Notes under the pieces: model-generated
The model's input: only the letters and a program-made list of their open reading frames with translations
What the model was told of the DNA's origin: nothing
The model's database searches: none
Made by a program: the position numbers and the translations under genes
Source: Desulfobacterales bacterium
GTDB taxonomy: Bacteria; Desulfobacterota; Desulfobacteria; Desulfobacterales; UBA5852
Length of the DNA: 64,000 bases
Direction: 5' to 3'
Assembly (NCBI GenBank): GCA_963674755.2
Contig: CAXXVS010000003.1
Coordinates: forward strand, 128,001 to 192,000
Part shown: positions 1 through 64,000 of the stretch, piece after piece
How positions within the stretch are numbered: the stretch's first letter is position 1
Layout of the letters: each line of letters begins with the position of its first letter

Positions 1-70
1 GCCAAAGGTGGCCTTATCCCCATTCGGGAACCCGGTCCACCGGCGGCGGGCCAGGGGCCGAAGGATGCCA
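1..70 (+). repeat. 3' part of a dispersed MITE-like repeat (runs off window start)
   Basis: gccaaaggtg..ttatccccattcgg..gtccaccggcggcgggcc..ggggcc closely matches 57241-57310. Confidence 0.75.
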
Positions 71-102
71 TTTAAGGATGGGCACGGAACAAAGGAGATG
101 GC

Positions 103-1845
103 ATGGACCTCCACGGCGGCGATATCATCGCCCGCTTTCTGGCCGAACGTCAGGTAGCCTGCCTGTTTACCCTGTGCGGGGGGCATATCTCGCCGATCCT
201 GGTGGCCGCCCGGGCAGCCGGTATCCGCATCGTCGATATGCGTCATGAAGTCAATGCAGTCTTTGCCGCCGATGCCACGGCACGCCTTACGGGCCGCCCG
301 GGAGTGGCGGCCGTGACGGCCGGCCCCGGGGTGACCAACACCGTCACCGCGCTCAAGAATGCCGCCCTGGCCCAGTCGCCGGTGGTCCTCATCGGCGGTG
401 CCGCCCCCACCGTCCTCAAAGGGCGCGGCGCCTTGCAGGACATCGACCAGACCAACCTGCTGCGCACGGTGGTCAAACAAACCTTCCGCATCAACCGCAA
501 CTGCGACATTCTGTCGACCTTGGAAACCGCCTTTGCGACGGCCGCCAGCGGCGTCCTGGGCCCCGTGTTTGTGGAATGCCCCATCGATCTGCTCTACCCC
601 GAGGATCTGGTGCGCCAGTGGTATGGGGGGCAAAAGCAGACGGCACCGTCCCGCAGCCTGCGGGAACGCCTGCTGCAGGCCTATCTGAACCGCCATGTGG
701 ACCGCATGTTCGCCTGCAGCTTCGACACCATGGAAAGCGGCCCGTGGTCTCCCCCGGAAGACACGGTGGAGAGCGCCACCGTCTCCCAGGCGGCCCAAAT
801 GTTGCGCCAAAGCCGGCAACCCGTGGCCGTCGTGGGCAGCCAGGCCCTGCTGCAGGCCGACCAGGCCGACGCCCTGGCCAAGGCCCTGGAGCGCATCGGT
901 CTCCCCCTTTACCTCACCGGCATGGCCCGGGGTCTGATGGGGCGCTGTCATCCCCTGGCATTTCGTCACCAGCGCCGCCAGGCCCTCAAGGAGGCGGACA
1001 CCGTTCTCATGGCCGGCATGCCCTGCGACTTTCGCCTGGACTACGGCCGCAGCATCAACCGCCCGGCCACGATCATCGGGATCAATCGCAGCCGCCGGGA
1101 CCTGAAGCTCAACCGCAGCCCCCAGCTGGCCGCCGCCGCGGATCCCGGCCGGTTCCTGCAAGCCCTGGCGGAAAACGGGCCGTTTCCCGCCGAGCAGTGG
1201 GCGCCCTGGCACGAGGCCCTGCGCAAGCGGGAAGACGCCCGCGAGGCCGCCATCCGCTCCCAGGCGGCAACCCCCGTCGATGGCGTCAATCCCTTGCAGT
1301 TTTTGCAAACCCTGGAGGATTTTCTGGACGACCGGGCCCTGCTGGTGGCCGACGGCGGCGATTTCGTGGCCACGGCCGCCTACACCCTGCGCCCGCGGGG
1401 CCCCCTGTCCTGGCTCGATCCGGGCGTCTTCGGCACCCTGGGCGTGGGGGCCGGATTTGCGGCCGGCGCTACATTGTGCCGCCCTGAAGCCGAAGTCTGG
1501 CTGCTGTATGGGGACGGGTCGGCCGGCTACAGTCTGGCTGAATTCGACACCTTCGTGCGCCACCGACTGCCGGTGATCGCCGTGGTGGGCAACGATGCCG
1601 GCTGGTCCCAGATCGCCCGCGACCAGGTGAAGTATCTGCAGGACGACGTGGCCACCGTCCTGGCGCCCACGGCCTATGAACAGGTTGTGGAGGGCTTCGG
1701 CGCCAAGGGTCTCCGGGTGGCCCGGCCGGAAGACATCCTCCCTGCCCTGGAGGAGGCCCGCCGGACCGCGGCCGGCGGCCGACCGGTGCTGATCAACGTC
1801 CTCATCGGCCGCACGGACTTCCGCGAGGGCGCCATCTCCATGTAG
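103..1845 (+). CDS. thiamine pyrophosphate-binding protein, acetolactate synthase-like (ILVBL / 2-hydroxyacyl-CoA lyase type)
   Basis: 580 aa; [13 protein letters not shown] catalytic Glu, TAGPGVTN, ThDP motif GDGS..N(24)ND; AGGAG RBS. Confidence 0.9.
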
Positions 1846-1866
1846 CGATCCGATCATTGGATCGGA

Positions 1867-2421
1867 TCATGCGGCATGGGCCGCTGAAAACTCCAGCGCT
1901 TCGAGATAAGCCTTCTCCATGGCCTCCCGCCCGGCTTTCACCCGCGCCCGCAAACCGTCGACCTCAACCAAGCCCCCGGGGATATCCCGTGCGATGGCCC
2001 GATGCAAATCCGGGCAGATGTACCAATCGCAAATCCAGGGGCGTGACGGATGGGGCAGGCGACAGCCGTGTGGCCCTAAATATCGGCAAGACGCGTTAAG
2101 ATCTTCGCGCAGTTGGTGGGGCGGCAGGGGCACCCCGTTCAGATGGAGGAGCAGCAAATCCTTGAAATCCAGCCAGACTTTGGCGTGCTGACAGCAAGGG
2201 GTGGCGCAGACCGCACAAGTGACCGCGGTCACCTCGTCGAAAAGGGCCGCCAGGCACCGACGGTGGTGGGCGATGGCGGCCGCCTGCCGGCGGGCCGGCG
2301 CCAGCCGCGCCCCGTTTGCGGCCAGGCTGTGTGCCAGAGCGTTCTGGGCCTCCGCCCACAGAGCTTCCGTGGCCCAGGGCACCGGCGCTCTGGCGGTGGC
2401 CGGCCCGCTTTCCCCTTTCAT
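1867..2421 (-). CDS. hypothetical Cys-rich protein (YkgJ-like zinc/iron cluster type)
   Basis: CxxCxxxCC, CRYLGPHGCRL, RPWICDWYIC motifs; start re-assigned to MKGESG. Confidence 0.7.
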   Translation of the reverse strand: MKGESGPATARAPVPWATEALWAEAQNALAHSLAANGARLAPARRQAAAIAHHRRCLAALFDEVTAVTCAVCATPCCQHAKVWLDFKDLLLLHLNGVPLPPHQLREDLNASCRYLGPHGCRLPHPSRPWICDWYICPDLHRAIARDIPGGLVEVDGLRARVKAGREAMEKAYLEALEFSAAHAA

Positions 2422-2446
2422 GAAAGCCCCGCCCTTTCCATCGCGC

Positions 2447-3190
2447 TCAAGAGCCGTCCCGCACACGTGAGACCGGCACCGGCTGCACCCAGCGGTTGGT
2501 TTCGCCATCATAAAACCATTTGTCCGGAAATCCCCGCCGTCGGGTGAAAGAAGGGTGCTCGGCCCAGTCCATGAGGGCTTCGTAGGCCTTCTGGAGGCGC
2601 CGGAAAGCGACCGGCGTGCCGCCCCGATCCGGATGGTGGCGCAAGGCCTGCTGCCGGTAGGCTTTTTTGACGATGCGATCCAGCTGGGGGGAGTCCAGGT
2701 CGCCCCGCTTGATTTTCAGCTGGATCAGCAGATGGTCCTTGATGGCCGGGCGGCGTTTTTCCACCGGCATGACCGTGCGGATATCCGCCGCCCCCTGGCG
2801 GGCCGTGCGCAGGAGGTATTGGGAAGCCCGGTATTTCTTGTTGGTGCGCCGCCGTTCGGTCCACCAGTCGTTGCCCAGCATATTGGCCATGCGGCTGAAA
2901 TCATCGGCCGGTGTGACCCCTGGACGACGCGCGTAAAAAAAACTGTAAATTTCCCGGGTGCCGTAGGGCAGGATATCCAGGACAATCACCCGGTCATCGA
3001 AATAAAAGGTGGCGTAGCGGGTCTGGAGCGCCCTGAGCAGGCCCGTGCGCACCTGGAGCTTGTAGCGCAGGCGCTGCCGGCATTCCACCGAACAATACTT
3101 GCGCCGCTGCATGTTCTCCCGCGTGCCGCAGGACAGGCAGGCGTTCCCGTTGGCACGGGGGATCGGTTGTGCATTGGCGGCGGACGTCAA
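2447..3190 (-). CDS. J-domain (DnaJ-like) protein with N-terminal zinc finger
   Basis: CLSC...YCSVECR at N-terminus; KKAYRQQALRHHPDRGG (HPD) and LQKAYE near C-terminus. Confidence 0.85.
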   Translation of the reverse strand: MTSAANAQPIPRANGNACLSCGTRENMQRRKYCSVECRQRLRYKLQVRTGLLRALQTRYATFYFDDRVIVLDILPYGTREIYSFFYARRPGVTPADDFSRMANMLGNDWWTERRRTNKKYRASQYLLRTARQGAADIRTVMPVEKRRPAIKDHLLIQLKIKRGDLDSPQLDRIVKKAYRQQALRHHPDRGGTPVAFRRLQKAYEALMDWAEHPSFTRRRGFPDKWFYDGETNRWVQPVPVSRVRDGS

Positions 3191-3361
3191 TTTCCTGCAA
3201 CCTCACTATTATAACCGGCCCCGGCGCCGGGTCTCCAACACCCGGGGCCAGGCCGGCCGAATGTCCCACCCCGAGGCTTTTTTTTTGCCCGGCGATGGTT
3301 ATCATTGTTCCTGGCTTGACTTCGACCGGTATTCGTTCAGCCGGCTGTCGATAAGCAAGCA

Positions 3362-3460
3362 TCAGGTCGAAAGGCAAGGCGCCGCCCGATGGGATACGCG
3401 CAGAAACCATCAGGGTTGTGAGCATTTTCGCGAGGGCGGGAACGCCGCATTTCGGCCTGA
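3362..3460. repeat. hairpin-type MITE-like repeat (family B)
   Basis: inverted ends tcaggtcgaaa / tttcggcctga; internal caaggcg..cgcgcag..tgagca..aacgccgca shared with 35877-36025 and 16060-16110. Confidence 0.55.
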
Positions 3461-3540
3461 GGCGAAGCTTAGCCCCAGCCTGCCGGTCGATCCCATTGCT
3501 TCCCCCGTTCAAAGACGATCTTAATATGACCTTGTTAAAG

Positions 3541-6500
3541 ATGAATGATCCGGCCATCAAAATCAAGGGGGCCTGCCAGCACAACCTGAAGAATCTGGAC
3601 CTGGAGATCCCCCTGCATCGCTTCACCGTGGTAACGGGCGTCAGTGGCTCCGGCAAGTCCTCCCTGGCCCTGGACACCCTCTACGCCGAGGGCCAGCGCC
3701 GCTATGTGGAAACTTTCTCGCCCTACGCCCGGCAGTTCATGGACCGTATGGACCGCCCGCAGGTGAAGACCATCACGGGCATTCCGCCGGCCATCGCCAT
3801 CGACCGCAAGGATCCCGTGCGCACCTCCCGCTCCACCGTGGGCACCATGACCGAGGTCACGGACTACGTCAAGCTGCTCTTCGCCCGCCTGGGGGTCCTG
3901 CACTGCGCGCAATGCGGGCAGGCGGTCATCCCCGAGACCCCCCAGGTCATCTGGGAGAGCCTCCGGGAACTCCCCCCGGACAGCCGGCTGATCGTGACCT
4001 TTCCCTTCGAGGCCCATCGTTTCGTGGAAACCGACGAGGACCACGGGACGCCGGATGCCAATCGGGTGCGGCAGACCTTGCAGCGCCTGGGCTTCGACCG
4101 TCTTTTCATGGACGGCCGGACCACCGACCTCTCCGCCTGGGACCCCGCCCAGGGCCCCCCCCGTCCGGACGTCATCGTCGACCGGGTGGTGCTGAGCCCC
4201 GAGCGGCGGCAGCGCATCCTGGATTCCCTGGAAATGGCCGCCCGCTTCGGCAACGGCCTTCTGGCCGTGCACACGGATTCCGAGCGCCACGACTTCAGCA
4301 CGGCCCTGCACTGCGCCCGCTGCGACCGGGCCTACGCCCCGCCCCTGCCCAACCTGTTTTCCTTCAACAGCCCCATCGGGGCCTGCGAGACCTGCCGCGG
4401 TTTCGGCCGGGTGATCGACATCGACCTGGACCTCATCATTCCCGACCCCCAGCGCACCCTGGCGGCGGGGGCCATCAAGCCCTGGGGCGGCTTCGACGAG
4501 GGCGGTAACCACCGCATGGAGTTCGACGATCTGATGGACTTCTGCCGCAAAGCGGGCATCCCCACCGACATTCCCTTCCGCCGGCTGAAAAAGGGCCAGC
4601 AACAGGCCATCATCGACGGCCGGGACGGCTACTACGGCATCCGGGGCTTTTTCCAATGGCTGGAAACCAAAACCTACAAGATGCCGGTGCGGGTCTTTCT
4701 CTCCCGCTACCGCAGCTATGACGTCTGTCCGGACTGCCGCGGCACGCGCTTTCAGCCCGCCGCGCTGCTCTACCGGCTGGAGGGACGCGATATCGCGGCG
4801 ATCTACGCCATGAATATCGACGGGGCCGCGGCCTTCTTTGACGCCTTGCAGGCCAAGATCCGCAACGAAGCCGACCAGCTGGTCTGGGACGAGGTCCGCA
4901 ACCGCATCCGCTATCTGCAGGACGTGGGGCTGGGCTATCTCACCCTGGACCGCCAGTCGCGCACCCTGTCCGGGGGCGAAGTCCAGCGGGTGTCCCTGGC
5001 CTCGGCCCTGGGATCCTCCCTGGTCAACACCCTCTATGTGCTCGACGAGCCCAGCATCGGCCTGCACCCCCGGGACAACCACCGCCTGATCGGCATCCTC
5101 AAGGGCCTGCGCCGCCTGGGCAACACCCTGGTGGTGGTGGAGCACGACCCCGACATCATCCGGGCCGGGGACTATATCCTGGACCTGGGTCCCCAGGCCG
5201 GCGAAAAGGGCGGCGAGCTGCAATATTTCGGCCCCACCACCGGCATCAACGGCTGCCTGACCGGCGCCTATCTGCGGGGGGAACGCACGATTCCCATGCC
5301 GGCCGCCCGGCGTCCGCCCGACCCCCACAAGCAGCTCGTCGTCCGGGGAGCGGCCGAGCACAACCTCCAGGGCATCGACGTGACCCTCCCCCTGGGCCTG
5401 CTGGTCTGTCTGACCGGGGTTTCCGGCTCCGGCAAGTCCACCCTGGCCGAAGAGATCCTTTTCCGCGCCCTCAAACGGGAGCTCGGTGATCCCCAGGGCA
5501 AGCCCGGACGGCATACGCGCCTCACGGGGGCCGGGCAGATCGCGGACGTCGTCCTGGTGGACCAGCGCCCCATCGGCCGCACCCCCCGGGCCAACGCCCT
5601 GACCTACACCAAGGCCATGGACCCCATCCGGCGTCTGCTGGCCGACACGGCCGATGCCCGGGAACGGGGCTACGGCCCCGGCTTTTTTTCGTTCAATGTG
5701 GACGGCGGCCGCTGCCCCACCTGCAAGGGCGAGGGGTTTGAAAAAATCGAGATGCAGTTCCTCTCGGACGTCTATGTGGCCTGCCCCCAGTGCAACGGAC
5801 GCCGCTTTACCGACCCGATCCTGGCCGTCCGCTACCGGGACCGCAATGTGGACGACATCCTGCAGATGACGGTGGACCAGGCCCTGGCCTTTTTCGCCGA
5901 CCGCAAGCCCGTCGTCACCGCCCTGGCGCCCCTGGCCGAGGTGGGCCTGGGCTACCTGCGCCTGGGCCAGCCCCTGAACACCCTCTCGGGGGGCGAGGCC
6001 CAGCGCCTCAAACTCTCCCGCTTCCTCACGGCCGATCCCAAGGAAACCGACGCCGGCCGGCTGCTCATTTTCGACGAGCCCACCACCGGCCTGCATTTCG
6101 AGGATATCCGCATCTTGCTGCAGGCCCTCCGGAGCATCGTGGACCGGGGCCACAGCGTGCTCGTGATCGAACACAACCTGGATGTCATCAAAACCGCCGA
6201 CTGGATCATCGATCTCGGACCGGAGGGCGGGGAAAAGGGCGGGCGCGTGGTGGCCGCGGGTACTCCGGAAACCATCGTGCGAACCAAGGCCTCCCATACC
6301 GGCCGCTACCTTGCAGAGGCCTTGTCACGCGCCCCTTCCCTTGATAATCGGCCGGTTTCCCAGGAGGTTCGGGACGCCCGCGCCGTATATGAATCCGGCG
6401 AACCCTCGGACGCCATCCGCATCCGGGGCGCCCGGGAGCACAACCTGCGGAATGTCAACGTGGACATCCCCCACAACGAGCTGGTGGTGCTGACCGGCGT

Positions 6501-8892
6501 CTCCGGCTCCGGCAAGTCCACCCTGGCCTTCGACATCCTGTTCGCCGAGGGCCAGCGCCGCTACCTGGAAAGTCTGGCGCCCTACGTGCGCCAGTACATG
6601 AAAATCCTGGAGCGGCCCGACGTGGACCTGGTCACCGGCCTGGCGCCCACCGTGGCCATCGAACAGCGCGTGAGCCATGCCAGCCGGCGCTCCACTGTGG
6701 CCACCCTGACGGAGATCTACCACTTCCTGCGCCTGATCTTCAGCAAGCTGGGGACACCCCACTGCACCGGCTGCCAGCGGCCCCTGACCGCCCAGTCGCC
6801 CAAGGACATCCTCAACCAGTTGAACACCCGCTATCCCAAGGGCGCCGGCTGGATCCTGGCTCCCAAGATCGCCGGCCGCAAGGGCTTTCACAAGGACGTC
6901 TTCAAGCTGGCGCTCAAGCGGGGCTTCAAGCGCGCCCGGGTGGACGGCAAACTGGTGGATATCGTGCCGGACATGGCCTTGAGCCGCTACCACGAGCACA
7001 CCATCGAGCTGGTGATCGGCAGCCTCGCCGCCAAGGACCGTGAGGGCCTGGTGGCCCGGGCCCTCAAAGAGGGCGACGGCGGCCTGATCGTCCTCAAGGG
7101 CAAACAAGAGGAGATCTTCAGCCGGCACGGGATCTGCCCCACCTGCGGCATCGGGGTGGCCAAGCTCGATCCCCGCCTGTTCTCCTTCAACAGTCCCCAG
7201 GGGGCCTGCCCCCGCTGCCACGGGCTGGGGGTGGAGGGCAGTGAAGACGACGAAAGGCCCGGTCGGATCTGCAGCGCCTGCGACGGCACCCGCCTGCGGC
7301 CGGAGGCCCTGGCCGTGAGATTGCAGAAGCAGTCCATCGGCGACCTGGTGCAGCTGCCGGCCCGGCGCCTGGAAGCCCTGCTGGCCAAATGGCGTTTCCC
7401 GACCCACCAGAGGGCCGTGGCCGACCCGGTCATGCGGGAGATCGCCACCCGCTTGGGCCTGCTCAATCATCTGGGATTGGGCTATTTGTCCCTGGGGCGC
7501 AGCGGCGAGACCCTGTCCGGGGGGGAAGCCCAGCGGGTGCGCCTGGCCGCCCAGCTGGGGTCCAATCTTACGGGCGTCGTCTATGTCCTGGACGAACCCA
7601 CCATCGGGCTGCATCCCAAGGACAACGGTATTCTGGTGAACGCCCTGCGGGAGCTGCGCGACCGGGGCAACACCATCGTGGTGGTGGAGCATGACGAGGA
7701 AACCATCCAGGCGGCCGATACCGTCATCGATTTGGGGCCCGGAGCCGGGGCCCAGGGCGGCCGCATCGTGGCCCAGGGCGGGTTGGAGGCCCTGCGCGCC
7801 ACGCCCGAGTCCGTCACGGGCGCCTTTATCGGCGTGCCCCACGCGGCCTCCGCTTCGCGCCAGCGGCCCTATCGCAAAAATCCCCGCATCAGCGTGACCG
7901 GGGCCGCGGCCAACAATCTCAAACGGATCCGGGCCGATTTCCCTCTGGGGTGCCTGATCGGGGTCACCGGGGTATCCGGCTCCGGCAAGTCGTCCCTCCT
8001 CAAGGAAGTGCTCTATAAAAACCTGGCCAACAAGCTCCACGACCGCGACGACCCGGCCGGGACCTGCCGCGGCATCACCGGCTGGAAGGCCGTGGACCGC
8101 GTCCTGGAGGTGGATCACAGCCCCATCGGCCGCACCCCGCGCTCGGTGCCGGCCTCCTACGTGGGCTTTTTGGCCGACATCCGCCAGCTGTTCGCCCGCA
8201 CGCCCGAGGCCCGCTCCCGGGGATACGCCCCGGGACGCTTTTCCTTCAATTTGACCGGCGGGCGCTGCGAGGCCTGCCAGGGGCAGGGCCATCCCAAGGT
8301 GGCCATGAGTTTCCTGCCCGACGTCTACGTGCCCTGCGAGGTCTGCCGGGGGGCGCGCTTCAACCCCGAGACCCTGGCCGTCACCTACCGGGGCAAATCC
8401 ATCGGCGACGTGCTGGACATGACCTTTGCCGACGCCCTGCAATTCTTCAGCGCGATTCCGTCCATCCGCCTGCCGGTACAGTTCGTCTGCGACATCGGCC
8501 TGGGCTATCTCAAACTGGGCCAGCCCAGCCCTACCCTCTCGGGGGGCGAGGCCCAGCGCATCAAGCTGGCCCGCCAACTGGCCAAACCCGGCCGGGGCAA
8601 GACCTTCTTCATCCTGGACGAACCCACCACGGGCCTGCACCTGGCCGACGTGACCCGCCTGCTGGACGTGCTCCAGACCCTGGTGGACCAGGGCCACACC
8701 GTGGCCGTGATCGAGCACAACCTGGACTTCATCCGGGCCGCGGACTACCTCATCGACCTGGGACCGGACGGCGGCGACCAGGGCGGCCGCATCGTGGCCC
8801 AGGGGTCGCCGGAGGAATGGCTGCGCAAGGGGGTTGAAACGCACACCGCCCGGGCGCTGCGGCAGATGGTGGGGGCCAGGCCGAACGGGTAG
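3541..8892 (+). CDS. uvrA: excinuclease ABC subunit A, double-length (two fused UvrA modules)
   Basis: four GVSGSGKS Walker A motifs, four LSGGE signatures, repeated [16 protein letters not shown] and FSFNSP, zinc fingers; start uncertain (3526 or 3541). Confidence 0.95.
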
Positions 8893-9081
8893 CCCTTTTG
8901 GTTTGAAGTAAAATTGATTTTTTCTTCTCTGCGAAGGTGGAGGCCTGTCGATGAGATTTTTTCCGGACAGCCCTTGAAGTCATGAATGCGCGATGACGGG
9001 AGGCTTTTCTGTACGGCTATGCAAATTTTTCAGAGAAGATGAATGCTGGCCGGTGGCTCGGCGTTCGGCAGGAACATGTGG

Positions 9082-9321
9082 TTATCCTTTGGGAAGTGAA
9101 TCCATCGCTTTGTCACTTGCCGTAACAAACGCCCGCACCGAACGGGTGATATCGGCTTCGGTGGTGGCCCAGGAGCAGACGCTGATGCGGATCACCGCGC
9201 TCCCCTGCCAGCTGGCGCCGCCCGCCCAGCACTCCCCCGAGGCCTGGACATTCCGCATGGTCTCAGACGTGATCCCATCGCTCCCGCAGGCGGCCAGCAC
9301 CTGGTTGGACACCACCTCAGT
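9082..9321 (-). pseudogene. C-terminal fragment of a group II PLP-dependent decarboxylase
   Basis: EVVSNQVL..VQASGECWAGGASWQG..IRISVCSWATTEADI matches the family C-terminus; in-frame stop immediately upstream, rest of gene absent. Confidence 0.65.
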
Positions 9322-9431
9322 TTATATTGTGGCAGGAAATGGCCGTGCTTTTGCTAATGCGCGGCGCAATGCCCTGTCGCACGCATAGATTCCTTACGCC
9401 CTAAGCAGATAGCATACCGCCAGAATGAAAC

Positions 9432-9743
9432 TCAGAACGCCTCGGTCCCGGTTCTGATTACCACGCTTTCCCGCAGCGGGGCCACCCGCGCCACGAATTC
9501 CGTCATGTGGGCCGTCGCGGAATGGGTCTCGAGCGCCGCGAGGGAGGCCCATTTCTCGAAGAGGGTCACCCGGTTGGGATCGATGGGCTCCTGGCGATCC
9601 GATCCGCTGTCGATCTCGCGCGTATAGTCGTACATCAGGCACCCGTCCTCGGCCAGGACAAGGGGGCGCACCTTCCGGCACTCCGCCAGAAAGGCCTCCA
9701 TTTTCCCCGGCTTGATCGTCATGCTGACAACGGAATAAATCAT
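9432..9743 (-). CDS. antibiotic biosynthesis monooxygenase (ABM) / putative quinol monooxygenase
   Basis: 103 aa; IKPGK..AEDGCLMY..EKWASLAALETH..HM pattern; RBS present. Confidence 0.88.
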   Translation of the reverse strand: MIYSVVSMTIKPGKMEAFLAECRKVRPLVLAEDGCLMYDYTREIDSGSDRQEPIDPNRVTLFEKWASLAALETHSATAHMTEFVARVAPLRESVVIRTGTEAF

Positions 9744-9801
9744 CTCTGCTCCCTTCGGCCGATGGGCCTATTTCAAGGTGTTGCGATCAAACCGGATGTC
9801 T

Positions 9802-11013
9802 TCATCCCTTGCTCGCTGCAAGGTCTTCGATCGCCTTGCGGGTGACATTGTAACGTCCGATGGACGACCGGCTCAGTCCCACAACCGATCGGGGAAGGAT
9901 CAAGGCCTGCGCCGCGACGACGAGCAGGGGAACGATGCTCGGAAAGTCGCGCGTGACGGGTGTCAGCCCTTCGTGACTGCCGTTGAAAGCCTTCCGGCGC
10001 AGCAGGATCTCGGCCATTTTGAGCAGCACCGCCCGGCGCGTTCCAGCGTAAGCACCGGTCCCGAGAAGGATGGCCAGTGAACCGTGGGTCCGGACGCCGC
10101 ATTTGCCCGGAGGCGCCTCGGGCGGATGCGCGCCCCGGGAGAGGGCCAGTTGCAGGCCCGGCAGGTCGACGCCGCTGGCCGCAGCGTTGGCCGGCTCCAC
10201 CGTGCGGGGGTTGCATTCGATATAAAGCCGCTCGCCGTCCCTGAAGAGGTAGTCGAGGGTGAGGCCCCCGTGCCAGGCGAGATGCCGGCCGATTTTCGCC
10301 ATATCTTCCCGGGCCAGGGGGTGATCGACGCTCATGCGGCCCGCCGCACTCGGTCCGATCCCCACCGCGGTTTGCATGCTGGTATGGCACGCCACCAGGC
10401 GCCCATGATCGAAGAGCGCCTGCACCTGGGCATAGTCGCCCTTTGCGGCGGCCTGCCACATGAGCGGCTGGCCGTCTGAAACCTCAAGGAGCTCCTGGAA
10501 TGCCGCAACGGCGTCACCGTCGCTTTTCACCAGGCGGACACCGGATCCGGCCGTGCTGTAGGGCGTTTTGAGGTAGAAGGGCGGTAGTTTACCGGCCAGT
10601 TGCGCGATGGCGTCCAGGCGGCCCCATTGCGGCTGGGGCAGCCCGATGTCATCGAGCAGCCCGGCAAAGGCGATCTTGCTCTGGACGAGGGCGAAGGCCT
10701 CCGGGGCGGCCATGGCTGTTCCGGCTCCGGACCGCAGCCTCTTGCCAGCCGCGGCGAGCAGCCAGGCCTGTTCGTGGGTGGGCAGGAGGACATCGAACAT
10801 GCCCTTGTCGAGAACATGATTGACCGCCTCGAGATAACCGTCGGGGTCCGCGTTGGCGGGTGGGCAGGGATGAACCTTCCGGGTCCAGCGGCTGAAGCGG
10901 CAAAGGCAGGCGGGACTCGGATCGAGCACCTCGATCCAGTGCCCGGCCGGCCCCAGGACGCTCAGGAATTCCCGCGCCGTAAGACTCGATCCCTCCGTGA
11001 AAAGAACTTTCAT
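9802..11013 (-). CDS. ATP-grasp domain protein
   Basis: DVLLPTHEQ, YLKTPYSTAGSGV, LDYL..YIECNPR; start re-assigned to MKVLFTEG. Confidence 0.8.
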   Translation of the reverse strand: MKVLFTEGSSLTAREFLSVLGPAGHWIEVLDPSPACLCRFSRWTRKVHPCPPANADPDGYLEAVNHVLDKGMFDVLLPTHEQAWLLAAAGKRLRSGAGTAMAAPEAFALVQSKIAFAGLLDDIGLPQPQWGRLDAIAQLAGKLPPFYLKTPYSTAGSGVRLVKSDGDAVAAFQELLEVSDGQPLMWQAAAKGDYAQVQALFDHGRLVACHTSMQTAVGIGPSAAGRMSVDHPLAREDMAKIGRHLAWHGGLTLDYLFRDGERLYIECNPRTVEPANAAASGVDLPGLQLALSRGAHPPEAPPGKCGVRTHGSLAILLGTGAYAGTRRAVLLKMAEILLRRKAFNGSHEGLTPVTRDFPSIVPLLVVAAQALILPRSVVGLSRSSIGRYNVTRKAIEDLAASKG

Positions 11014-11162
11014 GGCCATGCAAACCCGGAACGCCATAACAAGGAGACGACGGCCGCCCCTTGAACCTGCTTCGGCAGCGGCAATAATGCATAGCAAATA
11101 TTATCCTTTTTATCTGCCAAAAATCTAATTTCGTTTTATTTTTGAGCGTTTGCCAAAAACCT

Positions 11163-11192
11163 TTGACAGCCTTGTGTTAATCAGATCATAAT
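11163..11192 (+). promoter_or_regulatory. sigma70-type promoter upstream of adhesin gene
   Basis: TTGACA-18 bp-CATAAT preceded by AT-rich tract. Confidence 0.6.
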
Positions 11193-11397
11193 TTCAAATT
11201 GTTCTGGGCCGTTACCAACCTGCGCTGCGGGAGGGGATACTCCCTTTTCGGCTTGGGGCCGGCCGCCCCAGCCCGAATATTTTGTGAAATGTTCGGGCTG
11301 GGGACAGAGCCGACGCTTCAAAGGGACAACGGCACAGAGTGGAAACCAGAGCGGATGCGGACATGACAACGACGACGGAACGGGAAAGGATGCGGAC

Positions 11398-12798
11398 ATG
11401 CAAGCAAAGCGCGGTAGCGGAAGGGGTGATTGGCTGATGGTAGTTGGGGGGATCATGATTTTGGCGCTGGTGCCGATAATGGCCGTTGCCCCGGCGTGGG
11501 CGGAAAACACCGTACAGGCCGGCAATACAATCCCCGATGCGCCCACCAGCGACGGCAACATCGTCACCGGCGATGGCAACACGGTCTCTGGCAACAGCGA
11601 CTACAACGCCGTCAGCGGTAGGCGCAACACGGTCTCTAACAACGGCTACGCCAACGCCGTCAGCGGCTCTCAAAACACGGTTTCTAACGACAGCGACTAC
11701 AACGCCGTCAGCGGCTCTCAAAACACGGTCTCTGACAGCTACTACAACACCGTCAGCGGCTATGAAAACACGGTTTCTAGCTACAGCGACTTCAACGCCG
11801 TCAGCGGTAGGGACAACACGGTCTCTAACTACAGCTACTACAACGCCGTCAGCGGCTATCAAAACACGGTCTCTGACAACAGCGACGACAACGCCGTCAG
11901 CGGCTCTCAAAACACGGTCTCTAACAACAGCGACGACAACGCCGTCAGCGGCCATTCCAATACCGTATCCGGGGATGACAACCTCGTGTCCGGCTACGAC
12001 AATACGGTCACCGGCAACAACAACGTGGCCGTCATGGGGGCCACGGTCACGGGCAGCAACAACATCGGCATGGGCGCGGGCGCCCAGTCCACGGCGGCCA
12101 ACACCATTGCCATCGGCAACAGCGCCAGCGCCACCCGGGCCGATGCCATCGCCATGGGCAGAAGCGCCACCGCCTCCGGCACCGGTGCCATCGCCATCGG
12201 CCAGGGCGCCACCGCCACGGGGTCGGTCGCCGTGGGAGCGGGGGCCACCGCCGGAAACGGCGGGGCCGCCTTCGGCGACGGCGCCACGGCGAATACCGGC
12301 ATCAATACCGCCGCCCTCGGCACCAACGCCACCGCCACCGCCGACAATGCCGTGGCCATCGGCAGCGGCTCGGTGGCCGGCGAAGCCGACACCGTATCCG
12401 TGGGCGCCAGCGGCAGCGAGCGGCGCATCACCAACGTGGCCGACGGGGTCAGCCCCACCGATGCCGTCAACCTGCGCCAGTTGCAGGCCATGAGTATGGA
12501 CGTGGGCGGCCTGGAGACACGGGTCGACGCCCTGGAAAGAAACGTGGCCGACCTGGACGACCGCATGGACGACGTGGGCGCCCTGGCCGCCGCCTTTGCC
12601 GGACTGCACCCCAACCCCCATGCCACGGGCCGCAACCAGGTGGCTGTCGGCACCGGCTTCTACAAACAGTCCGCCGCCGTGGCCATGGGCTATTTCCGTA
12701 TCGTCAACGAGAACGTGATGCTCAATGCCGGGGTCTCAACCAACCTGGCCGGCGGTGGGGAAACCGCCGTCAAGGCCGGCATCACCTTCGCCTGGTAA
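11398..12798 (+). CDS. trimeric autotransporter adhesin (YadA-like head, neck, stalk, anchor)
   Basis: signal peptide ending PAWA; AIAIG/AVAIG head repeats; ERRITNVADG..TDAVNLRQL neck; coiled stalk; beta-anchor ending GITFAW. Confidence 0.92.
   Translation: MQAKRGSGRGDWLMVVGGIMILALVPIMAVAPAWAENTVQAGNTIPDAPTSDGNIVTGDGNTVSGNSDYNAVSGRRNTVSNNGYANAVSGSQNTVSNDSDYNAVSGSQNTVSDSYYNTVSGYENTVSSYSDFNAVSGRDNTVSNYSYYNAVSGYQNTVSDNSDDNAVSGSQNTVSNNSDDNAVSGHSNTVSGDDNLVSGYDNTVTGNNNVAVMGATVTGSNNIGMGAGAQSTAANTIAIGNSASATRADAIAMGRSATASGTGAIAIGQGATATGSVAVGAGATAGNGGAAFGDGATANTGINTAALGTNATATADNAVAIGSGSVAGEADTVSVGASGSERRITNVADGVSPTDAVNLRQLQAMSMDVGGLETRVDALERNVADLDDRMDDVGALAAAFAGLHPNPHATGRNQVAVGTGFYKQSAAVAMGYFRIVNENVMLNAGVSTNLAGGGETAVKAGITFAW
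11578..11958 (+). repeat. intragenic tandem repeat, 8 units (7 x 48 bp + 1 x 45 bp)
   Basis: units start aacacggt(c/t)tct at 11578, 11626, 11674, 11722, 11767, 11815, 11863, 11911; encode NTVSxxxxxNAVSGxx. Confidence 0.9.
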
Positions 12799-13013
12799 GG
12801 ACGGCGAAAACGCCATTGCGCCGATTTTGACGTCAACAACGGTGCCATGGGGACATCATGATAGCGGTTTTGAGAACCATTACCTGTACCGTGGCGACCT
12901 CCCCCGGTCGGAGAAGATCGGGGCATGGTGCATGGCCTTTGCGGGAAAATTGCGCGGCGCCGAAGGAAAGGCGCCGGCGGATCGTTTAAAGGCGGCCCTT
13001 AAAGCTATTACGC

Positions 13014-13265
13014 TTAGTCGGCTGACTTGATATTCCAGGGAAGTTCTTCCGGCGCGGCATTGCGCCATTCCTCGATGATGCTTTGGGCTTCCGGAAGATC
13101 TTTTTCAGAAACACGAATCAGGCCCCAGCCATATTGTGATTGGAAAAGGCCATCATAAGCCGTGTCGTGAAAGGATTTAATTTCGGCATAAATGCCATTA
13201 TCCTCTAAAACGGATTTGATGACGTTTGCTTCGGCTTCGTTCTCGGGCTTCATTAGTGTTTTCAC
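13014..13265 (-). CDS. DUF2007-type putative signal transducing protein
   Basis: NEAEANVIKSVLEDNGI..IRVSEKDLPEAQSII pattern. Confidence 0.75.
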   Translation of the reverse strand: MKTLMKPENEAEANVIKSVLEDNGIYAEIKSFHDTAYDGLFQSQYGWGLIRVSEKDLPEAQSIIEEWRNAAPEELPWNIKSAD

Positions 13266-13406
13266 GGTTCAATGTCCCATACGGTTAGGGGAAAGGGCGC
13301 CTTGTTTCTCCCCAAGGTGTGCGAACAGGCGGAAAAGGCTTCGGAGAACACGCGCGCACAGAAAAAACCTTGACGCCTTGTGACATATCAGGCAGACCGT
13401 TCCGCT

Positions 13407-14600
13407 ATGAAAATTAAGCCTGATACGCCGAAATTTCAAACGGCAAATGTCATTCTGATTGCATTCTCTCATCTTATTCATGACATCTATGGGTCGTTTT
13501 TGGCCCCGCTCTTGCCGCTGTTGATCGAAAAGTTAGGATTTTCCTATACGATGGCGGGCTTTCTGACGGTGGCGCAGCGGTTTCCTTCTCTCCTGAATCC
13601 ATTTTTTGGCGTTATCGCGGATCGAATCAGTGTTCGCTATTTTGTGATCGGTGCCCCGACAGTGACCGCCATATCCATGAGCTTGCTGGGGCTCGCGCCC
13701 TCCTATCCGGTGCTCGTGGTGCTCCTGGTGATCATGGGAATCAGCGCCGCCTGTTATCATGTCCCGACACCGGTGATGATCAAGCACATTGCCGGCACGC
13801 AAGTTGGAAAAGGAATGAGTTTTTATATGGTTGGGGGCGAACTTGCCCGAACGGTCGGCCCATTGGTCGTCATTGGCGTGGTCTCGCGCTGGGGATTGGA
13901 ACGCACCTATTGGCTGATTCTACCGGGCGTGTTGGCCTCCCTGTTCCTCGCGGCGAAGTTTAGACATATGCCTGTCCAACACACGGTGCATGCCACCCCG
14001 TCCTCCGGGTTGGGACAAACCCTTGTCGACATGCGGGCGACCCTGCTGGGTTTGACCGGCATCAGTATTTTTCTGGGAGGACTGAAGGGCGCCATGGTTA
14101 TCTTTCTCCCGGCGTATTTGACGGACAAAGGCGCCCGTCTTGTGGTGGCCGGGGTTTCTCTGTCCATATTGGAAGCGGGGGGCGTCATCGGCGTCCTGAC
14201 GTCCGGGCCCCTCTCGGACCGTTGGGGACGAAAGTTTGTCCTGCTGGCGGCGATCCTCGCCGCTCCGGCGCTCATGTGGATCTTCCTGCGCAACCCTGGT
14301 TTCCTGACCTTCCCCATCCTGTTTCTCCTGGGCTTCTTCCTGCTGTCCAACGGCCCCGTCATGCTGGCGATTGTCCAGGAGAGCGGCTCTGATCGGCCCG
14401 CGTATGTCAACGGGATCTATATGATGATCAATTTTGTGGTCGGGTCCGGGATGACCGTGCTTGTGGGCGTATTAAACGACCGGCTGGGTCTTGATCTGAC
14501 CTACCAACTCGTCACGGTGTGGTTCCTCGGGGCGATCTTCTGTGTCCCGTTCTTACCTGGGAAATTGCTCGCGCGGTCCGCCCACAGGGCGAAGCCGTAA
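13407..14600 (+). CDS. MFS transporter (Fsr fosmidomycin-resistance type)
   Basis: SHLIHDIY..LAPLLPLL, GVIADR and GPLSDRWGRK MFS motifs, about 12 hydrophobic segments. Confidence 0.9.
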   Translation: MKIKPDTPKFQTANVILIAFSHLIHDIYGSFLAPLLPLLIEKLGFSYTMAGFLTVAQRFPSLLNPFFGVIADRISVRYFVIGAPTVTAISMSLLGLAPSYPVLVVLLVIMGISAACYHVPTPVMIKHIAGTQVGKGMSFYMVGGELARTVGPLVVIGVVSRWGLERTYWLILPGVLASLFLAAKFRHMPVQHTVHATPSSGLGQTLVDMRATLLGLTGISIFLGGLKGAMVIFLPAYLTDKGARLVVAGVSLSILEAGGVIGVLTSGPLSDRWGRKFVLLAAILAAPALMWIFLRNPGFLTFPILFLLGFFLLSNGPVMLAIVQESGSDRPAYVNGIYMMINFVVGSGMTVLVGVLNDRLGLDLTYQLVTVWFLGAIFCVPFLPGKLLARSAHRAKP

Positions 14601-14699
14601 TCCGTTCTCTGCCGAAATAATCGGTTGATGGGCCTTGTTCGGTTACACTTGGCCACAAAGCAACTTATTTATGAATGACCGTCCTCATTATCTCCCGTT

Positions 14700-15896
14700 C
14701 TAAACAAAAATATCCAGCGCCTGCTGCAAATCCGACATCAGATCTTCCGCATTCTCGATACCGGTCGAGTAGCGGATCAACCCCTCCGGTATGCCCAGTT
14801 TGGCGCGCTCGTCCTGTGTGCATTCCACATGGCTGGTGGTCGCAGGGGGCCCCACGATGGTCTCGACCGCCCCCAAATTGGCCGCCGCATGGGCAAACCG
14901 CAGCCGGGGGATAAAACGGCTTACCGCTTCAAGCGTATCCTCTTTCAGCATAAAACTCATCATGCCGCCGAAGCCGCGCATTTGTTGTTTCGCAATCTGA
15001 TGGCCGTCATGGGAAGGAAGACCGGGGTAGAAAACACGTTCGATGGCGGGGTGCGATTCCAGATATTGGGCGATCCGCAGGGCGCTTTCATTTTGTCGCT
15101 GAATCCGCAGCTCAAGTGTTTTCATGCCCCGCAGGATCAGATACGCCGACATCGGGTGCAGGGTCGCGCCATTGATTTCGCGATAATGGTAAATCCGATC
15201 GATCAAATCCTTCCGGCCGCAAACGACGCCGCCTAACGCGTCGGCATGGCCACCGAGGAATTTGGTGGCGCTGTGCAGGACCAGATCCGCGCCCATTTGA
15301 AGGGGGTTCTGGTTGATGGGTGTTGCGAAGGTATTATCGACCACGACGATGGCGCCGACCGCCTCGGCCGCCTTCACCAGGCGTGGGATATCGATCACTT
15401 TGGTGGTGGGGTTGGTGGGGCTTTCCAGATAAAGCACTTTACAGCCGTTTGCGACTTCCCTTTCGATTTGTTCATGATCGGTGGTGTCGCACAATTTGGC
15501 CTCGATCCGAAATTTCGGCAAAAATTCGCTGAAAATCACACTGGTGCCGCCGTAGGTGTCCTTGACCGTGACCACACGATCTTGATCGGAAAGCAAGGCG
15601 AACAAGGTGCTGCTGATGATCCCCATGCCGGTTGCGGCGCTGGTCGCCGCTTCCCCATCTTCCAGATTGCGGACTTTCTCTTCAAACACCTGAACGGTCG
15701 GATTGGTGTTGCGGCTGTAGATATGGCCTTCCTTCCGCCCCAAGGCGACCTGCAGCCATTCATCCACATCCCGATAACCGAATGACACACTATGCACAAC
15801 AGGCACCTGGGTGGCACCCTGCATCAAATAGTCTTCTTCGCCTGCCCAAACCGCGCGTGTTCCCAGCCGTGGATTTTCACTCATGCTTTTGTCCAT
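14700..15896 (-). CDS. cystathionine gamma-synthase/lyase family PLP enzyme
   Basis: YSRNTNPT, YLESPTNP, DNTFATP, HSATKFLGGH (PLP lysine). Confidence 0.93.
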   Translation of the reverse strand: MDKSMSENPRLGTRAVWAGEEDYLMQGATQVPVVHSVSFGYRDVDEWLQVALGRKEGHIYSRNTNPTVQVFEEKVRNLEDGEAATSAATGMGIISSTLFALLSDQDRVVTVKDTYGGTSVIFSEFLPKFRIEAKLCDTTDHEQIEREVANGCKVLYLESPTNPTTKVIDIPRLVKAAEAVGAIVVVDNTFATPINQNPLQMGADLVLHSATKFLGGHADALGGVVCGRKDLIDRIYHYREINGATLHPMSAYLILRGMKTLELRIQRQNESALRIAQYLESHPAIERVFYPGLPSHDGHQIAKQQMRGFGGMMSFMLKEDTLEAVSRFIPRLRFAHAAANLGAVETIVGPPATTSHVECTQDERAKLGIPEGLIRYSTGIENAEDLMSDLQQALDIFV

Positions 15897-16059
15897 TCCT
15901 TTTACACTTTCATTTGATATTGCGATGTCGCCTGACCGATTGTTTTAATGCCCAAGCGTCGATGCGGATCCCCCATGGCCGCCGTCTGACCGCCGGGAGG
16001 CGCACTATACCGCGTTTGTCCCGCCTTGCCCACCTTTAAAGGGCCGTGGATAAACGACC

Positions 16060-16110
16060 CCTCAGGCCGCAATGCGGCGTTGTCCCGCGTTGCGGAAGTT
16101 CTCATCTGGT
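16060..16110 (-). repeat. partial copy of family B repeat
   Basis: reverse complement cagatgagaacttccgcaacgcgggacaacgccgcattgcggcctgagg nearly identical to 35979-36028. Confidence 0.7.
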
Positions 16111-16199
16111 CTTATAGGCGTTGGTTTGGTCTGTCAGGGAATTTGGTTTGTTGGTGTGAAGACAACGTTTGTGAATATCGAAGGTCCCCCTCCCGCGTC

Positions 16200-18653
16200 T
16201 TATCCTTTGACCCCGTCCAGGACTTTCCGGATCGTTTTGGCAAGCGTCGCTTTGGCAACCGGCTTGTAAAGCATCGCCCTGATACCGATTTCAGCAGCCG
16301 ACTTTTCTGATATCCTGTTATTGTACCCGGTACAAATCAATATCGGAATATCGGGTCGAAGGGACATCAATCGGGATGCCAATCTATCCCCTGTGATGGT
16401 CGGCATGGTCATGTCGGTGATGACCAGATCGAATTCGTGCGGTGCTGAACGAAACAGGTCCAGAGCCTCCACACTGCTTGTTCTTACCGTCACTGAATAG
16501 CCTAAGGATTCGAGGGTCCGTCGACCCAATTTTGCAATGGCGGCTTCGTCGTCAACAAAAAGAATTCTCTCCGTACCCGTACCGGAAGGCAGACCCACAT
16601 TTTTCTCAACCTCGCAGCGTTTATCTTTTCTGCTCACCGGCAGATAAACGGTGAAGGTGCTTCCCAGGTCCGGTGTGCTGTCAACGAGAATTTTGCCGCC
16701 GTATTTTTCAACAATACCGTGAACAACCGACAGCCCCATACCGGTACCCTCGCCTGGAGGCTTCGTGGTGAAATAGGGCTCGAATATGGTATTGATAATT
16801 TCCTGGGGAATGCCCTTACCTGTGTCGGCTATTCTGACCTGCACATAGTCTCCTGGCTTTAAACCAAAATCGGCGGCTTTGTTCCCGGCCGTGACGCAGG
16901 TGTCCTTGATGATTACGTCGAGAACGCCGCCTTGATCATCCATTGATTGGGCCGCATTTGTGCACAAGTTCATAAAGATCTGATGAATCTGGGTGGCCGA
17001 TCCCATGACAAGGGATTTACTCTCTATCGTGTCATTAATCGCGATGGAGGCCGGTATTGAGGATCGTATAAATTTCAGGGCTTCTTTGGCAATAATGCCG
17101 ACCTGGACCGGTATGATCTCCTCATCGGTTTGACGGGCAAAGGTCAATATCTGTCGGACGAGGTCTTTGGCGCGTTTTCCTGCGGTATAAATTTCTTTGA
17201 GATCATCCGCAAGATCCGTATCTTTATCAACCTCCGCAAGCCCCACTTCGCTGAATCCGATAATGGCTGAAAGAATATTATTGAAATCATGGGCAATACC
17301 GCCGGCAAGGGTGCCGATGGCTTCGAGTTTTTGGGACTGGCGCAGCTGACCCTCAAGCCTGAGCTGTTCGGTGATGTCTTCAACAATTTCGATGGCGCCG
17401 GTAATCTGGCCGCGGTCATCCAGGATGGGAGATGAGATAATACGGTGATTGCGGATCTTTCCGCCCCGCTGTGTCATCACCCTTGCTTCATTTACGGTGC
17501 CGTCTTTGAGGGTTTTAATGGCGGGACAGTTATCGCAGACGCTTTCCCGGGGAGGGTCCGTGAAAGTGCAATGACAGATGGGCCGTTGGCCGATATCGAT
17601 ATCAGGGAACCTTTTGCGCAATTTTCGATTTATTTCGATAACTTCCATGTTCTGATTGATCAGGACCACCCCCATCCCGATATTGTCCACCATGGTCTGG
17701 AACTTTTGTTTGCTCGCCCGCAGTGCCTTCTCCGCTTTGCGGTTTAGTTCCATCTGTTCAATGCCATAGAGGGCCAGCCCGATATCCGATGCCACCTCTT
17801 TGACCAGGGACAGTTCGTCTTCAGAGGGCTCAATAATTTGAGGCGCCGCCAAGGCCATGACCCCGAATATTTTCCCCTGATGGGTCAGACCTACCGCCAT
17901 CCCGCAGTTGCTCGATTTTTTTGGTGCAAGGGGACAGGGTAGGCAATCGGATGCGCCCTCTTTAAACAAGAGGACCTCTTTAGACCTCATGGCTTGTTTG
18001 CAGCAGGGAGGCACGCTCTTCGAAAATAGGGCCTGTAGCGCCCCGGCGCTTTCTCCCAACCCTTCCGCTGCGAAGGCCATGGCGCTTCCGCTTGGTTCCA
18101 AAAGGGTTATCCAACCATGCCGGTAATGCCCCTCTTTAACGAGCAGTTTACAGGCGGATTGAATCAATGCCTTCGGGTCCTTCTCACGAACAATAAGCTG
18201 GTCGATACTGCGGATGGCCTGCAGCATCCTATTGTAATGCTTCAGTCTAACGCTGAGGCTTCCCCTTTCAATGGCATACCTGAGGACGCGCAACAGCATA
18301 TCGGTGTTTACTTGCCCTTTTACCAGATAATCCTGGGCGCCAATCCTGATGGCCTCCGTACCGAGCGTTTCGTCATCCAAACCGGTGAGCACAATGATCG
18401 GGATTTCCGGTGCTTCCGCTATGAAGCGTTTCAATGTCTCCAGGCCGGTGCTGTCTGGAAGGCCAAGGTCCAGAAACACCACATTGGATCTGTGCTTCTC
18501 CAGAATTTTCAGGGCGCTGCCCAGACTGCCGGCCGTCTCGGCCCGAAATGCCTTTCCGGACTGTTCAAGGTAGTCCAGGATGAGCTCCCGGTCGCCGGGG
18601 TTGTCTTCAACCAACAGGATATCAAATTCCACGGAGTTGGAATCCATCATCAT
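16200..18653 (-). CDS. hybrid sensor histidine kinase (REC-GAF-PAS-HisKA-HATPase-REC)
   Basis: LLVEDN..LDLGLPD receiver; GGIAHDFNN H-box; NLCTNA, DTGKGI, GTGMGL; C-terminal FVDDE..TDMTMP receiver; exact start among three Met codons uncertain. Confidence 0.92.
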   Translation of the reverse strand: MMMDSNSVEFDILLVEDNPGDRELILDYLEQSGKAFRAETAGSLGSALKILEKHRSNVVFLDLGLPDSTGLETLKRFIAEAPEIPIIVLTGLDDETLGTEAIRIGAQDYLVKGQVNTDMLLRVLRYAIERGSLSVRLKHYNRMLQAIRSIDQLIVREKDPKALIQSACKLLVKEGHYRHGWITLLEPSGSAMAFAAEGLGESAGALQALFSKSVPPCCKQAMRSKEVLLFKEGASDCLPCPLAPKKSSNCGMAVGLTHQGKIFGVMALAAPQIIEPSEDELSLVKEVASDIGLALYGIEQMELNRKAEKALRASKQKFQTMVDNIGMGVVLINQNMEVIEINRKLRKRFPDIDIGQRPICHCTFTDPPRESVCDNCPAIKTLKDGTVNEARVMTQRGGKIRNHRIISSPILDDRGQITGAIEIVEDITEQLRLEGQLRQSQKLEAIGTLAGGIAHDFNNILSAIIGFSEVGLAEVDKDTDLADDLKEIYTAGKRAKDLVRQILTFARQTDEEIIPVQVGIIAKEALKFIRSSIPASIAINDTIESKSLVMGSATQIHQIFMNLCTNAAQSMDDQGGVLDVIIKDTCVTAGNKAADFGLKPGDYVQVRIADTGKGIPQEIINTIFEPYFTTKPPGEGTGMGLSVVHGIVEKYGGKILVDSTPDLGSTFTVYLPVSRKDKRCEVEKNVGLPSGTGTERILFVDDEAAIAKLGRRTLESLGYSVTVRTSSVEALDLFRSAPHEFDLVITDMTMPTITGDRLASRLMSLRPDIPILICTGYNNRISEKSAAEIGIRAMLYKPVAKATLAKTIRKVLDGVKG

Positions 18654-18654
18654 T

Positions 18655-19086
18655 TTACGCCTCCGGCGGATAGCGAACCACCGAGAACCAGAAGCTTTCA
18701 ATGGCCGTTACGATCGTTTCGAAACCTTTCAGATCGACGGGTTTTGTTACGTATGCACTGGCTTGGAGGTCATAGCTTTTAAGGATATCCTCTTCTGCCG
18801 CTGAAGAGGTGAGAACCACCACCGGGATTCTTTTCAAGACGGGCATCTCTTTTATTTCAGCCAGAACCTGCCGTCCGTCTTTTTTGGGCAGGTTGAGATC
18901 CAGCAGAATCAGGTCAGGCCTGTCGGCGTTTTCATATGGGGGGTTGCGCAGCAAAAAATCCATTGCTTCCATACCGTCTTTAACAAGGGTGATCTCGTTT
19001 AAAATCTTGCTCGCTTCCAGCCTCTCGCAGGTCAGATCCGCATCCGCCGGGTTGTCTTCAACCAATAAAATTTTTATCAGTTCCAT
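18655..19086 (-). CDS. single-domain response regulator (Rcp1-like)
   Basis: [34 protein letters not shown]-terminal signature. Confidence 0.92.
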
Positions 19087-19108
19087 TATCTGACAGCCTC
19101 CGTGAAAG

Positions 19109-20566
19109 TTATTCTGCCGCTATCAATGAAAAATAAAAAACCGATCCCTTCCCGGGTTCGGATTCAACCCAGAGCTTCCCGCCATGACGTTCCACAATTT
19201 TTTTCGATATGGCAAGTCCGATGCCGGAACCCTGATAGGCATCACGTCCGTGGAGACGCTGAAAGATCACGAAAACCCGGTCAAAAAACATGGGATCGAT
19301 ACCGATTCCATTATCCTGGACTGAAAAGACCCATTTCGCGTTTTCCTTTTTTGCCCCAACTTTCACGACAGGGTTTTCCGCACCGTGAAACTTAATGGCA
19401 TTGCCGATGAGGTTCTGGAATAATTGGATAAGCTGGCCGTCGTCTCCCATAATCGTCGGTAATCTATCCACCTGGATTTGGGCCTGTTTTTCCTCAATGG
19501 CCTTGCTAAGCGCCCACAAGGCTTTTTCAACGATTTCATTGCCGTCAATTTTATCAAAGGATTTGCCGTGGGTATTCACCCGGGAAAGCCCAAGAAGATC
19601 ATTGATAAGCCCCTGCATACGCTTGGCACCATCAACGGCATAGCCTATATATTTGTCGGCTTTTGCATCGAGTTTTCCCTTGTACTTTTCTTCAAGAAGC
19701 TCGGTATAGCTGGCAACCATACGTAGCGGCTCCTGCAGATCGTGGGACGCTACATAGGCGAACTGTTGCAGTTCTTTATTGGAACGATTGAGTTCATCCA
19801 TCGCCCCTTTCAGCTTTTCATTTGCTTTTTGCGCCACCTGGCGGGCCTCTTCAGCATCCTGCGCCATTTTCAGGGTTGCTATCTGGGAATCCTTCAAATC
19901 CCGGGTGCGTTCCTCAATACGGGCTTCTAGGCTATGCATCAATTCCTGAAGCTGCATCTTATTCAATCCGGCTTCGGCAAGAAATACGGCAAGCTCTACA
20001 AGATAGTCGATTCTCAGCCTTACTTCTTCATCCGCTAATATAGGAACTTTTGATAGGGCCTGAAGGTATTCTTTTTCATTAAAACCGTATTGGCGGGCTT
20101 GTTGACGAAAAAAATGAATGTCAGGTGCCTCAGACAAAAACTGGCCGGTGAAAAGATTGGCAAGATGCGTACCCCGAATTTTGACCGGGAACGCCACGTC
20201 CACCATACCGTTCATACAGCGATAGACATTATATTGATCTCCCTGTCTGAGCATGTTGGCCAGGGCTGTATCCGATTCATGACAGCATTTTTCAGTTTCG
20301 GGATGAACCCGGTGAAACCGGGTGCAGATATCCTGCCATCCGGCGGCTACGAGTACCTTGCCATCCAGATCAAGCAAGGCTGTACCTGCGCCGGTGGCAG
20401 CCGAAAATTTTTCCATTAGCACCTGAAACTGATCAATATCAATCAGGTCGGAGATCTGATATTTTGTGCCGGGAAGATCATTCGATTGCTGCGATTCTGG
20501 TGTCACAAGGCGCCTCTTTTCTCCGTTTTTTGACAGCGCATTAACGTCTTCCTTGCGTTCAATCAT
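19109..20566 (-). CDS. PocR-domain sensor histidine kinase
   Basis: N-terminal PocR pattern ([22 protein letters not shown]); [15 protein letters not shown]-box, [22 protein letters not shown]; start 20566 or 20590. Confidence 0.88.
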
Positions 20567-20594
20567 CCGCTTTTCCCCCCCGACGGCCATTTTA

Positions 20595-20740
20595 ATCGAG
20601 ATAAGGGAGAAGTCTCACGGCCTCCCCCCTCTCACACCATTCGGTATACGGAACCGTACCGGGCGGTTCATATCGTCTTGGGTGATCAGCGGGAACACTC
20701 CAGGGGCTGATGAGCCCCTTGTCGGCAAGTCCCATTTCTG
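20595..20740 (-). mobile_element. group II intron 3' remnant (class C-like domains V-VI plus possible maturase tail)
   Basis: minus strand GAACCGCCCGGTACGGTTCCGTATACCGAATGGTGTGAGAGGGGGGAGGCCGTGAGACTTCTCCCTTATCTCGAT: short DV with CCG triad, DVI, terminal AT; upstream LADKGLIS resembles maturase C-terminus. Confidence 0.75.
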
Positions 20741-21094
20741 GGGCGCCCTTGACGTGCAAACCACAGAATCTCGTTACATTTAAGGTCTATCGCAGGTCAT
20801 AACCGCATAGATATATGCTCTCGCGAAGCGCTTTATCAAGCGAGCGCCTCATCAGCGTCAACCCGATCATGAGCGATGTTTAGGAGGGTGATCGGAGATA
20901 TGATGCGGCGCCGTCCATAACCAGATGTTTTGAGTTTTGCCATTGCGGCAATGAAGGGAAAAGAGCCGACGGCTTGCAAAAATTGTGATTATTACAATCA
21001 CCTAACATCAGAATCCCAACTTGTAAAGAACCTGCTAAAATCTTTACCAATCATAGTGATCTTACGATTAATCGTTTTTAGGGTTTTAGGTCTG

Positions 21095-21203
21095 TATGAC
21101 GGCGATTTCGACGTCGAAAATGCGATTATAGCGACATTATTAAGGGGGCCTTGGGAACCATCACTTGTGAGCTTTATTGGCGGGCTTGCTCCGACCGGGA
21201 ATC
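21095..21203 (+). repeat. diverged copy of cassette-boundary repeat
   Basis: gatttcgacgtcgaaaatgcgattatag..ttgggaaccatcacttgtgag..ggcttgctccgaccgggaatc aligns with 25712-25811 and 29142-29241. Confidence 0.65.
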
Positions 21204-21241
21204 AGATGGTCCCCTGATCACCGGTGGGTTGGCGGCGCGGT

Positions 21242-21552
21242 GGGGGCAGGTCTCAACTTTTAACAAAAGGTAGATACAAGCGTTTCTTGTCTGCGCCGGG
21301 GTTTCCCTCAGCGCCCCTTTCACCAAATCCACGACCGTTCCCAGATCGATCCCTTCATGGATCTGCCTAAGTGCGGGAAGATCCCGGCTGCGGACCTGAT
21401 TGCCAAGAAAAATCTGGGGCAGATTGGCGGAGGGCGTCTCAAGCAGGAGGTGATAATGGTTGTCCATCAGGCAGAAGGCATGGCCGGCCGCATTGTACCG
21501 CTTGGAGGGGATATCGCCTGGCGGCTTTTTTTTGTCAAATGTTGCTGACCCC
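21242..21552 (-). mobile_element. internally deleted Y1/HUH (REP-associated tyrosine) transposase element
   Basis: HAFCLMDNHYHLLLETP HUH motif joined directly to a C-terminal-type segment; imperfect inverted ends ggggcaggtctcaacttttaaca / tgtcaaatgttgctgacccc. Confidence 0.8.
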
Positions 21553-21584
21553 GTCAAGGTTTCCGATTCCCTCCGCCGCCCATT

Positions 21585-22295
21585 TCAGGCTCCTCCCCGC
21601 TCTCCGCTCCTCCGGTTTCCTGCCTGTGTCCTTCCGGCCCTGAGCACCATCCGGATGGCATTTGACGCACAGGTCGCGACACACAAACCGCATCCGTAGC
21701 ATTTGTCCTGATGAAAGACCACGGCGCCCGATTCCCCGCTCTGGGCGCCAAAAACACAGCGTTCCGTACACGCACCGCACTGCACGCATGCGTCCGTGTC
21801 CACCACGGCGACATAATCCGCATGCGCCACCAGATCGGGCCGCCCAAGCTTCTTCATGAACCCGATATCATGGCAACAACACGCGCAGCAGCTGCAGAGC
21901 GCATACACATGCTGCTCGGGGTTATAAATGGTCAGGTGGACCAGCCCATGCGCATTCGCCAGCTTCAGCACCTCTGCCGCCTCCTCCAGATCGACGCGCC
22001 GGGCCGCCCCCTGGGCGACTTTTTTATCCGCCACATCGTTCGTATAAAAACAGACCTCCAGCGGATTGTCGCAGCGCTTGTGCTTGGTCCGGCACAAACA
22101 GTCGGCCAGCGCGAACGAGTGCGAATTCCGCAGAATCTCTATCACCTGCTGCGTCGGCAATACCCACTGCAAATAGTCCTGCGACTGCTGCACCGGGATG
22201 ACCTTCGATGAGAACGGAATCTTCCCCTCTTTTATCCACCCCTCATAGGTCTGCATCCGTTCCTCGAGCTCTTCGTCCCGTTCTTCTTTTTCCAT
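21585..22295 (-). CDS. 4Fe-4S binding protein
   Basis: CLCR..C..C, LCSCCACCC, two CxxCxxCxxxC ferredoxin motifs. Confidence 0.88.
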   Translation of the reverse strand: MEKEERDEELEERMQTYEGWIKEGKIPFSSKVIPVQQSQDYLQWVLPTQQVIEILRNSHSFALADCLCRTKHKRCDNPLEVCFYTNDVADKKVAQGAARRVDLEEAAEVLKLANAHGLVHLTIYNPEQHVYALCSCCACCCHDIGFMKKLGRPDLVAHADYVAVVDTDACVQCGACTERCVFGAQSGESGAVVFHQDKCYGCGLCVATCASNAIRMVLRAGRTQAGNRRSGERGGA

Positions 22296-22396
22296 ACCGC
22301 ATCCCCCTGTGGTTTGATGCTGCTAAGATGAGTAGATGGATCTTGACCGTAATCTGCCACATCTGGATGGACACTATTTAAACGCGGACGAGAATA

Positions 22397-22422
22397 ATGT
22401 ACACTCACTTGTCAGTATACTT
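22397..22422. promoter_or_regulatory. putative TetR operator
   Basis: imperfect palindrome gtacac-N10-gtatac just before the tetR RBS. Confidence 0.4.
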
Positions 22423-22436
22423 ATAGGAGGAGCGCC

Positions 22437-23030
22437 ATGCGCAGAAAATCCGCAGAAACCCGGCAGCAGATCATCGATGCGGCCTATACCCTTTTTTATC
22501 AGCGCGGCTTCATGCGGACCGGCGTCGATGCGGTCGCCCATGCGGCGGGCATTACCAAGCGAACGCTCTATCAGCACTTCGGCAGCAAGGATGACCTGAT
22601 CGAAGCGGTGCTGGAACATCAGCACCAGATGGCGCTCGAACGCATCCGGCGGTGGGCCGATCGCCTCACCGGAAAACCGGATCAGATGGTGATGACGCTT
22701 TTTGGAAAACTCGCTCAATGGGCCGCCGGCCCGGAGTGGCAGGGATCCGGCTTTACCCGGGCGGCGGTGGAATTTGCCGATCAGCCGGGACATCCGGCCC
22801 GCAAAGCGGCGCGCCGGCAAAAGGCCGCGGTCGAAAGGTATCTGGTAGAAAAGTTTGCCGCCCATGGTCTGGATGATGCCGAACAACTGGTGCGGGAAGT
22901 CCTGTTGTTGATCGAGGGGTGTCAGACCCTGGCCCTGATTCATGACAATTTGGACTATATCGATGCTGCCCGCCATGCCGCCTTGATCCTGGTCCGAAAC
23001 AGTCAATCAACGACGGCGGGAAATATATAA
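22437..23030 (+). CDS. TetR/AcrR family transcriptional regulator
   Basis: IIDAAYTLFYQRGF..GVDAVA..AGITKRTLYQHFGSKDDL HTH; AGGAGG RBS. Confidence 0.93.
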   Translation: MRRKSAETRQQIIDAAYTLFYQRGFMRTGVDAVAHAAGITKRTLYQHFGSKDDLIEAVLEHQHQMALERIRRWADRLTGKPDQMVMTLFGKLAQWAAGPEWQGSGFTRAAVEFADQPGHPARKAARRQKAAVERYLVEKFAAHGLDDAEQLVREVLLLIEGCQTLALIHDNLDYIDAARHAALILVRNSQSTTAGNI

Positions 23031-23145
23031 CCCGGCCGGAAATCAGACACTATGCGTAATGCGTCCACATAAGGGTGAGGTTTTTGGCGGGGTTCGACCC
23101 GATTCGAATCGGCAACGCCCGCCGGAGGGCAAGCAGGAAGCGACA

Positions 23146-23883
23146 TTAGCCGCCAAAGCCCCCGACGCCCTTGAGCAGCATCAGCGCGCCCAGGGCGAAC
23201 AGCAGGATGTAGATGGTCCGTTTGTAAAGGCGCTGGTCGATGGTATCAAAGAGCCGCATACCAGTGAAAACACCGGCCAGAAGGGGCACAAGGCAGTAGG
23301 TGAAGTGGTGGACCACCTCAGCCGTGACCAGTCCGGAAAAAAACTGCAGCGCAAGGATCAGCGCACCGCTGATACAGAAAAATGTCACCAGGGTGGCCTT
23401 GATCTGGTGTTTGGGCCATGGCTGCAGGGCCGTGTATACAATCACAGGCGGGCCTGCCGCCCCGATGCTGGCGCCCAGAAGCCCGGCGCTGAAGCCGGCG
23501 GTGAAAGTCCAGCGTTGCTTCAATTCCGTTTTCGACGACCCGTGTTGCCAGGTCGTGGCCGTCGTGGCGATGATCACGCCCCCCACCAGCAACTCCAACC
23601 ATTGCGCTTCGACCGTTTTGAGAATGTAGACCCCCACAGGCACCCCCGGAAGAGACGCTATCAGCAGGGGCAGCCACTTGCGGGCCTGAACGTGGCGGGC
23701 GAGCCGCCAGACGAGGATAACGTTCATCACCAGGCCCAGCATCATGATCAGCGGGATGGCCGTCTTGATGTCGATCATCAGCGCCATGAGGGGCAGGGAC
23801 ACCAGCATCAGACCGAATCCGGTCATGCCCTGAACGAGCCCGCCCAGATAGGCAATAAGGGCCAGGTATACTGTTTCAGCCAT
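23146..23883 (-). CDS. sulfite exporter TauE/SafE family membrane protein
   Basis: GLVQGMTGFG and GFSAGLLGASIGAAGPP repeats, highly hydrophobic. Confidence 0.88.
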   Translation of the reverse strand: MAETVYLALIAYLGGLVQGMTGFGLMLVSLPLMALMIDIKTAIPLIMMLGLVMNVILVWRLARHVQARKWLPLLIASLPGVPVGVYILKTVEAQWLELLVGGVIIATTATTWQHGSSKTELKQRWTFTAGFSAGLLGASIGAAGPPVIVYTALQPWPKHQIKATLVTFFCISGALILALQFFSGLVTAEVVHHFTYCLVPLLAGVFTGMRLFDTIDQRLYKRTIYILLFALGALMLLKGVGGFGG

Positions 23884-23939
23884 GCCTCAACCATCGCGGT
23901 TACTGTTTTTCAAACCCGGGGGCCCCGATTTGGAGACGG

Positions 23940-25499
23940 TTAAACCGGGTTGGCTTGGTCCGACCCGTTCGAAACGTTTGACGCCCCGCAAACGAGCTCC
24001 GCTAAAAATCTGGAAAATGGTTCGATATTTTTTCTCATGCTGGCTTCTTCCAAAGCAGCCATATAGTCATTGCGGGTTTCAAGCGGAATTACGGTCCACG
24101 GATAGCCGCCGCTGGCTAACATGACATTCATCAGAAATCTTCCCATGCGGCCATTTCCATCAACATAGGGATGTATAAATACAAAGAAGAAGTGGCCTAA
24201 AACAGCCCTCACAGCGGGCTCTTTTTCATTTTTTAAAAGCGTGAAAAAGGCCGGCATTAGATCACGCACGGCTTCACAGCGAGGCGGTATATGCCTTGAT
24301 TTACGTATATAGACAGGCTGGCTGCGATAGCCGGCAAGATCAGATGCCGTTATTATACCCGCACTTATACTTGGGGCGAACAGCTCTCGGTACCATATGG
24401 AGTGATCCTGGCATACCACTGTTCCTGCTGCGTTTTCATTTAGAACCTTGGTCAAGCTTCTCTTCACCGCTTGAAAAGCCTGCCAGTAACCACGCGCCGC
24501 CAATGCATCGGCGTACGCTTTGTCTTTGCGGTTTGTTTCCGGGTCCCAATTCCCTGAGCGAATACGTTCAATAAGCGCTTCACTAACACGGTACCCTTCA
24601 ATAGAAAGCGAATGGTAGGCATCCGTCAGGTATAGGTCGTCGACATGTTTAAGATATTCGTCGGTGTTCTGGCGCATGGCAGGCGCCTGCGGAAAGTTTT
24701 CAAGGACAACGCCGCGCATCTCGGCCCAGTTCATCCGTATCCGGTTGACGTAAGGTGAAAGCTCGCGTTCACTGAAAACAATGGCCGGTTTTCCCTCAAA
24801 AGGGTCGTTCTCTGTAATGCTGTATCCAGCAGCTCGCATTGTCTCGATAATGTTGTCGGCAATCGCATTCTTCCCAATATTTCGGAAAGCGCCGGCAAGC
24901 CTGCCGGCTACGGTGCTATGTCCACCTTCAAGAAGCTTGTGCAATATTTCGGAAGCATCAGGAATCATGGACAGCACCGCGCGGGCTTCTGCCGCATGAT
25001 TTGAATAAAAGCCGGGCGCACATGCAATCAAGGCCGCGGGCAGGGTCATCATCTGCAAGTTTTCTTTGCTTTCGATATCGTTCTTGTCCGGCAATTTCAG
25101 GCGGGCGTCCAGTATGGCGGTTTTATGAAGAAGAGAGGTTGGTTTGTTGCCGCCCTTTGGGGTGCGAACAAGCAGTTGTCCCGGGACATTCCAGTTTCCG
25201 CTGTGAATGCATAATGATTGTTCAGGGGAAAGGCACCACTGATGACCAAACCTTGATTTAAGGTAATCGGCACAAAATCCCCAAAATGAAGCATACCATG
25301 CCGTACTTTCCCCGGTTGGCGCTTCGGGGCGGACCGAAATATACCATCCTTTCATTACTTCTTTGATAAGTCCGTTTTTGAGGAGCCGTTCCCGGTGCGT
25401 GCGGGTCATATTCTTTGAATGAATTGCGACGATGCCCTCATCCTGAAGTTTTTTCAGGACAGCGAGAGATTCCGAAAGCTTATCCTGTGGTGTTGCCAT
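23940..25499 (-). CDS. Fic family protein (519 aa, extended N-terminus)
   Basis: Fic motif HPYVDGNGRMGR; DAYHSLSIEGY. Confidence 0.92.
   Translation of the reverse strand: MATPQDKLSESLAVLKKLQDEGIVAIHSKNMTRTHRERLLKNGLIKEVMKGWYISVRPEAPTGESTAWYASFWGFCADYLKSRFGHQWCLSPEQSLCIHSGNWNVPGQLLVRTPKGGNKPTSLLHKTAILDARLKLPDKNDIESKENLQMMTLPAALIACAPGFYSNHAAEARAVLSMIPDASEILHKLLEGGHSTVAGRLAGAFRNIGKNAIADNIIETMRAAGYSITENDPFEGKPAIVFSERELSPYVNRIRMNWAEMRGVVLENFPQAPAMRQNTDEYLKHVDDLYLTDAYHSLSIEGYRVSEALIERIRSGNWDPETNRKDKAYADALAARGYWQAFQAVKRSLTKVLNENAAGTVVCQDHSIWYRELFAPSISAGIITASDLAGYRSQPVYIRKSRHIPPRCEAVRDLMPAFFTLLKNEKEPAVRAVLGHFFFVFIHPYVDGNGRMGRFLMNVMLASGGYPWTVIPLETRNDYMAALEEASMRKNIEPFSRFLAELVCGASNVSNGSDQANPV
23949..23969 (+). 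repeat. core of cassette-boundary repeat
   Basis: gttggcttggtccgacccg identical to 25790-25808; overlaps last codons of fic ORF. Confidence 0.75.
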
Positions 25500-25537
25500 T
25501 TTTTGGCCTTTATATTGATGTATCCGCGTTTGGTTAT

Positions 25538-25625
25538 TTCAGGTTATTGTGTTCTATTGTTTTTAGGTTTTCGTGTCAAACATATTTAAGGTTATTTGGT
25601 TGTTCTATATTCAGGTTATTGTGTT
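25538..25625. repeat. four direct repeats at exact 24-bp period upstream of fic
   Basis: aggtt(a/t)t cores start at 25541, 25565, 25589, 25613; first and last share ttcaggttattgtgtt. Confidence 0.75.
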
Positions 25626-25661
25626 GCTATGCATCGGTGCTTCAGGTGCCATACCTGTCCA

Positions 25662-25811
25662 GGTAGAAAATGCCGATGAGCGCATTCCATGGTTACGGAT
25701 TCCGCATGACACCAATTTTGGGGTTAAAAACGCAGTTATAGAGGCAATATTATGGAGGCTTTGGGAACAATCATGTGTGAATTCTATTAGTTGGCTTGGT
25801 CCGACCCGATT
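25662..25811 (+). repeat. full-length cassette-boundary repeat (~150 bp)
   Basis: ggtagaaaatgccgatgagcgc..ggaacaatcatgtgtgaa..ttagttggcttggtccgacccgatt; aligns with 29094-29241 and 27966-28014. Confidence 0.8.
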
Positions 25812-25819
25812 GAAATCTC

Positions 25820-26614
25820 TTAAACCAGTTTCTCGGTTTCAGTGAGCCATGACAGCAGGGTGTTGTTGAACGCGCGCGTCCGGTCGATCATGACCCAATG
25901 CCCGGCGGGCAAGGCAATCACGCGGTTGCCAGGCCGCTTGGCGAGACCCTCGATCCAGGCGCGCGAGTGGAACATGAGCGGCTTGCGTTCGCCGTAGATA
26001 TAGAGCATGGGACAGTGCGGATCGAAGGCCCGGAGGCCGCGGAGCCCGCCGGAAACGCCCAGCCAGGCCAGCGCATAGGGATAACCCATTTGCGAACCGA
26101 TGCGCTCGGGGTCGGTCGGACAACGCAATACGCGCGCCATCCAGCGCGACATGGCATCTCCGATCCTGCCGCCTATGCGCCAGGCGAGGGCCAGCCACAT
26201 CTGATAGGCCGCCACCATGAGCACGCCCTTGGCGCCCAGTTCCGCGCGGTGGTTTCGCGAGCCGGCGTCACCGATGTCCACGCCGATCACCCGCTCGACA
26301 ACCTGCGGATGTCGCATGGCAAACTGGTAGCCGAAGAAGCAGCCCCAATCGTGCAGCAACAAGCTTACGCGCTGATCAGGGCAGGCCTCGTCGACCACGC
26401 GGCGGATCGTCCCGACAACTTCGGCCAGCGAATAGGCGCGGCCTTTCCGTGACAGGTCGAATCCCGGCAGGGTGAAGCGCACGCAGCGCAAGCGGCCCTT
26501 CAAGGCCTCGACCTGGGCATCCCACAACGCGTGCGTGTCAGGCCAGCCATGGATCATCACGATCGCTTGCGGGCCGGCGCCCTCGATCATCACGTCGACA
26601 TCGCCAATCCTCAT
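25820..26614 (-). CDS. alpha/beta fold hydrolase (epoxide hydrolase-like)
   Basis: HGWPD oxyanion motif, HDWG nucleophile, AGHW catalytic His. Confidence 0.9.
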   Translation of the reverse strand: MRIGDVDVMIEGAGPQAIVMIHGWPDTHALWDAQVEALKGRLRCVRFTLPGFDLSRKGRAYSLAEVVGTIRRVVDEACPDQRVSLLLHDWGCFFGYQFAMRHPQVVERVIGVDIGDAGSRNHRAELGAKGVLMVAAYQMWLALAWRIGGRIGDAMSRWMARVLRCPTDPERIGSQMGYPYALAWLGVSGGLRGLRAFDPHCPMLYIYGERKPLMFHSRAWIEGLAKRPGNRVIALPAGHWVMIDRTRAFNNTLLSWLTETEKLV

Positions 26615-26660
26615 GCCGCCAACTCCTTATTCGGGACCGCCGGGCATCGGCATTGGGGGC

Positions 26661-27698
26661 TTACCACGGCGTGGGTTTGGGGTTGCGCTGGTCGAAGCCT
26701 TTCTGGTGCCAGTAAGGATAGGCGGGCTCGCGGTGGCTGGCCGCGTCGAGCTTGGCGATCTGCGCCCCGTCCAGTTGCCACCCCACTGCCCCGAGGTTCT
26801 GCTTCAACTGGTCGGCATTGCGCGCGCCCACCACCACGTTGCTGACCGTCGGCCGCTGCAACAGCCAGTTGAGCGCCACCTGCGGGATGGTTTTGCCGGT
26901 CTCGGCCGCCACCTCCTGCAGCGCGTCCACCACCGTGAACAGGTATTCGTCGTCCACCGGCGGGCCGCCCTCGGCGCCGCCCTGGGCGATGCGCCCCTCC
27001 TTGGGCGGGTTGTTGCGGGTGATTTTGCCGGTAAGGCGCCCCCAGCCCAGCGGACTCCACACCATCAGCCCCACGCCCTGGTCGAGTCCCAGCGGCATCA
27101 GTTCCCATTCGTAATCGCGCCCCACCAGCGAGTAGTAGCCCTGGTAGGCCACGTAGCGGGCCAGCCCGTGTTTTTCCGACGTGGCCAGCGACTTCATGAG
27201 GTGCCAGCCCGAGAAGTTGGAGGCGCCGATGTAGCGCACCTTGCCGGACGCGATGAGGTTGTCGAGCGCCGCCAGGGTTTCTTCCACCGGCGTCAGCGCG
27301 TCGAAGCCGTGCATGAAGTAAACGTCGATATGGTCGGTGCCGAGCCGCTTCAGGCTGTCTTCCGCGGCGCGGATGAGGTGGTAGCGCGACGAGCCGCATT
27401 CGTTCGGCCCTTCGCCCATGGCGAAGGTGGCCTTGGTGGCGATGAGCACGTCGTTGCGCCTTCGGCCCACCGCCTTGCCGAGAATTTCTTCCGCCAGGCC
27501 GTTGGAATAGATATCCGCCGTGTCGAAAAAATTCATGCCGTGCTCAAGGCAGATATCCACCAGCTCCGTGGCTTCCTTCACATCGATACTGCCCCACTTC
27601 CTGAAGAATTCGCTGTTGCCCCCAAAGGTGCCCGTGCCCAGGCTGAAGGCCGGCACCATCAGCCCCGAGCGCCCGAGTTGGCGATATTCCATGCTCAT
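26661..27698 (-). CDS. aldo/keto reductase
   Basis: MEYRQLGRSGL, FFDTADIYS, SLKRLGTDHIDVY, IGASNF, WSPL. Confidence 0.93.
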   Translation of the reverse strand: MSMEYRQLGRSGLMVPAFSLGTGTFGGNSEFFRKWGSIDVKEATELVDICLEHGMNFFDTADIYSNGLAEEILGKAVGRRRNDVLIATKATFAMGEGPNECGSSRYHLIRAAEDSLKRLGTDHIDVYFMHGFDALTPVEETLAALDNLIASGKVRYIGASNFSGWHLMKSLATSEKHGLARYVAYQGYYSLVGRDYEWELMPLGLDQGVGLMVWSPLGWGRLTGKITRNNPPKEGRIAQGGAEGGPPVDDEYLFTVVDALQEVAAETGKTIPQVALNWLLQRPTVSNVVVGARNADQLKQNLGAVGWQLDGAQIAKLDAASHREPAYPYWHQKGFDQRNPKPTPW

Positions 27699-27965
27699 GG
27701 TGGTTCCCCCTCTTTTGGTTGTGGTGGGTCCATACGTTGCCATAAGCTATCAACGGATGGGCCGCGCGCAAGGGGCCGCCTTTCAGTAAACGGATGAATC
27801 GGGGCGCACCAAGAGATCTACCTGCTTTCACGTCGCTTATGCGTCATAGCCGTTGATTTCGGCAAACTGTAGCGCCATTTTGACCACAAGAATTCTCGCT
27901 ATACCGCAATTGGTCTTTCTGCTGTTCCTAACCAGATACCGATACGTCGGATGCTAAGCCCTCCG

Positions 27966-28014
27966 GGTAGAAAATGCCCATGAGCGCGCGCCATGGTTTT
28001 GGTCCGACCCGATT
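27966..28014 (+). repeat. internally deleted cassette-boundary repeat
   Basis: 5' end ggtagaaaatgcccatgagcgc..ccatggtt fused directly to 3' core ttggtccgacccgatt. Confidence 0.75.
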
Positions 28015-28157
28015 TGCCCCCTTAGTAAGATGAACTTCATTTCCGGTTTGACCTGACTATGGCTCTATAGTTTAGAAGAAGTTGACGGTCATCGACAAAG
28101 TCTTTCCCGATAGCCGGAAAACCTGCCAATACATGCTATTTTGAAAAAGGTGTCCGC

Positions 28158-29090
28158 ATGCGAGATTACATCAAAGGCGTGTATCTATGCCTGATCGTCG
28201 GCAGCGTGACTTTTTCCTGGGGCTGCAAGAAGGATCCGGGTCCGGGCGACAGGTCCTGGCACCAGGTCGTGGCAAACCATCTGCGAAAAGTCGATGTGGG
28301 CGGATATTCGCTGAATGCCGTTGACATGGGAACGGGCATCCCCGTGGTCATGATTCACGGCTTCGCGGATTCCGCCTACTGCTACCACAGGAACGTCCAA
28401 ACGGTTCTCGAACATGGATTCCGTGTTGTTCTGCCCGAGCCGCCGGGATTGGGCCAATCGGATATCCCGCCCGCACCCTACGTGTACAGCGTTGAGAACC
28501 AGGCCGAGGCCATCCGCACCTGTTTGGACCGGATGGGCATCGAGCGTTTCATACTGGTCGGCCACTCCATGGGCGGTGGGATTGCGCTGTATTTGGCCAC
28601 GCACTACCCGCAGCGCATCGCCAAGCTGATGATTATCGATGCGGCCTGCTACGATCCCAAAAGATTCCAATTTTTCAGGCTACCGGGAGCGTCGCATTTT
28701 GCCGGCGCCATTGCCGGGAAATGGATCATCCGTATGGCGTTGAATGATGTCTTCTACGACAAAAGCAAGGTCACCGACGCCATGGTCTCCGAGTATGCGC
28801 AACCTTTACGCAAACCAGGGTACGTGAAGGTATTGGCAGGACTTTCGAAGCAATATTTTTCCGAAGCGCATACCGCCATGCAGTCGCGCTACGGTCATCT
28901 GGACACGCCCCTGTTTATTGTCTGGGGCCGCGCAGACACCTGGCTCCCCCCTGAATTCGGGGAAACGCTTGCCAGCACGGCGCCACATGCCAGACTATAT
29001 CTTTTGAAAGATGCAGGCCACAGCCCCCATCAGGAGCAACCGGAAGTATTTAACAAACTGCTTGCTGAATTTTTAAAGGACGGCGCTTGA
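28158..29090 (+). CDS. exported alpha/beta fold hydrolase (possible lipoprotein)
   Basis: hydrophobic N-terminus ending SWGC; HGF, GHSMGG, WG..D, AGHSP. Confidence 0.88.
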   Translation: MRDYIKGVYLCLIVGSVTFSWGCKKDPGPGDRSWHQVVANHLRKVDVGGYSLNAVDMGTGIPVVMIHGFADSAYCYHRNVQTVLEHGFRVVLPEPPGLGQSDIPPAPYVYSVENQAEAIRTCLDRMGIERFILVGHSMGGGIALYLATHYPQRIAKLMIIDAACYDPKRFQFFRLPGASHFAGAIAGKWIIRMALNDVFYDKSKVTDAMVSEYAQPLRKPGYVKVLAGLSKQYFSEAHTAMQSRYGHLDTPLFIVWGRADTWLPPEFGETLASTAPHARLYLLKDAGHSPHQEQPEVFNKLLAEFLKDGA

Positions 29091-29093
29091 GCA

Positions 29094-29241
29094 GGGAAGT
29101 GGCGATGAGGGCGTGCCATGGCTGCGGCGTTCGCATAACCCTGATTTTCAGGTCAAAAATGGCATCATAGGGACTATATTGGGGTGGTTTTCGGAACAAT
29201 CATGTGTGAAATCTCTTAGTTGGCTTGTCCGACCCGGAATC
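29094..29241 (+). repeat. full-length cassette-boundary repeat
   Basis: gatgagggcgtgccatgg..ggaacaatcatgtgtgaaatctcttagttggcttgtccgacccggaatc. Confidence 0.8.
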
Positions 29242-29337
29242 AGGCTCTGCCGTAAGGTCGTTAAGATAATCTGGTGTGCAAACCATTTGTGCACTTTGTC
29301 AACAACGTCCCCTCGATGGTCTGGAATCAGCGCCTAT

Positions 29338-29661
29338 ATTGTCTGTGATTGGCTTGACAGACAGCCAGAGGACCCGGGAGACTTAAACGAGATAGCGTTG
29401 CGGTTCGGATTGTCTCGAAGCTTACTTACACGCGAATTTAGAAGTTATACGAATACAAGCATTGTTGAATATATCAATATCCGACGCCTCCAAAAGGCCG
29501 GGATAATTCTTTCATCAACAGGTGAAGGTATTGCCGAGGCAGCATTTCAGAGCGGTTTTTCAAGTTTACCCAACTTTTATAGGCAGTTCAAAAGAATGTA
29601 TGGTGTGTCACCAGCAGAATTTCGCAATCAATTCTTCAAAAAAGTCGAAAAGGATGTTTGA
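29338..29661 (+). pseudogene. AraC-family HTH domain, 5'-truncated
   Basis: LNEIALRFGLSRSLLTREF..IAEAAFQSGFSSLPNFYRQFKRMYGVSP; no sensor domain or credible start, upstream frame runs into repeat. Confidence 0.75.
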
Positions 29662-29805
29662 AAGATCACATACTGATGGAGATCTCGGCGATAGAGATCG
29701 ATAGTAACACTGGGGGCATCGATACGGGCTTGGCGAGGCAGACGGAGAGGTTAGCAGATCAGATTGAAAATTGATACTTATTATGAATGGGCCCCCTTTT
29801 AGCCC

Positions 29806-30900
29806 CTAATCCTCCACCTCCGACCAACGATAGAACATCTTGAGCCCATTACCATGAGAATTAGGCAAACGCTTATCATGCTGCAATCGCCCAACGACAA
29901 TTCCTGGCGCTATTTTTATTTTCTTTGCAAAGGTCTTAATTGGGGCGAATGATCGCCCATCCCATGATTCAATAAATTTTCGGTAATCGGCTGGAGGAAT
30001 TAATCTATCCCTGGCGAAGGCATTGGCTTCTTCCTCTTTTTCACAATTCATACCGTTGCCTTCTATAAAAATTTCCTTGCGTCCATGCAGGAGTATATGC
30101 CCCGCCTCATGAAAAAATGTGAACCAAAGATGGTCATTGCTCTTATACCGGAGGCTCAACTGAATGACGGCCTTGTTGCCGAGCCAACGGGTTGCGCCAT
30201 AAACCCCGGTCTTTGACAACTCGGGGACAAAAACTACTGCTACACCAGCCGAAGCACAGACCTCTAACAATCTCCTTTGGAAAAGATGCGGCTTTTCGAT
30301 GGTCAGCCCTCGTATGTTGCCCAACGCCTCTTGAAATCGTTTATTATTAAATTGGTCACAAGATATTTTTCTTGCTTCGAGCTCACCCTGTCGAAGCCAG
30401 GCCGATACCGATTCAGCGCAGGCCTCAAAGCGTTGTGTCTGTCGATAAGCCACTTGGTGTTTTCGCCAAACTGTCACCCATTGATCAGGAGATGCCACCC
30501 CAAAAAAACGTAAAACTTCAGTCAGTTGAGATATCTTGTCTTTTTTTTTAGGAATCCACCCCAGTTTGGTCAGTTGACCAACGGGCACCTTTTTTAACCA
30601 GTCCAATTGGGAGGACAGTCTCTTTGCTTCGGCTAAACGGGAGCGATCTTCCTGGAACTGTCTCTCAAGGTTGTTCCAGAAATGCGCAGGACGGCCAAGC
30701 GAATGTTCAAATTTCAGCGCTGTATCTGGTGTTATAGGCGATTTCCCCTTGATGATTTCATTGATGGTTTTTTTTGCAAGTCCAGTCCTAGCAGCTAATT
30801 CGGCCTGGGTCATGCTGAAGGCTTCCAAATATTCCTCCAAAACCTCTCCTGGTAGAACCAAATAATCCGGATCATATTGCGTTGAGGTCTTATCAGCCAT
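29806..30900 (-). CDS. HigA-type XRE antitoxin fused to ImmA/IrrE (M78) metallopeptidase domain
   Basis: PGEVLEEYL..MTQAELA..INEIIKGK..FWNNL HTH; WFTFFHEAGH and EEEANAFA. Confidence 0.9.
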   Translation of the reverse strand: MADKTSTQYDPDYLVLPGEVLEEYLEAFSMTQAELAARTGLAKKTINEIIKGKSPITPDTALKFEHSLGRPAHFWNNLERQFQEDRSRLAEAKRLSSQLDWLKKVPVGQLTKLGWIPKKKDKISQLTEVLRFFGVASPDQWVTVWRKHQVAYRQTQRFEACAESVSAWLRQGELEARKISCDQFNNKRFQEALGNIRGLTIEKPHLFQRRLLEVCASAGVAVVFVPELSKTGVYGATRWLGNKAVIQLSLRYKSNDHLWFTFFHEAGHILLHGRKEIFIEGNGMNCEKEEEANAFARDRLIPPADYRKFIESWDGRSFAPIKTFAKKIKIAPGIVVGRLQHDKRLPNSHGNGLKMFYRWSEVED

Positions 30901-31240
30901 GGGTGTCCTCCACTCCCAGTATTTTGATCGCAGTGACCTGGGACCAGTCTAATCCACCGTCATCAAGCTTTGGGACAGGATCATGATCGGGGGTGAAAAT
31001 TAGACGGTAGGGATGATCCAGATCCACGGATAGTTGACCAGACCTTTTCCCTTCAGTGAGCTCATGACAGCGGCCAGGCGGACTTTTAGGCGGCCAGAAA
31101 TCCTTCAAACTATTAGCCGCCCGCAATTCTGTCATGCGTATGCGTATCTTCTTAGCCCGCGAACTACCGTGAATTTTCACGAGTTGCGGCCCCTCGTTGA
31201 AGGATTTTGCAAGTTTCTTGTTCTTAAAGGATATATTCAT
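30893..31240 (-). CDS. HigB/RelE-like toxin (killer protein family)
   Basis: MNISFKNKKL..RCHELT..SVDLDHPYRLIF..VEDTHG; overlaps antitoxin start. Confidence 0.85.
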   Translation of the reverse strand: MNISFKNKKLAKSFNEGPQLVKIHGSSRAKKIRIRMTELRAANSLKDFWPPKSPPGRCHELTEGKRSGQLSVDLDHPYRLIFTPDHDPVPKLDDGGLDWSQVTAIKILGVEDTHG

Positions 31241-31262
31241 ATATCATATAGTCAAGAAGTTG

Positions 31263-31279
31263 TTAACCCATTAGGTTAA
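31263..31279. promoter_or_regulatory. putative antitoxin operator
   Basis: perfect palindrome TTAACC-N5-GGTTAA 23 bp upstream of toxin start. Confidence 0.5.
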
Positions 31280-31413
31280 TTATTTTTAAGATAACATGGT
31301 TGCGGTTTATAGAATGCAAATGTTCTGGAGCCTTGTGTGACTATAGAAAAGTGCGCAGGGGACGTACACAAACATGCGGGATGTTGGCCGGCTTTACTGC
31401 AGAAGATGATATC

Positions 31414-31600
31414 AGAAGCTATTCCAAAAAAGTCTTCTCGCCCGATCCGCCAGCGGCGGGCAAGTATCGGCGTTGATGCCTCGTCTCAAATCCTCGCCAT
31501 ACCTGAGTATGTACCCAAGGGTACTTCCTTCGGGCGCCTACGGATTGATTCTCAGCCTCGTCTTGATCTTGAACGAAAACCCTAATTCTTGGATGGCTTT
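31414..31600. repeat. MITE-like element (central-hairpin family C)
   Basis: imperfect inverted ends aagctattccaaaaa / ttcttggatggcttt; internal tcctcgccatacctgagtatgt hairpin. Confidence 0.5.
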
Positions 31601-31690
31601 TGGAAATTGCTACCATAATCGGAACGGCATGTAAAGCGCACGGTTTCGGATTTTCTGCATTATTGCGATGACTTACAATTATATTTTGTT

Positions 31691-31800
31691 CTGGATGCCC
31701 GCCTGCGCAGGCATGACGGTGGAGGGTTGGCCTTCTCGAAATCGGGATCGAGCTTCGATTTATTTCGATTGCGATTTCGATCCCGATAGCGATCCCGATT
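31691..31800. repeat. REP-like hairpins
   Basis: ctggatgcccgcctgcgcaggcatgac followed by aatcgggatcg..cgatcccgatt stem with short cgat-rich repeats. Confidence 0.5.
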
Positions 31801-32015
31801 TGTAGCGCCTATAACTGCATTCTAACCGCCGGAATTCGCTTTATGCTGCGTTTCGCATAATCTCCGCCTGCTTCTCATCCTCCTCCCCCGCGAACGAAAT
31901 ATTTTCGGAGGCGATCCGGATTGTCCGGAAGGGCGACCCTGCCGTACCGGGCGATCCAGCGCCCGTCATTCGGCTGGTGGCTTGCCATGGTTGATGGATC
32001 ACACCTTCACGAATG

Positions 32016-32174
32016 CTACCGGTTGCGCTTGTCTCGGACGCCCAGGAATATGCTTGCCGAGATACTTTCGAGGATCTTGGCACGAATCTGGATGATCAGG
32101 CAAAGGATGCAAACAATTAGGCTGACGATGAAAACCGCCTCATAGATCAAGTGGGAATGGTCGATTCCGAACAT
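32016..32174 (-). CDS. small membrane protein (52 aa), below ORF-track cutoff
   Basis: MFGIDHSHLIYEAVFIVSLIVCILCLIIQIRAKILESISASIFLGVRDKRNR; AAAGGGGTG RBS 7 nt before ATG; one TM helix and basic tail. Confidence 0.55.
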   Translation of the reverse strand: MFGIDHSHLIYEAVFIVSLIVCILCLIIQIRAKILESISASIFLGVRDKRNR

Positions 32175-32555
32175 AGAGAAACACCCCTTTCAAAGGTTTT
32201 CGAAAGCCCCGTTGCAGGGCTGCGGGATGCCGGCTTTGAGGGGGTTGCTGGCTTGCTATTCCACGATCAGGGCGCATGTCCTTCGCCCTGCGTAGGTCCG
32301 GTTCATAAGGTCGGGACGGCCTGGGTTTGACATATATGCATCCGGCGAGCGTCGCGCGAGGGCTCGAACCGATGGCGTCCTCGGGCGATCCCTTGGACCG
32401 GTAATTGCGTCATACTTGCAATGTGTTGGGACGCAGATAACTCTTATCGGCAGGCGGCTGTAAAGTCAATGCCTGAACATCGCCATGCGGCACCGCAACC
32501 CGATATTCTCAAAAGCTCGTAGCGAAGCCTGCCTGGCGGCAACGATCGATACCGA

Positions 32556-32584
32556 TTGACAACGCCCTACAGCAGGTGTATTGT
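32556..32584 (+). promoter_or_regulatory. sigma70-type promoter of DEAD-box helicase
   Basis: TTGACA-17 bp-TATTGT. Confidence 0.6.
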
Positions 32585-32630
32585 CCATCATCTTTAACCG
32601 CTGTTCCTGGAAACAAACGACATCATCGTA

Positions 32631-32658
32631 AAGCTCCGGAATGCATCCGGGGCTTTTT
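32631..32658 (+). terminator. terminator-like hairpin inside helicase 5' leader
   Basis: aagctccgga-atgca-tccggggc then ttttt. Confidence 0.55.
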
Positions 32659-32728
32659 GTATTTGGAAGCCCGCACAAAATTTTTGCGTAGGCTTCTGTG
32701 CGGAACGCGAAAACCAAAGGAAATCTTT

Positions 32729-34027
32729 TTGAACACATTTGACACATTTGCCCTTCACCCCCGTGTGGTCTCCGGCATTACCGCCGCCGGCTACACCACC
32801 CCCACCCCCATCCAGGCCGAAGCCATTCCCACGGTCATGGAAGGCCGCGACGTCATGGGCCTGGCCCAGACCGGCACCGGCAAGACTGCAGCTTTCGTGC
32901 TGCCCATTTTAAACCGCCTGATGGACGGCCCCAAGGGGACCCTGCGGGCCCTCGTTGTGGCCCCTACGCGCGAGCTGGCCGAGCAGATCCACGAGGCCAT
33001 CGGCGTGCTGGCCCGCAAGACCGGGCTCAAAAGCGCCACGGCCTATGGCGGGGTGAGCATCAACCCCCAGATCAACCGCTTCCGGCAGGGCATCGATATC
33101 CTGGTGGCCTGCCCCGGACGCTTGCTGGACCATATCGACCGGAAAACCGTACGCTTGAAAAAGCTTGAAGTCCTGGTGCTGGACGAGGCCGACATGATGT
33201 TCGACATGGGTTTTCTCCCGGACATCCGGCGCATCATCGCCCAAGTGCCCAAGGAGCGCCAGACCCTGCTTTTTTCGGCCACCATGCCCCCGGAAATCCG
33301 GCGGCTGGCCAAAGAGACCCTCACCCGGCCGGTCACGGTCCAGGTGGGACGCACGGCCCCGGCGGAGACTGTCAGCCACGCCCTCTACCCGGTGGAGCAA
33401 CACCTCAAGACCGCCATCCTGCTGAAACTGTTGAACCGCACGGACGGCGGATCGGTGCTGATCTTCACCCGCACCAAACACCGCGCCAAGAGCCTGGGGG
33501 CCAAGCTGGACAAGGCCGGCTACCGCTCCGCTTCGCTGCAGGGCAACCTGTCCCAGAACCGGCGCAAGGCCGCCCTGGACGGTTTCCGGGAAGGCGCCTT
33601 CCAAATCCTGGTGGCCACCGACATCGCCGCCCGGGGCATCGACGTGACCCGGATCTCCCATGTGATCAACTATGACATCCCCAATACGCCCGAAGCCTAT
33701 ATCCACCGCATCGGCCGCACCGGCCGGGCCGCCCGCACCGGGGACGCCTTCACCCTGGCCACCCAGGAAGACCATGGCATGGTGCGCAGCATCGAGCGCC
33801 TCCTGGGAAGCCCCCTGGAGCGACGCCGGCTGGAGGATTTCGACTACCAGGCACCGGCTCCCAAGCAGGACAGAGAATTCGCCCGTCCCCCACGCCCGGC
33901 CGGCCGCAACCAACGCCCTGCCGGAGCCGCTAAAGGCCGCCGAACCTGGCCCCAGCGCAAATCATCCGCGCCTTCCACGGCCAACCGCCGTTCGCAAACG
34001 CGACGCCGAGCTTCCGCGGCTGCATAA
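32729..34027 (+). CDS. DEAD-box RNA helicase (RhlE-like)
   Basis: Q motif PTPIQ, AQTGTGKT, PTRELA, DEAD, SAT, HRIGRTGR; basic tail; TTG start after AAGGA. Confidence 0.95.
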   Translation: MNTFDTFALHPRVVSGITAAGYTTPTPIQAEAIPTVMEGRDVMGLAQTGTGKTAAFVLPILNRLMDGPKGTLRALVVAPTRELAEQIHEAIGVLARKTGLKSATAYGGVSINPQINRFRQGIDILVACPGRLLDHIDRKTVRLKKLEVLVLDEADMMFDMGFLPDIRRIIAQVPKERQTLLFSATMPPEIRRLAKETLTRPVTVQVGRTAPAETVSHALYPVEQHLKTAILLKLLNRTDGGSVLIFTRTKHRAKSLGAKLDKAGYRSASLQGNLSQNRRKAALDGFREGAFQILVATDIAARGIDVTRISHVINYDIPNTPEAYIHRIGRTGRAARTGDAFTLATQEDHGMVRSIERLLGSPLERRRLEDFDYQAPAPKQDREFARPPRPAGRNQRPAGAAKGRRTWPQRKSSAPSTANRRSQTRRRASAAA

Positions 34028-34059
34028 CAGCGTTTTTTGCCCCAAAATTTGATAAACGG

Positions 34060-34086
34060 AAGGGCGGTCCTCGGACCGCCCTTTTT
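34060..34086 (+). terminator. intrinsic terminator
   Basis: aagggcggtc-ctcg-gaccgccc-ttttt after helicase stop. Confidence 0.8.
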
Positions 34087-34189
34087 CTATTGGGCGGGAT
34101 TGAATTCCTTACTCTAGTGCAGTGGGCTTCAGATACCCCTTTAGGAAAGCTTTAAAATGGTTTTGCGTTTTTGATTTTCTGGTTTCCCA

Positions 34190-34397
34190 TTGTCCCGCGC
34201 TGAGCATCGGCGATGCGGCCGGATTAAAGCGCGCGGACTGTCTGAACCCTGCTGAAAGCGGGGTGAGTTTCCGCGTGCTCCGGCCGTGTCGACGACGCGC
34301 AGGGCAGCCCCGAAGGGGCCGCGGGACACGGGCGTCTGAAGCCTGTCACGCCGAGGCGTGATTGGTTCGTTTTCTTCCACGTGGAAGAAAATGAACA
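34190..34397 (+). repeat. dispersed structured repeat, family A copy 1
   Basis: ttgtcccgcgc(t/c)gagcatc..gacgcgcagg..cgggacacgggcgtct..ttttct(t/g)ccacg(t/c)ggaagaaaa shared by five loci. Confidence 0.85.
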
Positions 34398-34425
34398 AAG
34401 GGAAAAATAAGGTTTTGTTCAAATT

Positions 34426-34456
34426 AAAAAGGGGCGGTCATCAGACCGCCCTTTTT
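34426..34456. terminator. second, near-identical (bidirectional) terminator
   Basis: aaaaaggggcggtc-atca-gaccgccc-ttttt. Confidence 0.7.
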
Positions 34457-34774
34457 ATGTTGTTCTGAAATTCACCAAAGAAACTCCGTCGACCAATTGC
34501 CCAACCCAGCCATCACCCGCCTGATAGCCTCCTCCATGAATAGATAACACCTGAGACGGTGCGCTCTTGTCTGAAAAATCCCCTTGTGCGAACAGGGCCT
34601 GCCATGTTATGGGCATAAGTTCATAATAGTAAATTTTGGCACCCTGGGGAAGGCCGCTTCCGGGCCCTTTTCAAACACGGCGCGAAAGGTCTTCATTTCT
34701 CCACCATGAGCCGGCCCGAACCGCTCACGCCATTATCGCCAACCTGGATAAGAGGGGGGTTAGCGAAAACGAAC

Positions 34775-35230
34775 ATGAATAATTTCGATCAGTTTATGAA
34801 CGACTTGCAGGAACGGATTTTCGACGAGGCCCGGGAGGCCTATGGGGAGAAGGGGTTTAACCGTTGGCGCAACCCCCGGTTCAACGGCCGGATGGAATCG
34901 GCCGACAGTTTCGCCCGTGTCACCGGCGATTGCGGCGACAGCATCGAAATCTATTTGCAAATCGAGGACCACCGGATCACGGACGCCTCCTATTTTACGG
35001 ACGGATGCGGCTCCAGCAACATCTGCGGCTCGTTTGCCGCCGAACTGGCCATCGGCAAGGATCTGGACGCGGTCGCCGATATCGACGGCGAGGCGGTCTT
35101 AAACGCCATCGGACGGCTTCCTTCGGATGACCGGCACTGCGCGGATCTGGCCGCCGCCGCCCTGCAGGAGGCCCTGAGCCGATATATGCAGCGCTGGGTT
35201 TCAGGTGAACGCCTCCCCACTGAACCCTAA
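34775..35230 (+). CDS. NifU/IscU N-terminal-like Fe-S scaffold protein
   Basis: NPRFNG, TGDCGDSI, TDGCGSS, DRHCA (three conserved Cys). Confidence 0.88.
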   Translation: MNNFDQFMNDLQERIFDEAREAYGEKGFNRWRNPRFNGRMESADSFARVTGDCGDSIEIYLQIEDHRITDASYFTDGCGSSNICGSFAAELAIGKDLDAVADIDGEAVLNAIGRLPSDDRHCADLAAAALQEALSRYMQRWVSGERLPTEP

Positions 35231-35251
35231 CCGATGGGAGAGGAGCGCAAA

Positions 35252-35629
35252 ATGACCAAAATCGCCATTATCCGTTGTGAAAAGAACGTGGAACGATGCC
35301 CCTTGACGGGCTGCTTCAAGTGCCTGACGGCAGCCACGGAAGGGTTTGCCGGATATCAGGCGGCGGTGCCCGCCGGAGTGTTCACCTGCCGCTGCCCAGG
35401 AGACAACGTGGCGGACCTGGGCAAGATCCTGAAAGCCAAGGGGGCCGAAGCTATCCATTTCTGCACCTGCACGTTTGCCGGCAAAACCGAAAACGGTTGG
35501 GAAATCGCAAAAGGCGGCTTCTGCGACCAGGTCGACGCGCTGATGGAGCAGGTTCATCAGGCAACGGGGCTTGCCTGTGTAAAAGGGACCGCCCATCTGC
35601 CGAAAGATTATATCCCGGTAAGGCTGTAA
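35252..35629 (+). CDS. CGGC-domain-like Cys-rich protein
   Basis: KIAIIRC..CPLTGC..GVFTCRCPG..AIHFCTC..FC..KGTAH. Confidence 0.75.
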   Translation: MTKIAIIRCEKNVERCPLTGCFKCLTAATEGFAGYQAAVPAGVFTCRCPGDNVADLGKILKAKGAEAIHFCTCTFAGKTENGWEIAKGGFCDQVDALMEQVHQATGLACVKGTAHLPKDYIPVRL

Positions 35630-35876
35630 AGAGCTGCGGCTAAGCAGCGCCTCAGACAGCCCTCTTGAAGGAAGCTTGAATTCGGATTTACAATTTTTGG
35701 TGTTTGCTGTCCCTTTGTCCCGCGCCGAGCATCCCGTCTGCAGGCGAAAAAGACGCGGCGACTGCCTGTCCGCCGAAGGCTTGCCGCAGGCGGGTTTGAG
35801 CCCCGCCGTAGCCTTGGCGAAGGCCGGGCGAGTTCCGGCGCGTCCGACTGCATCAACCGGTCGATGCAGCAAGCAT

Positions 35877-36025
35877 CATGTTGTCAGACAAGGCGTCATG
35901 CGAAGTGAGGCGCGCAGTCCCGCCGACGGCGGGATGAGCACCCGAGCGAGTTTGGGACTCACCGAAATATGTAAATGCAGATGAGAACTCCCGCAACGCG
36001 GGACAACGCCGCATGGCGGCATGAG
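35877..36025. repeat. family B MITE-like repeat nested in family A copy
   Basis: ends catgttgtc / ggcggcatg; caaggcg..gcgcgcag-hairpin-tgagca..aacgccgca. Confidence 0.55.
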
Positions 36026-36123
36026 GCGCCGCTGCATCGGCCGGTTGGGCGACGCGCAGGGCAAAGCACGGGACATGAGCGTCTGAAGCCTGTCACGCCA
36101 AGGCGTGATTGGTTCCTTTTCTT

Positions 36124-36246
36124 GACGCTTCCGTAAAAAGTCCGATATCGGCGTTACGCTTCGCCCCTCGTCTTTGCGGCGTACCAACGTACGCCTCTTT
36201 CCTCAGGGCTTGCAAGCCTTGGTCTCGAACTTTTTTCGCAACCGTC
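36124..36246. mobile_element. MITE with ~20-bp terminal inverted repeats
   Basis: gacgcttccgtaaaaagtcc versus reverse complement of right end gacggttgcgaaaaaagttc; internal gcgtaccaacgtacgcc hairpin. Confidence 0.7.
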
Positions 36247-36412
36247 TATAAGATGAGCTAATACGTGTCCATTTTTTCTTCCACGTGGAAGAAAATGAAC
36301 ACGCGCTGGGAAAAAATAAGAATTGTTCAAATGTGCTGATAGATGCGTTGGCAGAAGGACCGTACAGGGGGTAATGGAGGGAAGGTTTATCCAGGCAGGG
36401 CGTAAGGGTCCG

Positions 36413-36610
36413 TCAGGCCACACTGGGCATGATCTTGCGTGGAGCCGGAGCACCTCGCAAGAGTCCTTCGGCAGACAGATCTTCGTCGATGTCCGGCCAG
36501 TAGATGCCAAAACCGCCGCCGGCGAGCTTCCAGTTGCCGCGCTGCTCAGCGCTGGCGTGCAACAACCGTGGATACCAAGTCAACGGCGATATTGCCGGAA
36601 TCCTGCCAGA
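36413..36610 (-). pseudogene. DUF2442-type protein, 5'-truncated
   Basis: PLTWYPRLLHAS..GGGFGIYWPDIDEDLS..LLRGAPAP; N-terminus replaced by neighbouring gene. Confidence 0.7.
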
Positions 36611-36885
36611 ACCCAGTAGGCCCCCCAGCCCACGAGCACCGGCGCCGCACCGACCGCGACGAACAAAAGCTGGTTTCCCTGCCAGGGCTGCAGCCACAGG
36701 GCCGCGGCCGCCGGCCAGATCACCGAAGCCAGGATGGCCAGGCGCAATCGGCCCGAGAGGCGTTTGACCAGGGGACGGGGCGGGGCTTTGCGCACCGGGG
36801 GTGCCGGGCGGGACACCATGCGGGGAAGAAAGAACAGCACGATCACAATGATGAGTATCAGCAGTATTTCAGAGAGTCCGGACAA
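36580..36885 (-). CDS. small membrane protein
   Basis: 101 aa, three hydrophobic segments, GGAG RBS before TTG start. Confidence 0.7.
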   Translation of the reverse strand: MSGLSEILLILIIVIVLFFLPRMVSRPAPPVRKAPPRPLVKRLSGRLRLAILASVIWPAAAALWLQPWQGNQLLFVAVGAAPVLVGWGAYWVLAGFRQYRR

Positions 36886-37132
36886 TCAAATCTCCCGTTA
36901 CATTTATCCGCTCAGTGTCCGTCCATAAATGGTAGTTTTTGGTTCCTGGCAAGGCCCGAGCGCGTTTTCCCGCTTCGTGGGATGCCCCGTCTGATCTATT
37001 TCCTACCGGTGAGTGTCAACCGGGAAAATAGCCCTATATTCCGAGAATTGAAAACAAGCAGGAAGCCTCAGGTAACGCCCTCGAAGGGGCCTTGAAAACG
37101 CTGTTTTTCGGCTTTGGCTTTTCAGGTTTCCC

Positions 37133-37347
37133 TTTGTCCCGCGCCGAGCATCCCGTCTGTGGGCGAAAAAGACGCGGCGACTGTCTGAGTCCGCCGTAGC
37201 GTGAGCGAAGGCGGGCGAGTTTCGGTGCGTCCGACCACGGACGGGACGCGCAGGGCAGCCCCGCAGGGGCCGCGGGACACGGGCGTCTGAAGCTTGTCAC
37301 GCCGAGGCGTGATTGGTTACTTTTCTGCCACGCGGAAGAAAAGTAAC
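37133..37347 (+). repeat. family A copy 3
   Basis: tttgtcccgcgccgagcatc..gttacttttctgccacgcggaagaaaagtaac. Confidence 0.85.
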
Positions 37348-37447
37348 AACTGCAAAATACATCTGATCGGTAGAACCGCTCTGGAGCATCCAGCACCAAC
37401 CGACCTTATCCCAAGGCGGGGGAAACCTCAACCCCCGGAACCGCCCC

Positions 37448-38380
37448 TCAGCCGCCCGGTCCCTCGAACGCCATGGCCACCCACTCCTCTTTTAAAAAGG
37501 TTTTGGCCAGGCGAAACCCCAGCGCCCCGGCCCGGGAGGCCACCGCTTCCTGCTGGCTATGGAGAATGCCCGAGCAGATGAATATGCCGCCCGGTACCAA
37601 CACCTCCGGCACATGGGGCAGCAGGGTGAGGACCACCTCCGCCAGGATATTGGCCACCACCAGATCGTAGCGCTCGGCCACGCCGCCCAGCAAATCACCC
37701 TGCCAGACCCGGCAGCGGTCCGCCGGCACGGCATTGAGGATCAGGTTCTGGCGGGCCACGATCACCGCCACCGGGTCGTTGTCGATCCCGTGCACGGCGG
37801 CGGCGCCCAGCAGAGCGGCGGCCGTCATGAGGATGCCCGAACCCGTGCCGATATCCAGCAGACGATCTTCCGGTTTGAGGTAGATTTCCAGCAGTTGGAG
37901 GCACTGGGCGGTGGTGGGGTGGGCGCCGGTCCCGAACGCCATCCCCGGATCGATTTCCAGCACAAGTTCGTCGTCCGTGGGGTGATAGTCCCGCCAGGTG
38001 GGTTTGACCACGATGCGCCCGGAAACTTTTTCCGGCCAGAAAAAGGCTTTCCAGGATTCAGCCCAGTCCTCTTCGTCCACGGCCCGGTAGAAGACCCGGT
38101 GCTGCATCTGCAGCGGCCCGTCCAATGCCTTCAGGGCCGCTTCGAACTGCCCGCGCTGGTCCTGGTCGAAGACCGTCGCCGGGAAATAGCCGCTCACGGC
38201 ATGCACGGTGGGGCGCACCTCGTCTTCCAGAATCACGTCCGTGCCGGGCGGCGGTTCCACGTCGGGGTCGTCCACCACCACCCCCTTGACCCCGTACCGG
38301 TAGAAGACGTCCGCGATCAGCTCTTCGGCCGCGGCATTCTGGCCGGTGTCAAAATCGATCTTGGCTTCGATCCATTCCAT
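37448..38380 (-). CDS. prmA: 50S ribosomal protein L11 methyltransferase
   Basis: EEDWAESWK, IDPGMAFGTGAHPTT, LDIGTGSG, VVANILA, SGIL; start re-assigned to MEWIE. Confidence 0.95.
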   Translation of the reverse strand: MEWIEAKIDFDTGQNAAAEELIADVFYRYGVKGVVVDDPDVEPPPGTDVILEDEVRPTVHAVSGYFPATVFDQDQRGQFEAALKALDGPLQMQHRVFYRAVDEEDWAESWKAFFWPEKVSGRIVVKPTWRDYHPTDDELVLEIDPGMAFGTGAHPTTAQCLQLLEIYLKPEDRLLDIGTGSGILMTAAALLGAAAVHGIDNDPVAVIVARQNLILNAVPADRCRVWQGDLLGGVAERYDLVVANILAEVVLTLLPHVPEVLVPGGIFICSGILHSQQEAVASRAGALGFRLAKTFLKEEWVAMAFEGPGG

Positions 38381-38397
38381 ACGGTACGCTCCTGCGC

Positions 38398-38541
38398 GTG
38401 ATGTGTCACAGGCGGCATCTTGCATCCCCCGGCGGCGTTCTCACCACATCGTTCGTCCTCGACGTAGCTTAGCTACGCCTGCGGCGCACGATGGGCTGCG
38501 GCCTTGCCGGGGAACGCAATCTACCGCCTGTAGAAAATCAC
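38398..38541. repeat. MITE-like element (family C) directly upstream of prmA
   Basis: ~35-bp imperfect inverted ends; central tcctcgacgtagcttagctacgcct hairpin. Confidence 0.65.
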
Positions 38542-38665
38542 AAATAGATCTTGATTTAAATTGTCTTTAGCAGCTTCTTAGTGAAACTCTTTCCCCACAA
38601 AATGAGAGGCTTTAGCAATCTCTCAAATGGAGAGTCACGGTTTTAAGGTTTTGAAGTTTATCCCC

Positions 38666-38758
38666 TTTGTCCCGCGCCGAGCATCGACGATGCGGCCGGC
38701 AGGAAGAAGCGGGACACGGGCGTCTGAAGCCTGTCACGCCGAGGCGTGATTGGTTACC
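38666..38758 (+). repeat. family A copy 4, internally deleted
   Basis: tttgtcccgcgccgagcatcg..gcgggacacgggcgtctgaagcctgtcacgccgaggcgtgattggttac. Confidence 0.8.
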
Positions 38759-38835
38759 GGGTTCAATAAACATGATCATCTTCATCTCGGAAGCAGATCA
38801 ATTGAAGCTAAGTGCTATGGCTTACAACCCCCACA

Positions 38836-40155
38836 TTATTTCAGAGAAGGGTTAAAGTACCCAAACTTCAACGCCGGAAATCTTTTTCTAATTTTCTTCA
38901 ACAACCTCGGCACCCCCATGGGCGCCCCCCCCGGCGCCGCCTCCTCCATCACCTGATAATACCGCAGGGGATCGTAGTTCAGGTTGCGCCACTGGATCAG
39001 GTGAATGGGATGCGCCTCGAGAAAAGCTTCCAGGGCCCGGTATTCCTCCGGCGTGTCCGTAAACCCCGGCAGGTTGAGGTAGTTGAGCGCCACGTGGCCT
39101 CCCCGGGCCAGGGCTTCATCCACGCTTTGGATCACGTTCTCGAAAGTGTAGCCCCGGGGGCGGAAATAGGCCTGGTAACCGTCTTTCCGCAGGCTGTTGA
39201 TGCTCACGCGCATGCTGTCCAGGCCGGCGTCAAAAAGCGCCGCCACCGTATCCGGCAGACTGGCGTTGGTATTGAGGTTGATGGTGCCCCGCTCGGTCTT
39301 CTCCCGGATCAGGCGGATGGCCGGTTCGATGGCTTCGGCCGCCAGCAGGGGATCGCCCTCGCAGCCCTGGCCAAAGCTCACCACCCCGTCCGGCACCCGC
39401 TCCAGGTGCGCCAGGGCGATTTCGGCAATCTCCTCCGGCGACGGCATAAAGGCGATGCGGTCCTGGCTGCAGGGAATCGGAGAGTCCTTTTGCAGGGACA
39501 GGCAGCCCAGGCAGCGGGCGTTGCAGCGGGGCGAGGTGGGCAGGGGCGCTTCGCAGCGGCCGATGAAGAAATTCTTGGCCGCCGGGCAGCCGTATTGCAA
39601 GGCGCATTTCTCCAGGTGCGTTCGCAGGCGATTGTCCGGCAGGGCGGCCTGGAAATGCCGCACCCCGCCCTGCACCTTGTCCAGGGGCATCAGGCGCAGG
39701 TCCTGGCGGCGCTCCCGGTCCACCTGCTGCACGGCCGTATAAAAGGTGCCGGCATGCCAGCCCACGGCCCCGTAGGAGAACAGCGGCAGGGCCTTGGCGG
39801 CTGCCGTCTCCTCATAGGCGCAAAGCCGAGTGATCACGTAGCCCGGGGAGTTGAAGGCCGCCACCGGAAACAGCGGCTCCCCGGGCGCGAAGGGGTTTTC
39901 CGCCAGGGTCACCAGCTCTCCGGTTTCCAGGTCCCAGACCACCGGCCGGCGGTCCGGCAGGTACATGAACTCGCTGCCATGGGGGATGCGCTGCGCCGTG
40001 CGGGTGGTCAGGGGCGTTAAGAGCGGCCCGTCCATGCCCACGGCGGCAAAACCTTCCAGGTCGATGATCTCTCCCTGGGCGGTGGCCACCAGGGCCGTCA
40101 AAAATTGTTCCGGGCGCCTGGCGGCGCCGCGCTGCTTGGGCCGGCGTTTGGTCAT
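38836..40155 (-). CDS. radical SAM protein
   Basis: CNARCLGC (CxxxCxxC), SFGQGCEGDP, NLNTNAS. Confidence 0.9.
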   Translation of the reverse strand: MTKRRPKQRGAARRPEQFLTALVATAQGEIIDLEGFAAVGMDGPLLTPLTTRTAQRIPHGSEFMYLPDRRPVVWDLETGELVTLAENPFAPGEPLFPVAAFNSPGYVITRLCAYEETAAAKALPLFSYGAVGWHAGTFYTAVQQVDRERRQDLRLMPLDKVQGGVRHFQAALPDNRLRTHLEKCALQYGCPAAKNFFIGRCEAPLPTSPRCNARCLGCLSLQKDSPIPCSQDRIAFMPSPEEIAEIALAHLERVPDGVVSFGQGCEGDPLLAAEAIEPAIRLIREKTERGTINLNTNASLPDTVAALFDAGLDSMRVSINSLRKDGYQAYFRPRGYTFENVIQSVDEALARGGHVALNYLNLPGFTDTPEEYRALEAFLEAHPIHLIQWRNLNYDPLRYYQVMEEAAPGGAPMGVPRLLKKIRKRFPALKFGYFNPSLK

Positions 40156-40257
40156 GTAAAAAATTGTCCTTTAAAAACCATAATAGTCACGAATAGGCGA
40201 GTAGGTAGTGAAAATCCGTTGAATTCTCAAGGGGAAAATGCCCGGCCGGCCAAAGCG

Positions 40258-41796
40258 TCAGGGCGCCATGCGGAAAAAGGCGGCATGATTGGAGGTGAAA
40301 AACGGGGGGTCGTTGTTCAGGATGGCGCGGATAGGGGCCGGCTTCTTGAATTCCTTGGCCAGGAAACGCCGCACCGCATCCCGCTGCCAGCCCTGGGGGT
40401 GCACGAACTCCCGGTAGAGGGTCAGATCGCCGTCGTAAAACGGCACGGTCTTAAGCGCGGCCGCCTCCTCGCTGGTGGCCGGCAGGTTGAAGACGGCCAG
40501 GTTGAGGTAATCGATGGCGCCGGCATGCGCCAGGGTGAAGGCCAGGGTGCGGCGGGCGGCCGCCTCGGTTTCGGCCGGGGTGCCGAACAGCAGGTAGACG
40601 TAGGTGGCGATGCCGGCCTGCTTGAGGGTCTTTAGGGCGGTCGAAACGGTCGCCAGATCCACCCCCTTGCCCAGGGCGTCCAGAACGGACTGGTCGCCGG
40701 ATTCCACCCCCAGCTTGAGCATGACGCAGCCGGAAGCCCTGAGGCCGCGGACGAAGGCCGGATCGGCCAGATGGGGCGTGATGCGGGCGAAACCATACCA
40801 GGGCGCGCCGGGTGGATGGTCGATCAGGTGGGCCATCAAACGGGGCGCCAGGGCGTTGTCCAGAAAATGGATCAGGGGCAGGGCGGGCGACGACGCCAGC
40901 GTTTTGAGCTCGGCCACCACCGCCGCGGGCGCCATGGGCCGATAAAGCGTCTTCTCCGCTTTCTCCGGACAGAAGGCGCACTTGCGCCAGTAGCAGCCCC
41001 GGGAAGTGCTGTAGGGCAGCACCCGGCGCGGCGCCAGGTAGTCCCCCCAGGGAAAGGAAGAAAAATCGTATCCGCCGCCGGAACCGGCATCGGCCGGGCG
41101 TCCGCCGCACATGGCCAGCAGGGCCGCTTCCCCCGGCCCGGCCACCAGCTCGTCCACCAGCCCTTGAAAAGGATTGCGAAACCCCGGGATGTTCAACCAC
41201 GAGGTCACCAGCCCGCCCCCGCATACGATTTTGGCGTTCGGAAGCCGGGCCCGGAGCCAGCCGATGATGGCAAAGGCGCACAGGGCGTGGCTCATGAAAT
41301 TGACGGACAGCCCCACGATGGTCGGTTCTTCTTCTTTTAATAAGGTGCCGAGCGTTTGTGAGAAGACGGGATAGAAGGGATTGTCTTCGTACGCTTCGGC
41401 GGCCCGCACTAAATCACCGCTGCGCAGGGGCGAGAGGCGCTGCGCTTCGAAGTTGGCCAGGGAAATAGCCGCATCGTAGGGCCGACCGGCCAGGGCAAGC
41501 GCCCGGTTCACGTCCATCACGGCGCGTTTATAGCGGTCCCGGTGGCGGTAGAGGTCCGGCGATCGCAGGGCGCTCACGTTGGCGGCCCGGTGTTTCAGGG
41601 CCCGCCGCGACCATGTGTCTTCGGCGTCGAAAGGGCGCTGTAGCAGGCCCAGAATTCCGTCCAGGCCGGCATCGTAGACCCGGCAGCGGATCCCGGCGGC
41701 CCCCAGCGTTCCGGCCAGCAGAGCCAGTCCGGCCGGGGGCTCGCAGGGCTTGGCCACGGGGGGATAGATCAGCAGAATGGAAGGCTTGTCCCTCAT
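40258..41796 (-). CDS. B12-binding-type radical SAM protein
   Basis: LLIYPP..PPAGLA N-terminus, VCGGG, GPGE, SRGCYWRKCAFC, LGVESG. Confidence 0.87.
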   Translation of the reverse strand: MRDKPSILLIYPPVAKPCEPPAGLALLAGTLGAAGIRCRVYDAGLDGILGLLQRPFDAEDTWSRRALKHRAANVSALRSPDLYRHRDRYKRAVMDVNRALALAGRPYDAAISLANFEAQRLSPLRSGDLVRAAEAYEDNPFYPVFSQTLGTLLKEEEPTIVGLSVNFMSHALCAFAIIGWLRARLPNAKIVCGGGLVTSWLNIPGFRNPFQGLVDELVAGPGEAALLAMCGGRPADAGSGGGYDFSSFPWGDYLAPRRVLPYSTSRGCYWRKCAFCPEKAEKTLYRPMAPAAVVAELKTLASSPALPLIHFLDNALAPRLMAHLIDHPPGAPWYGFARITPHLADPAFVRGLRASGCVMLKLGVESGDQSVLDALGKGVDLATVSTALKTLKQAGIATYVYLLFGTPAETEAAARRTLAFTLAHAGAIDYLNLAVFNLPATSEEAAALKTVPFYDGDLTLYREFVHPQGWQRDAVRRFLAKEFKKPAPIRAILNNDPPFFTSNHAAFFRMAP

Positions 41797-42092
41797 GTCG
41801 CCGTCGGCATTTGTCCTTGATCCCCCCTATGGTGACGATAGCGGCTCATGGTCCTGATGTGGAGCGGGCCGGCATGAGCGCCGCCAATGTCATGCGGATC
41901 AGATGATCGGTGAAAAATCGGCTTAAAGGGCCGGCTGGCCTTTCGGGGCGACTGTTGCCGTGGCGGCCGAAAGCGCTTGCGAATCGCATCCCGCCTTGCC
42001 AAGCCTGGAGCAGACCTGCTACATAGCTCCCGTCGGAAACGCTTGCCGGGGCCTGGCCCTGACCGAACCGCGGCGCCGGGTTGCATTCCCCG

Positions 42093-43673
42093 ATGGACGC
42101 CAACAACCGGAAATCGGGCATGTATGATGCCATCCTGATATCACCGCATTATCACTACGACAGCGAAGGGCAACCCCTCCCCGCCCAAGATGCCGTCGCC
42201 GTCCAAAATCTATCCATGATCATCCCGCTGGGCATCCTTCACGTGGCCCAGCACCTCCAAGATCGCGGTTACCGGGTGCGCGTGGTGCACCTGCCGCATA
42301 CGTTCTACGCCTTACAGCGCCTGGGCCTCGCCGTCAACCAGATGCCCAATCCGTTAGAAACCATTCTATCCCAATTCCCGGCCCGCATCTGCGGTATTCA
42401 AGCGCATTTCTATCTTTATTGCGGGGGGGCGGTTCGCGTGGCCGAGGTTTACAAAAAGATCTTCCCCGACAGCGCCGTTCTGGTGGGCGGTTTCATGGCA
42501 ACCGCCTGCTGGCAGGACTTCCTGACCATGCCCGGCATCGACGGCGTCGTGCTGGGCGAAGGCGAGAAGACCTTTGAGCGCGTCATCGAAAAAGCAACCG
42601 AACCAGGCACGGGGTTTTTAACCACCATCGACGGCGTCGCCGCCCGCAACGACCAGGGCTGCGGTGTGGCCCGCCCGGCGCGCCCCGACGGCCTGCTGCC
42701 GCTGGAAGCGATGCCGCTCATCGCACCGAAGGCCAAACCGTTTGCCGACCTGTTATGGCCGCGACGCAGCTTCATCAATATTTCCCGCGGGCTGTGCCCG
42801 GAAGCCTGCACCTATTGCGTGGCCAACAACCGGACCATCAACCCGCGTCGGTTTCAGTTCATGCAGATCGATCGGATTCTCGCGCAGCTGCACTTGTATC
42901 AGGACCACGGCATTCAAAGCGTTTTTTTGGGGGAAAATCATTTCCTGGACACGGCCTTCATGAAAACGTTGATCGCGGCCATCATCGGCGAGAAGCTGAA
43001 CCTGAGCTTCGAGCTGGAAACCCACCCCGCGCTGTTTGATGACAAGGACCTCCTGCCTAAAATGGTCACGGCTGGTTTTTACCGCTACACCATGGGCTGC
43101 GAGAGCGGTTCCGACGCTCTCTTGAAGCGCATGGGGCGCCGCTCGAGTTCGAGACAGATCATGGCCGGCGTCCGGCGCATTGCCGACGCAGGGGGGCTGG
43201 CGGTGACCTCCTGGATATGCAACCTGCCGGGGGAGACGGAAGCTGATTTTGCGGCCACCACGGAAATGCTCGCCCGCGTCGTCGCGGCCGGCGGCTTCAT
43301 CTACTGGATCGAAAACCTGCACGTCCTGCCCGGCAGCCGGCTCTACGAGAATCCGGCCCGATGGCAAATCGACATTTTGCTCGCGCGCCTGACCGACTGG
43401 ATCCGCTGGGCGCAGATCTCCAAAACCTTTGTGACCCCCGAGGAGGCCGCCGGGGATCCGCAGCGCTACCTGACCCATCGCAACCACGGGACGACCCCGC
43501 AGGAAATGATCCGGCGCTTCTACATCCAACGCGGACGCGCCCGTGACCTGGTCCCGGAGATGAAGGCCAATCTGGCGGATCGCGCGGACCATCTGCCGCC
43601 GGAACTGGTGCACACCGAGACGCAGAAGCTCGACTGGTATGCCGTCAAGGGCTGGCAGCTGCTGTTGTTCTAG
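42093..43673 (+). CDS. cobalamin-dependent radical SAM protein
   Basis: PLGILHVA, VLVGGFMA, VVLGEGE (B12 domain); SRGLCPEACTYC; GCESGS; LPGET. Confidence 0.9.
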   Translation: MDANNRKSGMYDAILISPHYHYDSEGQPLPAQDAVAVQNLSMIIPLGILHVAQHLQDRGYRVRVVHLPHTFYALQRLGLAVNQMPNPLETILSQFPARICGIQAHFYLYCGGAVRVAEVYKKIFPDSAVLVGGFMATACWQDFLTMPGIDGVVLGEGEKTFERVIEKATEPGTGFLTTIDGVAARNDQGCGVARPARPDGLLPLEAMPLIAPKAKPFADLLWPRRSFINISRGLCPEACTYCVANNRTINPRRFQFMQIDRILAQLHLYQDHGIQSVFLGENHFLDTAFMKTLIAAIIGEKLNLSFELETHPALFDDKDLLPKMVTAGFYRYTMGCESGSDALLKRMGRRSSSRQIMAGVRRIADAGGLAVTSWICNLPGETEADFAATTEMLARVVAAGGFIYWIENLHVLPGSRLYENPARWQIDILLARLTDWIRWAQISKTFVTPEEAAGDPQRYLTHRNHGTTPQEMIRRFYIQRGRARDLVPEMKANLADRADHLPPELVHTETQKLDWYAVKGWQLLLF

Positions 43674-43700
43674 TCGAAGCCATTCCACAAGGAGAGCGTG

Positions 43701-45935
43701 ATGTCCGATCTCAAAGCATTGAACCCCGAAGGCCTCCCCGCCAATTTCAATCTGGCGGAACACGGCGAAAAACCCATTATAACCATAGCCGTTCAGGACC
43801 GCACGCTCCGCCTGACCTATCAGTTTCCCGGCTACAGCTTTGCCGACCTTTCCGCAACGGCCGGAGCGGGCGCCGATCCTGCCGGCCAGACCGATTTCCT
43901 GCACGAGGTCGGCATCCGAGGTACCGGCTTTCTTTCCGAAAGCGGCAAACCGCTGCTGCCGTCATTTGGGCGGTTTCTTCAAATTCCGCCAGGCTTCACC
44001 TATAAGGTCCGGGTAGAAGAAAGCGGTCTGCGCGAACTGGAAAACATGAAGATCAGACCGGCCCAGGAGAATGCCACGGACCAGGCCCCCTGGACCTTCG
44101 AATTCGATGACGCGACTTATGGCAAGGATCACTTGTATCCCGAAAAGATCGTGGAAGTCAGCGAACCGTTTTACATGGACGGCTACCGCACCCTTTGCCT
44201 CCATGTCCGGCCCATGCAGTACAACCCCGCCAAGGAACGGCTCTACTGCTATAGCACCATCGAAGTGGCCGTCGAATTGTCGCCCGAACCCGCGCCCCAG
44301 GAAAGCGGCAAGGCAACCGGCGAAGTGCCCCTGTGGGCTTACCAGGACCAGAAGCGCAGTCTGGAGGGCTTCGGTAACTTTCTTTTCAACCCGGAACGGA
44401 AATTTTTTATCAAGGCGGGCCTTCGGGCGCCGACGGGCGAAATGGTGAAGCGCCGCGCCGATCAGCCGGAGTTTTTAATCCTCTACGGAGAAGCGCTTCA
44501 AACGCCGGCACGCAAGCTCCAGGTCTGGAAACGAAAATGCGGCCTGGATACCGACATTGTTCCCGTGGCGCAGCTTCTGGCCCCGCTGGGGGCGGGCAGT
44601 TCCTGTGCCGACCAGGTGAAGGCCATCAAAACCTTCATCCGGACGATGCGGGGTAAGCCCGGTTCGCCGCTGCGCTATGTCCTGCTCCTGGGCGACATCA
44701 GCACCATTCCCAGCGAAGAACGACCGCGGCCCGGCACAGGGGCGGTCCAATGCGATACCACCGATCTCTATTACTTCACCCACCGGGATGCCGAAAGGGA
44801 CGAATGCCTGTTACCGTGGGTGGCGGGCGGCCGTATTGCCGCCCGGGATGAAGGGGAGGGACTCGCCGTGGTGGACCAGATCATCCGCTACGAAAGCACA
44901 CCGCCCGAGGATCCGGACTATTTTACGCGCATGACCGTGGCAGCCTATTTCGAGGATAAGGACCGCCTGGGCCGGCAGGACGGCCGCGCCAACCAGGCCT
45001 ATATGAAAACCATGGAGTCGATCCGGGACCACATGGTTTCCCACGGTTTCGAAGTTCAACGGGTCTATGTTTCCAACAACCGCAGGCCGGCCGAATTCAG
45101 CGACGGGACGCCCGTGCCGCTGAAGCTAAGAGAAGAACTCATTTACAAGACGGACGGTCCTCTGGCCACCAAAAAACTAATGGGGCTGATCAATACGGGG
45201 CAGTTGATCATCGGCCACCGGGGCCACGGAGATCAGCTGGGCTGGCTCAATCCCCCGCTTAGAACGGCGGATATTCAATCGATTGCCGGCACCACCCCGT
45301 CCATCTTCTTCAGCATCAGCTGCCGCACGGGCAGTTTTGATGGTGCACGGGAATGCTTTGCGGAAGAGCTCCTGGCCATGAACGGCGGCGCCCCCTCCCT
45401 GGTCGCGGCCACCGAACTGTCCGGTTCCTGGCGCAACGACAGTATGATCAAAGCCCTGTTCGATGCCATCTGGCCGGGGGTTATTCCGACCTATCCGGTC
45501 ACGACGATGCGCTTCCCGGTAAAATACTACCGCATGGGGGACATCCTGAACTACGCCAAGGCTTATCTTCTGATCGCCCACGGCGTCAACGCCAACACCC
45601 AGAAGCATTTTGAAATCTATCACGTCGTGGGCGATCCGACGCTCCATGTCTGGGGCAGCGAGCCAGGGCCGTTGCGTCTGCGCACCCGGCTAGCGGAAGA
45701 CATCCTGGTGGTGAACATGAATAGCTGCCCCAGGGATGCCGTATTGTCCGTGTGGTATGAGGAAGATTGCCTGCTGAAGATGGAACCGACGGGAACCCGG
45801 CTGGCCATTCCGCTGATGCTTTTCGATCAATTGCCCGATGATGCCCGAAGCACAAAGCGGAAGAAGCCCTACCAGCTGTCCGTTTACCTCTGGGCACCGG
45901 GCCACCGCCTGGCGGCGTCGCACCTCTGGTTCTGA
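43701..45935 (+). CDS. C25 (gingipain-family) cysteine peptidase with propeptide domain, no signal peptide
   Basis: GKPLLP..PMQYNP propeptide; YVLLLGD, TDLYY, GRI, GHRGHG (His), SISCRTG (Cys), YHVVGDP. Confidence 0.88.
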   Translation: MSDLKALNPEGLPANFNLAEHGEKPIITIAVQDRTLRLTYQFPGYSFADLSATAGAGADPAGQTDFLHEVGIRGTGFLSESGKPLLPSFGRFLQIPPGFTYKVRVEESGLRELENMKIRPAQENATDQAPWTFEFDDATYGKDHLYPEKIVEVSEPFYMDGYRTLCLHVRPMQYNPAKERLYCYSTIEVAVELSPEPAPQESGKATGEVPLWAYQDQKRSLEGFGNFLFNPERKFFIKAGLRAPTGEMVKRRADQPEFLILYGEALQTPARKLQVWKRKCGLDTDIVPVAQLLAPLGAGSSCADQVKAIKTFIRTMRGKPGSPLRYVLLLGDISTIPSEERPRPGTGAVQCDTTDLYYFTHRDAERDECLLPWVAGGRIAARDEGEGLAVVDQIIRYESTPPEDPDYFTRMTVAAYFEDKDRLGRQDGRANQAYMKTMESIRDHMVSHGFEVQRVYVSNNRRPAEFSDGTPVPLKLREELIYKTDGPLATKKLMGLINTGQLIIGHRGHGDQLGWLNPPLRTADIQSIAGTTPSIFFSISCRTGSFDGARECFAEELLAMNGGAPSLVAATELSGSWRNDSMIKALFDAIWPGVIPTYPVTTMRFPVKYYRMGDILNYAKAYLLIAHGVNANTQKHFEIYHVVGDPTLHVWGSEPGPLRLRTRLAEDILVVNMNSCPRDAVLSVWYEEDCLLKMEPTGTRLAIPLMLFDQLPDDARSTKRKKPYQLSVYLWAPGHRLAASHLWF

Positions 45936-45987
45936 GGCAGGCGACCCGGTGTGGGCGTGGCCCGGCGACGTGGGCGTTTAATCAAAG

Positions 45988-46212
45988 CTAATAATCCACA
46001 TTCTCCGGAACATTGAAATCACGTTTGATCGTGTCCCGCTGAGCAATGATTTTATCGACGTCGGCCGCTGTTACACCGTCGTAGTTGTTGCTCGCGAAAA
46101 AATCCACAAGGTCCTGCCGGGTGCAGTCCGGGCTGGCGACAATACCCACAAACGCCGCCGAAAGGTCACGATCGCCACCGACATCGGTCAAGAAATCAAG
46201 AATACCTGCCAT
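45988..46212 (-). CDS. 74-aa small protein, candidate Nif11-like RiPP precursor
   Basis: MAGILDFLTDVGGDRDL..LVDFFASNNYDGVTAADV..KRDFNVPENVDY; AGGAG RBS; last gene of the minus-strand operon. Confidence 0.7.
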   Translation of the reverse strand: MAGILDFLTDVGGDRDLSAAFVGIVASPDCTRQDLVDFFASNNYDGVTAADVDKIIAQRDTIKRDFNVPENVDY

Positions 46213-46315
46213 GCTCTCCTCCATCTCTGTTTGGGGGTCCGAGACCCGTTTATAAACCCCGCACAACACCGCTGAGGGCCTCATCGGAAGCCGACGCCCC
46301 ATGCGGTGTTGGTCT

Positions 46316-47362
46316 CTATACAGGTTGTTCGATGCCGGCTAAAACCCTTTGACAATACGGAACTTCAGGCTGCATATCCATAACGGATGGCGAGGGGTGC
46401 AGCTTGCCGTGCTTGCGGCAGTAATCGATGTAAGAGCACATCGGGCAGGTGGTGTCATCCTGCGCAACCGCTTTGCGGTAGCAATCGCACGTTAATGTCC
46501 TAGTTATCATACCGGGTCGGTATTGTCCAATAATTTCCGGGGTTGAGTGGGCCAGGGTGATATCCAGGTTGGCGCGGACCATCAGTTTGCCCGGCCGCAC
46601 AAGGGCATGTGATCGCGGCACCAGGGGCAGCTGCAGCATCCCAGCCGCTACGTTGACCAGGGGATCGTTGAGGACATGGGTGTTCAAACCGCAAAGGTTC
46701 AGGGCGGATACCGTCCGCACCATTCGCAGAAAGTCATCCGGGCCCAGCAGCTCATCGCAAAAATCGCAGGGCCCGTTATCCAAGCGGAAAAGCTGAATCA
46801 GGGTCAACCGTTCGATGCCGCTGAAGGTTGCGTTCAGTTCCGCCGCAAAATCCGGCAGCTGCATCAGCAGTGTTTGCCCGAGAGCTGCAAAAACCGTCAC
46901 CGCCAGTCCGGCATCGAGGGCCCGGCGGATCCCTTCGGCCGCCCTGCCGTAAGCGCCCGCCCCGCGCATGGCGTCATGGAGAACGGCGGGTCCCTGCAAA
47001 CTCACCGAGATCCCCAGACCAGGGTAGCGCGCCAGCCGGCCGGCGACCGCTTCCGTCAGCAACAGGCCGTTGGTGTTTAAAAAAACGGACTCATAACCCA
47101 GATCGAAGACGGTCTCCAGGAGACCGAACAGGCCGGACCAGAGCAAGGGCTCCCCGCCCGTGAGATGCAGATGCCAAAATCCGGCCCCATAGGCTTCCCG
47201 GCAAAGGGTTTCTGCCAGTGCAGGCGTCAGGCGGTCTTCCGGCGTGACCCCCACCCGGGCAAAGCAGTGAACACATTCGCTGTTGCAGCGCGCCGTCAAC
47301 TCGATGCCCAGGTGGCCAACCTTGGGAACCTCGGGTCTTGGATCGCGCGCCCCAGCCTTCAT
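46316..47362 (-). CDS. radical SAM protein with C-terminal Cys cluster (SPASM/twitch-like)
   Basis: ELTARCNSECVHC, LTGGEPLL, NTNG, VSLQG..HDAMRG; CPMCSYIDYC..PYC; ATGA overlap with upstream stop. Confidence 0.88.
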   Translation of the reverse strand: MKAGARDPRPEVPKVGHLGIELTARCNSECVHCFARVGVTPEDRLTPALAETLCREAYGAGFWHLHLTGGEPLLWSGLFGLLETVFDLGYESVFLNTNGLLLTEAVAGRLARYPGLGISVSLQGPAVLHDAMRGAGAYGRAAEGIRRALDAGLAVTVFAALGQTLLMQLPDFAAELNATFSGIERLTLIQLFRLDNGPCDFCDELLGPDDFLRMVRTVSALNLCGLNTHVLNDPLVNVAAGMLQLPLVPRSHALVRPGKLMVRANLDITLAHSTPEIIGQYRPGMITRTLTCDCYRKAVAQDDTTCPMCSYIDYCRKHGKLHPSPSVMDMQPEVPYCQRVLAGIEQPV

Positions 47363-48348
47363 GGCGCTGTCCTCCCTTCGACGAGCGGCGCTGCCAGGCA
47401 TAGCAGCTCGTGCGCCAGCCCTTCCAGCTGAATCGACGCCATGGTCTTTGCCGCGCCGTCCAGCTCCCGCCTGATTCTGTCTATAAGGGTTTCCACAATT
47501 CCCCCTTGATCAATGGCCTCACGGATTTGTTGGATGCGCACGGCTGAGTTCCTCTCGCAAGGCCGATTCCATAGGTGCCGGACCGGCGGCGGCAGCATGT
47601 AGTAGACCGCAGAGGGGCTTCCGCCGGCCAGATCGGCGTCCATATCCTGCAGATCGTCCATGAGCCGCCAGGCCGTCCCAAAAGCACCGTAGGCGAACTG
47701 CAGGGCCCTGCAAAAAGACTCCTCCGCTGTTATCCCGGCGGCCAGGAGCACCGGCACGGTCATCCAGGTGGCCATCTGTTTCAGAAAATGCGTACAGTAG
47801 CCGTCCAGGTTAGTTACTGCCGGTGGCGCGTCGATGCTGGCATAGTAGTCGTTGGTCATGTCCCTGACGATCCCGTCGCCCTTCGGGATGGCGGCCGCCA
47901 GCGGTTTGAGGCCGGCATTCATCCGCAGCCAGGCCTGGCTGCGGAGTAATAAGCTCAGATGGCTGGCCGGCAGTTGCCCGTCATTGAGATGGTCATCCAG
48001 CGGATGCAGAAAGAGCGCCATGGCATGGGCTCTCAGGGCATGACGGTGGACCTGATGCCGTGGGAGGCCGCCGTCGGGTCTCAATTGTTCCAGCCAGTAG
48101 AGGATGGACCAGGACGGGGCGAAATAGTTTTGGAAGTAATTGAATTCCGGAAAAAAGGGTGTTTTGAAATGCTCCATTAAAAGGACGGCCGCATCGGTGT
48201 GCACGGATTCGGGCAGCGACCGCAGGAGATCCATCATCTCCTGGTTCATCTCATTGCGAAACGCCAGTTCGGCGGTGGCCAGCCGAACGTCACCGAATCG
48301 GGCGACCGGCGTTTTCGCTGCCGTTCTCGCGCTGGGATTATTTTGCAT
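47359..48348 (-). CDS. class I isoprenoid synthase-fold protein (prenyltransferase / terpene synthase-like)
   Basis: two Asp-rich motifs LDDHLNDG and MDDLQD..AD..G in a helical protein. Confidence 0.72.
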   Translation of the reverse strand: MQNNPSARTAAKTPVARFGDVRLATAELAFRNEMNQEMMDLLRSLPESVHTDAAVLLMEHFKTPFFPEFNYFQNYFAPSWSILYWLEQLRPDGGLPRHQVHRHALRAHAMALFLHPLDDHLNDGQLPASHLSLLLRSQAWLRMNAGLKPLAAAIPKGDGIVRDMTNDYYASIDAPPAVTNLDGYCTHFLKQMATWMTVPVLLAAGITAEESFCRALQFAYGAFGTAWRLMDDLQDMDADLAGGSPSAVYYMLPPPVRHLWNRPCERNSAVRIQQIREAIDQGGIVETLIDRIRRELDGAAKTMASIQLEGLAHELLCLAAPLVEGRTAP

Positions 48349-48390
48349 GGCGGAGCATTTTTTTTAACAACGCAGGCGGAGCGGTGCCGA

Positions 48391-51300
48391 TCAACGATTC
48401 CGCTGCGGTTCAGGGTCAGCGGAACGCTCTGCGGGAGCATGTCTTCTCAGGGTTTGCAGACGTTCCTGATCCCATTCGAGGTTAAGCTCATTGAATAGCC
48501 GTTCGGCTTTGTCGAGATAGGTTTCGGCTTCCAGACCGAGCAGTGTGGTATCCTGGACGCCGCCTTCCGCGAGTCGTCGACCGACTTCAAAATAGGTTCG
48601 CGACAACTGGATCCGAGCTCCCAGCCGTTCACCTTCACGAATGGCTTTACACCACCAGCGGCGGGCGCGCCGCGGCCGTTGCGTCAGCCATAAAAAGAGC
48701 CCCATCAGGCGGTAGGCATCCGTGCGATACTGAGCGACCTTGCGCGTTTGGCGCACCAGCGCCCGGCAGTATTGATAGGCCCGCACCTTCCATTTCAGGG
48801 GTTCTCCTTCATCAACGCCGGCAAGGGCTTCCTGCAACCCATAAAGGCCAAGTTCGGCCCGGCTGCGCAGAAACATCGATAACTGCCAGGGTACCGGCTG
48901 CAATTCGCGCCGAATGGCCTCGGCTTGATCCAGGGCCTCTTCAGCGGCGGTACGATCTGCCCGGAGAAGATGAAGTTTGGCCAGACAGCCCAAAAAATGA
49001 ATCATTCCCAAGCCGGATTTTGTTTTTTGGGCGAAGTCGATTCCGGCCGCGATCTCCTTCCGGGCCTCCTGAAGGCGGCGGCATTCCAGAAAAAGACCCG
49101 TATTCAGCAACAGTTTGAGGAGTTGCGAAAAGTCATTCTCGTAGATATCCGATATTTCGTCGAGCTTTTCCACCAGCCATTGGGCCAGGGCGATTTCGCC
49201 CTGATGCAGCTGGGGGAGGGCATGCCAGTGAAGATGCAGCGAAATGAAGTAGACTTCGCCATAATCCAAGTTGTGCTTCACCAGGTCTTCGTCGAATCTT
49301 CCGATGGACTTCCAGTTGCCTGTTAGATAATGATGCAATGTTTCTGAAAAATCGTAGATAATATAAGATTTGAAATTTTCCCGTGTAATTTTGGGTGCGA
49401 CAAATTTCAAAATCTTGTTGCTGATCCCGAAGGAAAGTCCGCTGAACGAAAAGAGCGAACTTGCCCCAACGAGCAGGCCGTAACCAGCATCAAAATGCTT
49501 AAGGTCAAAGCGGGAGATTTGTCCATAGAAATACAGTGATTCTATAAAATAGCGCTTTGGATCAATTATACCCAGCGCTTTCAGTTTCTTATAGAACAAA
49601 TCACAAGTTTGCAGATTCTCCTCGGAAAGAATCCGTCTGAATTTCAACCAGGGCAGCCATAGGCTGGTCAGGAATTGGGCGAAGCTGGGCAACACCTTTA
49701 AAAACGGAAAACGGGCGGGATCGCGCCGCTTTTTCCAATAGAAGGAAAGGGCCCTATCGAAATACTCCACCGCCTCCTCATATTGGCCGCGGTTATAGAA
49801 GGCGAGGGCGATGTTCTTTTCCAGCAACGCTATCTTGGCCGCATCGGCTGCCGAGCCTGATTTCTGCCGGTAGAGGCGCAGCGCCTCCAGATAGTAATGG
49901 AGGGCCTCGCTCGAAGCCGATGTTTTCAGCGCTTCTTCGCCGGCTTTGATCAATGCGGCTTCGGCTTTGTCCAGTTGCTCCGCCCGGCTGTAGTGGTAGG
50001 CCAGCATGCCGTAAAAAGAACTCAATTTTTCGGCAAAAACCTTTTCGATGGTGTCGGCCACCTTCAGGTGCAGCGTCTTGCATTTCTGGGGCAGAATGGA
50101 AGCATAGGCGGCTTCCTGGGTAAGGGCATGCTTGAAGTAGTACTCCAACTCTTCGTGCTGCTCCCCTTCCAGAATAAGCTCCATCTGTTTCAGGTAGGAC
50201 AGGCGGTCGTCCACATTGGAGACCGAACCGGCCACCTCCGCCAGGATGCGGTAGAAAAAATTCCGGCCGATCACGGCCGCCACTTTCAACAGATCCCGGG
50301 CGCCCTCCTCCAAACGGTCGATGCGGGACATCAGCACGTCATTGATCGTGTTGGGGATGGTCATGGTGCCGAACTTGTCGGTCACCTTGAAGGTGCCGTT
50401 CCGCATCACGACGGCCCCTTCGTCGATAAACGAACGGGCGACCTCCTCTATAAAATAGGGATTTCCGCCGGCACGTTGCACGATCTGCCCGACAACTGCG
50501 GTATTGAGACCGCGCAAATCCAGCATGTCGGTAATGAGGGCTTCGCTCATGCGATCGTCCAGGGGCTCCAAGGGAATGTCGAGTTGGTAAGGGAAAAATT
50601 CTTCTCTGATGAAAGATCCGATCCGTTGACCGGTCTCTTCATATCCTGGACGGAAAATGTTGATGAACAAGATGGGGGACTGTCTGACAAGACGGAAAAG
50701 GTATTCCAAAAGTTCGATCGAACTTTTGTCGGCCCAGTGCAGGTCGTCGATAATGACGATCAGCGGCTGCAGCGCGCTGATGCGTGATAAAACTTCGCGA
50801 ACGCTCCGGCGGATTAGTTTTTCCAGGGCTTCGCCTTCAATACCTCGTATTCGCTCACGAAAGGCGTCGGGCAGGCTGATGCCCATCAGGATCGCCATGA
50901 ACGGCAGTACCTCGTTGCCCTCATCTTTAAACAATCCCCGGACCGCCGTCTCCAATTTGCGCCATGTCGCATGTGCGTTGTCTTCTTCCCCGATGTTGGC
51001 CCATTGTCTGAGAAGATCAATCATCGGATGAAAGCTCAAGTTGCGGCCCATGGAGACGGCCTGGCCTTCCAGTACGGTCACCCGCCGGATCGACTCCCGC
51101 TGTCGGAGTTCGGTCACCAACCTGGACTTGCCGATGCCGGCCTCGCCGATCACATTGACGATCGAACCCTCGCCGTTGATCAGCTTCAGCACTTGCAGCT
51201 CCAGCTTGTCCAACTTGCTGGTCCGGCCCACCATCTCGGTGAATATCGCCCGTTCCGAACCCAATTGGGGGCGGTGAATATCTTTGCGACTCGGCAGCAC

Positions 51301-52032
51301 CTTGTAAACCGGTATGCTTTCCGTCCAGCCCTTGATCACCTTTTTCCCCAGGTTTGCGAACTCGAACATGCCATAGGTCTGTCGATAGACCTCCTGGGTG
51401 ACATAGGTGGTCCCCGGTTCGGCCAGGCGCTCCATACGGGATGCCAGATTGACCGTATCGCCGACGGCCTTGAATTCGACCCGCAGGTCATTGCCCAACG
51501 TACCCACCACCACCGGTCCGCAATGAATTCCAATGCGCATGCGGATGGGGTATTCTCCCGCCCGCTGCTGGTTGAAAACAACCATACCCTGATGAATGGC
51601 CCGTGCCGCCCAGAGGGCGCGCTGGGGTGCTTCCTCCACGGCGACCGGAGCGCCGAAAAGGGCCATGATGCCATCTCCGGTCATTTCGTTGATAGTGCCT
51701 TCGAAGTCGTGCACCTGGCGTATCAGGATTTCATAGATCTCATCCATAACCGCATAGGCCGCTTCTGCGCCGAGACGTTCGACCCGTGGGGTGAACCCCT
51801 CCATGTCGCAGAACATCACGGTGACATAGCGGCGCTCCCCTTCGATGCGGTCGCGCTGGCTGAGGATTTTTTTGGTCAAGCCCTGGGGTAAATAGCGCTG
51901 AATCTTAGCGAACTTGTCATCGAAAGACTGGGCGGACAGGCCGCCGCTGGAAGGGGCTGATAGGGCGGTACCGCAATGACTGCAAAAATTGGCGCCTTCC
52001 AGGTTTTCAAATCGGCAGTCGGGGCATTTCAT
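48391..52032 (-). CDS. zinc ribbon-class III nucleotidyl cyclase-AAA/STAND ATPase-TPR protein
   Basis: CPDC..CSHCG; VMFCDMEGFT, GDG, GDTVNLASR; GEAGIGKS Walker A, IIDDLHWAD Walker B, GGNP; helical repeats. Confidence 0.92.
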   Translation of the reverse strand: MKCPDCRFENLEGANFCSHCGTALSAPSSGGLSAQSFDDKFAKIQRYLPQGLTKKILSQRDRIEGERRYVTVMFCDMEGFTPRVERLGAEAAYAVMDEIYEILIRQVHDFEGTINEMTGDGIMALFGAPVAVEEAPQRALWAARAIHQGMVVFNQQRAGEYPIRMRIGIHCGPVVVGTLGNDLRVEFKAVGDTVNLASRMERLAEPGTTYVTQEVYRQTYGMFEFANLGKKVIKGWTESIPVYKVLPSRKDIHRPQLGSERAIFTEMVGRTSKLDKLELQVLKLINGEGSIVNVIGEAGIGKSRLVTELRQRESIRRVTVLEGQAVSMGRNLSFHPMIDLLRQWANIGEEDNAHATWRKLETAVRGLFKDEGNEVLPFMAILMGISLPDAFRERIRGIEGEALEKLIRRSVREVLSRISALQPLIVIIDDLHWADKSSIELLEYLFRLVRQSPILFINIFRPGYEETGQRIGSFIREEFFPYQLDIPLEPLDDRMSEALITDMLDLRGLNTAVVGQIVQRAGGNPYFIEEVARSFIDEGAVVMRNGTFKVTDKFGTMTIPNTINDVLMSRIDRLEEGARDLLKVAAVIGRNFFYRILAEVAGSVSNVDDRLSYLKQMELILEGEQHEELEYYFKHALTQEAAYASILPQKCKTLHLKVADTIEKVFAEKLSSFYGMLAYHYSRAEQLDKAEAALIKAGEEALKTSASSEALHYYLEALRLYRQKSGSAADAAKIALLEKNIALAFYNRGQYEEAVEYFDRALSFYWKKRRDPARFPFLKVLPSFAQFLTSLWLPWLKFRRILSEENLQTCDLFYKKLKALGIIDPKRYFIESLYFYGQISRFDLKHFDAGYGLLVGASSLFSFSGLSFGISNKILKFVAPKITRENFKSYIIYDFSETLHHYLTGNWKSIGRFDEDLVKHNLDYGEVYFISLHLHWHALPQLHQGEIALAQWLVEKLDEISDIYENDFSQLLKLLLNTGLFLECRRLQEARKEIAAGIDFAQKTKSGLGMIHFLGCLAKLHLLRADRTAAEEALDQAEAIRRELQPVPWQLSMFLRSRAELGLYGLQEALAGVDEGEPLKWKVRAYQYCRALVRQTRKVAQYRTDAYRLMGLFLWLTQRPRRARRWWCKAIREGERLGARIQLSRTYFEVGRRLAEGGVQDTTLLGLEAETYLDKAERLFNELNLEWDQERLQTLRRHAPAERSADPEPQRNR

Positions 52033-52297
52033 TCCAGCATCACTCTTGCGAATCCTGCACGACAGGGATGAAAGCGCATGCGCGCAGGCACGCTATCCTG
52101 TTCCAAGGGGAAACAGGCGATGGGCATGACCGGCGGCAGGGGTTGTTTGAATAGGATTTTTGTCAATAATTCGGCCGGCTGTCAAGAACGCAGTTCGCTA
52201 GGCACACCGGTGGAAGGATTCCAGGAAATAATGGCTCAGATGGCCGGGGAATCGAACGCGTCCCCGGCCGGTGGATTCTGCAGCAGGCTATCGATGG

Positions 52298-53098
52298 TTA
52301 CGGCGTCCGGCGCAGCGCTTCAAGAATACTCTCCGTTGCCAGGCCGTCCGGTTCCAGTCCCTTATCACGCTGGAAGGCCTGAATCGCCGCACGCGTTTTA
52401 CCGCCGAAGAGGCCGTCGACCGGACCCGGCTGGTATCCCAGATCCGTCAGGCGCTGTTGGACCTCACGGACCATTTTTTGCCGTGCCAAAGCGGCTTGCC
52501 GCGCCCTGGCGGAACGCTGTTTGAGCTGTTTCGTGTAGGCCTGCACACCGGCTTCGGACAAAAACCGGTCCTCGACAGGAATCCCCTGGGCGCGGGCCAG
52601 GCGGAACCAGCGCAGGGCCTCCCGGTCGCTTTGCGCCACCCCCACCCCGCTGGCATACATCAGGCCGAGCATATGCATGGCCGCACCGTGTTCCTCCTTG
52701 GCCGCGGCTTCGAAATAGCGGGCGGCCTCAGACGGGTTGCAGGAAATATAGGCCATGCCCATCAGGTAGTTGGCCGGAGGATAGCCGTTTTCCGCCGAGC
52801 GCCGCATCCACTGCAGATACTGCTTGGGATCGCGTTTGACCCCTTCCCCGGCCAGATACATGTTGGCCAGCATGAACTGACCGTATCCCCCCTCGGCCTC
52901 GGCTGCCGTTTGGTAGGCGGCCAATGCGCCGGAGTAGTCTTTTTCGGCGTAGGCCGTGTCACCTTTGGTCTCGGCGGCACTGGCCTTGAAATAGTTGGCG
53001 GTGGACGTCATGCGCGATTTGACGGAATCCGTAAATCCTGCGCAACCGGTCAGGAACAGCAGAACGAGCGGGAAAACGATCCATTGGCGATTGAACAT
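52298..53098 (-). CDS. lipoprotein with Sel1-like repeats and peptidoglycan-binding domain
   Basis: lipobox LTGC; LANMYLAGEGV and LGLMYASGVGV Sel1 repeats; VQQRLTDLGY..DG.FG..T..AI..FQ PG_binding_1. Confidence 0.88.
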   Translation of the reverse strand: MFNRQWIVFPLVLLFLTGCAGFTDSVKSRMTSTANYFKASAAETKGDTAYAEKDYSGALAAYQTAAEAEGGYGQFMLANMYLAGEGVKRDPKQYLQWMRRSAENGYPPANYLMGMAYISCNPSEAARYFEAAAKEEHGAAMHMLGLMYASGVGVAQSDREALRWFRLARAQGIPVEDRFLSEAGVQAYTKQLKQRSARARQAALARQKMVREVQQRLTDLGYQPGPVDGLFGGKTRAAIQAFQRDKGLEPDGLATESILEALRRTP

Positions 53099-53145
53099 GA
53101 TCAACTCCTGAAGGGCATCGGTTTTTCGATAGGTCATGCACCGGA

Positions 53146-54033
53146 CTATTTGTGGCCGCCACCACCACCTCCACCGCCACTTCCGCCACCGCCGCCACTG
53201 GTATTGTGAACCAGGTAGCGCCGGCCACTCGCCGTGACCACATAAAAGTTGTGGGTATCCGCCACCTGCAAATTGTACAACGGCGTATCGAGGCGTTGGA
53301 AATCGATGCTGACAATCGCCACCATGCGGCCGTCCACATGGACGGCATCGCCCTTGACAAGGTCCCGCACCCTTTTCCAACCGGTCGGCGTGAGCAGTCG
53401 TTCCCCGCCGGTGGTGCGCAGATCGCCGTTGATGGTATAAAGATGGTTGGCCTCGACCCGGTAGCGCTCGACCACCGGACGGCCCACGGCCCTATCATAG
53501 CCGATATCGTAGGTCAGCACCCTGTCGCCGGGCGTGATATCTTTGAAAGGCTTAGCGCTGCCATCTTCCATCTTCACGTGTGCATCCGGCGGGAAGCAGC
53601 CGGTCGATTGCGAAAGAATCGCCTGCTTTTCTTTTTCGAGTTTGTCCACCTGCCGCTCCAAACGTTGGATTTCCTTCTCGGTGCCTGCCACCTGGGCATA
53701 GGCCCCGTCCGCCAGGTCTCCGTAGCTTGGATTTGAGTCCCCTTTGGTCCAGCCTCTGCTCTTGTAGTCGGCGACGCTGTTGATGACACCGATCTGCCGT
53801 TGCTGGGTCTCATATTCTTTGAGGCCGTCGATATGCTTCCGGGTCCGTTCAATATCCCCTTGGACCTCCTCCAACGTGCGGCGTGGTTCCGGCGGCGCCG
53901 GGGCGACTTGGGGTGAATCGCTGGGGGGGGAAGACGATCCGCCGGCGCTCATACAGCCTGCGACGAAGATGAGCAGAAGGAGAATCAATAGGCCGGTGGA
54001 GCGCCTCCCGGTATGCCGCGGTTTTCTTTCCAT
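53146..54033 (-). CDS. lipoprotein with coiled coil, Hint (intein-like) domain and poly-Gly tail
   Basis: lipobox VAGC; GCFPP..GDRV..YNLQVADTHNFYV..LVHN; tail TSGGGGGSGGGGGGGGHK. Confidence 0.85.
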   Translation of the reverse strand: MERKPRHTGRRSTGLLILLLLIFVAGCMSAGGSSSPPSDSPQVAPAPPEPRRTLEEVQGDIERTRKHIDGLKEYETQQRQIGVINSVADYKSRGWTKGDSNPSYGDLADGAYAQVAGTEKEIQRLERQVDKLEKEKQAILSQSTGCFPPDAHVKMEDGSAKPFKDITPGDRVLTYDIGYDRAVGRPVVERYRVEANHLYTINGDLRTTGGERLLTPTGWKRVRDLVKGDAVHVDGRMVAIVSIDFQRLDTPLYNLQVADTHNFYVVTASGRRYLVHNTSGGGGGSGGGGGGGGHK

Positions 54034-54428
54034 AGAAGACCCCTTTGTCGTGTCGAAAAAGCAAATTCAGAAATGTTACCGTGCGTCCATCCCGGCCATC
54101 GGTCGAATGGGTTTTTGAAAATCAGCGCCGTTTTCTACTATGGCACCCCCAATCTGTCAAAGTAAAAACTAAAAATACCGCCCTTGGCAAACGCGTTTAC
54201 CGAACCGGCTTTACGGCTTCGAGTAAAGCCGAAACCACAAAGTCTTCGGCCTTTTGTGCGGGGGCCCAGGTTTTAATCAGCGCGCGGCTTTCCTTGCGAA
54301 GGTCGATGCGAATTTCAACCAGGAGCAACCGGGCCCCGTCCGGACCTGAAAAGGATATCCGCTCCGCGCCACAGGCTAGAATGCCCGTCACGAAACGGGC
54401 AGCGATGGAAGGGCCTGCAATAATCGTT

Positions 54429-55373
54429 TCAGGAGGGTTGAAAATGGGCGCGGGCGGCCGCCAGGCGACGCGTACGTACACTGGCGGCAACCTCGAGAAT
54501 CTTGTGATCGCGCTGCCACCACAGCCGGGTCCGGGGATCGACCTGCTCCCAGAGAGGCACCGCCTCGTCCAGCACACGGGCCACCTGGGAGAGCAGTCCC
54601 CCCAGGGCAAGGTGGACATGGGGGGCCAGGGGCGGCGCCAGGGCCAGGGTCCGTGCCGTCACCATCAGGGACAGCAAGGTTTCCAGAAGGGCATCGGGCC
54701 AGCCGGAGCGGCGTCCGACGCCTGCAAACCAAGCCAGAAAAGCGCCGGTCACATGCACATCTTCCAAGGTGCGGAACGGTTTGATGGCCCGGAGATAGCC
54801 ATCACCGGGCAGGAGGGCCTCGTCCGTCAGCCCCACCGCCTCGAAATCCACCCGGCCGTGGGGCATTTCCGGAACAAACCCCAGGTTCGGCAGGGAGGTA
54901 ATGTGGACACCGTCCAGGTCCGCCGGCACCATCGCCATCCGCAGGCGGTTGCGGCCGTCGGGCATCGCGCCGGCAGAGGCCGCCACCATCAGCAGGTCGG
55001 CCCCTTCAGCCCCCGTAACAAACGTTTTCGTGCCGTCCAGCCGCCAGCCGGCGCTCCCCTCAGCAGCGCTCAGGCGGGTTCGGATGCCCGCGGGATGGGC
55101 ACCATGGTCTTCGCTGATGCACAGCGCGGCGAGCTGATCGCAAGGGTGGTCAGGCAGCAAAGCCTGGATGGCCGCCTGGTAGCCGGCGGCAAAGGCCCAG
55201 GCCGGACGATCCGCCGCCCAGCCGCCGGCCAGGGCCCGGTCGATGGGCTGCTCCCAGCGGGGCACGATCTTCCGCCAAACTGCTTTCCAGGCCGTAAAAT
55301 CATCGATCCGGCCGGGCGGCTCCGCCGGCGCCTGCAGGAGCGCTTCCATGACCGCCATATCGACCCCGCTCAC
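54429..55373 (-). CDS. acyl-CoA dehydrogenase family protein (short form)
   Basis: ALCISE, WRLDGTKTFVT, KPFRTLED. Confidence 0.8.
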   Translation of the reverse strand: MSGVDMAVMEALLQAPAEPPGRIDDFTAWKAVWRKIVPRWEQPIDRALAGGWAADRPAWAFAAGYQAAIQALLPDHPCDQLAALCISEDHGAHPAGIRTRLSAAEGSAGWRLDGTKTFVTGAEGADLLMVAASAGAMPDGRNRLRMAMVPADLDGVHITSLPNLGFVPEMPHGRVDFEAVGLTDEALLPGDGYLRAIKPFRTLEDVHVTGAFLAWFAGVGRRSGWPDALLETLLSLMVTARTLALAPPLAPHVHLALGGLLSQVARVLDEAVPLWEQVDPRTRLWWQRDHKILEVAASVRTRRLAAARAHFQPS

Positions 55374-56758
55374 AGCACCAGCTCCTGGATGAAGGCCGCC
55401 AACTGATCGAGGTTCCAGCAGGCCCGCACCTCGTTGCAGAAGGCTTCGTAAGTGCGCATTTCACTGTCTCCCGAATGCCAGAAGGCTTCCGACTCCGGAT
55501 TGAGCCAGACCACCCGCCGGCTGCGGTCCCGGACGGCTTCCAGGATGCCTTCTTCGGGATTGCCATAGTTGCTGCGGCCGTCGCCGATCATGATGACGGT
55601 CGTCTTTTTGTTGATGCTGTCCATGTGCCGGGCCTGAAACAGACGCAGGGTGCGCCCGTAATCCGTGGGGGCCCCGTAGGCGACTTCCGGGCAGCCGAGA
55701 ATTTCCTCCAGGGCCCGCTCGATGTCGAAATCATCGAAATAACGGGTGACCTCCACGGGTTCGTCCACGAACACGAAGCTGCGCACCCGGTCGAAGCAGT
55801 CCTGGAGGGCGTAGAGCATGGTGAGCATGAAGCGGGCCGAGGACCAGACCGACCCGGAAACGTCGCACAGCACCACGATGCGCCCTTTGCGGGGCGGTTT
55901 GCGTCGGAAGCGCAGCCCGATGGGGATCCCTTGGGTGCGGGCGGCGGCCCGCAGGGTGCGCTTGACATCCAGGATGCCCCGGGCGCGCGCGGCGTAGCGC
56001 AGGCTCACCATGTCCCGCAGCTTGCGCACCAACCGGGCGATGATCTCCCGCAGCCGGATCAGTTCGCCCGGCGAGAGATTGGCAAAGGGCGTTTGCCCGA
56101 GGGCGCCGTAGGCATCGCGGGGCGCGGTCTTTTTGACGTCCAGCGGGGGCAGGGGCGGGCCGTTTTCCGCCAGGAGCCGGCGGGCCGTCTCCAACCGGCG
56201 CGCCACCTGCCGCTGCACGGCCTGGCGTGTTTCCCAGGGGATCTCCCGCCAGTGATCGGCCAGATATCCGTCCACCGCCTCCCGGGCCCGGTGCAGGGCG
56301 CGCAGCACCGGCAGACGCCTCACCAGCCCCCCCAGATTGGAGCCCGCCCCCCGGGGACCCTGGCCCCTGGTCGGCCCTTCGGACTGCATGGCCTGGAGCA
56401 TTTGAAGATAGGGCGCCGGATCGGCCGCCAGGAATTGGGCAATGGCGGTCAGGGCCGGCATCTGGGGTTCGATGGCGAGGAGTAATTGCCTGAGCGTTTC
56501 CATCTGCGCGGCCAGGGATTGAGCGGCCGGATCCAGGTCTTCCCGGATTTCATGGAAGAAAAGCTGGTAGAGACGGTCGAAGCGGGCCCGCTCCAGCCGG
56601 CTCTTGGCAAAATTGGCCCGCAGCACCGTGGCGAACTGGCCCTCGTCCAGAATATCCACCCGGGGCAGCTGGGCCAGACAGTCCAGCGTCTCGGCCGTGG
56701 AGATGCGCAGCCCGCCTGCCCGGGCCGCGGCCACAAATTTAAGGATCATCCCCTCCAA
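55370..56758 (-). CDS. VWA domain protein (CoxE-like)
   Basis: LDVKRTLR, LCDVSGS MIDAS, TDYG, GDGRSN, WLNPE. Confidence 0.9.
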   Translation of the reverse strand: MEGMILKFVAAARAGGLRISTAETLDCLAQLPRVDILDEGQFATVLRANFAKSRLERARFDRLYQLFFHEIREDLDPAAQSLAAQMETLRQLLLAIEPQMPALTAIAQFLAADPAPYLQMLQAMQSEGPTRGQGPRGAGSNLGGLVRRLPVLRALHRAREAVDGYLADHWREIPWETRQAVQRQVARRLETARRLLAENGPPLPPLDVKKTAPRDAYGALGQTPFANLSPGELIRLREIIARLVRKLRDMVSLRYAARARGILDVKRTLRAAARTQGIPIGLRFRRKPPRKGRIVVLCDVSGSVWSSARFMLTMLYALQDCFDRVRSFVFVDEPVEVTRYFDDFDIERALEEILGCPEVAYGAPTDYGRTLRLFQARHMDSINKKTTVIMIGDGRSNYGNPEEGILEAVRDRSRRVVWLNPESEAFWHSGDSEMRTYEAFCNEVRACWNLDQLAAFIQELVL

Positions 56759-56847
56759 TGGTTATAGAACTCCCATCGAACCTGCAGCTCAGAAAGCCTC
56801 AAACGTGGCTTAAAGAAGGTTTTTGCCTTTGGGTTTTTGTCTTACCC

Positions 56848-57032
56848 TTTGTCCCGCGCCGAGCATCGGCGATGCGGACGGATTAAAGCGCGCGGACTGT
56901 CTGAACCCGCCGAAGGCTTGCCGTAGGCGGGTAAGTTTCCGCGTGCTCCGGCCGTGTCGACGACGCGCAGGATCAAGCGGGACACGGGCGTCTTCTTTTG
57001 GTTACTTTTCTGCCACGCGGAAGAAAAGTAAC
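56848..57032 (+). repeat. family A copy 5
   Basis: near-identical to 34190-34310 in 5' half; ends gttacttttctgccacgcggaagaaaagtaac. Confidence 0.85.
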
Positions 57033-57128
57033 GACAGCAAAAAACCAGTTGGTAAAACCTTACCAGATTCTCCAACGGAGGCGGAAGATTTCGTTCAACA
57101 TAAAGTCCCTGCTGAACAAAATCCTACA

Positions 57129-57310
57129 TAGACCAGAAATGATATATTTTGGTTCCGGCGAAGGCCGCAGTTCTTTGGAAACCGGAGGCGTAGCCTCGCT
57201 ACGGCGAGGATTTCCAAAAAGCGAGAACGCCGGCTTGTCCGCCAAAGGTGAGGTTATCCCCATTCGGAGACTCAGTCCACCGGCGGCGGGCCGGGGCCAA
57301 AAGATGCTAT
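57129..57310 (+). repeat. MITE-like element (family C)
   Basis: central aggcgtagcctcgctacggcgagga hairpin; 3' part matches 1-70. Confidence 0.6.
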
Positions 57311-57323
57311 CTCTGGATGGGCA

Positions 57324-58238
57324 CTACTTGAAATTGACCACTTGATCCACCGCCCCCCGCATCCGCTCGGCATCCTCCCGGTATTTGCAGATCACATTGA
57401 GGGTAGCAAGGACGGCCTCCCGGTCGAGGGCTTCGATCTGAAGGCTGATCAGGGCCCGGGCCCAGTCCAGGGTTTCGGCGATGCTGGGTTTTTTCTTCAA
57501 GTCGAGCTGCCGGATGCGCACCATGGCGGCCACCATCTGATCGGCCAGGCGGCCGGGCAGCGCCGGCACGCGCCGGCGAACGATCTCCCGTTCGGTGTCC
57601 GGCCCCGGGTAGTCGATGTAGAGGTGCAGACAGCGGCGCTTGAGAGCGTCGCTCATGTCCCGGAAGCTGTTGGAAGTGAGCACCACGAAGGGCAGGTGGA
57701 CGGCCCGGCGGGTGCCCAGCTCGGGAATCGTCACCTGGAAGTCGCTCAAAAGCTCCAGGAGGAAGGCTTCAAACTCCGGGTCGGCCTTGTCGATCTCGTC
57801 CACCAGAAGCACCACCGGGGCCGGAGCCAGGATGGCCTGCAAGAGCGGCCGCGGCAGCAGGAAGCGCTCCGAGAAGAAGGCGTCCGCCTCGGCGGCGATG
57901 CGATCCACGGCGTCAGCCAGGGTGCGGGCGCCGGTCACCACGTCGCCGATCTTGTCGCGCACGATCTGGGTGTAGAGCAGCTGCTTGGCGTACTCCCACT
58001 CGTAGAGGGCCTTGGCCTCATCCAGGCCTTCGTAGCATTGCAAACGGATCAGGTCGCGCCCCATGCTGCGGGCCGCGGCCTTGGCCAGCTCGGTCTTGCC
58101 CACCCCGGCCGGTCCTTCCACCAGAATCGGCTTGTCTGCGGCCGCGGCCAGAAAGACAACCGTGGCGATTTCCGGCGTGCAGACATAGCCGGCCTTTTCC
58201 AGCGCCGCGCGCGTCTGGTCAACGTCACTGAAACTCAT
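57324..58238 (-). CDS. MoxR family AAA+ ATPase (CoxD-like)
   Basis: EGPAGVGKT, RLQCYEGLD, LVDEIDKAD, SDALKRR; start re-assigned to MSFSD. Confidence 0.92.
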   Translation of the reverse strand: MSFSDVDQTRAALEKAGYVCTPEIATVVFLAAAADKPILVEGPAGVGKTELAKAAARSMGRDLIRLQCYEGLDEAKALYEWEYAKQLLYTQIVRDKIGDVVTGARTLADAVDRIAAEADAFFSERFLLPRPLLQAILAPAPVVLLVDEIDKADPEFEAFLLELLSDFQVTIPELGTRRAVHLPFVVLTSNSFRDMSDALKRRCLHLYIDYPGPDTEREIVRRRVPALPGRLADQMVAAMVRIRQLDLKKKPSIAETLDWARALISLQIEALDREAVLATLNVICKYREDAERMRGAVDQVVNFK

Positions 58239-58490
58239 AAGAATCGGTACTCCTTCCTGGTGCGGCAGACGAATCCGATATCGGCCCGGAGACGCCCGAT
58301 CGGTCCCGGGGCTCAGATCGTACTCATCTATAAAAAGGTATGCTTTAACGGTGACAATCTCAAGGGGAATCTTTACACTAAGATGGCATTGCGGATAACG
58401 ATAGAACACCTGACCAATTGGTGACCACTGAAGATGGAGGCGGATGCCCGGCTCCATTGCGGAAAGGAAATCCCCATCCTCAATCCTGTT

Positions 58491-59117
58491 ATGCCATTGA
58501 CGCGGGAGAGGTTCCAGGCGGGGCTGAAGATTTTGATTGCCCGCGATCGCGACTTGGCACGGGTCGTGGAACGCTGCGGACCGCCCCCTATGTGGGCGCG
58601 CCGACCCAGCTTTGCCACCCTGGTACGCATCATTCTGGAGCAGCAGGTTTCCCTGGCATCGGCCCACGCCGTCTACCAGCGACTGACCCTTGTCGTTTCA
58701 CCCTTTTCAGCCGCGCGTTTCCGCCAAATCGATCCAACCCTGATCCAGCAGGCCGGTTTAACGCGCCAGAAACGCGTCTACTGTTTTCACCTGGCGGAAG
58801 CCATTGCGCAAAAACACCTGTACCTTGGGCGGTTGCAGCGCCTGGCCGATGACGATGTGCGCCAACGGCTGATGCAGGTCAAGGGCATCGGCCGCTGGAC
58901 CGCCGATATCTATCTCCTGATGGCTTTGCGCCGCCCGGATATCTGGCCCCGGGGCGATCTCGCGCTGAAAGCCGCCCTGCAAAAGGTCAAACACCTACCC
59001 GAGCTGCCGACCGACACGGCTTTCGAGGCCATGGGCCGTCCCTGGCGGCCGTGGCGCGCCATCGCGGCCCGCATCCTCTGGCATGCCTACCTGTCCGCGC
59101 GTAACGGGCATACTTAG
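58491..59117 (+). CDS. DNA-3-methyladenine glycosylase II family (HhH-GPD)
   Basis: LVRIILEQQVS, VKGIGRWTA, WPRGDL, WRPWR. Confidence 0.9.
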   Translation: MPLTRERFQAGLKILIARDRDLARVVERCGPPPMWARRPSFATLVRIILEQQVSLASAHAVYQRLTLVVSPFSAARFRQIDPTLIQQAGLTRQKRVYCFHLAEAIAQKHLYLGRLQRLADDDVRQRLMQVKGIGRWTADIYLLMALRRPDIWPRGDLALKAALQKVKHLPELPTDTAFEAMGRPWRPWRAIAARILWHAYLSARNGHT

Positions 59118-59277
59118 CGACGCGCAGCGCAAAGGGCGAAAACAAGAATTACACGAGAAAATTGCCGGCCATACGCCGTATGCGGTGCTCCGGAACAACA
59201 TTGACCCGCCGTGGATCGGCCTTACCCTAAGGAACCTGGCGGCCACCCGCCGGCTAACCAAAGGCCGGGAGCAGATC

Positions 59278-59688
59278 GTGATCATTTTTTTGAAAAGCCG
59301 CTGTATGGTCTGGGGGCTGGCAGCCTTGCTCGGCCTCAGCCTGCCGGCCATGGCCGTTGCGAACCCCCTGGACGACAGGCGCTATATCGGCCCCACCGGC
59401 GAAAAGGGCGAAGAAGCCTACGGCGACGAGGAGCTGACCTTCTACGACGGCAAGCTCTACTCGGTGGACTGCGCGCGCTGGGGGTTTGGCGAAGGCATCG
59501 TGACGACCCGTACCGCAGACGACGGCATCCATTTCACGGCCGAAACCCGCAGCGAAAAATACGGCAAGATCGTCTGGGAAGGCGTCGTCCGGGGGGACCG
59601 GATCGAGGCCGTCTATACCTGGCGCAAACAGGGCTGGTTCGTGGAAACCGTCCGGGAATACTGGTTCAAGGGGACACGACAGCCCTAA
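59278..59688 (+). CDS. hypothetical exported protein
   Basis: signal-peptide-like N-terminus ending AVA, GC3-rich codon usage; start uncertain. Confidence 0.7.
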   Translation: MIIFLKSRCMVWGLAALLGLSLPAMAVANPLDDRRYIGPTGEKGEEAYGDEELTFYDGKLYSVDCARWGFGEGIVTTRTADDGIHFTAETRSEKYGKIVWEGVVRGDRIEAVYTWRKQGWFVETVREYWFKGTRQP

Positions 59689-59770
59689 TAATTGGTGCAT
59701 CTCCTTCCTTAGTGTAAACCTCTGATCGGATCCATAAGCAGAAGGGGATTTCGTTTGGCAATAATCCCCG

Positions 59771-61645
59771 TCAGAGGGCCTTGATGACAATCAGGGTCAT
59801 ATCGTCCTCCCTGGGAAGATCGCCCCGGAACCGATCTACAGCCGACACGATGCGATCCCGGATCCGGGCTGCGGAATCGGCGGCGTGATCCTTTACGATG
59901 GCCTTCAGCCGCTCCTTGCCGAAAAACCGCCCCTCCCCGTCATGGGCTTCCCAGATGCCGTCGGTAAAGAGCAGCAGAAGGGTGCCGGCATGTTCGACGG
60001 TCATTTCCTGTTGACGGTAGGCATAATCCTCCTCGACGCCGAGAACGAGTCCCGGGCCGTCGAGTTCTTGGAAGGCGCCGCTGACGGGATCGTAGAGCAG
60101 CGCCGGGTCGTGCCCCGCCCGGACCCAGACGACGTTGCGGGAGCCGACCTCGATTTCCAGAAAAAACAAACTCATGAAATTGCCGGAATGCCGCGTGTCG
60201 GCCGTCAGCAGGCGGTTGACCCGGCTGATGCGCCGGGCCAGCGCCTCGGGCTGGTCCGCTTCCGCCCGCACAAAGGCACGGGCCGTGGCCATCAGCAGCG
60301 CCGCCCCGATGCCATGGCCGGTCACGTCGCCCACCACGAAACCGTAGCGCGCGCATTCACTATCGCCGCAGGGAAAATAATCAAAATAATCGCCCCCGGT
60401 TTCGTCGCTGTAGACGCTCCGGGCCGCCACCGCAAATCCGGGAATTTCGGGCTCGCCGGACGGCAGAAGCGTTTGTTGAATCTCATGGGCCACGTCCAGG
60501 GCCTTGCGGATCCGCATGCGATCCTCCAGTTGGGGGACCATCTCGTTGAACGCCCGGGCCACCTGCTCCCGCTCGTCGCCATCCCCCAGGGGCATGCGGA
60601 AGGCGAAGTCCCCGCGACCCAACCGCTCCACCGCCTGCACCATGTCCTGGAACCAGGCCGTCAAGGCCTTGGACCGCCACACCCCGATCGCCACCAGGAC
60701 CAGGATGACGAACAATGAGGCCACCACGGTGTCGATCCACTGCCAGCGGGCAAAGGCCAGAACGTCCCGGGCCACATCCACCACCATGCCGGGCGTAATG
60801 TTCAGAATCATCAGCCGGGGCGACACCGGGGCGAAGGCCCACAGGGCCTTTTGGCCCTTCCAGGGGATTTCCAGAAACCCCGTTTCCCCCCGAACCATCC
60901 GCTTCCCGATCTGGTGCAGTCGTTGCAGATCGGGCAGCAGGGCGGTTTCGGACATATCGACCGGGCGCCACTGACCGCGATTTTCCAGGGTATCCCGTAC
61001 GGCAAAAACCGCCAGTTGCGGCGCATCAGTGCCCGGAGAGTTGACCGCCAGCAGAAAGGAATGCATGCGAAGGGACCAGCGGGAATTGAGCATGCAGGCG
61101 GCCAGCAATTTGGAAAGGGCGATGTCCGCGCTCACCCACCGGGTACGATGGGCGTTTTCACCCGGCTGCGGTACGGAGAGGCTTACCGCCATCTCGGATG
61201 ATCCGGGCCGAAGATAGGGCTTCCCCCAGATCGGGTGCGGCGCGGCCGGCGCGACACCGTCATCCTCCGGCGCCTCGGGGAGAGTCTTCTCCTCGATACG
61301 CAAAGATCCGGGAAGAATAAAGGCGGCCGAACCGTGAAATTCGCCGGCCGGCGTGACGGTGAAGGCCGGGATGGCCTTTGACGAAGGCACCGGCGCCGGA
61401 AAAAGCGGTGGCATCCGGGTAAGCGCCGTTTGGATATCTTTCAACTTTATGGCAAGTATCCGGGCGGAGGCGGCCGTGGTCTGGGTGAGTTCGGCGCCGG
61501 CACTCTGGGTGAGGATGTTGTCCATGAGTTCGGATATGGTGGCGCCCAGTCGCAGCGTTCCCACCTGGCTCAGGGTGATGACCGCCAGGAGCGGGACAAT
61601 ACTGAAAACCAGAACGACGATCAAAAATTTCCAGCGAATGCTCAT
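59771..61645 (-). CDS. SpoIIE/PP2C-type phosphatase with periplasmic sensor and HAMP domain
   Basis: two TM segments, HAMP, GGDYFD, GDVTGHG, AGHDP, FTDGIWE, DDMT. Confidence 0.92.
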   Translation of the reverse strand: MSIRWKFLIVVLVFSIVPLLAVITLSQVGTLRLGATISELMDNILTQSAGAELTQTTAASARILAIKLKDIQTALTRMPPLFPAPVPSSKAIPAFTVTPAGEFHGSAAFILPGSLRIEEKTLPEAPEDDGVAPAAPHPIWGKPYLRPGSSEMAVSLSVPQPGENAHRTRWVSADIALSKLLAACMLNSRWSLRMHSFLLAVNSPGTDAPQLAVFAVRDTLENRGQWRPVDMSETALLPDLQRLHQIGKRMVRGETGFLEIPWKGQKALWAFAPVSPRLMILNITPGMVVDVARDVLAFARWQWIDTVVASLFVILVLVAIGVWRSKALTAWFQDMVQAVERLGRGDFAFRMPLGDGDEREQVARAFNEMVPQLEDRMRIRKALDVAHEIQQTLLPSGEPEIPGFAVAARSVYSDETGGDYFDYFPCGDSECARYGFVVGDVTGHGIGAALLMATARAFVRAEADQPEALARRISRVNRLLTADTRHSGNFMSLFFLEIEVGSRNVVWVRAGHDPALLYDPVSGAFQELDGPGLVLGVEEDYAYRQQEMTVEHAGTLLLLFTDGIWEAHDGEGRFFGKERLKAIVKDHAADSAARIRDRIVSAVDRFRGDLPREDDMTLIVIKAL

Positions 61646-62080
61646 GGTTGCTTCCCTTGTGCCCATCGTTTTGCAGCGCACCCCGGGTGAACGCCGGAAG
61701 GATCCTTCCAAAATGGACGCAAAATGTCTGTTTGACAAGCATAGGAACGTGAAACAAGCGCAAGCGCGCCCTTTCGATCAGAAGCCGCCTATCGACCGAC
61801 GGAAGAAACACCTTGCGAAAATTCCGCCCAACCGATGCTGGCGCCCGGGAAGCGATTTCGCTTGCGGCGCCCGGGACATGGAAAGTGTTTAGCCGCTCGG
61901 CCGCAGCGCGAAGACAAGGCTGTCGAGGATCAAGTCTTGACCGCGCCCGGTCGGGTTCTATATAGGATCAGGCGCATCCTCACGCTCCGCGCGACATCCG
62001 GCCGCCCGACGCCGGCCGTCGGGCACAACCGTTGGCCCATGGAAAAGGGGGGTACGCCCCGGATCCATCGGCGGGATCCC

Positions 62081-63385
62081 ATGACCCGTAACGATTCCCA
62101 ACCCCATTCCCCTGTTGGCCTGGCCTGGATGATCTGGGGCATCGGCGCCCTGTTCTATCTGATAGCCTTTTTCCAGCGCGTCGCCCCGGCGGTCATGACC
62201 GACGCCCTGATGCGGGAATTTCAGATCGGGGCGGCCACCCTGGGAAACCTCTCCGCGCTTTATTTTTACAGCTATGTGGCCATGCAGATCCCCACGGGCA
62301 TCATTGCGGATCGCTGGGGACCCCGCCGGCTCTTGAGTTCCGGGGCGCTGGTGGCCGGCATCGGGACCCTGCTGTTCGCCCTGGCCCCGGGCATGCTGCT
62401 GGTGGGCACCGGGCGCTTTCTGGTCGGCGGTTCGGTGGCGGTGGCCTTTGTGGGCCTTTTGCAGCTTTCCAACAACTGGTTCCCTCCCCGCACCTATTCC
62501 CTGGCCGCCGGCATGGCCCTTTTCGTCGGCATTATCGGGGCCACCTGCGCCGGCCCCCCCTTGCGGCTGATGGTGGAAGCGTATGGCTGGCGCAGCACCA
62601 TCCTGGCATCCAGCCTTGTGACCTTTGCCATTGCCGCGGCCATTTGGCTCGTGGTGCGGGATTATCCCCACGAAAAAGGCTTTGCCGACTGGCGTGTGCG
62701 CGATGAAAAACTGGCGCGGGGCAAGCGCTTGACGGTGATGGCCGGCCTGGGTCAGGTGCTGCGCTACCGCAACACCGGCCTGCTCTTTCTGGCCCCGGGC
62801 GGTGTGGTGGGACCGGTGCTGACCTTCTCCGGTCTATGGGGCGTGCCCTATCTGACGACCCACCGCGACCTGAATCCCGCCCAGGCCGCCATGCTGACCA
62901 CGACCCTGCTGGTGGCCTGGGCCATCGGGGGCCCCTTTTTCGGCTGGCTCTCGGATCACACCGGTCGTCGCAAGAGCGTCTATATTGTGGGCTGCGCCGT
63001 AAGTCTGGCGGGGTGGATGGTCGCCTTCTACGCCGGCCATCTTCCGCTGGCCGCCCTGGTTGCGGTGCTGGTGATCACGGGATTCAGCTCCGGCTGTATG
63101 ATCATCAGCTTCGCTTTCGTAAAAGAGTCGGTGCCGGCGGCCCTTTCAGGCACCGCCACCGGTGTGGTCAACATGGGCGTGATGTCGGGTCCCATGCTGC
63201 TCCAGCCCCTCGTGGGCTGGGTGCTCGACCTGCGCTGGAGCGGGACCCTGGCACAGGGCATTCGCATCTACAGCCAGGCGGACTACCAGGCGGGCTTCGC
63301 CCTGATGATCGCCTGGACCGTGCTGGCGCTGGTCTTGCTCTGTTTTACCCGTGAAACCCACTGTCGTCCCCTGGATGCCGCATGA
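62081..63385 (+). CDS. MFS transporter
   Basis: FFQRVAP, GIIADRWGPRR, GWLSDHTGRRK. Confidence 0.9.
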   Translation: MTRNDSQPHSPVGLAWMIWGIGALFYLIAFFQRVAPAVMTDALMREFQIGAATLGNLSALYFYSYVAMQIPTGIIADRWGPRRLLSSGALVAGIGTLLFALAPGMLLVGTGRFLVGGSVAVAFVGLLQLSNNWFPPRTYSLAAGMALFVGIIGATCAGPPLRLMVEAYGWRSTILASSLVTFAIAAAIWLVVRDYPHEKGFADWRVRDEKLARGKRLTVMAGLGQVLRYRNTGLLFLAPGGVVGPVLTFSGLWGVPYLTTHRDLNPAQAAMLTTTLLVAWAIGGPFFGWLSDHTGRRKSVYIVGCAVSLAGWMVAFYAGHLPLAALVAVLVITGFSSGCMIISFAFVKESVPAALSGTATGVVNMGVMSGPMLLQPLVGWVLDLRWSGTLAQGIRIYSQADYQAGFALMIAWTVLALVLLCFTRETHCRPLDAA

Positions 63386-63575
63386 CGCTCAGGGAACGTC
63401 CCCTACCATCGGCGGCCGATCGTGCCGGCCGCTCCCTCAGAGCTGTTTTCTGTCCACGCGATTTTGCGCCTTTTCCCGGTATCGCCGATGCTTCCCGCTT
63501 TCAGCAAGCCTGGGAGAAAAATCCCATAGTTGATAGTGCGCTAAAAAAGCCTATGTTGTCGCGGGAGGATTGCCA

Positions 63576-64000
63576 ATGACCAACACTGAAACGTCTTATG
63601 CCATCATCGGAGGCGGTCCGGCCGGACTGGCCGTGGCCCGCAACCTGGACAAACTGGGGATCCCCTTCGTGGGTTTCGAGGCCGGCCCCACCGTGGGCGG
63701 CCTGTGGAATATCGACAACCCGCGCAGCACCATGTACCGCTCGGCGCACCTGATCTCCTCCAAACGCATGACGGAGTTCAAGGAATTCCCCATGGAGGAC
63801 CGGGTGGCCGACTACCCCCACCACACCGAGGTATTTCGCTATTTCAGGGCCTACGCCGAACGCTTCGGCTTGAACGCCCGCTACGAATTCGAAACCGAGG
63901 TCACAGCGGTGGAACCCCTCGACGACGCGCCGGACCAGGGATGGCAGGTGACCACCCGCTCCCTAAAAAACGGCGGCGGCCTTCGGACGCGGCCCTTTCG
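63576..64000 (+). CDS. flavin-containing monooxygenase (partial, runs off window; absent from ORF track)
   Basis: MTNTETSYAIIGGGPAGL (GxGxxG), VGGLW, MYRSAHLISS, DYPHH; GGAGG RBS. Confidence 0.88.
   Translation, partial: MTNTETSYAIIGGGPAGLAVARNLDKLGIPFVGFEAGPTVGGLWNIDNPRSTMYRSAHLISSKRMTEFKEFPMEDRVADYPHHTEVFRYFRAYAERFGLNARYEFETEVTAVEPLDDAPDQGWQVTTRSLKNGGGLRTRPF

Follow-up and report, generated by a model that had tools for sequence, protein, structure and literature searches.

Gene content of the locus

The window, i.e., the whole stretch of 64,000 nucleotides analyzed here, carried all six open reading frames of the initial annotation, with positions and strands as described there. The features are:

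48391..52032, minus strand: cyclase-AAA16-TPR sensor, 1213 aa; core gene
47359..48348, minus strand: protein with isoprenoid-synthase fold (IDS), 329 aa; core gene
46316..47362, minus strand: radical SAM enzyme with a reduced SPASM domain, 348 aa; core gene
45988..46212, minus strand: precursor peptide, 74 aa, with a Nif11-like helical leader and a short tail ending in Asp73-Tyr74; core gene
45991..45996, minus strand: codons of Asp73 and Tyr74, the predicted cut site (between Asp and Tyr) and the predicted modified residue
43698..45935, plus strand: C25 (clan CD) cysteine protease with propeptide, predicted to be Asp-specific; accessory gene
42093..43673, plus strand: B12-binding radical SAM enzyme, probable C-methyltransferase; accessory gene

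On the minus strand, sensor and IDS genes were separated by 42 bp, IDS and radical SAM genes overlapped (ATGA), and 103 bp lay before the peptide gene, which has a good ribosome binding site. The plus-strand pair converged on this run with 52 bp in between. As several relatives of the B12 enzyme align from residue 10 and the ribosome binding site ahead of 42093 is weak, this gene may start at Met10 (42120). Pfam backed every gene label except those of the IDS and the peptide, for which no Pfam match at an E value of 0.1 and nothing in NCBIfam was found. Scans for promoters and terminators remained at chance level (4 versus 4.8 and 15 versus 15.2, respectively); a single sigma-70-like site ahead of the sensor gene (52185-52156) was given no weight as evidence. 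One contig of run X1, possibly the source, contains the stretch, and it was also found in near-identical DNA contigs from two other studies. We excluded an upstream B12-radical SAM gene (40258-41796), an upstream radical SAM gene (38836-40155), as well as the Sel1 and Hint genes from the cluster, because they accompany it only in the closest relatives.

Conserved core and exchangeable accessory genes

The order CYC-IDS-rSAM-peptide recurred in dozens of loci, so the grouping is not due to chance. The small open reading frame was conserved across loci and resembled a RiPP precursor, and a sensor gene was nearly always located beside the biosynthetic genes. On these points the initial annotation held. 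Its view of six genes acting as one system had to be divided: sensor, IDS, radical SAM and peptide form the core, while the C25 protease and the B12 enzyme are swappable accessories. Among the 73 loci that extended 5 kb or more downstream, the core-type radical SAM enzyme was present in 63, some B12-type radical SAM enzyme in 36, C25 in 13 and the B12 family of the window in 12. Besides Thermodesulfobacteriota and Spirochaetota, a few other phyla also carried the set of sensor, IDS, radical SAM and precursor; the precursor family comprised 531 clusters at 50% identity. The IDS was the sole enzyme common to all cluster versions. No match was found for a protein of unknown function in the cyanobacterial version. 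The absence of an exporter, already noted for the locus, extended to the neighbors examined, among which no exporter family recurred.

The precursor peptide

Terminal Tyr was found in 92 of 96 distinct peptides retrieved with a leader-only HMM (background 2.8%) and in 144 of the best 150 representatives. Judged from this conservation, the C-terminal Tyr is the likely modification site. The initial annotation names neither this residue nor the Asp at position -2 that goes with the C25 gene, nor the GTP-type Glu of the cyclase. It follows a Nif11-like leader and a variable tail. The Nif11 assignment is a lead only: the Atlas match reached 0.78, the profiles TIGR03798 and PF07862 did not match the window peptide, and one of five relatives matched at 17.3 bits, under the cut-off of 32.3. 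A double-Gly motif was not general (GG, GA or GS within the last 25 residues in 16 of 91 peptides), and no C39 transporter was detected among the neighbors scanned. The cross-link that the initial annotation had considered for the window peptide found no support, as position -2 varies across the family (Val in 4 of the 144 Tyr-ended representatives); a mycofactocin-type cross-link was rejected on the same ground.

The IDS-fold enzyme as probable tyrosine prenyltransferase

A structure model (pLDDT 90) confirmed the isoprenoid-synthase fold proposed for the IDS. Best matches were polyprenyl synthases (9jqs, Z 21.3, rmsd 3.4, 284 residues aligned), and Ord1 (9v4g) aligned with Z 15.9 and rmsd 4.0 over 270 residues; the IDS profile reached E values of only 0.085 and 1.2 in a PDB sequence search. 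An RR loop behind the first Asp-rich motif and a KT motif are the defining marks of chain-elongating trans-IDS (PF00348). The RR loop was absent from all 146 IDS sequences, Gln191-Met192 stands in the place of the KT motif, and by both marks as well as by Pfam score the IDS falls outside this family. Both Asp-rich motifs were kept, the first with D118 in 143, D119 in 146 and D123 in 142 of 146 sequences. Arg228, invariant in 146/146, aligns with the Gln of 4jxy and 8hdl that selects Trp before the second Asp motif. According to the accessible part of PMC13290415, all characterized trans-IDS-like prenyltransferases act on Trp via this Gln.

Modeling the IDS together with the precursor yielded a score of 0.79 versus 0.01 for the best control, with a mark that 116 of 157 solved pairs and 2 of 215 mismatched pairs attained. 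Model runs shared at least 88% of their contacts, with a partner pLDDT of at least 83. The model supports binding of the leader to the IDS; confident contacts were all made by leader residues, and Tyr74 was not among them.

The near-invariant terminal Tyr, the presence of the IDS in all cluster versions, its fold and motifs, the exchange of Gln for Arg at the Trp-selecting site and the complex score suggest that the IDS is probably a Tyr prenyltransferase. Isoprenoid genes in the neighborhood point in the same direction (geranylgeranyl-reductase-like genes near 22/73 loci with scores under cut-off, IPP isomerase near 4/73 loci over cut-off). The precursor would dock via its folded leader, as modeled, and the enzyme would, with good probability, move an isoprenoid chain onto the phenol oxygen or the ring of the terminal Tyr. 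Several observations were counted against this explanation: the position of Tyr74 outside the modeled contacts, the drift of the window IDS (66% identity to that of locus L018, with neighboring genes at 80-83%, and Leu189 where 127/146 have Arg), and two Calothrix genomes with an orphan IDS, in which the query used found no precursor. These Calothrix proteins would also fit an IDS that leaves the peptide alone and makes a terpenoid or moves it to a small molecule, Tyr serving as radical SAM substrate only. The chain-elongating synthases among the best structural matches agree with such an activity, as does locus L034, where an IDS occurs without radical SAM and three residues follow the Tyr. 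We consider it very unlikely given the lacking RR loop and KT motif, the leader-IDS model that passed its controls, and three Cyanobacteriota/Bacteroidota loci in which a Tyr-ended peptide directly follows the IDS without any radical SAM gene. L034 was also counted in favor of our main explanation.

Radical SAM enzymes

In all 95 core radical SAM sequences the CxxxCxxC motif (C26/C30/C33) was present, seven Cys and His272 were invariant, and beyond the seven no further conserved Cys was found. The SPASM assignment of the initial annotation stood for the C-terminal fold, but only one of the two Cys sets is there (Cx2Cx5C...C: C306, C309, C315, C337), which we take to be that of the second auxiliary cluster. 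The modeled fold was closest to SuiB and anSME, and top Foldseek matches were SuiB, anSME and ChlB. The best NCBIfam match was MftC (TIGR03962) with 68.4 bits, far under the cut-off of 265. By analogy to MftC, the enzyme may work on the same terminal residue and most likely remove the carboxyl group, a step to which we assign somewhat less than an even chance. The B12 enzyme scored over cut-off for PF02310 and PF04055, the B12-binding and radical SAM domains seen in class B methyltransferases, and under cut-off for every named family; a search of 400 further genomes from the phylum yielded no counterpart at 1e-60. It is a probable C-methyltransferase that would add a methyl group to the peptide.

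In the accessible part of bioRxiv 10.1101/821413, MftC decarboxylates a C-terminal Tyr and MftE frees a tiny core. The locus shares with mycofactocin the C-terminal Tyr, the radical SAM maturase and, as predicted here, a peptidase leaving a very small core; it differs by the low MftC score, by Asp-Tyr instead of Val-Tyr, and by the additional prenyltransferase-fold enzyme and sensor. Following mycofactocin or PQQ logic, a prenylated and methylated phenol or quinone could be made for metabolism, with the sensor only regulating genes. Reductase-, methyltransferase- and FAD-oxidase-type genes among the neighbors are compatible with such a cofactor or lipid. We regard it as quite unlikely, since no partner dehydrogenase recurred among the neighbor clusters, the cluster is patchily spread (9/401 genomes), the accessory enzymes differ from lineage to lineage, which would alter a cofactor structure, and the sensor is the steadiest neighbor.

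The C25 protease and the Asp-Tyr end

The protease matched PF01364 with 152 bits (cut-off 23) and PF08126 with 66 bits (over cut-off), and its His510 and Cys542 align with the gingipain dyad. As annotated initially, it has no visible signal peptide. In 400 further genomes, its sole close relative is encoded within the same type of cluster. A role of C25 as leader protease, assumed at the outset, is not an established one; neither C25 nor gingipain nor caspase is mentioned in a review on RiPP leader proteases from 2023.

Asp at position -2 was present in 18/18 loci with C25 versus 1/45 loci without, counts which rest on two or three independent origins, making the Fisher statistic too strong. 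In C25 loci all 17 distinct peptides had this Asp, while positions -3 to -8 varied. The link was observed in two IDS clades, between which leader identity is only 26%, the background level. We rejected the idea that the B12 enzyme targets this Asp, because L130, L141 and L157 have the B12 gene without C25 and without Asp. Within the protease, Trp578-Arg579 occurred in 16/17 cluster C25 proteins versus 0/22 control C25 proteins with residues there, and Lys or Arg in column 437 in 16/17 versus 1/27. Asp or Glu in column 436 was found in 0/17 cluster and 11/27 control sequences, with the region of gingipain Asp163, the acidic S1 residue behind Arg/Lys specificity, outside the alignment. Compared to gingipain and caspases in the available part of PMC4357240, propeptide, His/Cys dyad and the Trp on loop L5 are shared; the lack of a visible signal peptide, the basic residues in helix 1 and in loop L5, where control C25 proteins have none, and the predicted acidic P1 set the window protease apart. 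A reading of Ser-Trp-Arg as caspase motif was weakened, as the Trp aligns with gingipain Trp284, which leaves only a tentative register versus caspase Arg233.

Basic residues around the substrate pocket, absent from control C25 proteins, suggest that C25 may cut between Asp and Tyr. Together with the Asp link in two clades, which did not follow the B12 gene, this argues for the release of a single modified tyrosine or tyramine by cleavage after Asp73, for which we see an even chance. Such a product would be a small lipophilic molecule with no need for an exporter. None of the three protease families counted was present in 50 of the 73 loci, which was held against this explanation. Alternatively, the same enzymes could produce a longer lipopeptide in ComX or PalX style, with C25 cutting further upstream and Asp73 kept otherwise, e.g., for receptor contact. 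ComX and PalX are short peptides upon release (PMC10853753, accessible part), and in C25-locus tails Asp or Glu at -10 (16/17) beside Phe at -9 (14/17) forms a second possible acidic cut site. Moreover, a second SPASM enzyme of one clade accompanies Cys in the tail (10/10 versus 8/47), which makes a longer peptide the probable product in that clade. For the window we consider a longer lipopeptide unlikely: apart from the Tyr, no tail residue other than Asp at -2 is invariant in both C25 clades, and no exporter recurs in the neighborhood.

The cyclase-STAND-TPR sensor

The sensor combines a zinc ribbon, a class III nucleotide cyclase, a STAND/AAA16 ATPase and a TPR region, with Pfam matches to Guanylate_cyc, AAA_16 and TPR. 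Residues D76, D120, N195 and R199 and the Walker A and B motifs are present. At the site of the ATP-binding Lys, 39 of 47 distinct cyclase domains have a GTP-type Glu (Glu116); PDB 2w01 shares this Glu, whereas 3r5g and 1wc0 do not. The other 8 domains lack it, a point counted against the overall explanation. The two other long cyclases of the genome carry Lys and Gln there. The second specificity residue is Lys in 34/47 and Thr in 10/47, compared to C, S, T, H, A or G in the known guanylyl cyclase set, for which specificity rules are less clear-cut (PMC4215837, in the part available). On balance, GTP is the more likely substrate and cGMP the probable product. Like Cya2 (2w01) the domain has Glu in place of Lys; it differs by Lys where Cya2 has Gly at the second site and by fusion to STAND and TPR (PMC4215837, same part). 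Divergence of the TPR region (42-52% versus about 60% for cyclase and ATPase parts) was too ordinary to be taken as a sign of ligand variation.

In 145 related rows the sensor slot held a cyclase 91 times, a kinase 20 times, both never and neither 34 times; in Spirochaetota a 7TM-DISM histidine kinase replaces the cyclase. Two unrelated sensor types, never both, in a slot comparable to that of PalP beside PalQ/PalX, argue for signaling. The product would bind the STAND protein at its TPR region and switch the cyclase, although its role as ligand falls slightly short of an even chance. Counted against our explanation was that a sensor linked to an operon may regulate it with no binding of the product.

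STAND immune sensors are known. An anti-phage or conflict system, with STAND sensor, cyclic-nucleotide output and caspase-like protease and the modified peptide as guard or self mark, would account for the STAND-TPR architecture, the clan CD protease and a CHAT-TPR protein observed in the sensor slot of L063. It is highly improbable, since the Spirochaetota slot holds an ordinary membrane histidine kinase and no nuclease, TIR or pore effector was found among the recurring neighbors examined.

A proposed signal system and its relation to known systems

Gene content, co-occurrence, conserved residues and folds are observed. From these we propose a RiPP-type signal system in which the terminal Tyr is prenylated and released as a small signal, a reading whose chances we judge to be balanced. 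Its boldest form is rather unlikely, namely a hormone-like molecule made from one tyrosine in anaerobes, with the peptide as mere handle, remodeled by a Tyr-specific trans-IDS and a radical SAM enzyme, freed by an Asp-specific caspase-like C25 and perceived by an NLR-like STAND receptor that signals via cGMP.

If true, this would be a new RiPP family with several hundred precursors in sulfate reducers, syntrophs and spirochaetes, in which, to our knowledge, peptide signaling is little described. Tyr would be the first such acceptor for trans-IDS-like prenyltransferases, for which an April 2026 review, in its accessible part, lists Trp only. An enzyme with almost no sequence demand beside Tyr would be useful for C-terminal lipidation. 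Further consequences would be caspase-like specificity in a C25 protease and, for the many orphan cyclase-STAND-TPR proteins, a candidate ligand. In agreement with the initial annotation, no description of the gene set was found in the literature searched, mostly open-access papers without supplements; PalQ network tables could hold these proteins.

The closest known system is PalQ/PalX/PalP with C-terminal Trp prenylation. Following the accessible part of PMC10853753, the Paenibacillus alvei system likewise joins a sensor, a long-leader precursor whose C-terminal aromatic residue is conserved, and an isoprenoid-synthase-fold enzyme engaged by the leader, the latter being modeled here. PalX has Trp and an NHLP leader, the window peptide Tyr and a Nif11-like leader; the Pal sensor is a histidine kinase instead of a STAND cyclase, and the three-gene Pal cluster has no radical SAM enzyme, B12 enzyme or C25, all present in the window. 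With ComQ/ComX of Bacillus and the trans-IDS-like prenyltransferases (PMC13290415, accessible part) the locus shares the fold, a peptide that varies around one fixed aromatic residue and, as proposed, the signaling role of ComX. The IDS differs from the ComQ, PalQ and ChrP group by Arg in place of the Gln, and its peptide in the window contains no Trp. The TOMM kinase/cyclase fusion TIGR03903, assigned to a RiPP class by name, resembles the sensor in its cyclase and AAA ATPase; the sensor reached 301 bits, under the cut-off of 705.75, and has neither a kinase domain nor a cyclodehydratase in its locus.

Gene Content and Distribution of the Locus

Six open reading frames were found, whose strands, 42-bp gap and ATGA overlap all agreed with the initial annotation:

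42093..43673, plus strand, B12-binding radical SAM enzyme (B12 enzyme)
43698..45935, plus strand, C25 protease with propeptide and catalytic domain
45988..46212, minus strand, 74-aa peptide ending in Asp73-Tyr74
46316..47362, minus strand, radical SAM enzyme
47359..48348, minus strand, 329-aa isoprenoid-synthase-fold protein (IDS)
48391..52032, minus strand, cyclase-AAA16 (STAND)-TPR protein, the putative sensor

The domain labels of the B12 enzyme, C25 protease, radical SAM enzyme and sensor were upheld by Pfam, which gave no match for the IDS and the peptide; in NCBIfam none of the six proteins scored to any family's cut-off. The G+C content was 0.54-0.61 in the cluster and 0.61-0.65 in the flanks. 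One contig of run X1, possibly the source, spans the stretch, and near-identical contigs from two other studies cover it.

A search of 8000 candidates recovered the IDS in 253 proteins. Within the phylum it was present in 9 of 401 genomes, counting that of the window, which holds one copy each of IDS, peptide and C25 gene. Using the IDS alignment, 78 genome loci (from the best 80 of 93 stretches) and 80 metagenome loci (the best 80 of 239) were fetched, by record title from Thermodesulfobacteriota and other deltaproteobacterial groups, Spirochaetota, Cyanobacteriota and Bacteroidota. After removal of identical rows and of matches below 270 aa, 146 rows, including the window, were kept. The genes proposed to act together were indeed found together across genomes.

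Gene families in the 73 IDS loci with at least 5 kb downstream (upstream flank uncontrolled; singletons, e.g., the S8 protease of locus L027, uncounted)
Radical SAM enzyme: 63
Peptide (by HMM): 60
Cyclase-STAND protein: 46
B12-type radical SAM enzymes, three families together: 36
Reductase-like gene: 22
Membrane histidine kinase: 13
C25 protease: 13
Second SPASM enzyme: 10
S8 protease: 5
S53 protease: 5
IPP isomerase: 4

Among the 145 related rows 91 carried the cyclase, 20 the kinase, none both and 34 neither, many of the latter on short contigs. Because of the locus counts and this mutual exclusion, sensor, IDS, radical SAM enzyme and peptide form the core, with protease and methylase swappable. 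We regard the cluster as a real RiPP-type system that recurs, and as a variant of prenylated peptide signals new to the literature searched; searches of a mainly non-subscription literature listed no paper on this gene set. A cyanobacterial/Bacteroidota version (L065, L075, L080) consists of IDS, Tyr-ended peptide, an unknown protein of 270-300 aa and an FAD-linked oxidase, without the radical SAM enzyme.

The Precursor Peptide

An HMM grown on leader sequence only, after trimming of the final residues, matched 104 of 11,429 small ORFs. A terminal Tyr was present in 92 of 96 distinct sequences, against a background of 2.8%. The four others were those of L034 (three residues past Tyr), L053 and L142 (longer tails that continue past a Tyr in the usual position) and the second of the L161 copies. 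Furthermore, divergent Tyr-ended ORFs missed by the HMM occupied the same position at five more loci. The small ORF is conserved. A library search, whose profile included the Tyr column, yielded 531 precursor clusters, Tyr-ended in 144 of the best 150; the leader-only HMM also matched all 150. The tail from position -2, the residue before the terminal Tyr, is variable. Likeness of the leader to Nif11 leaders is a lead only, and the double-Gly motif was mostly absent (16 of 91 peptides). Assignment as mycofactocin, TIGR03903 or profile-level Nif11 precursor was not adopted, the NCBIfam scores being below cut-offs.

The L034 locus (2011-2256), a copy without radical SAM enzyme, shares its genome with a C25-type copy (L032); tail extensions like its own occur in precursor clusters P0208 and P0245. 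Two precursor genes per locus were seen in L024, L056, L058, L085, L093, L130 and L166, and P0137 carries two leader units on one chain.

Proposed Prenylation by the IDS

In the most likely reading, held with middling confidence, the leader would guide prenylation of Tyr74, followed by radical decarboxylation, methylation and release by the C25 protease, and the STAND cyclase would perceive the product. The cluster would work like PalP/PalX/PalQ (PMC10853753), plus a mycofactocin-like step.

The IDS model (pLDDT 90) has the fold of a trans-isoprenyl diphosphate synthase, and both Asp-rich motifs are retained. The RR loop was found in 0 of 146 IDS rows and the KT position reads QM; given the roles we presume for both motifs in chain elongation, these sequence features would argue against that activity. 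According to a 2026 review, all characterized trans-IDS-like prenyltransferases use a Trp acceptor and have a Gln before the second motif (PMC13290415). This position is Arg228 in 146 of 146 IDS rows, which would suit a phenolate or terminal carboxylate. As neither the defining Trp nor the Gln was found, the system was not assigned to ComQ/PalQ.

The complex modelled from the peptide and IDS residues 14-325 received a score of 0.79, versus 0.01 for the highest of three controls. It thereby passed a mark that 116 of 157 solved pairs and 2 of 215 mismatched pairs attain. Contacts agreed by at least 88% between runs, with a partner pLDDT of at least 83. The contacts predicted with confidence are between IDS residues 39-69 and two parts of the leader, residues 3-22 and 50-66; Tyr74 lies outside them. 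PDB searches found no similar complex, and the score could conceivably have passed through likeness to a known one. For an ABBA-type enzyme, prenylation that depends on a Nif11 leader is known (PMC12715784; bioRxiv 10.64898/2026.10.04.756588).

Two Calothrix genomes carry the IDS with no precursor found by this query, which counts against a peptide role. The window's IDS has drifted, with 66% identity to that of L018 (other five-gene neighbours 80-83%, peptide 100%) and Leu189 in place of a conserved Arg; this drift counts against peptide prenylation. An IDS acting off the peptide is nevertheless rated very unlikely. Calothrix-group IDS relatives with no precursor nearby are L069 and L071-L073.

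The Radical SAM and B12 Enzymes

Seven Cys are invariant in the radical SAM enzyme (95 of 95; the SAM motif plus C306, C309, C315 and C337), as is His272. Because of this Cys set and the best model matches, SuiB and anSME, it is, by its predicted structure, of SPASM type with a single auxiliary site. The top sequence matches were of MftC, NirJ2 and AhbD types, all far below cut-off. MftC catalyzes oxidative decarboxylation of a C-terminal Tyr and MftE releases the core (bioRxiv 10.1101/821413). By analogy, decarboxylation without cross-link would be the simplest reading, since -2 holds no fixed partner. L034 lacks the enzyme and its Tyr is non-terminal (a single case); three other loci without it keep the terminal Tyr, with an unknown protein and an FAD oxidase instead. 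A peptide-derived cofactor or lipid as product is unlikely.

In one clade (L025, L030, L112, L125, L127, L134, L137, L150, L159, L174) the loci carry another SPASM enzyme, which is PapB-like, and five of them an S53-type protease as well. All ten tails contain Cys versus 8 of 47 elsewhere, the ten being one clade. A longer lipopeptide signal, unlikely for the system at large, is probably true of this clade.

Methylation would fall to the B12 enzyme. Of 73 loci, 12 carry its orthologue, and three of these 12 have neither C25 nor Asp at -2. The enzyme was not found at 1e-60 in 400 other genomes; other lineages carry different B12-type radical SAM enzymes or a class I methyltransferase.

The C25 Protease

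His510 and Cys542 align to the gingipain dyad, and by eye the N-terminus has no hydrophobic stretch, in line with the signal-less character noted initially. A close relative (48%) occurred in 1 of 400 other genomes, inside the same cluster type. All 18 loci with C25 have Asp at -2, compared with 1 of the 45 C25-less loci. This count leaves out loci lacking a Tyr-ended peptide (of which L084 and L142 carry C25) and C25-less loci ending within 5 kb (e.g., L109, Asp-Tyr; L110, Glu-Tyr; L135, Asp-Tyr). The C25 loci fall into two separate IDS clades whose leaders are 26% identical, the background level; the eighteen loci therefore amount to about two independent origins.

Helix 1 and loops L4 and L5 set the S1 specificity of clan CD proteases, with Asp163 in gingipain R and Arg87/Gln184/Arg233 in caspase-7 (PMC4357240). 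Trp-Arg on L5 was found in 16 of 17 cluster enzymes versus 0 of 22 control C25 proteases with residues there. Position 437 is Lys/Arg in 16 of 17 versus 1 of 27 controls and 430 Arg/Lys in 15 of 17 versus 2 of 27 (27 of 30 control loci aligned). Trp578 aligns to gingipain Trp284; the alignment excludes the Asp163 region. From two lines, Asp covariation and basic charge, the cluster C25 would prefer an acidic P1; if right, it would cut between Asp73 and Tyr74, freeing one residue. In a review of RiPP leader proteases (PMC10885120), the terms C25, gingipain and caspase do not occur.

The Putative Sensor

The cyclase retains its two metal Asp residues together with the Asn/Arg pair, and the Walker A and B motifs of the protein are intact. 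The adenylyl-cyclase Lys site holds Glu, as in PDB 2w01, which we take to be Cya2. Guanylyl cyclases have Glu there, with Cya2 as a bacterial example (PMC4215837). Among 47 distinct cyclase domains this residue was Glu in 39, Gln in 6 and Lys in 2, and the second specificity site was Lys in 34; the two other long cyclases of the window's genome have Lys and Gln at the first site. In Spirochaetota a 7TM-DISM kinase-receiver-SpoIIE protein adjoins the peptide gene in the cyclase's stead. Because of this swap, and by analogy with the Pal and Com systems, the product would be the sensor's ligand. A defence system is highly unlikely.

Near residue 500, the sensor of L112, L129, L134, L137, L146 and L171 is either divided between a cyclase-ATPase gene and a TPR gene or frameshifted. 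In L063 (6518-9865) a TPR-CHAT (clan CD protease) protein occupies its slot, with an AAA-GAF-histidine kinase downstream.

Neighbouring Genes

The following features lie around the cluster:

38836..41796, minus strand, B12-radical SAM and radical SAM gene pair
52298..54033, minus strand, Sel1/peptidoglycan-binding protein and small protein with C-terminal Hint domain and Gly-rich ends

The adjoining pair was left out of the cluster because its synteny is limited to the closest relatives (L018, L019, L022, L104-L106). In four close relatives, both genes of the second feature again lie upstream of the sensor. A geranylgeranyl-reductase-like gene of the nearest relative (L018:16445-17593) is absent from window positions 41807-41963; its closest counterpart in the window's genome is a 31% relative only. 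Stretches of 55-76 bp at 34321-34396, 37272-37342, 16052-16108 and 56899-56953 match one L018 region and probably one another, and are read as a small dispersed repeat.
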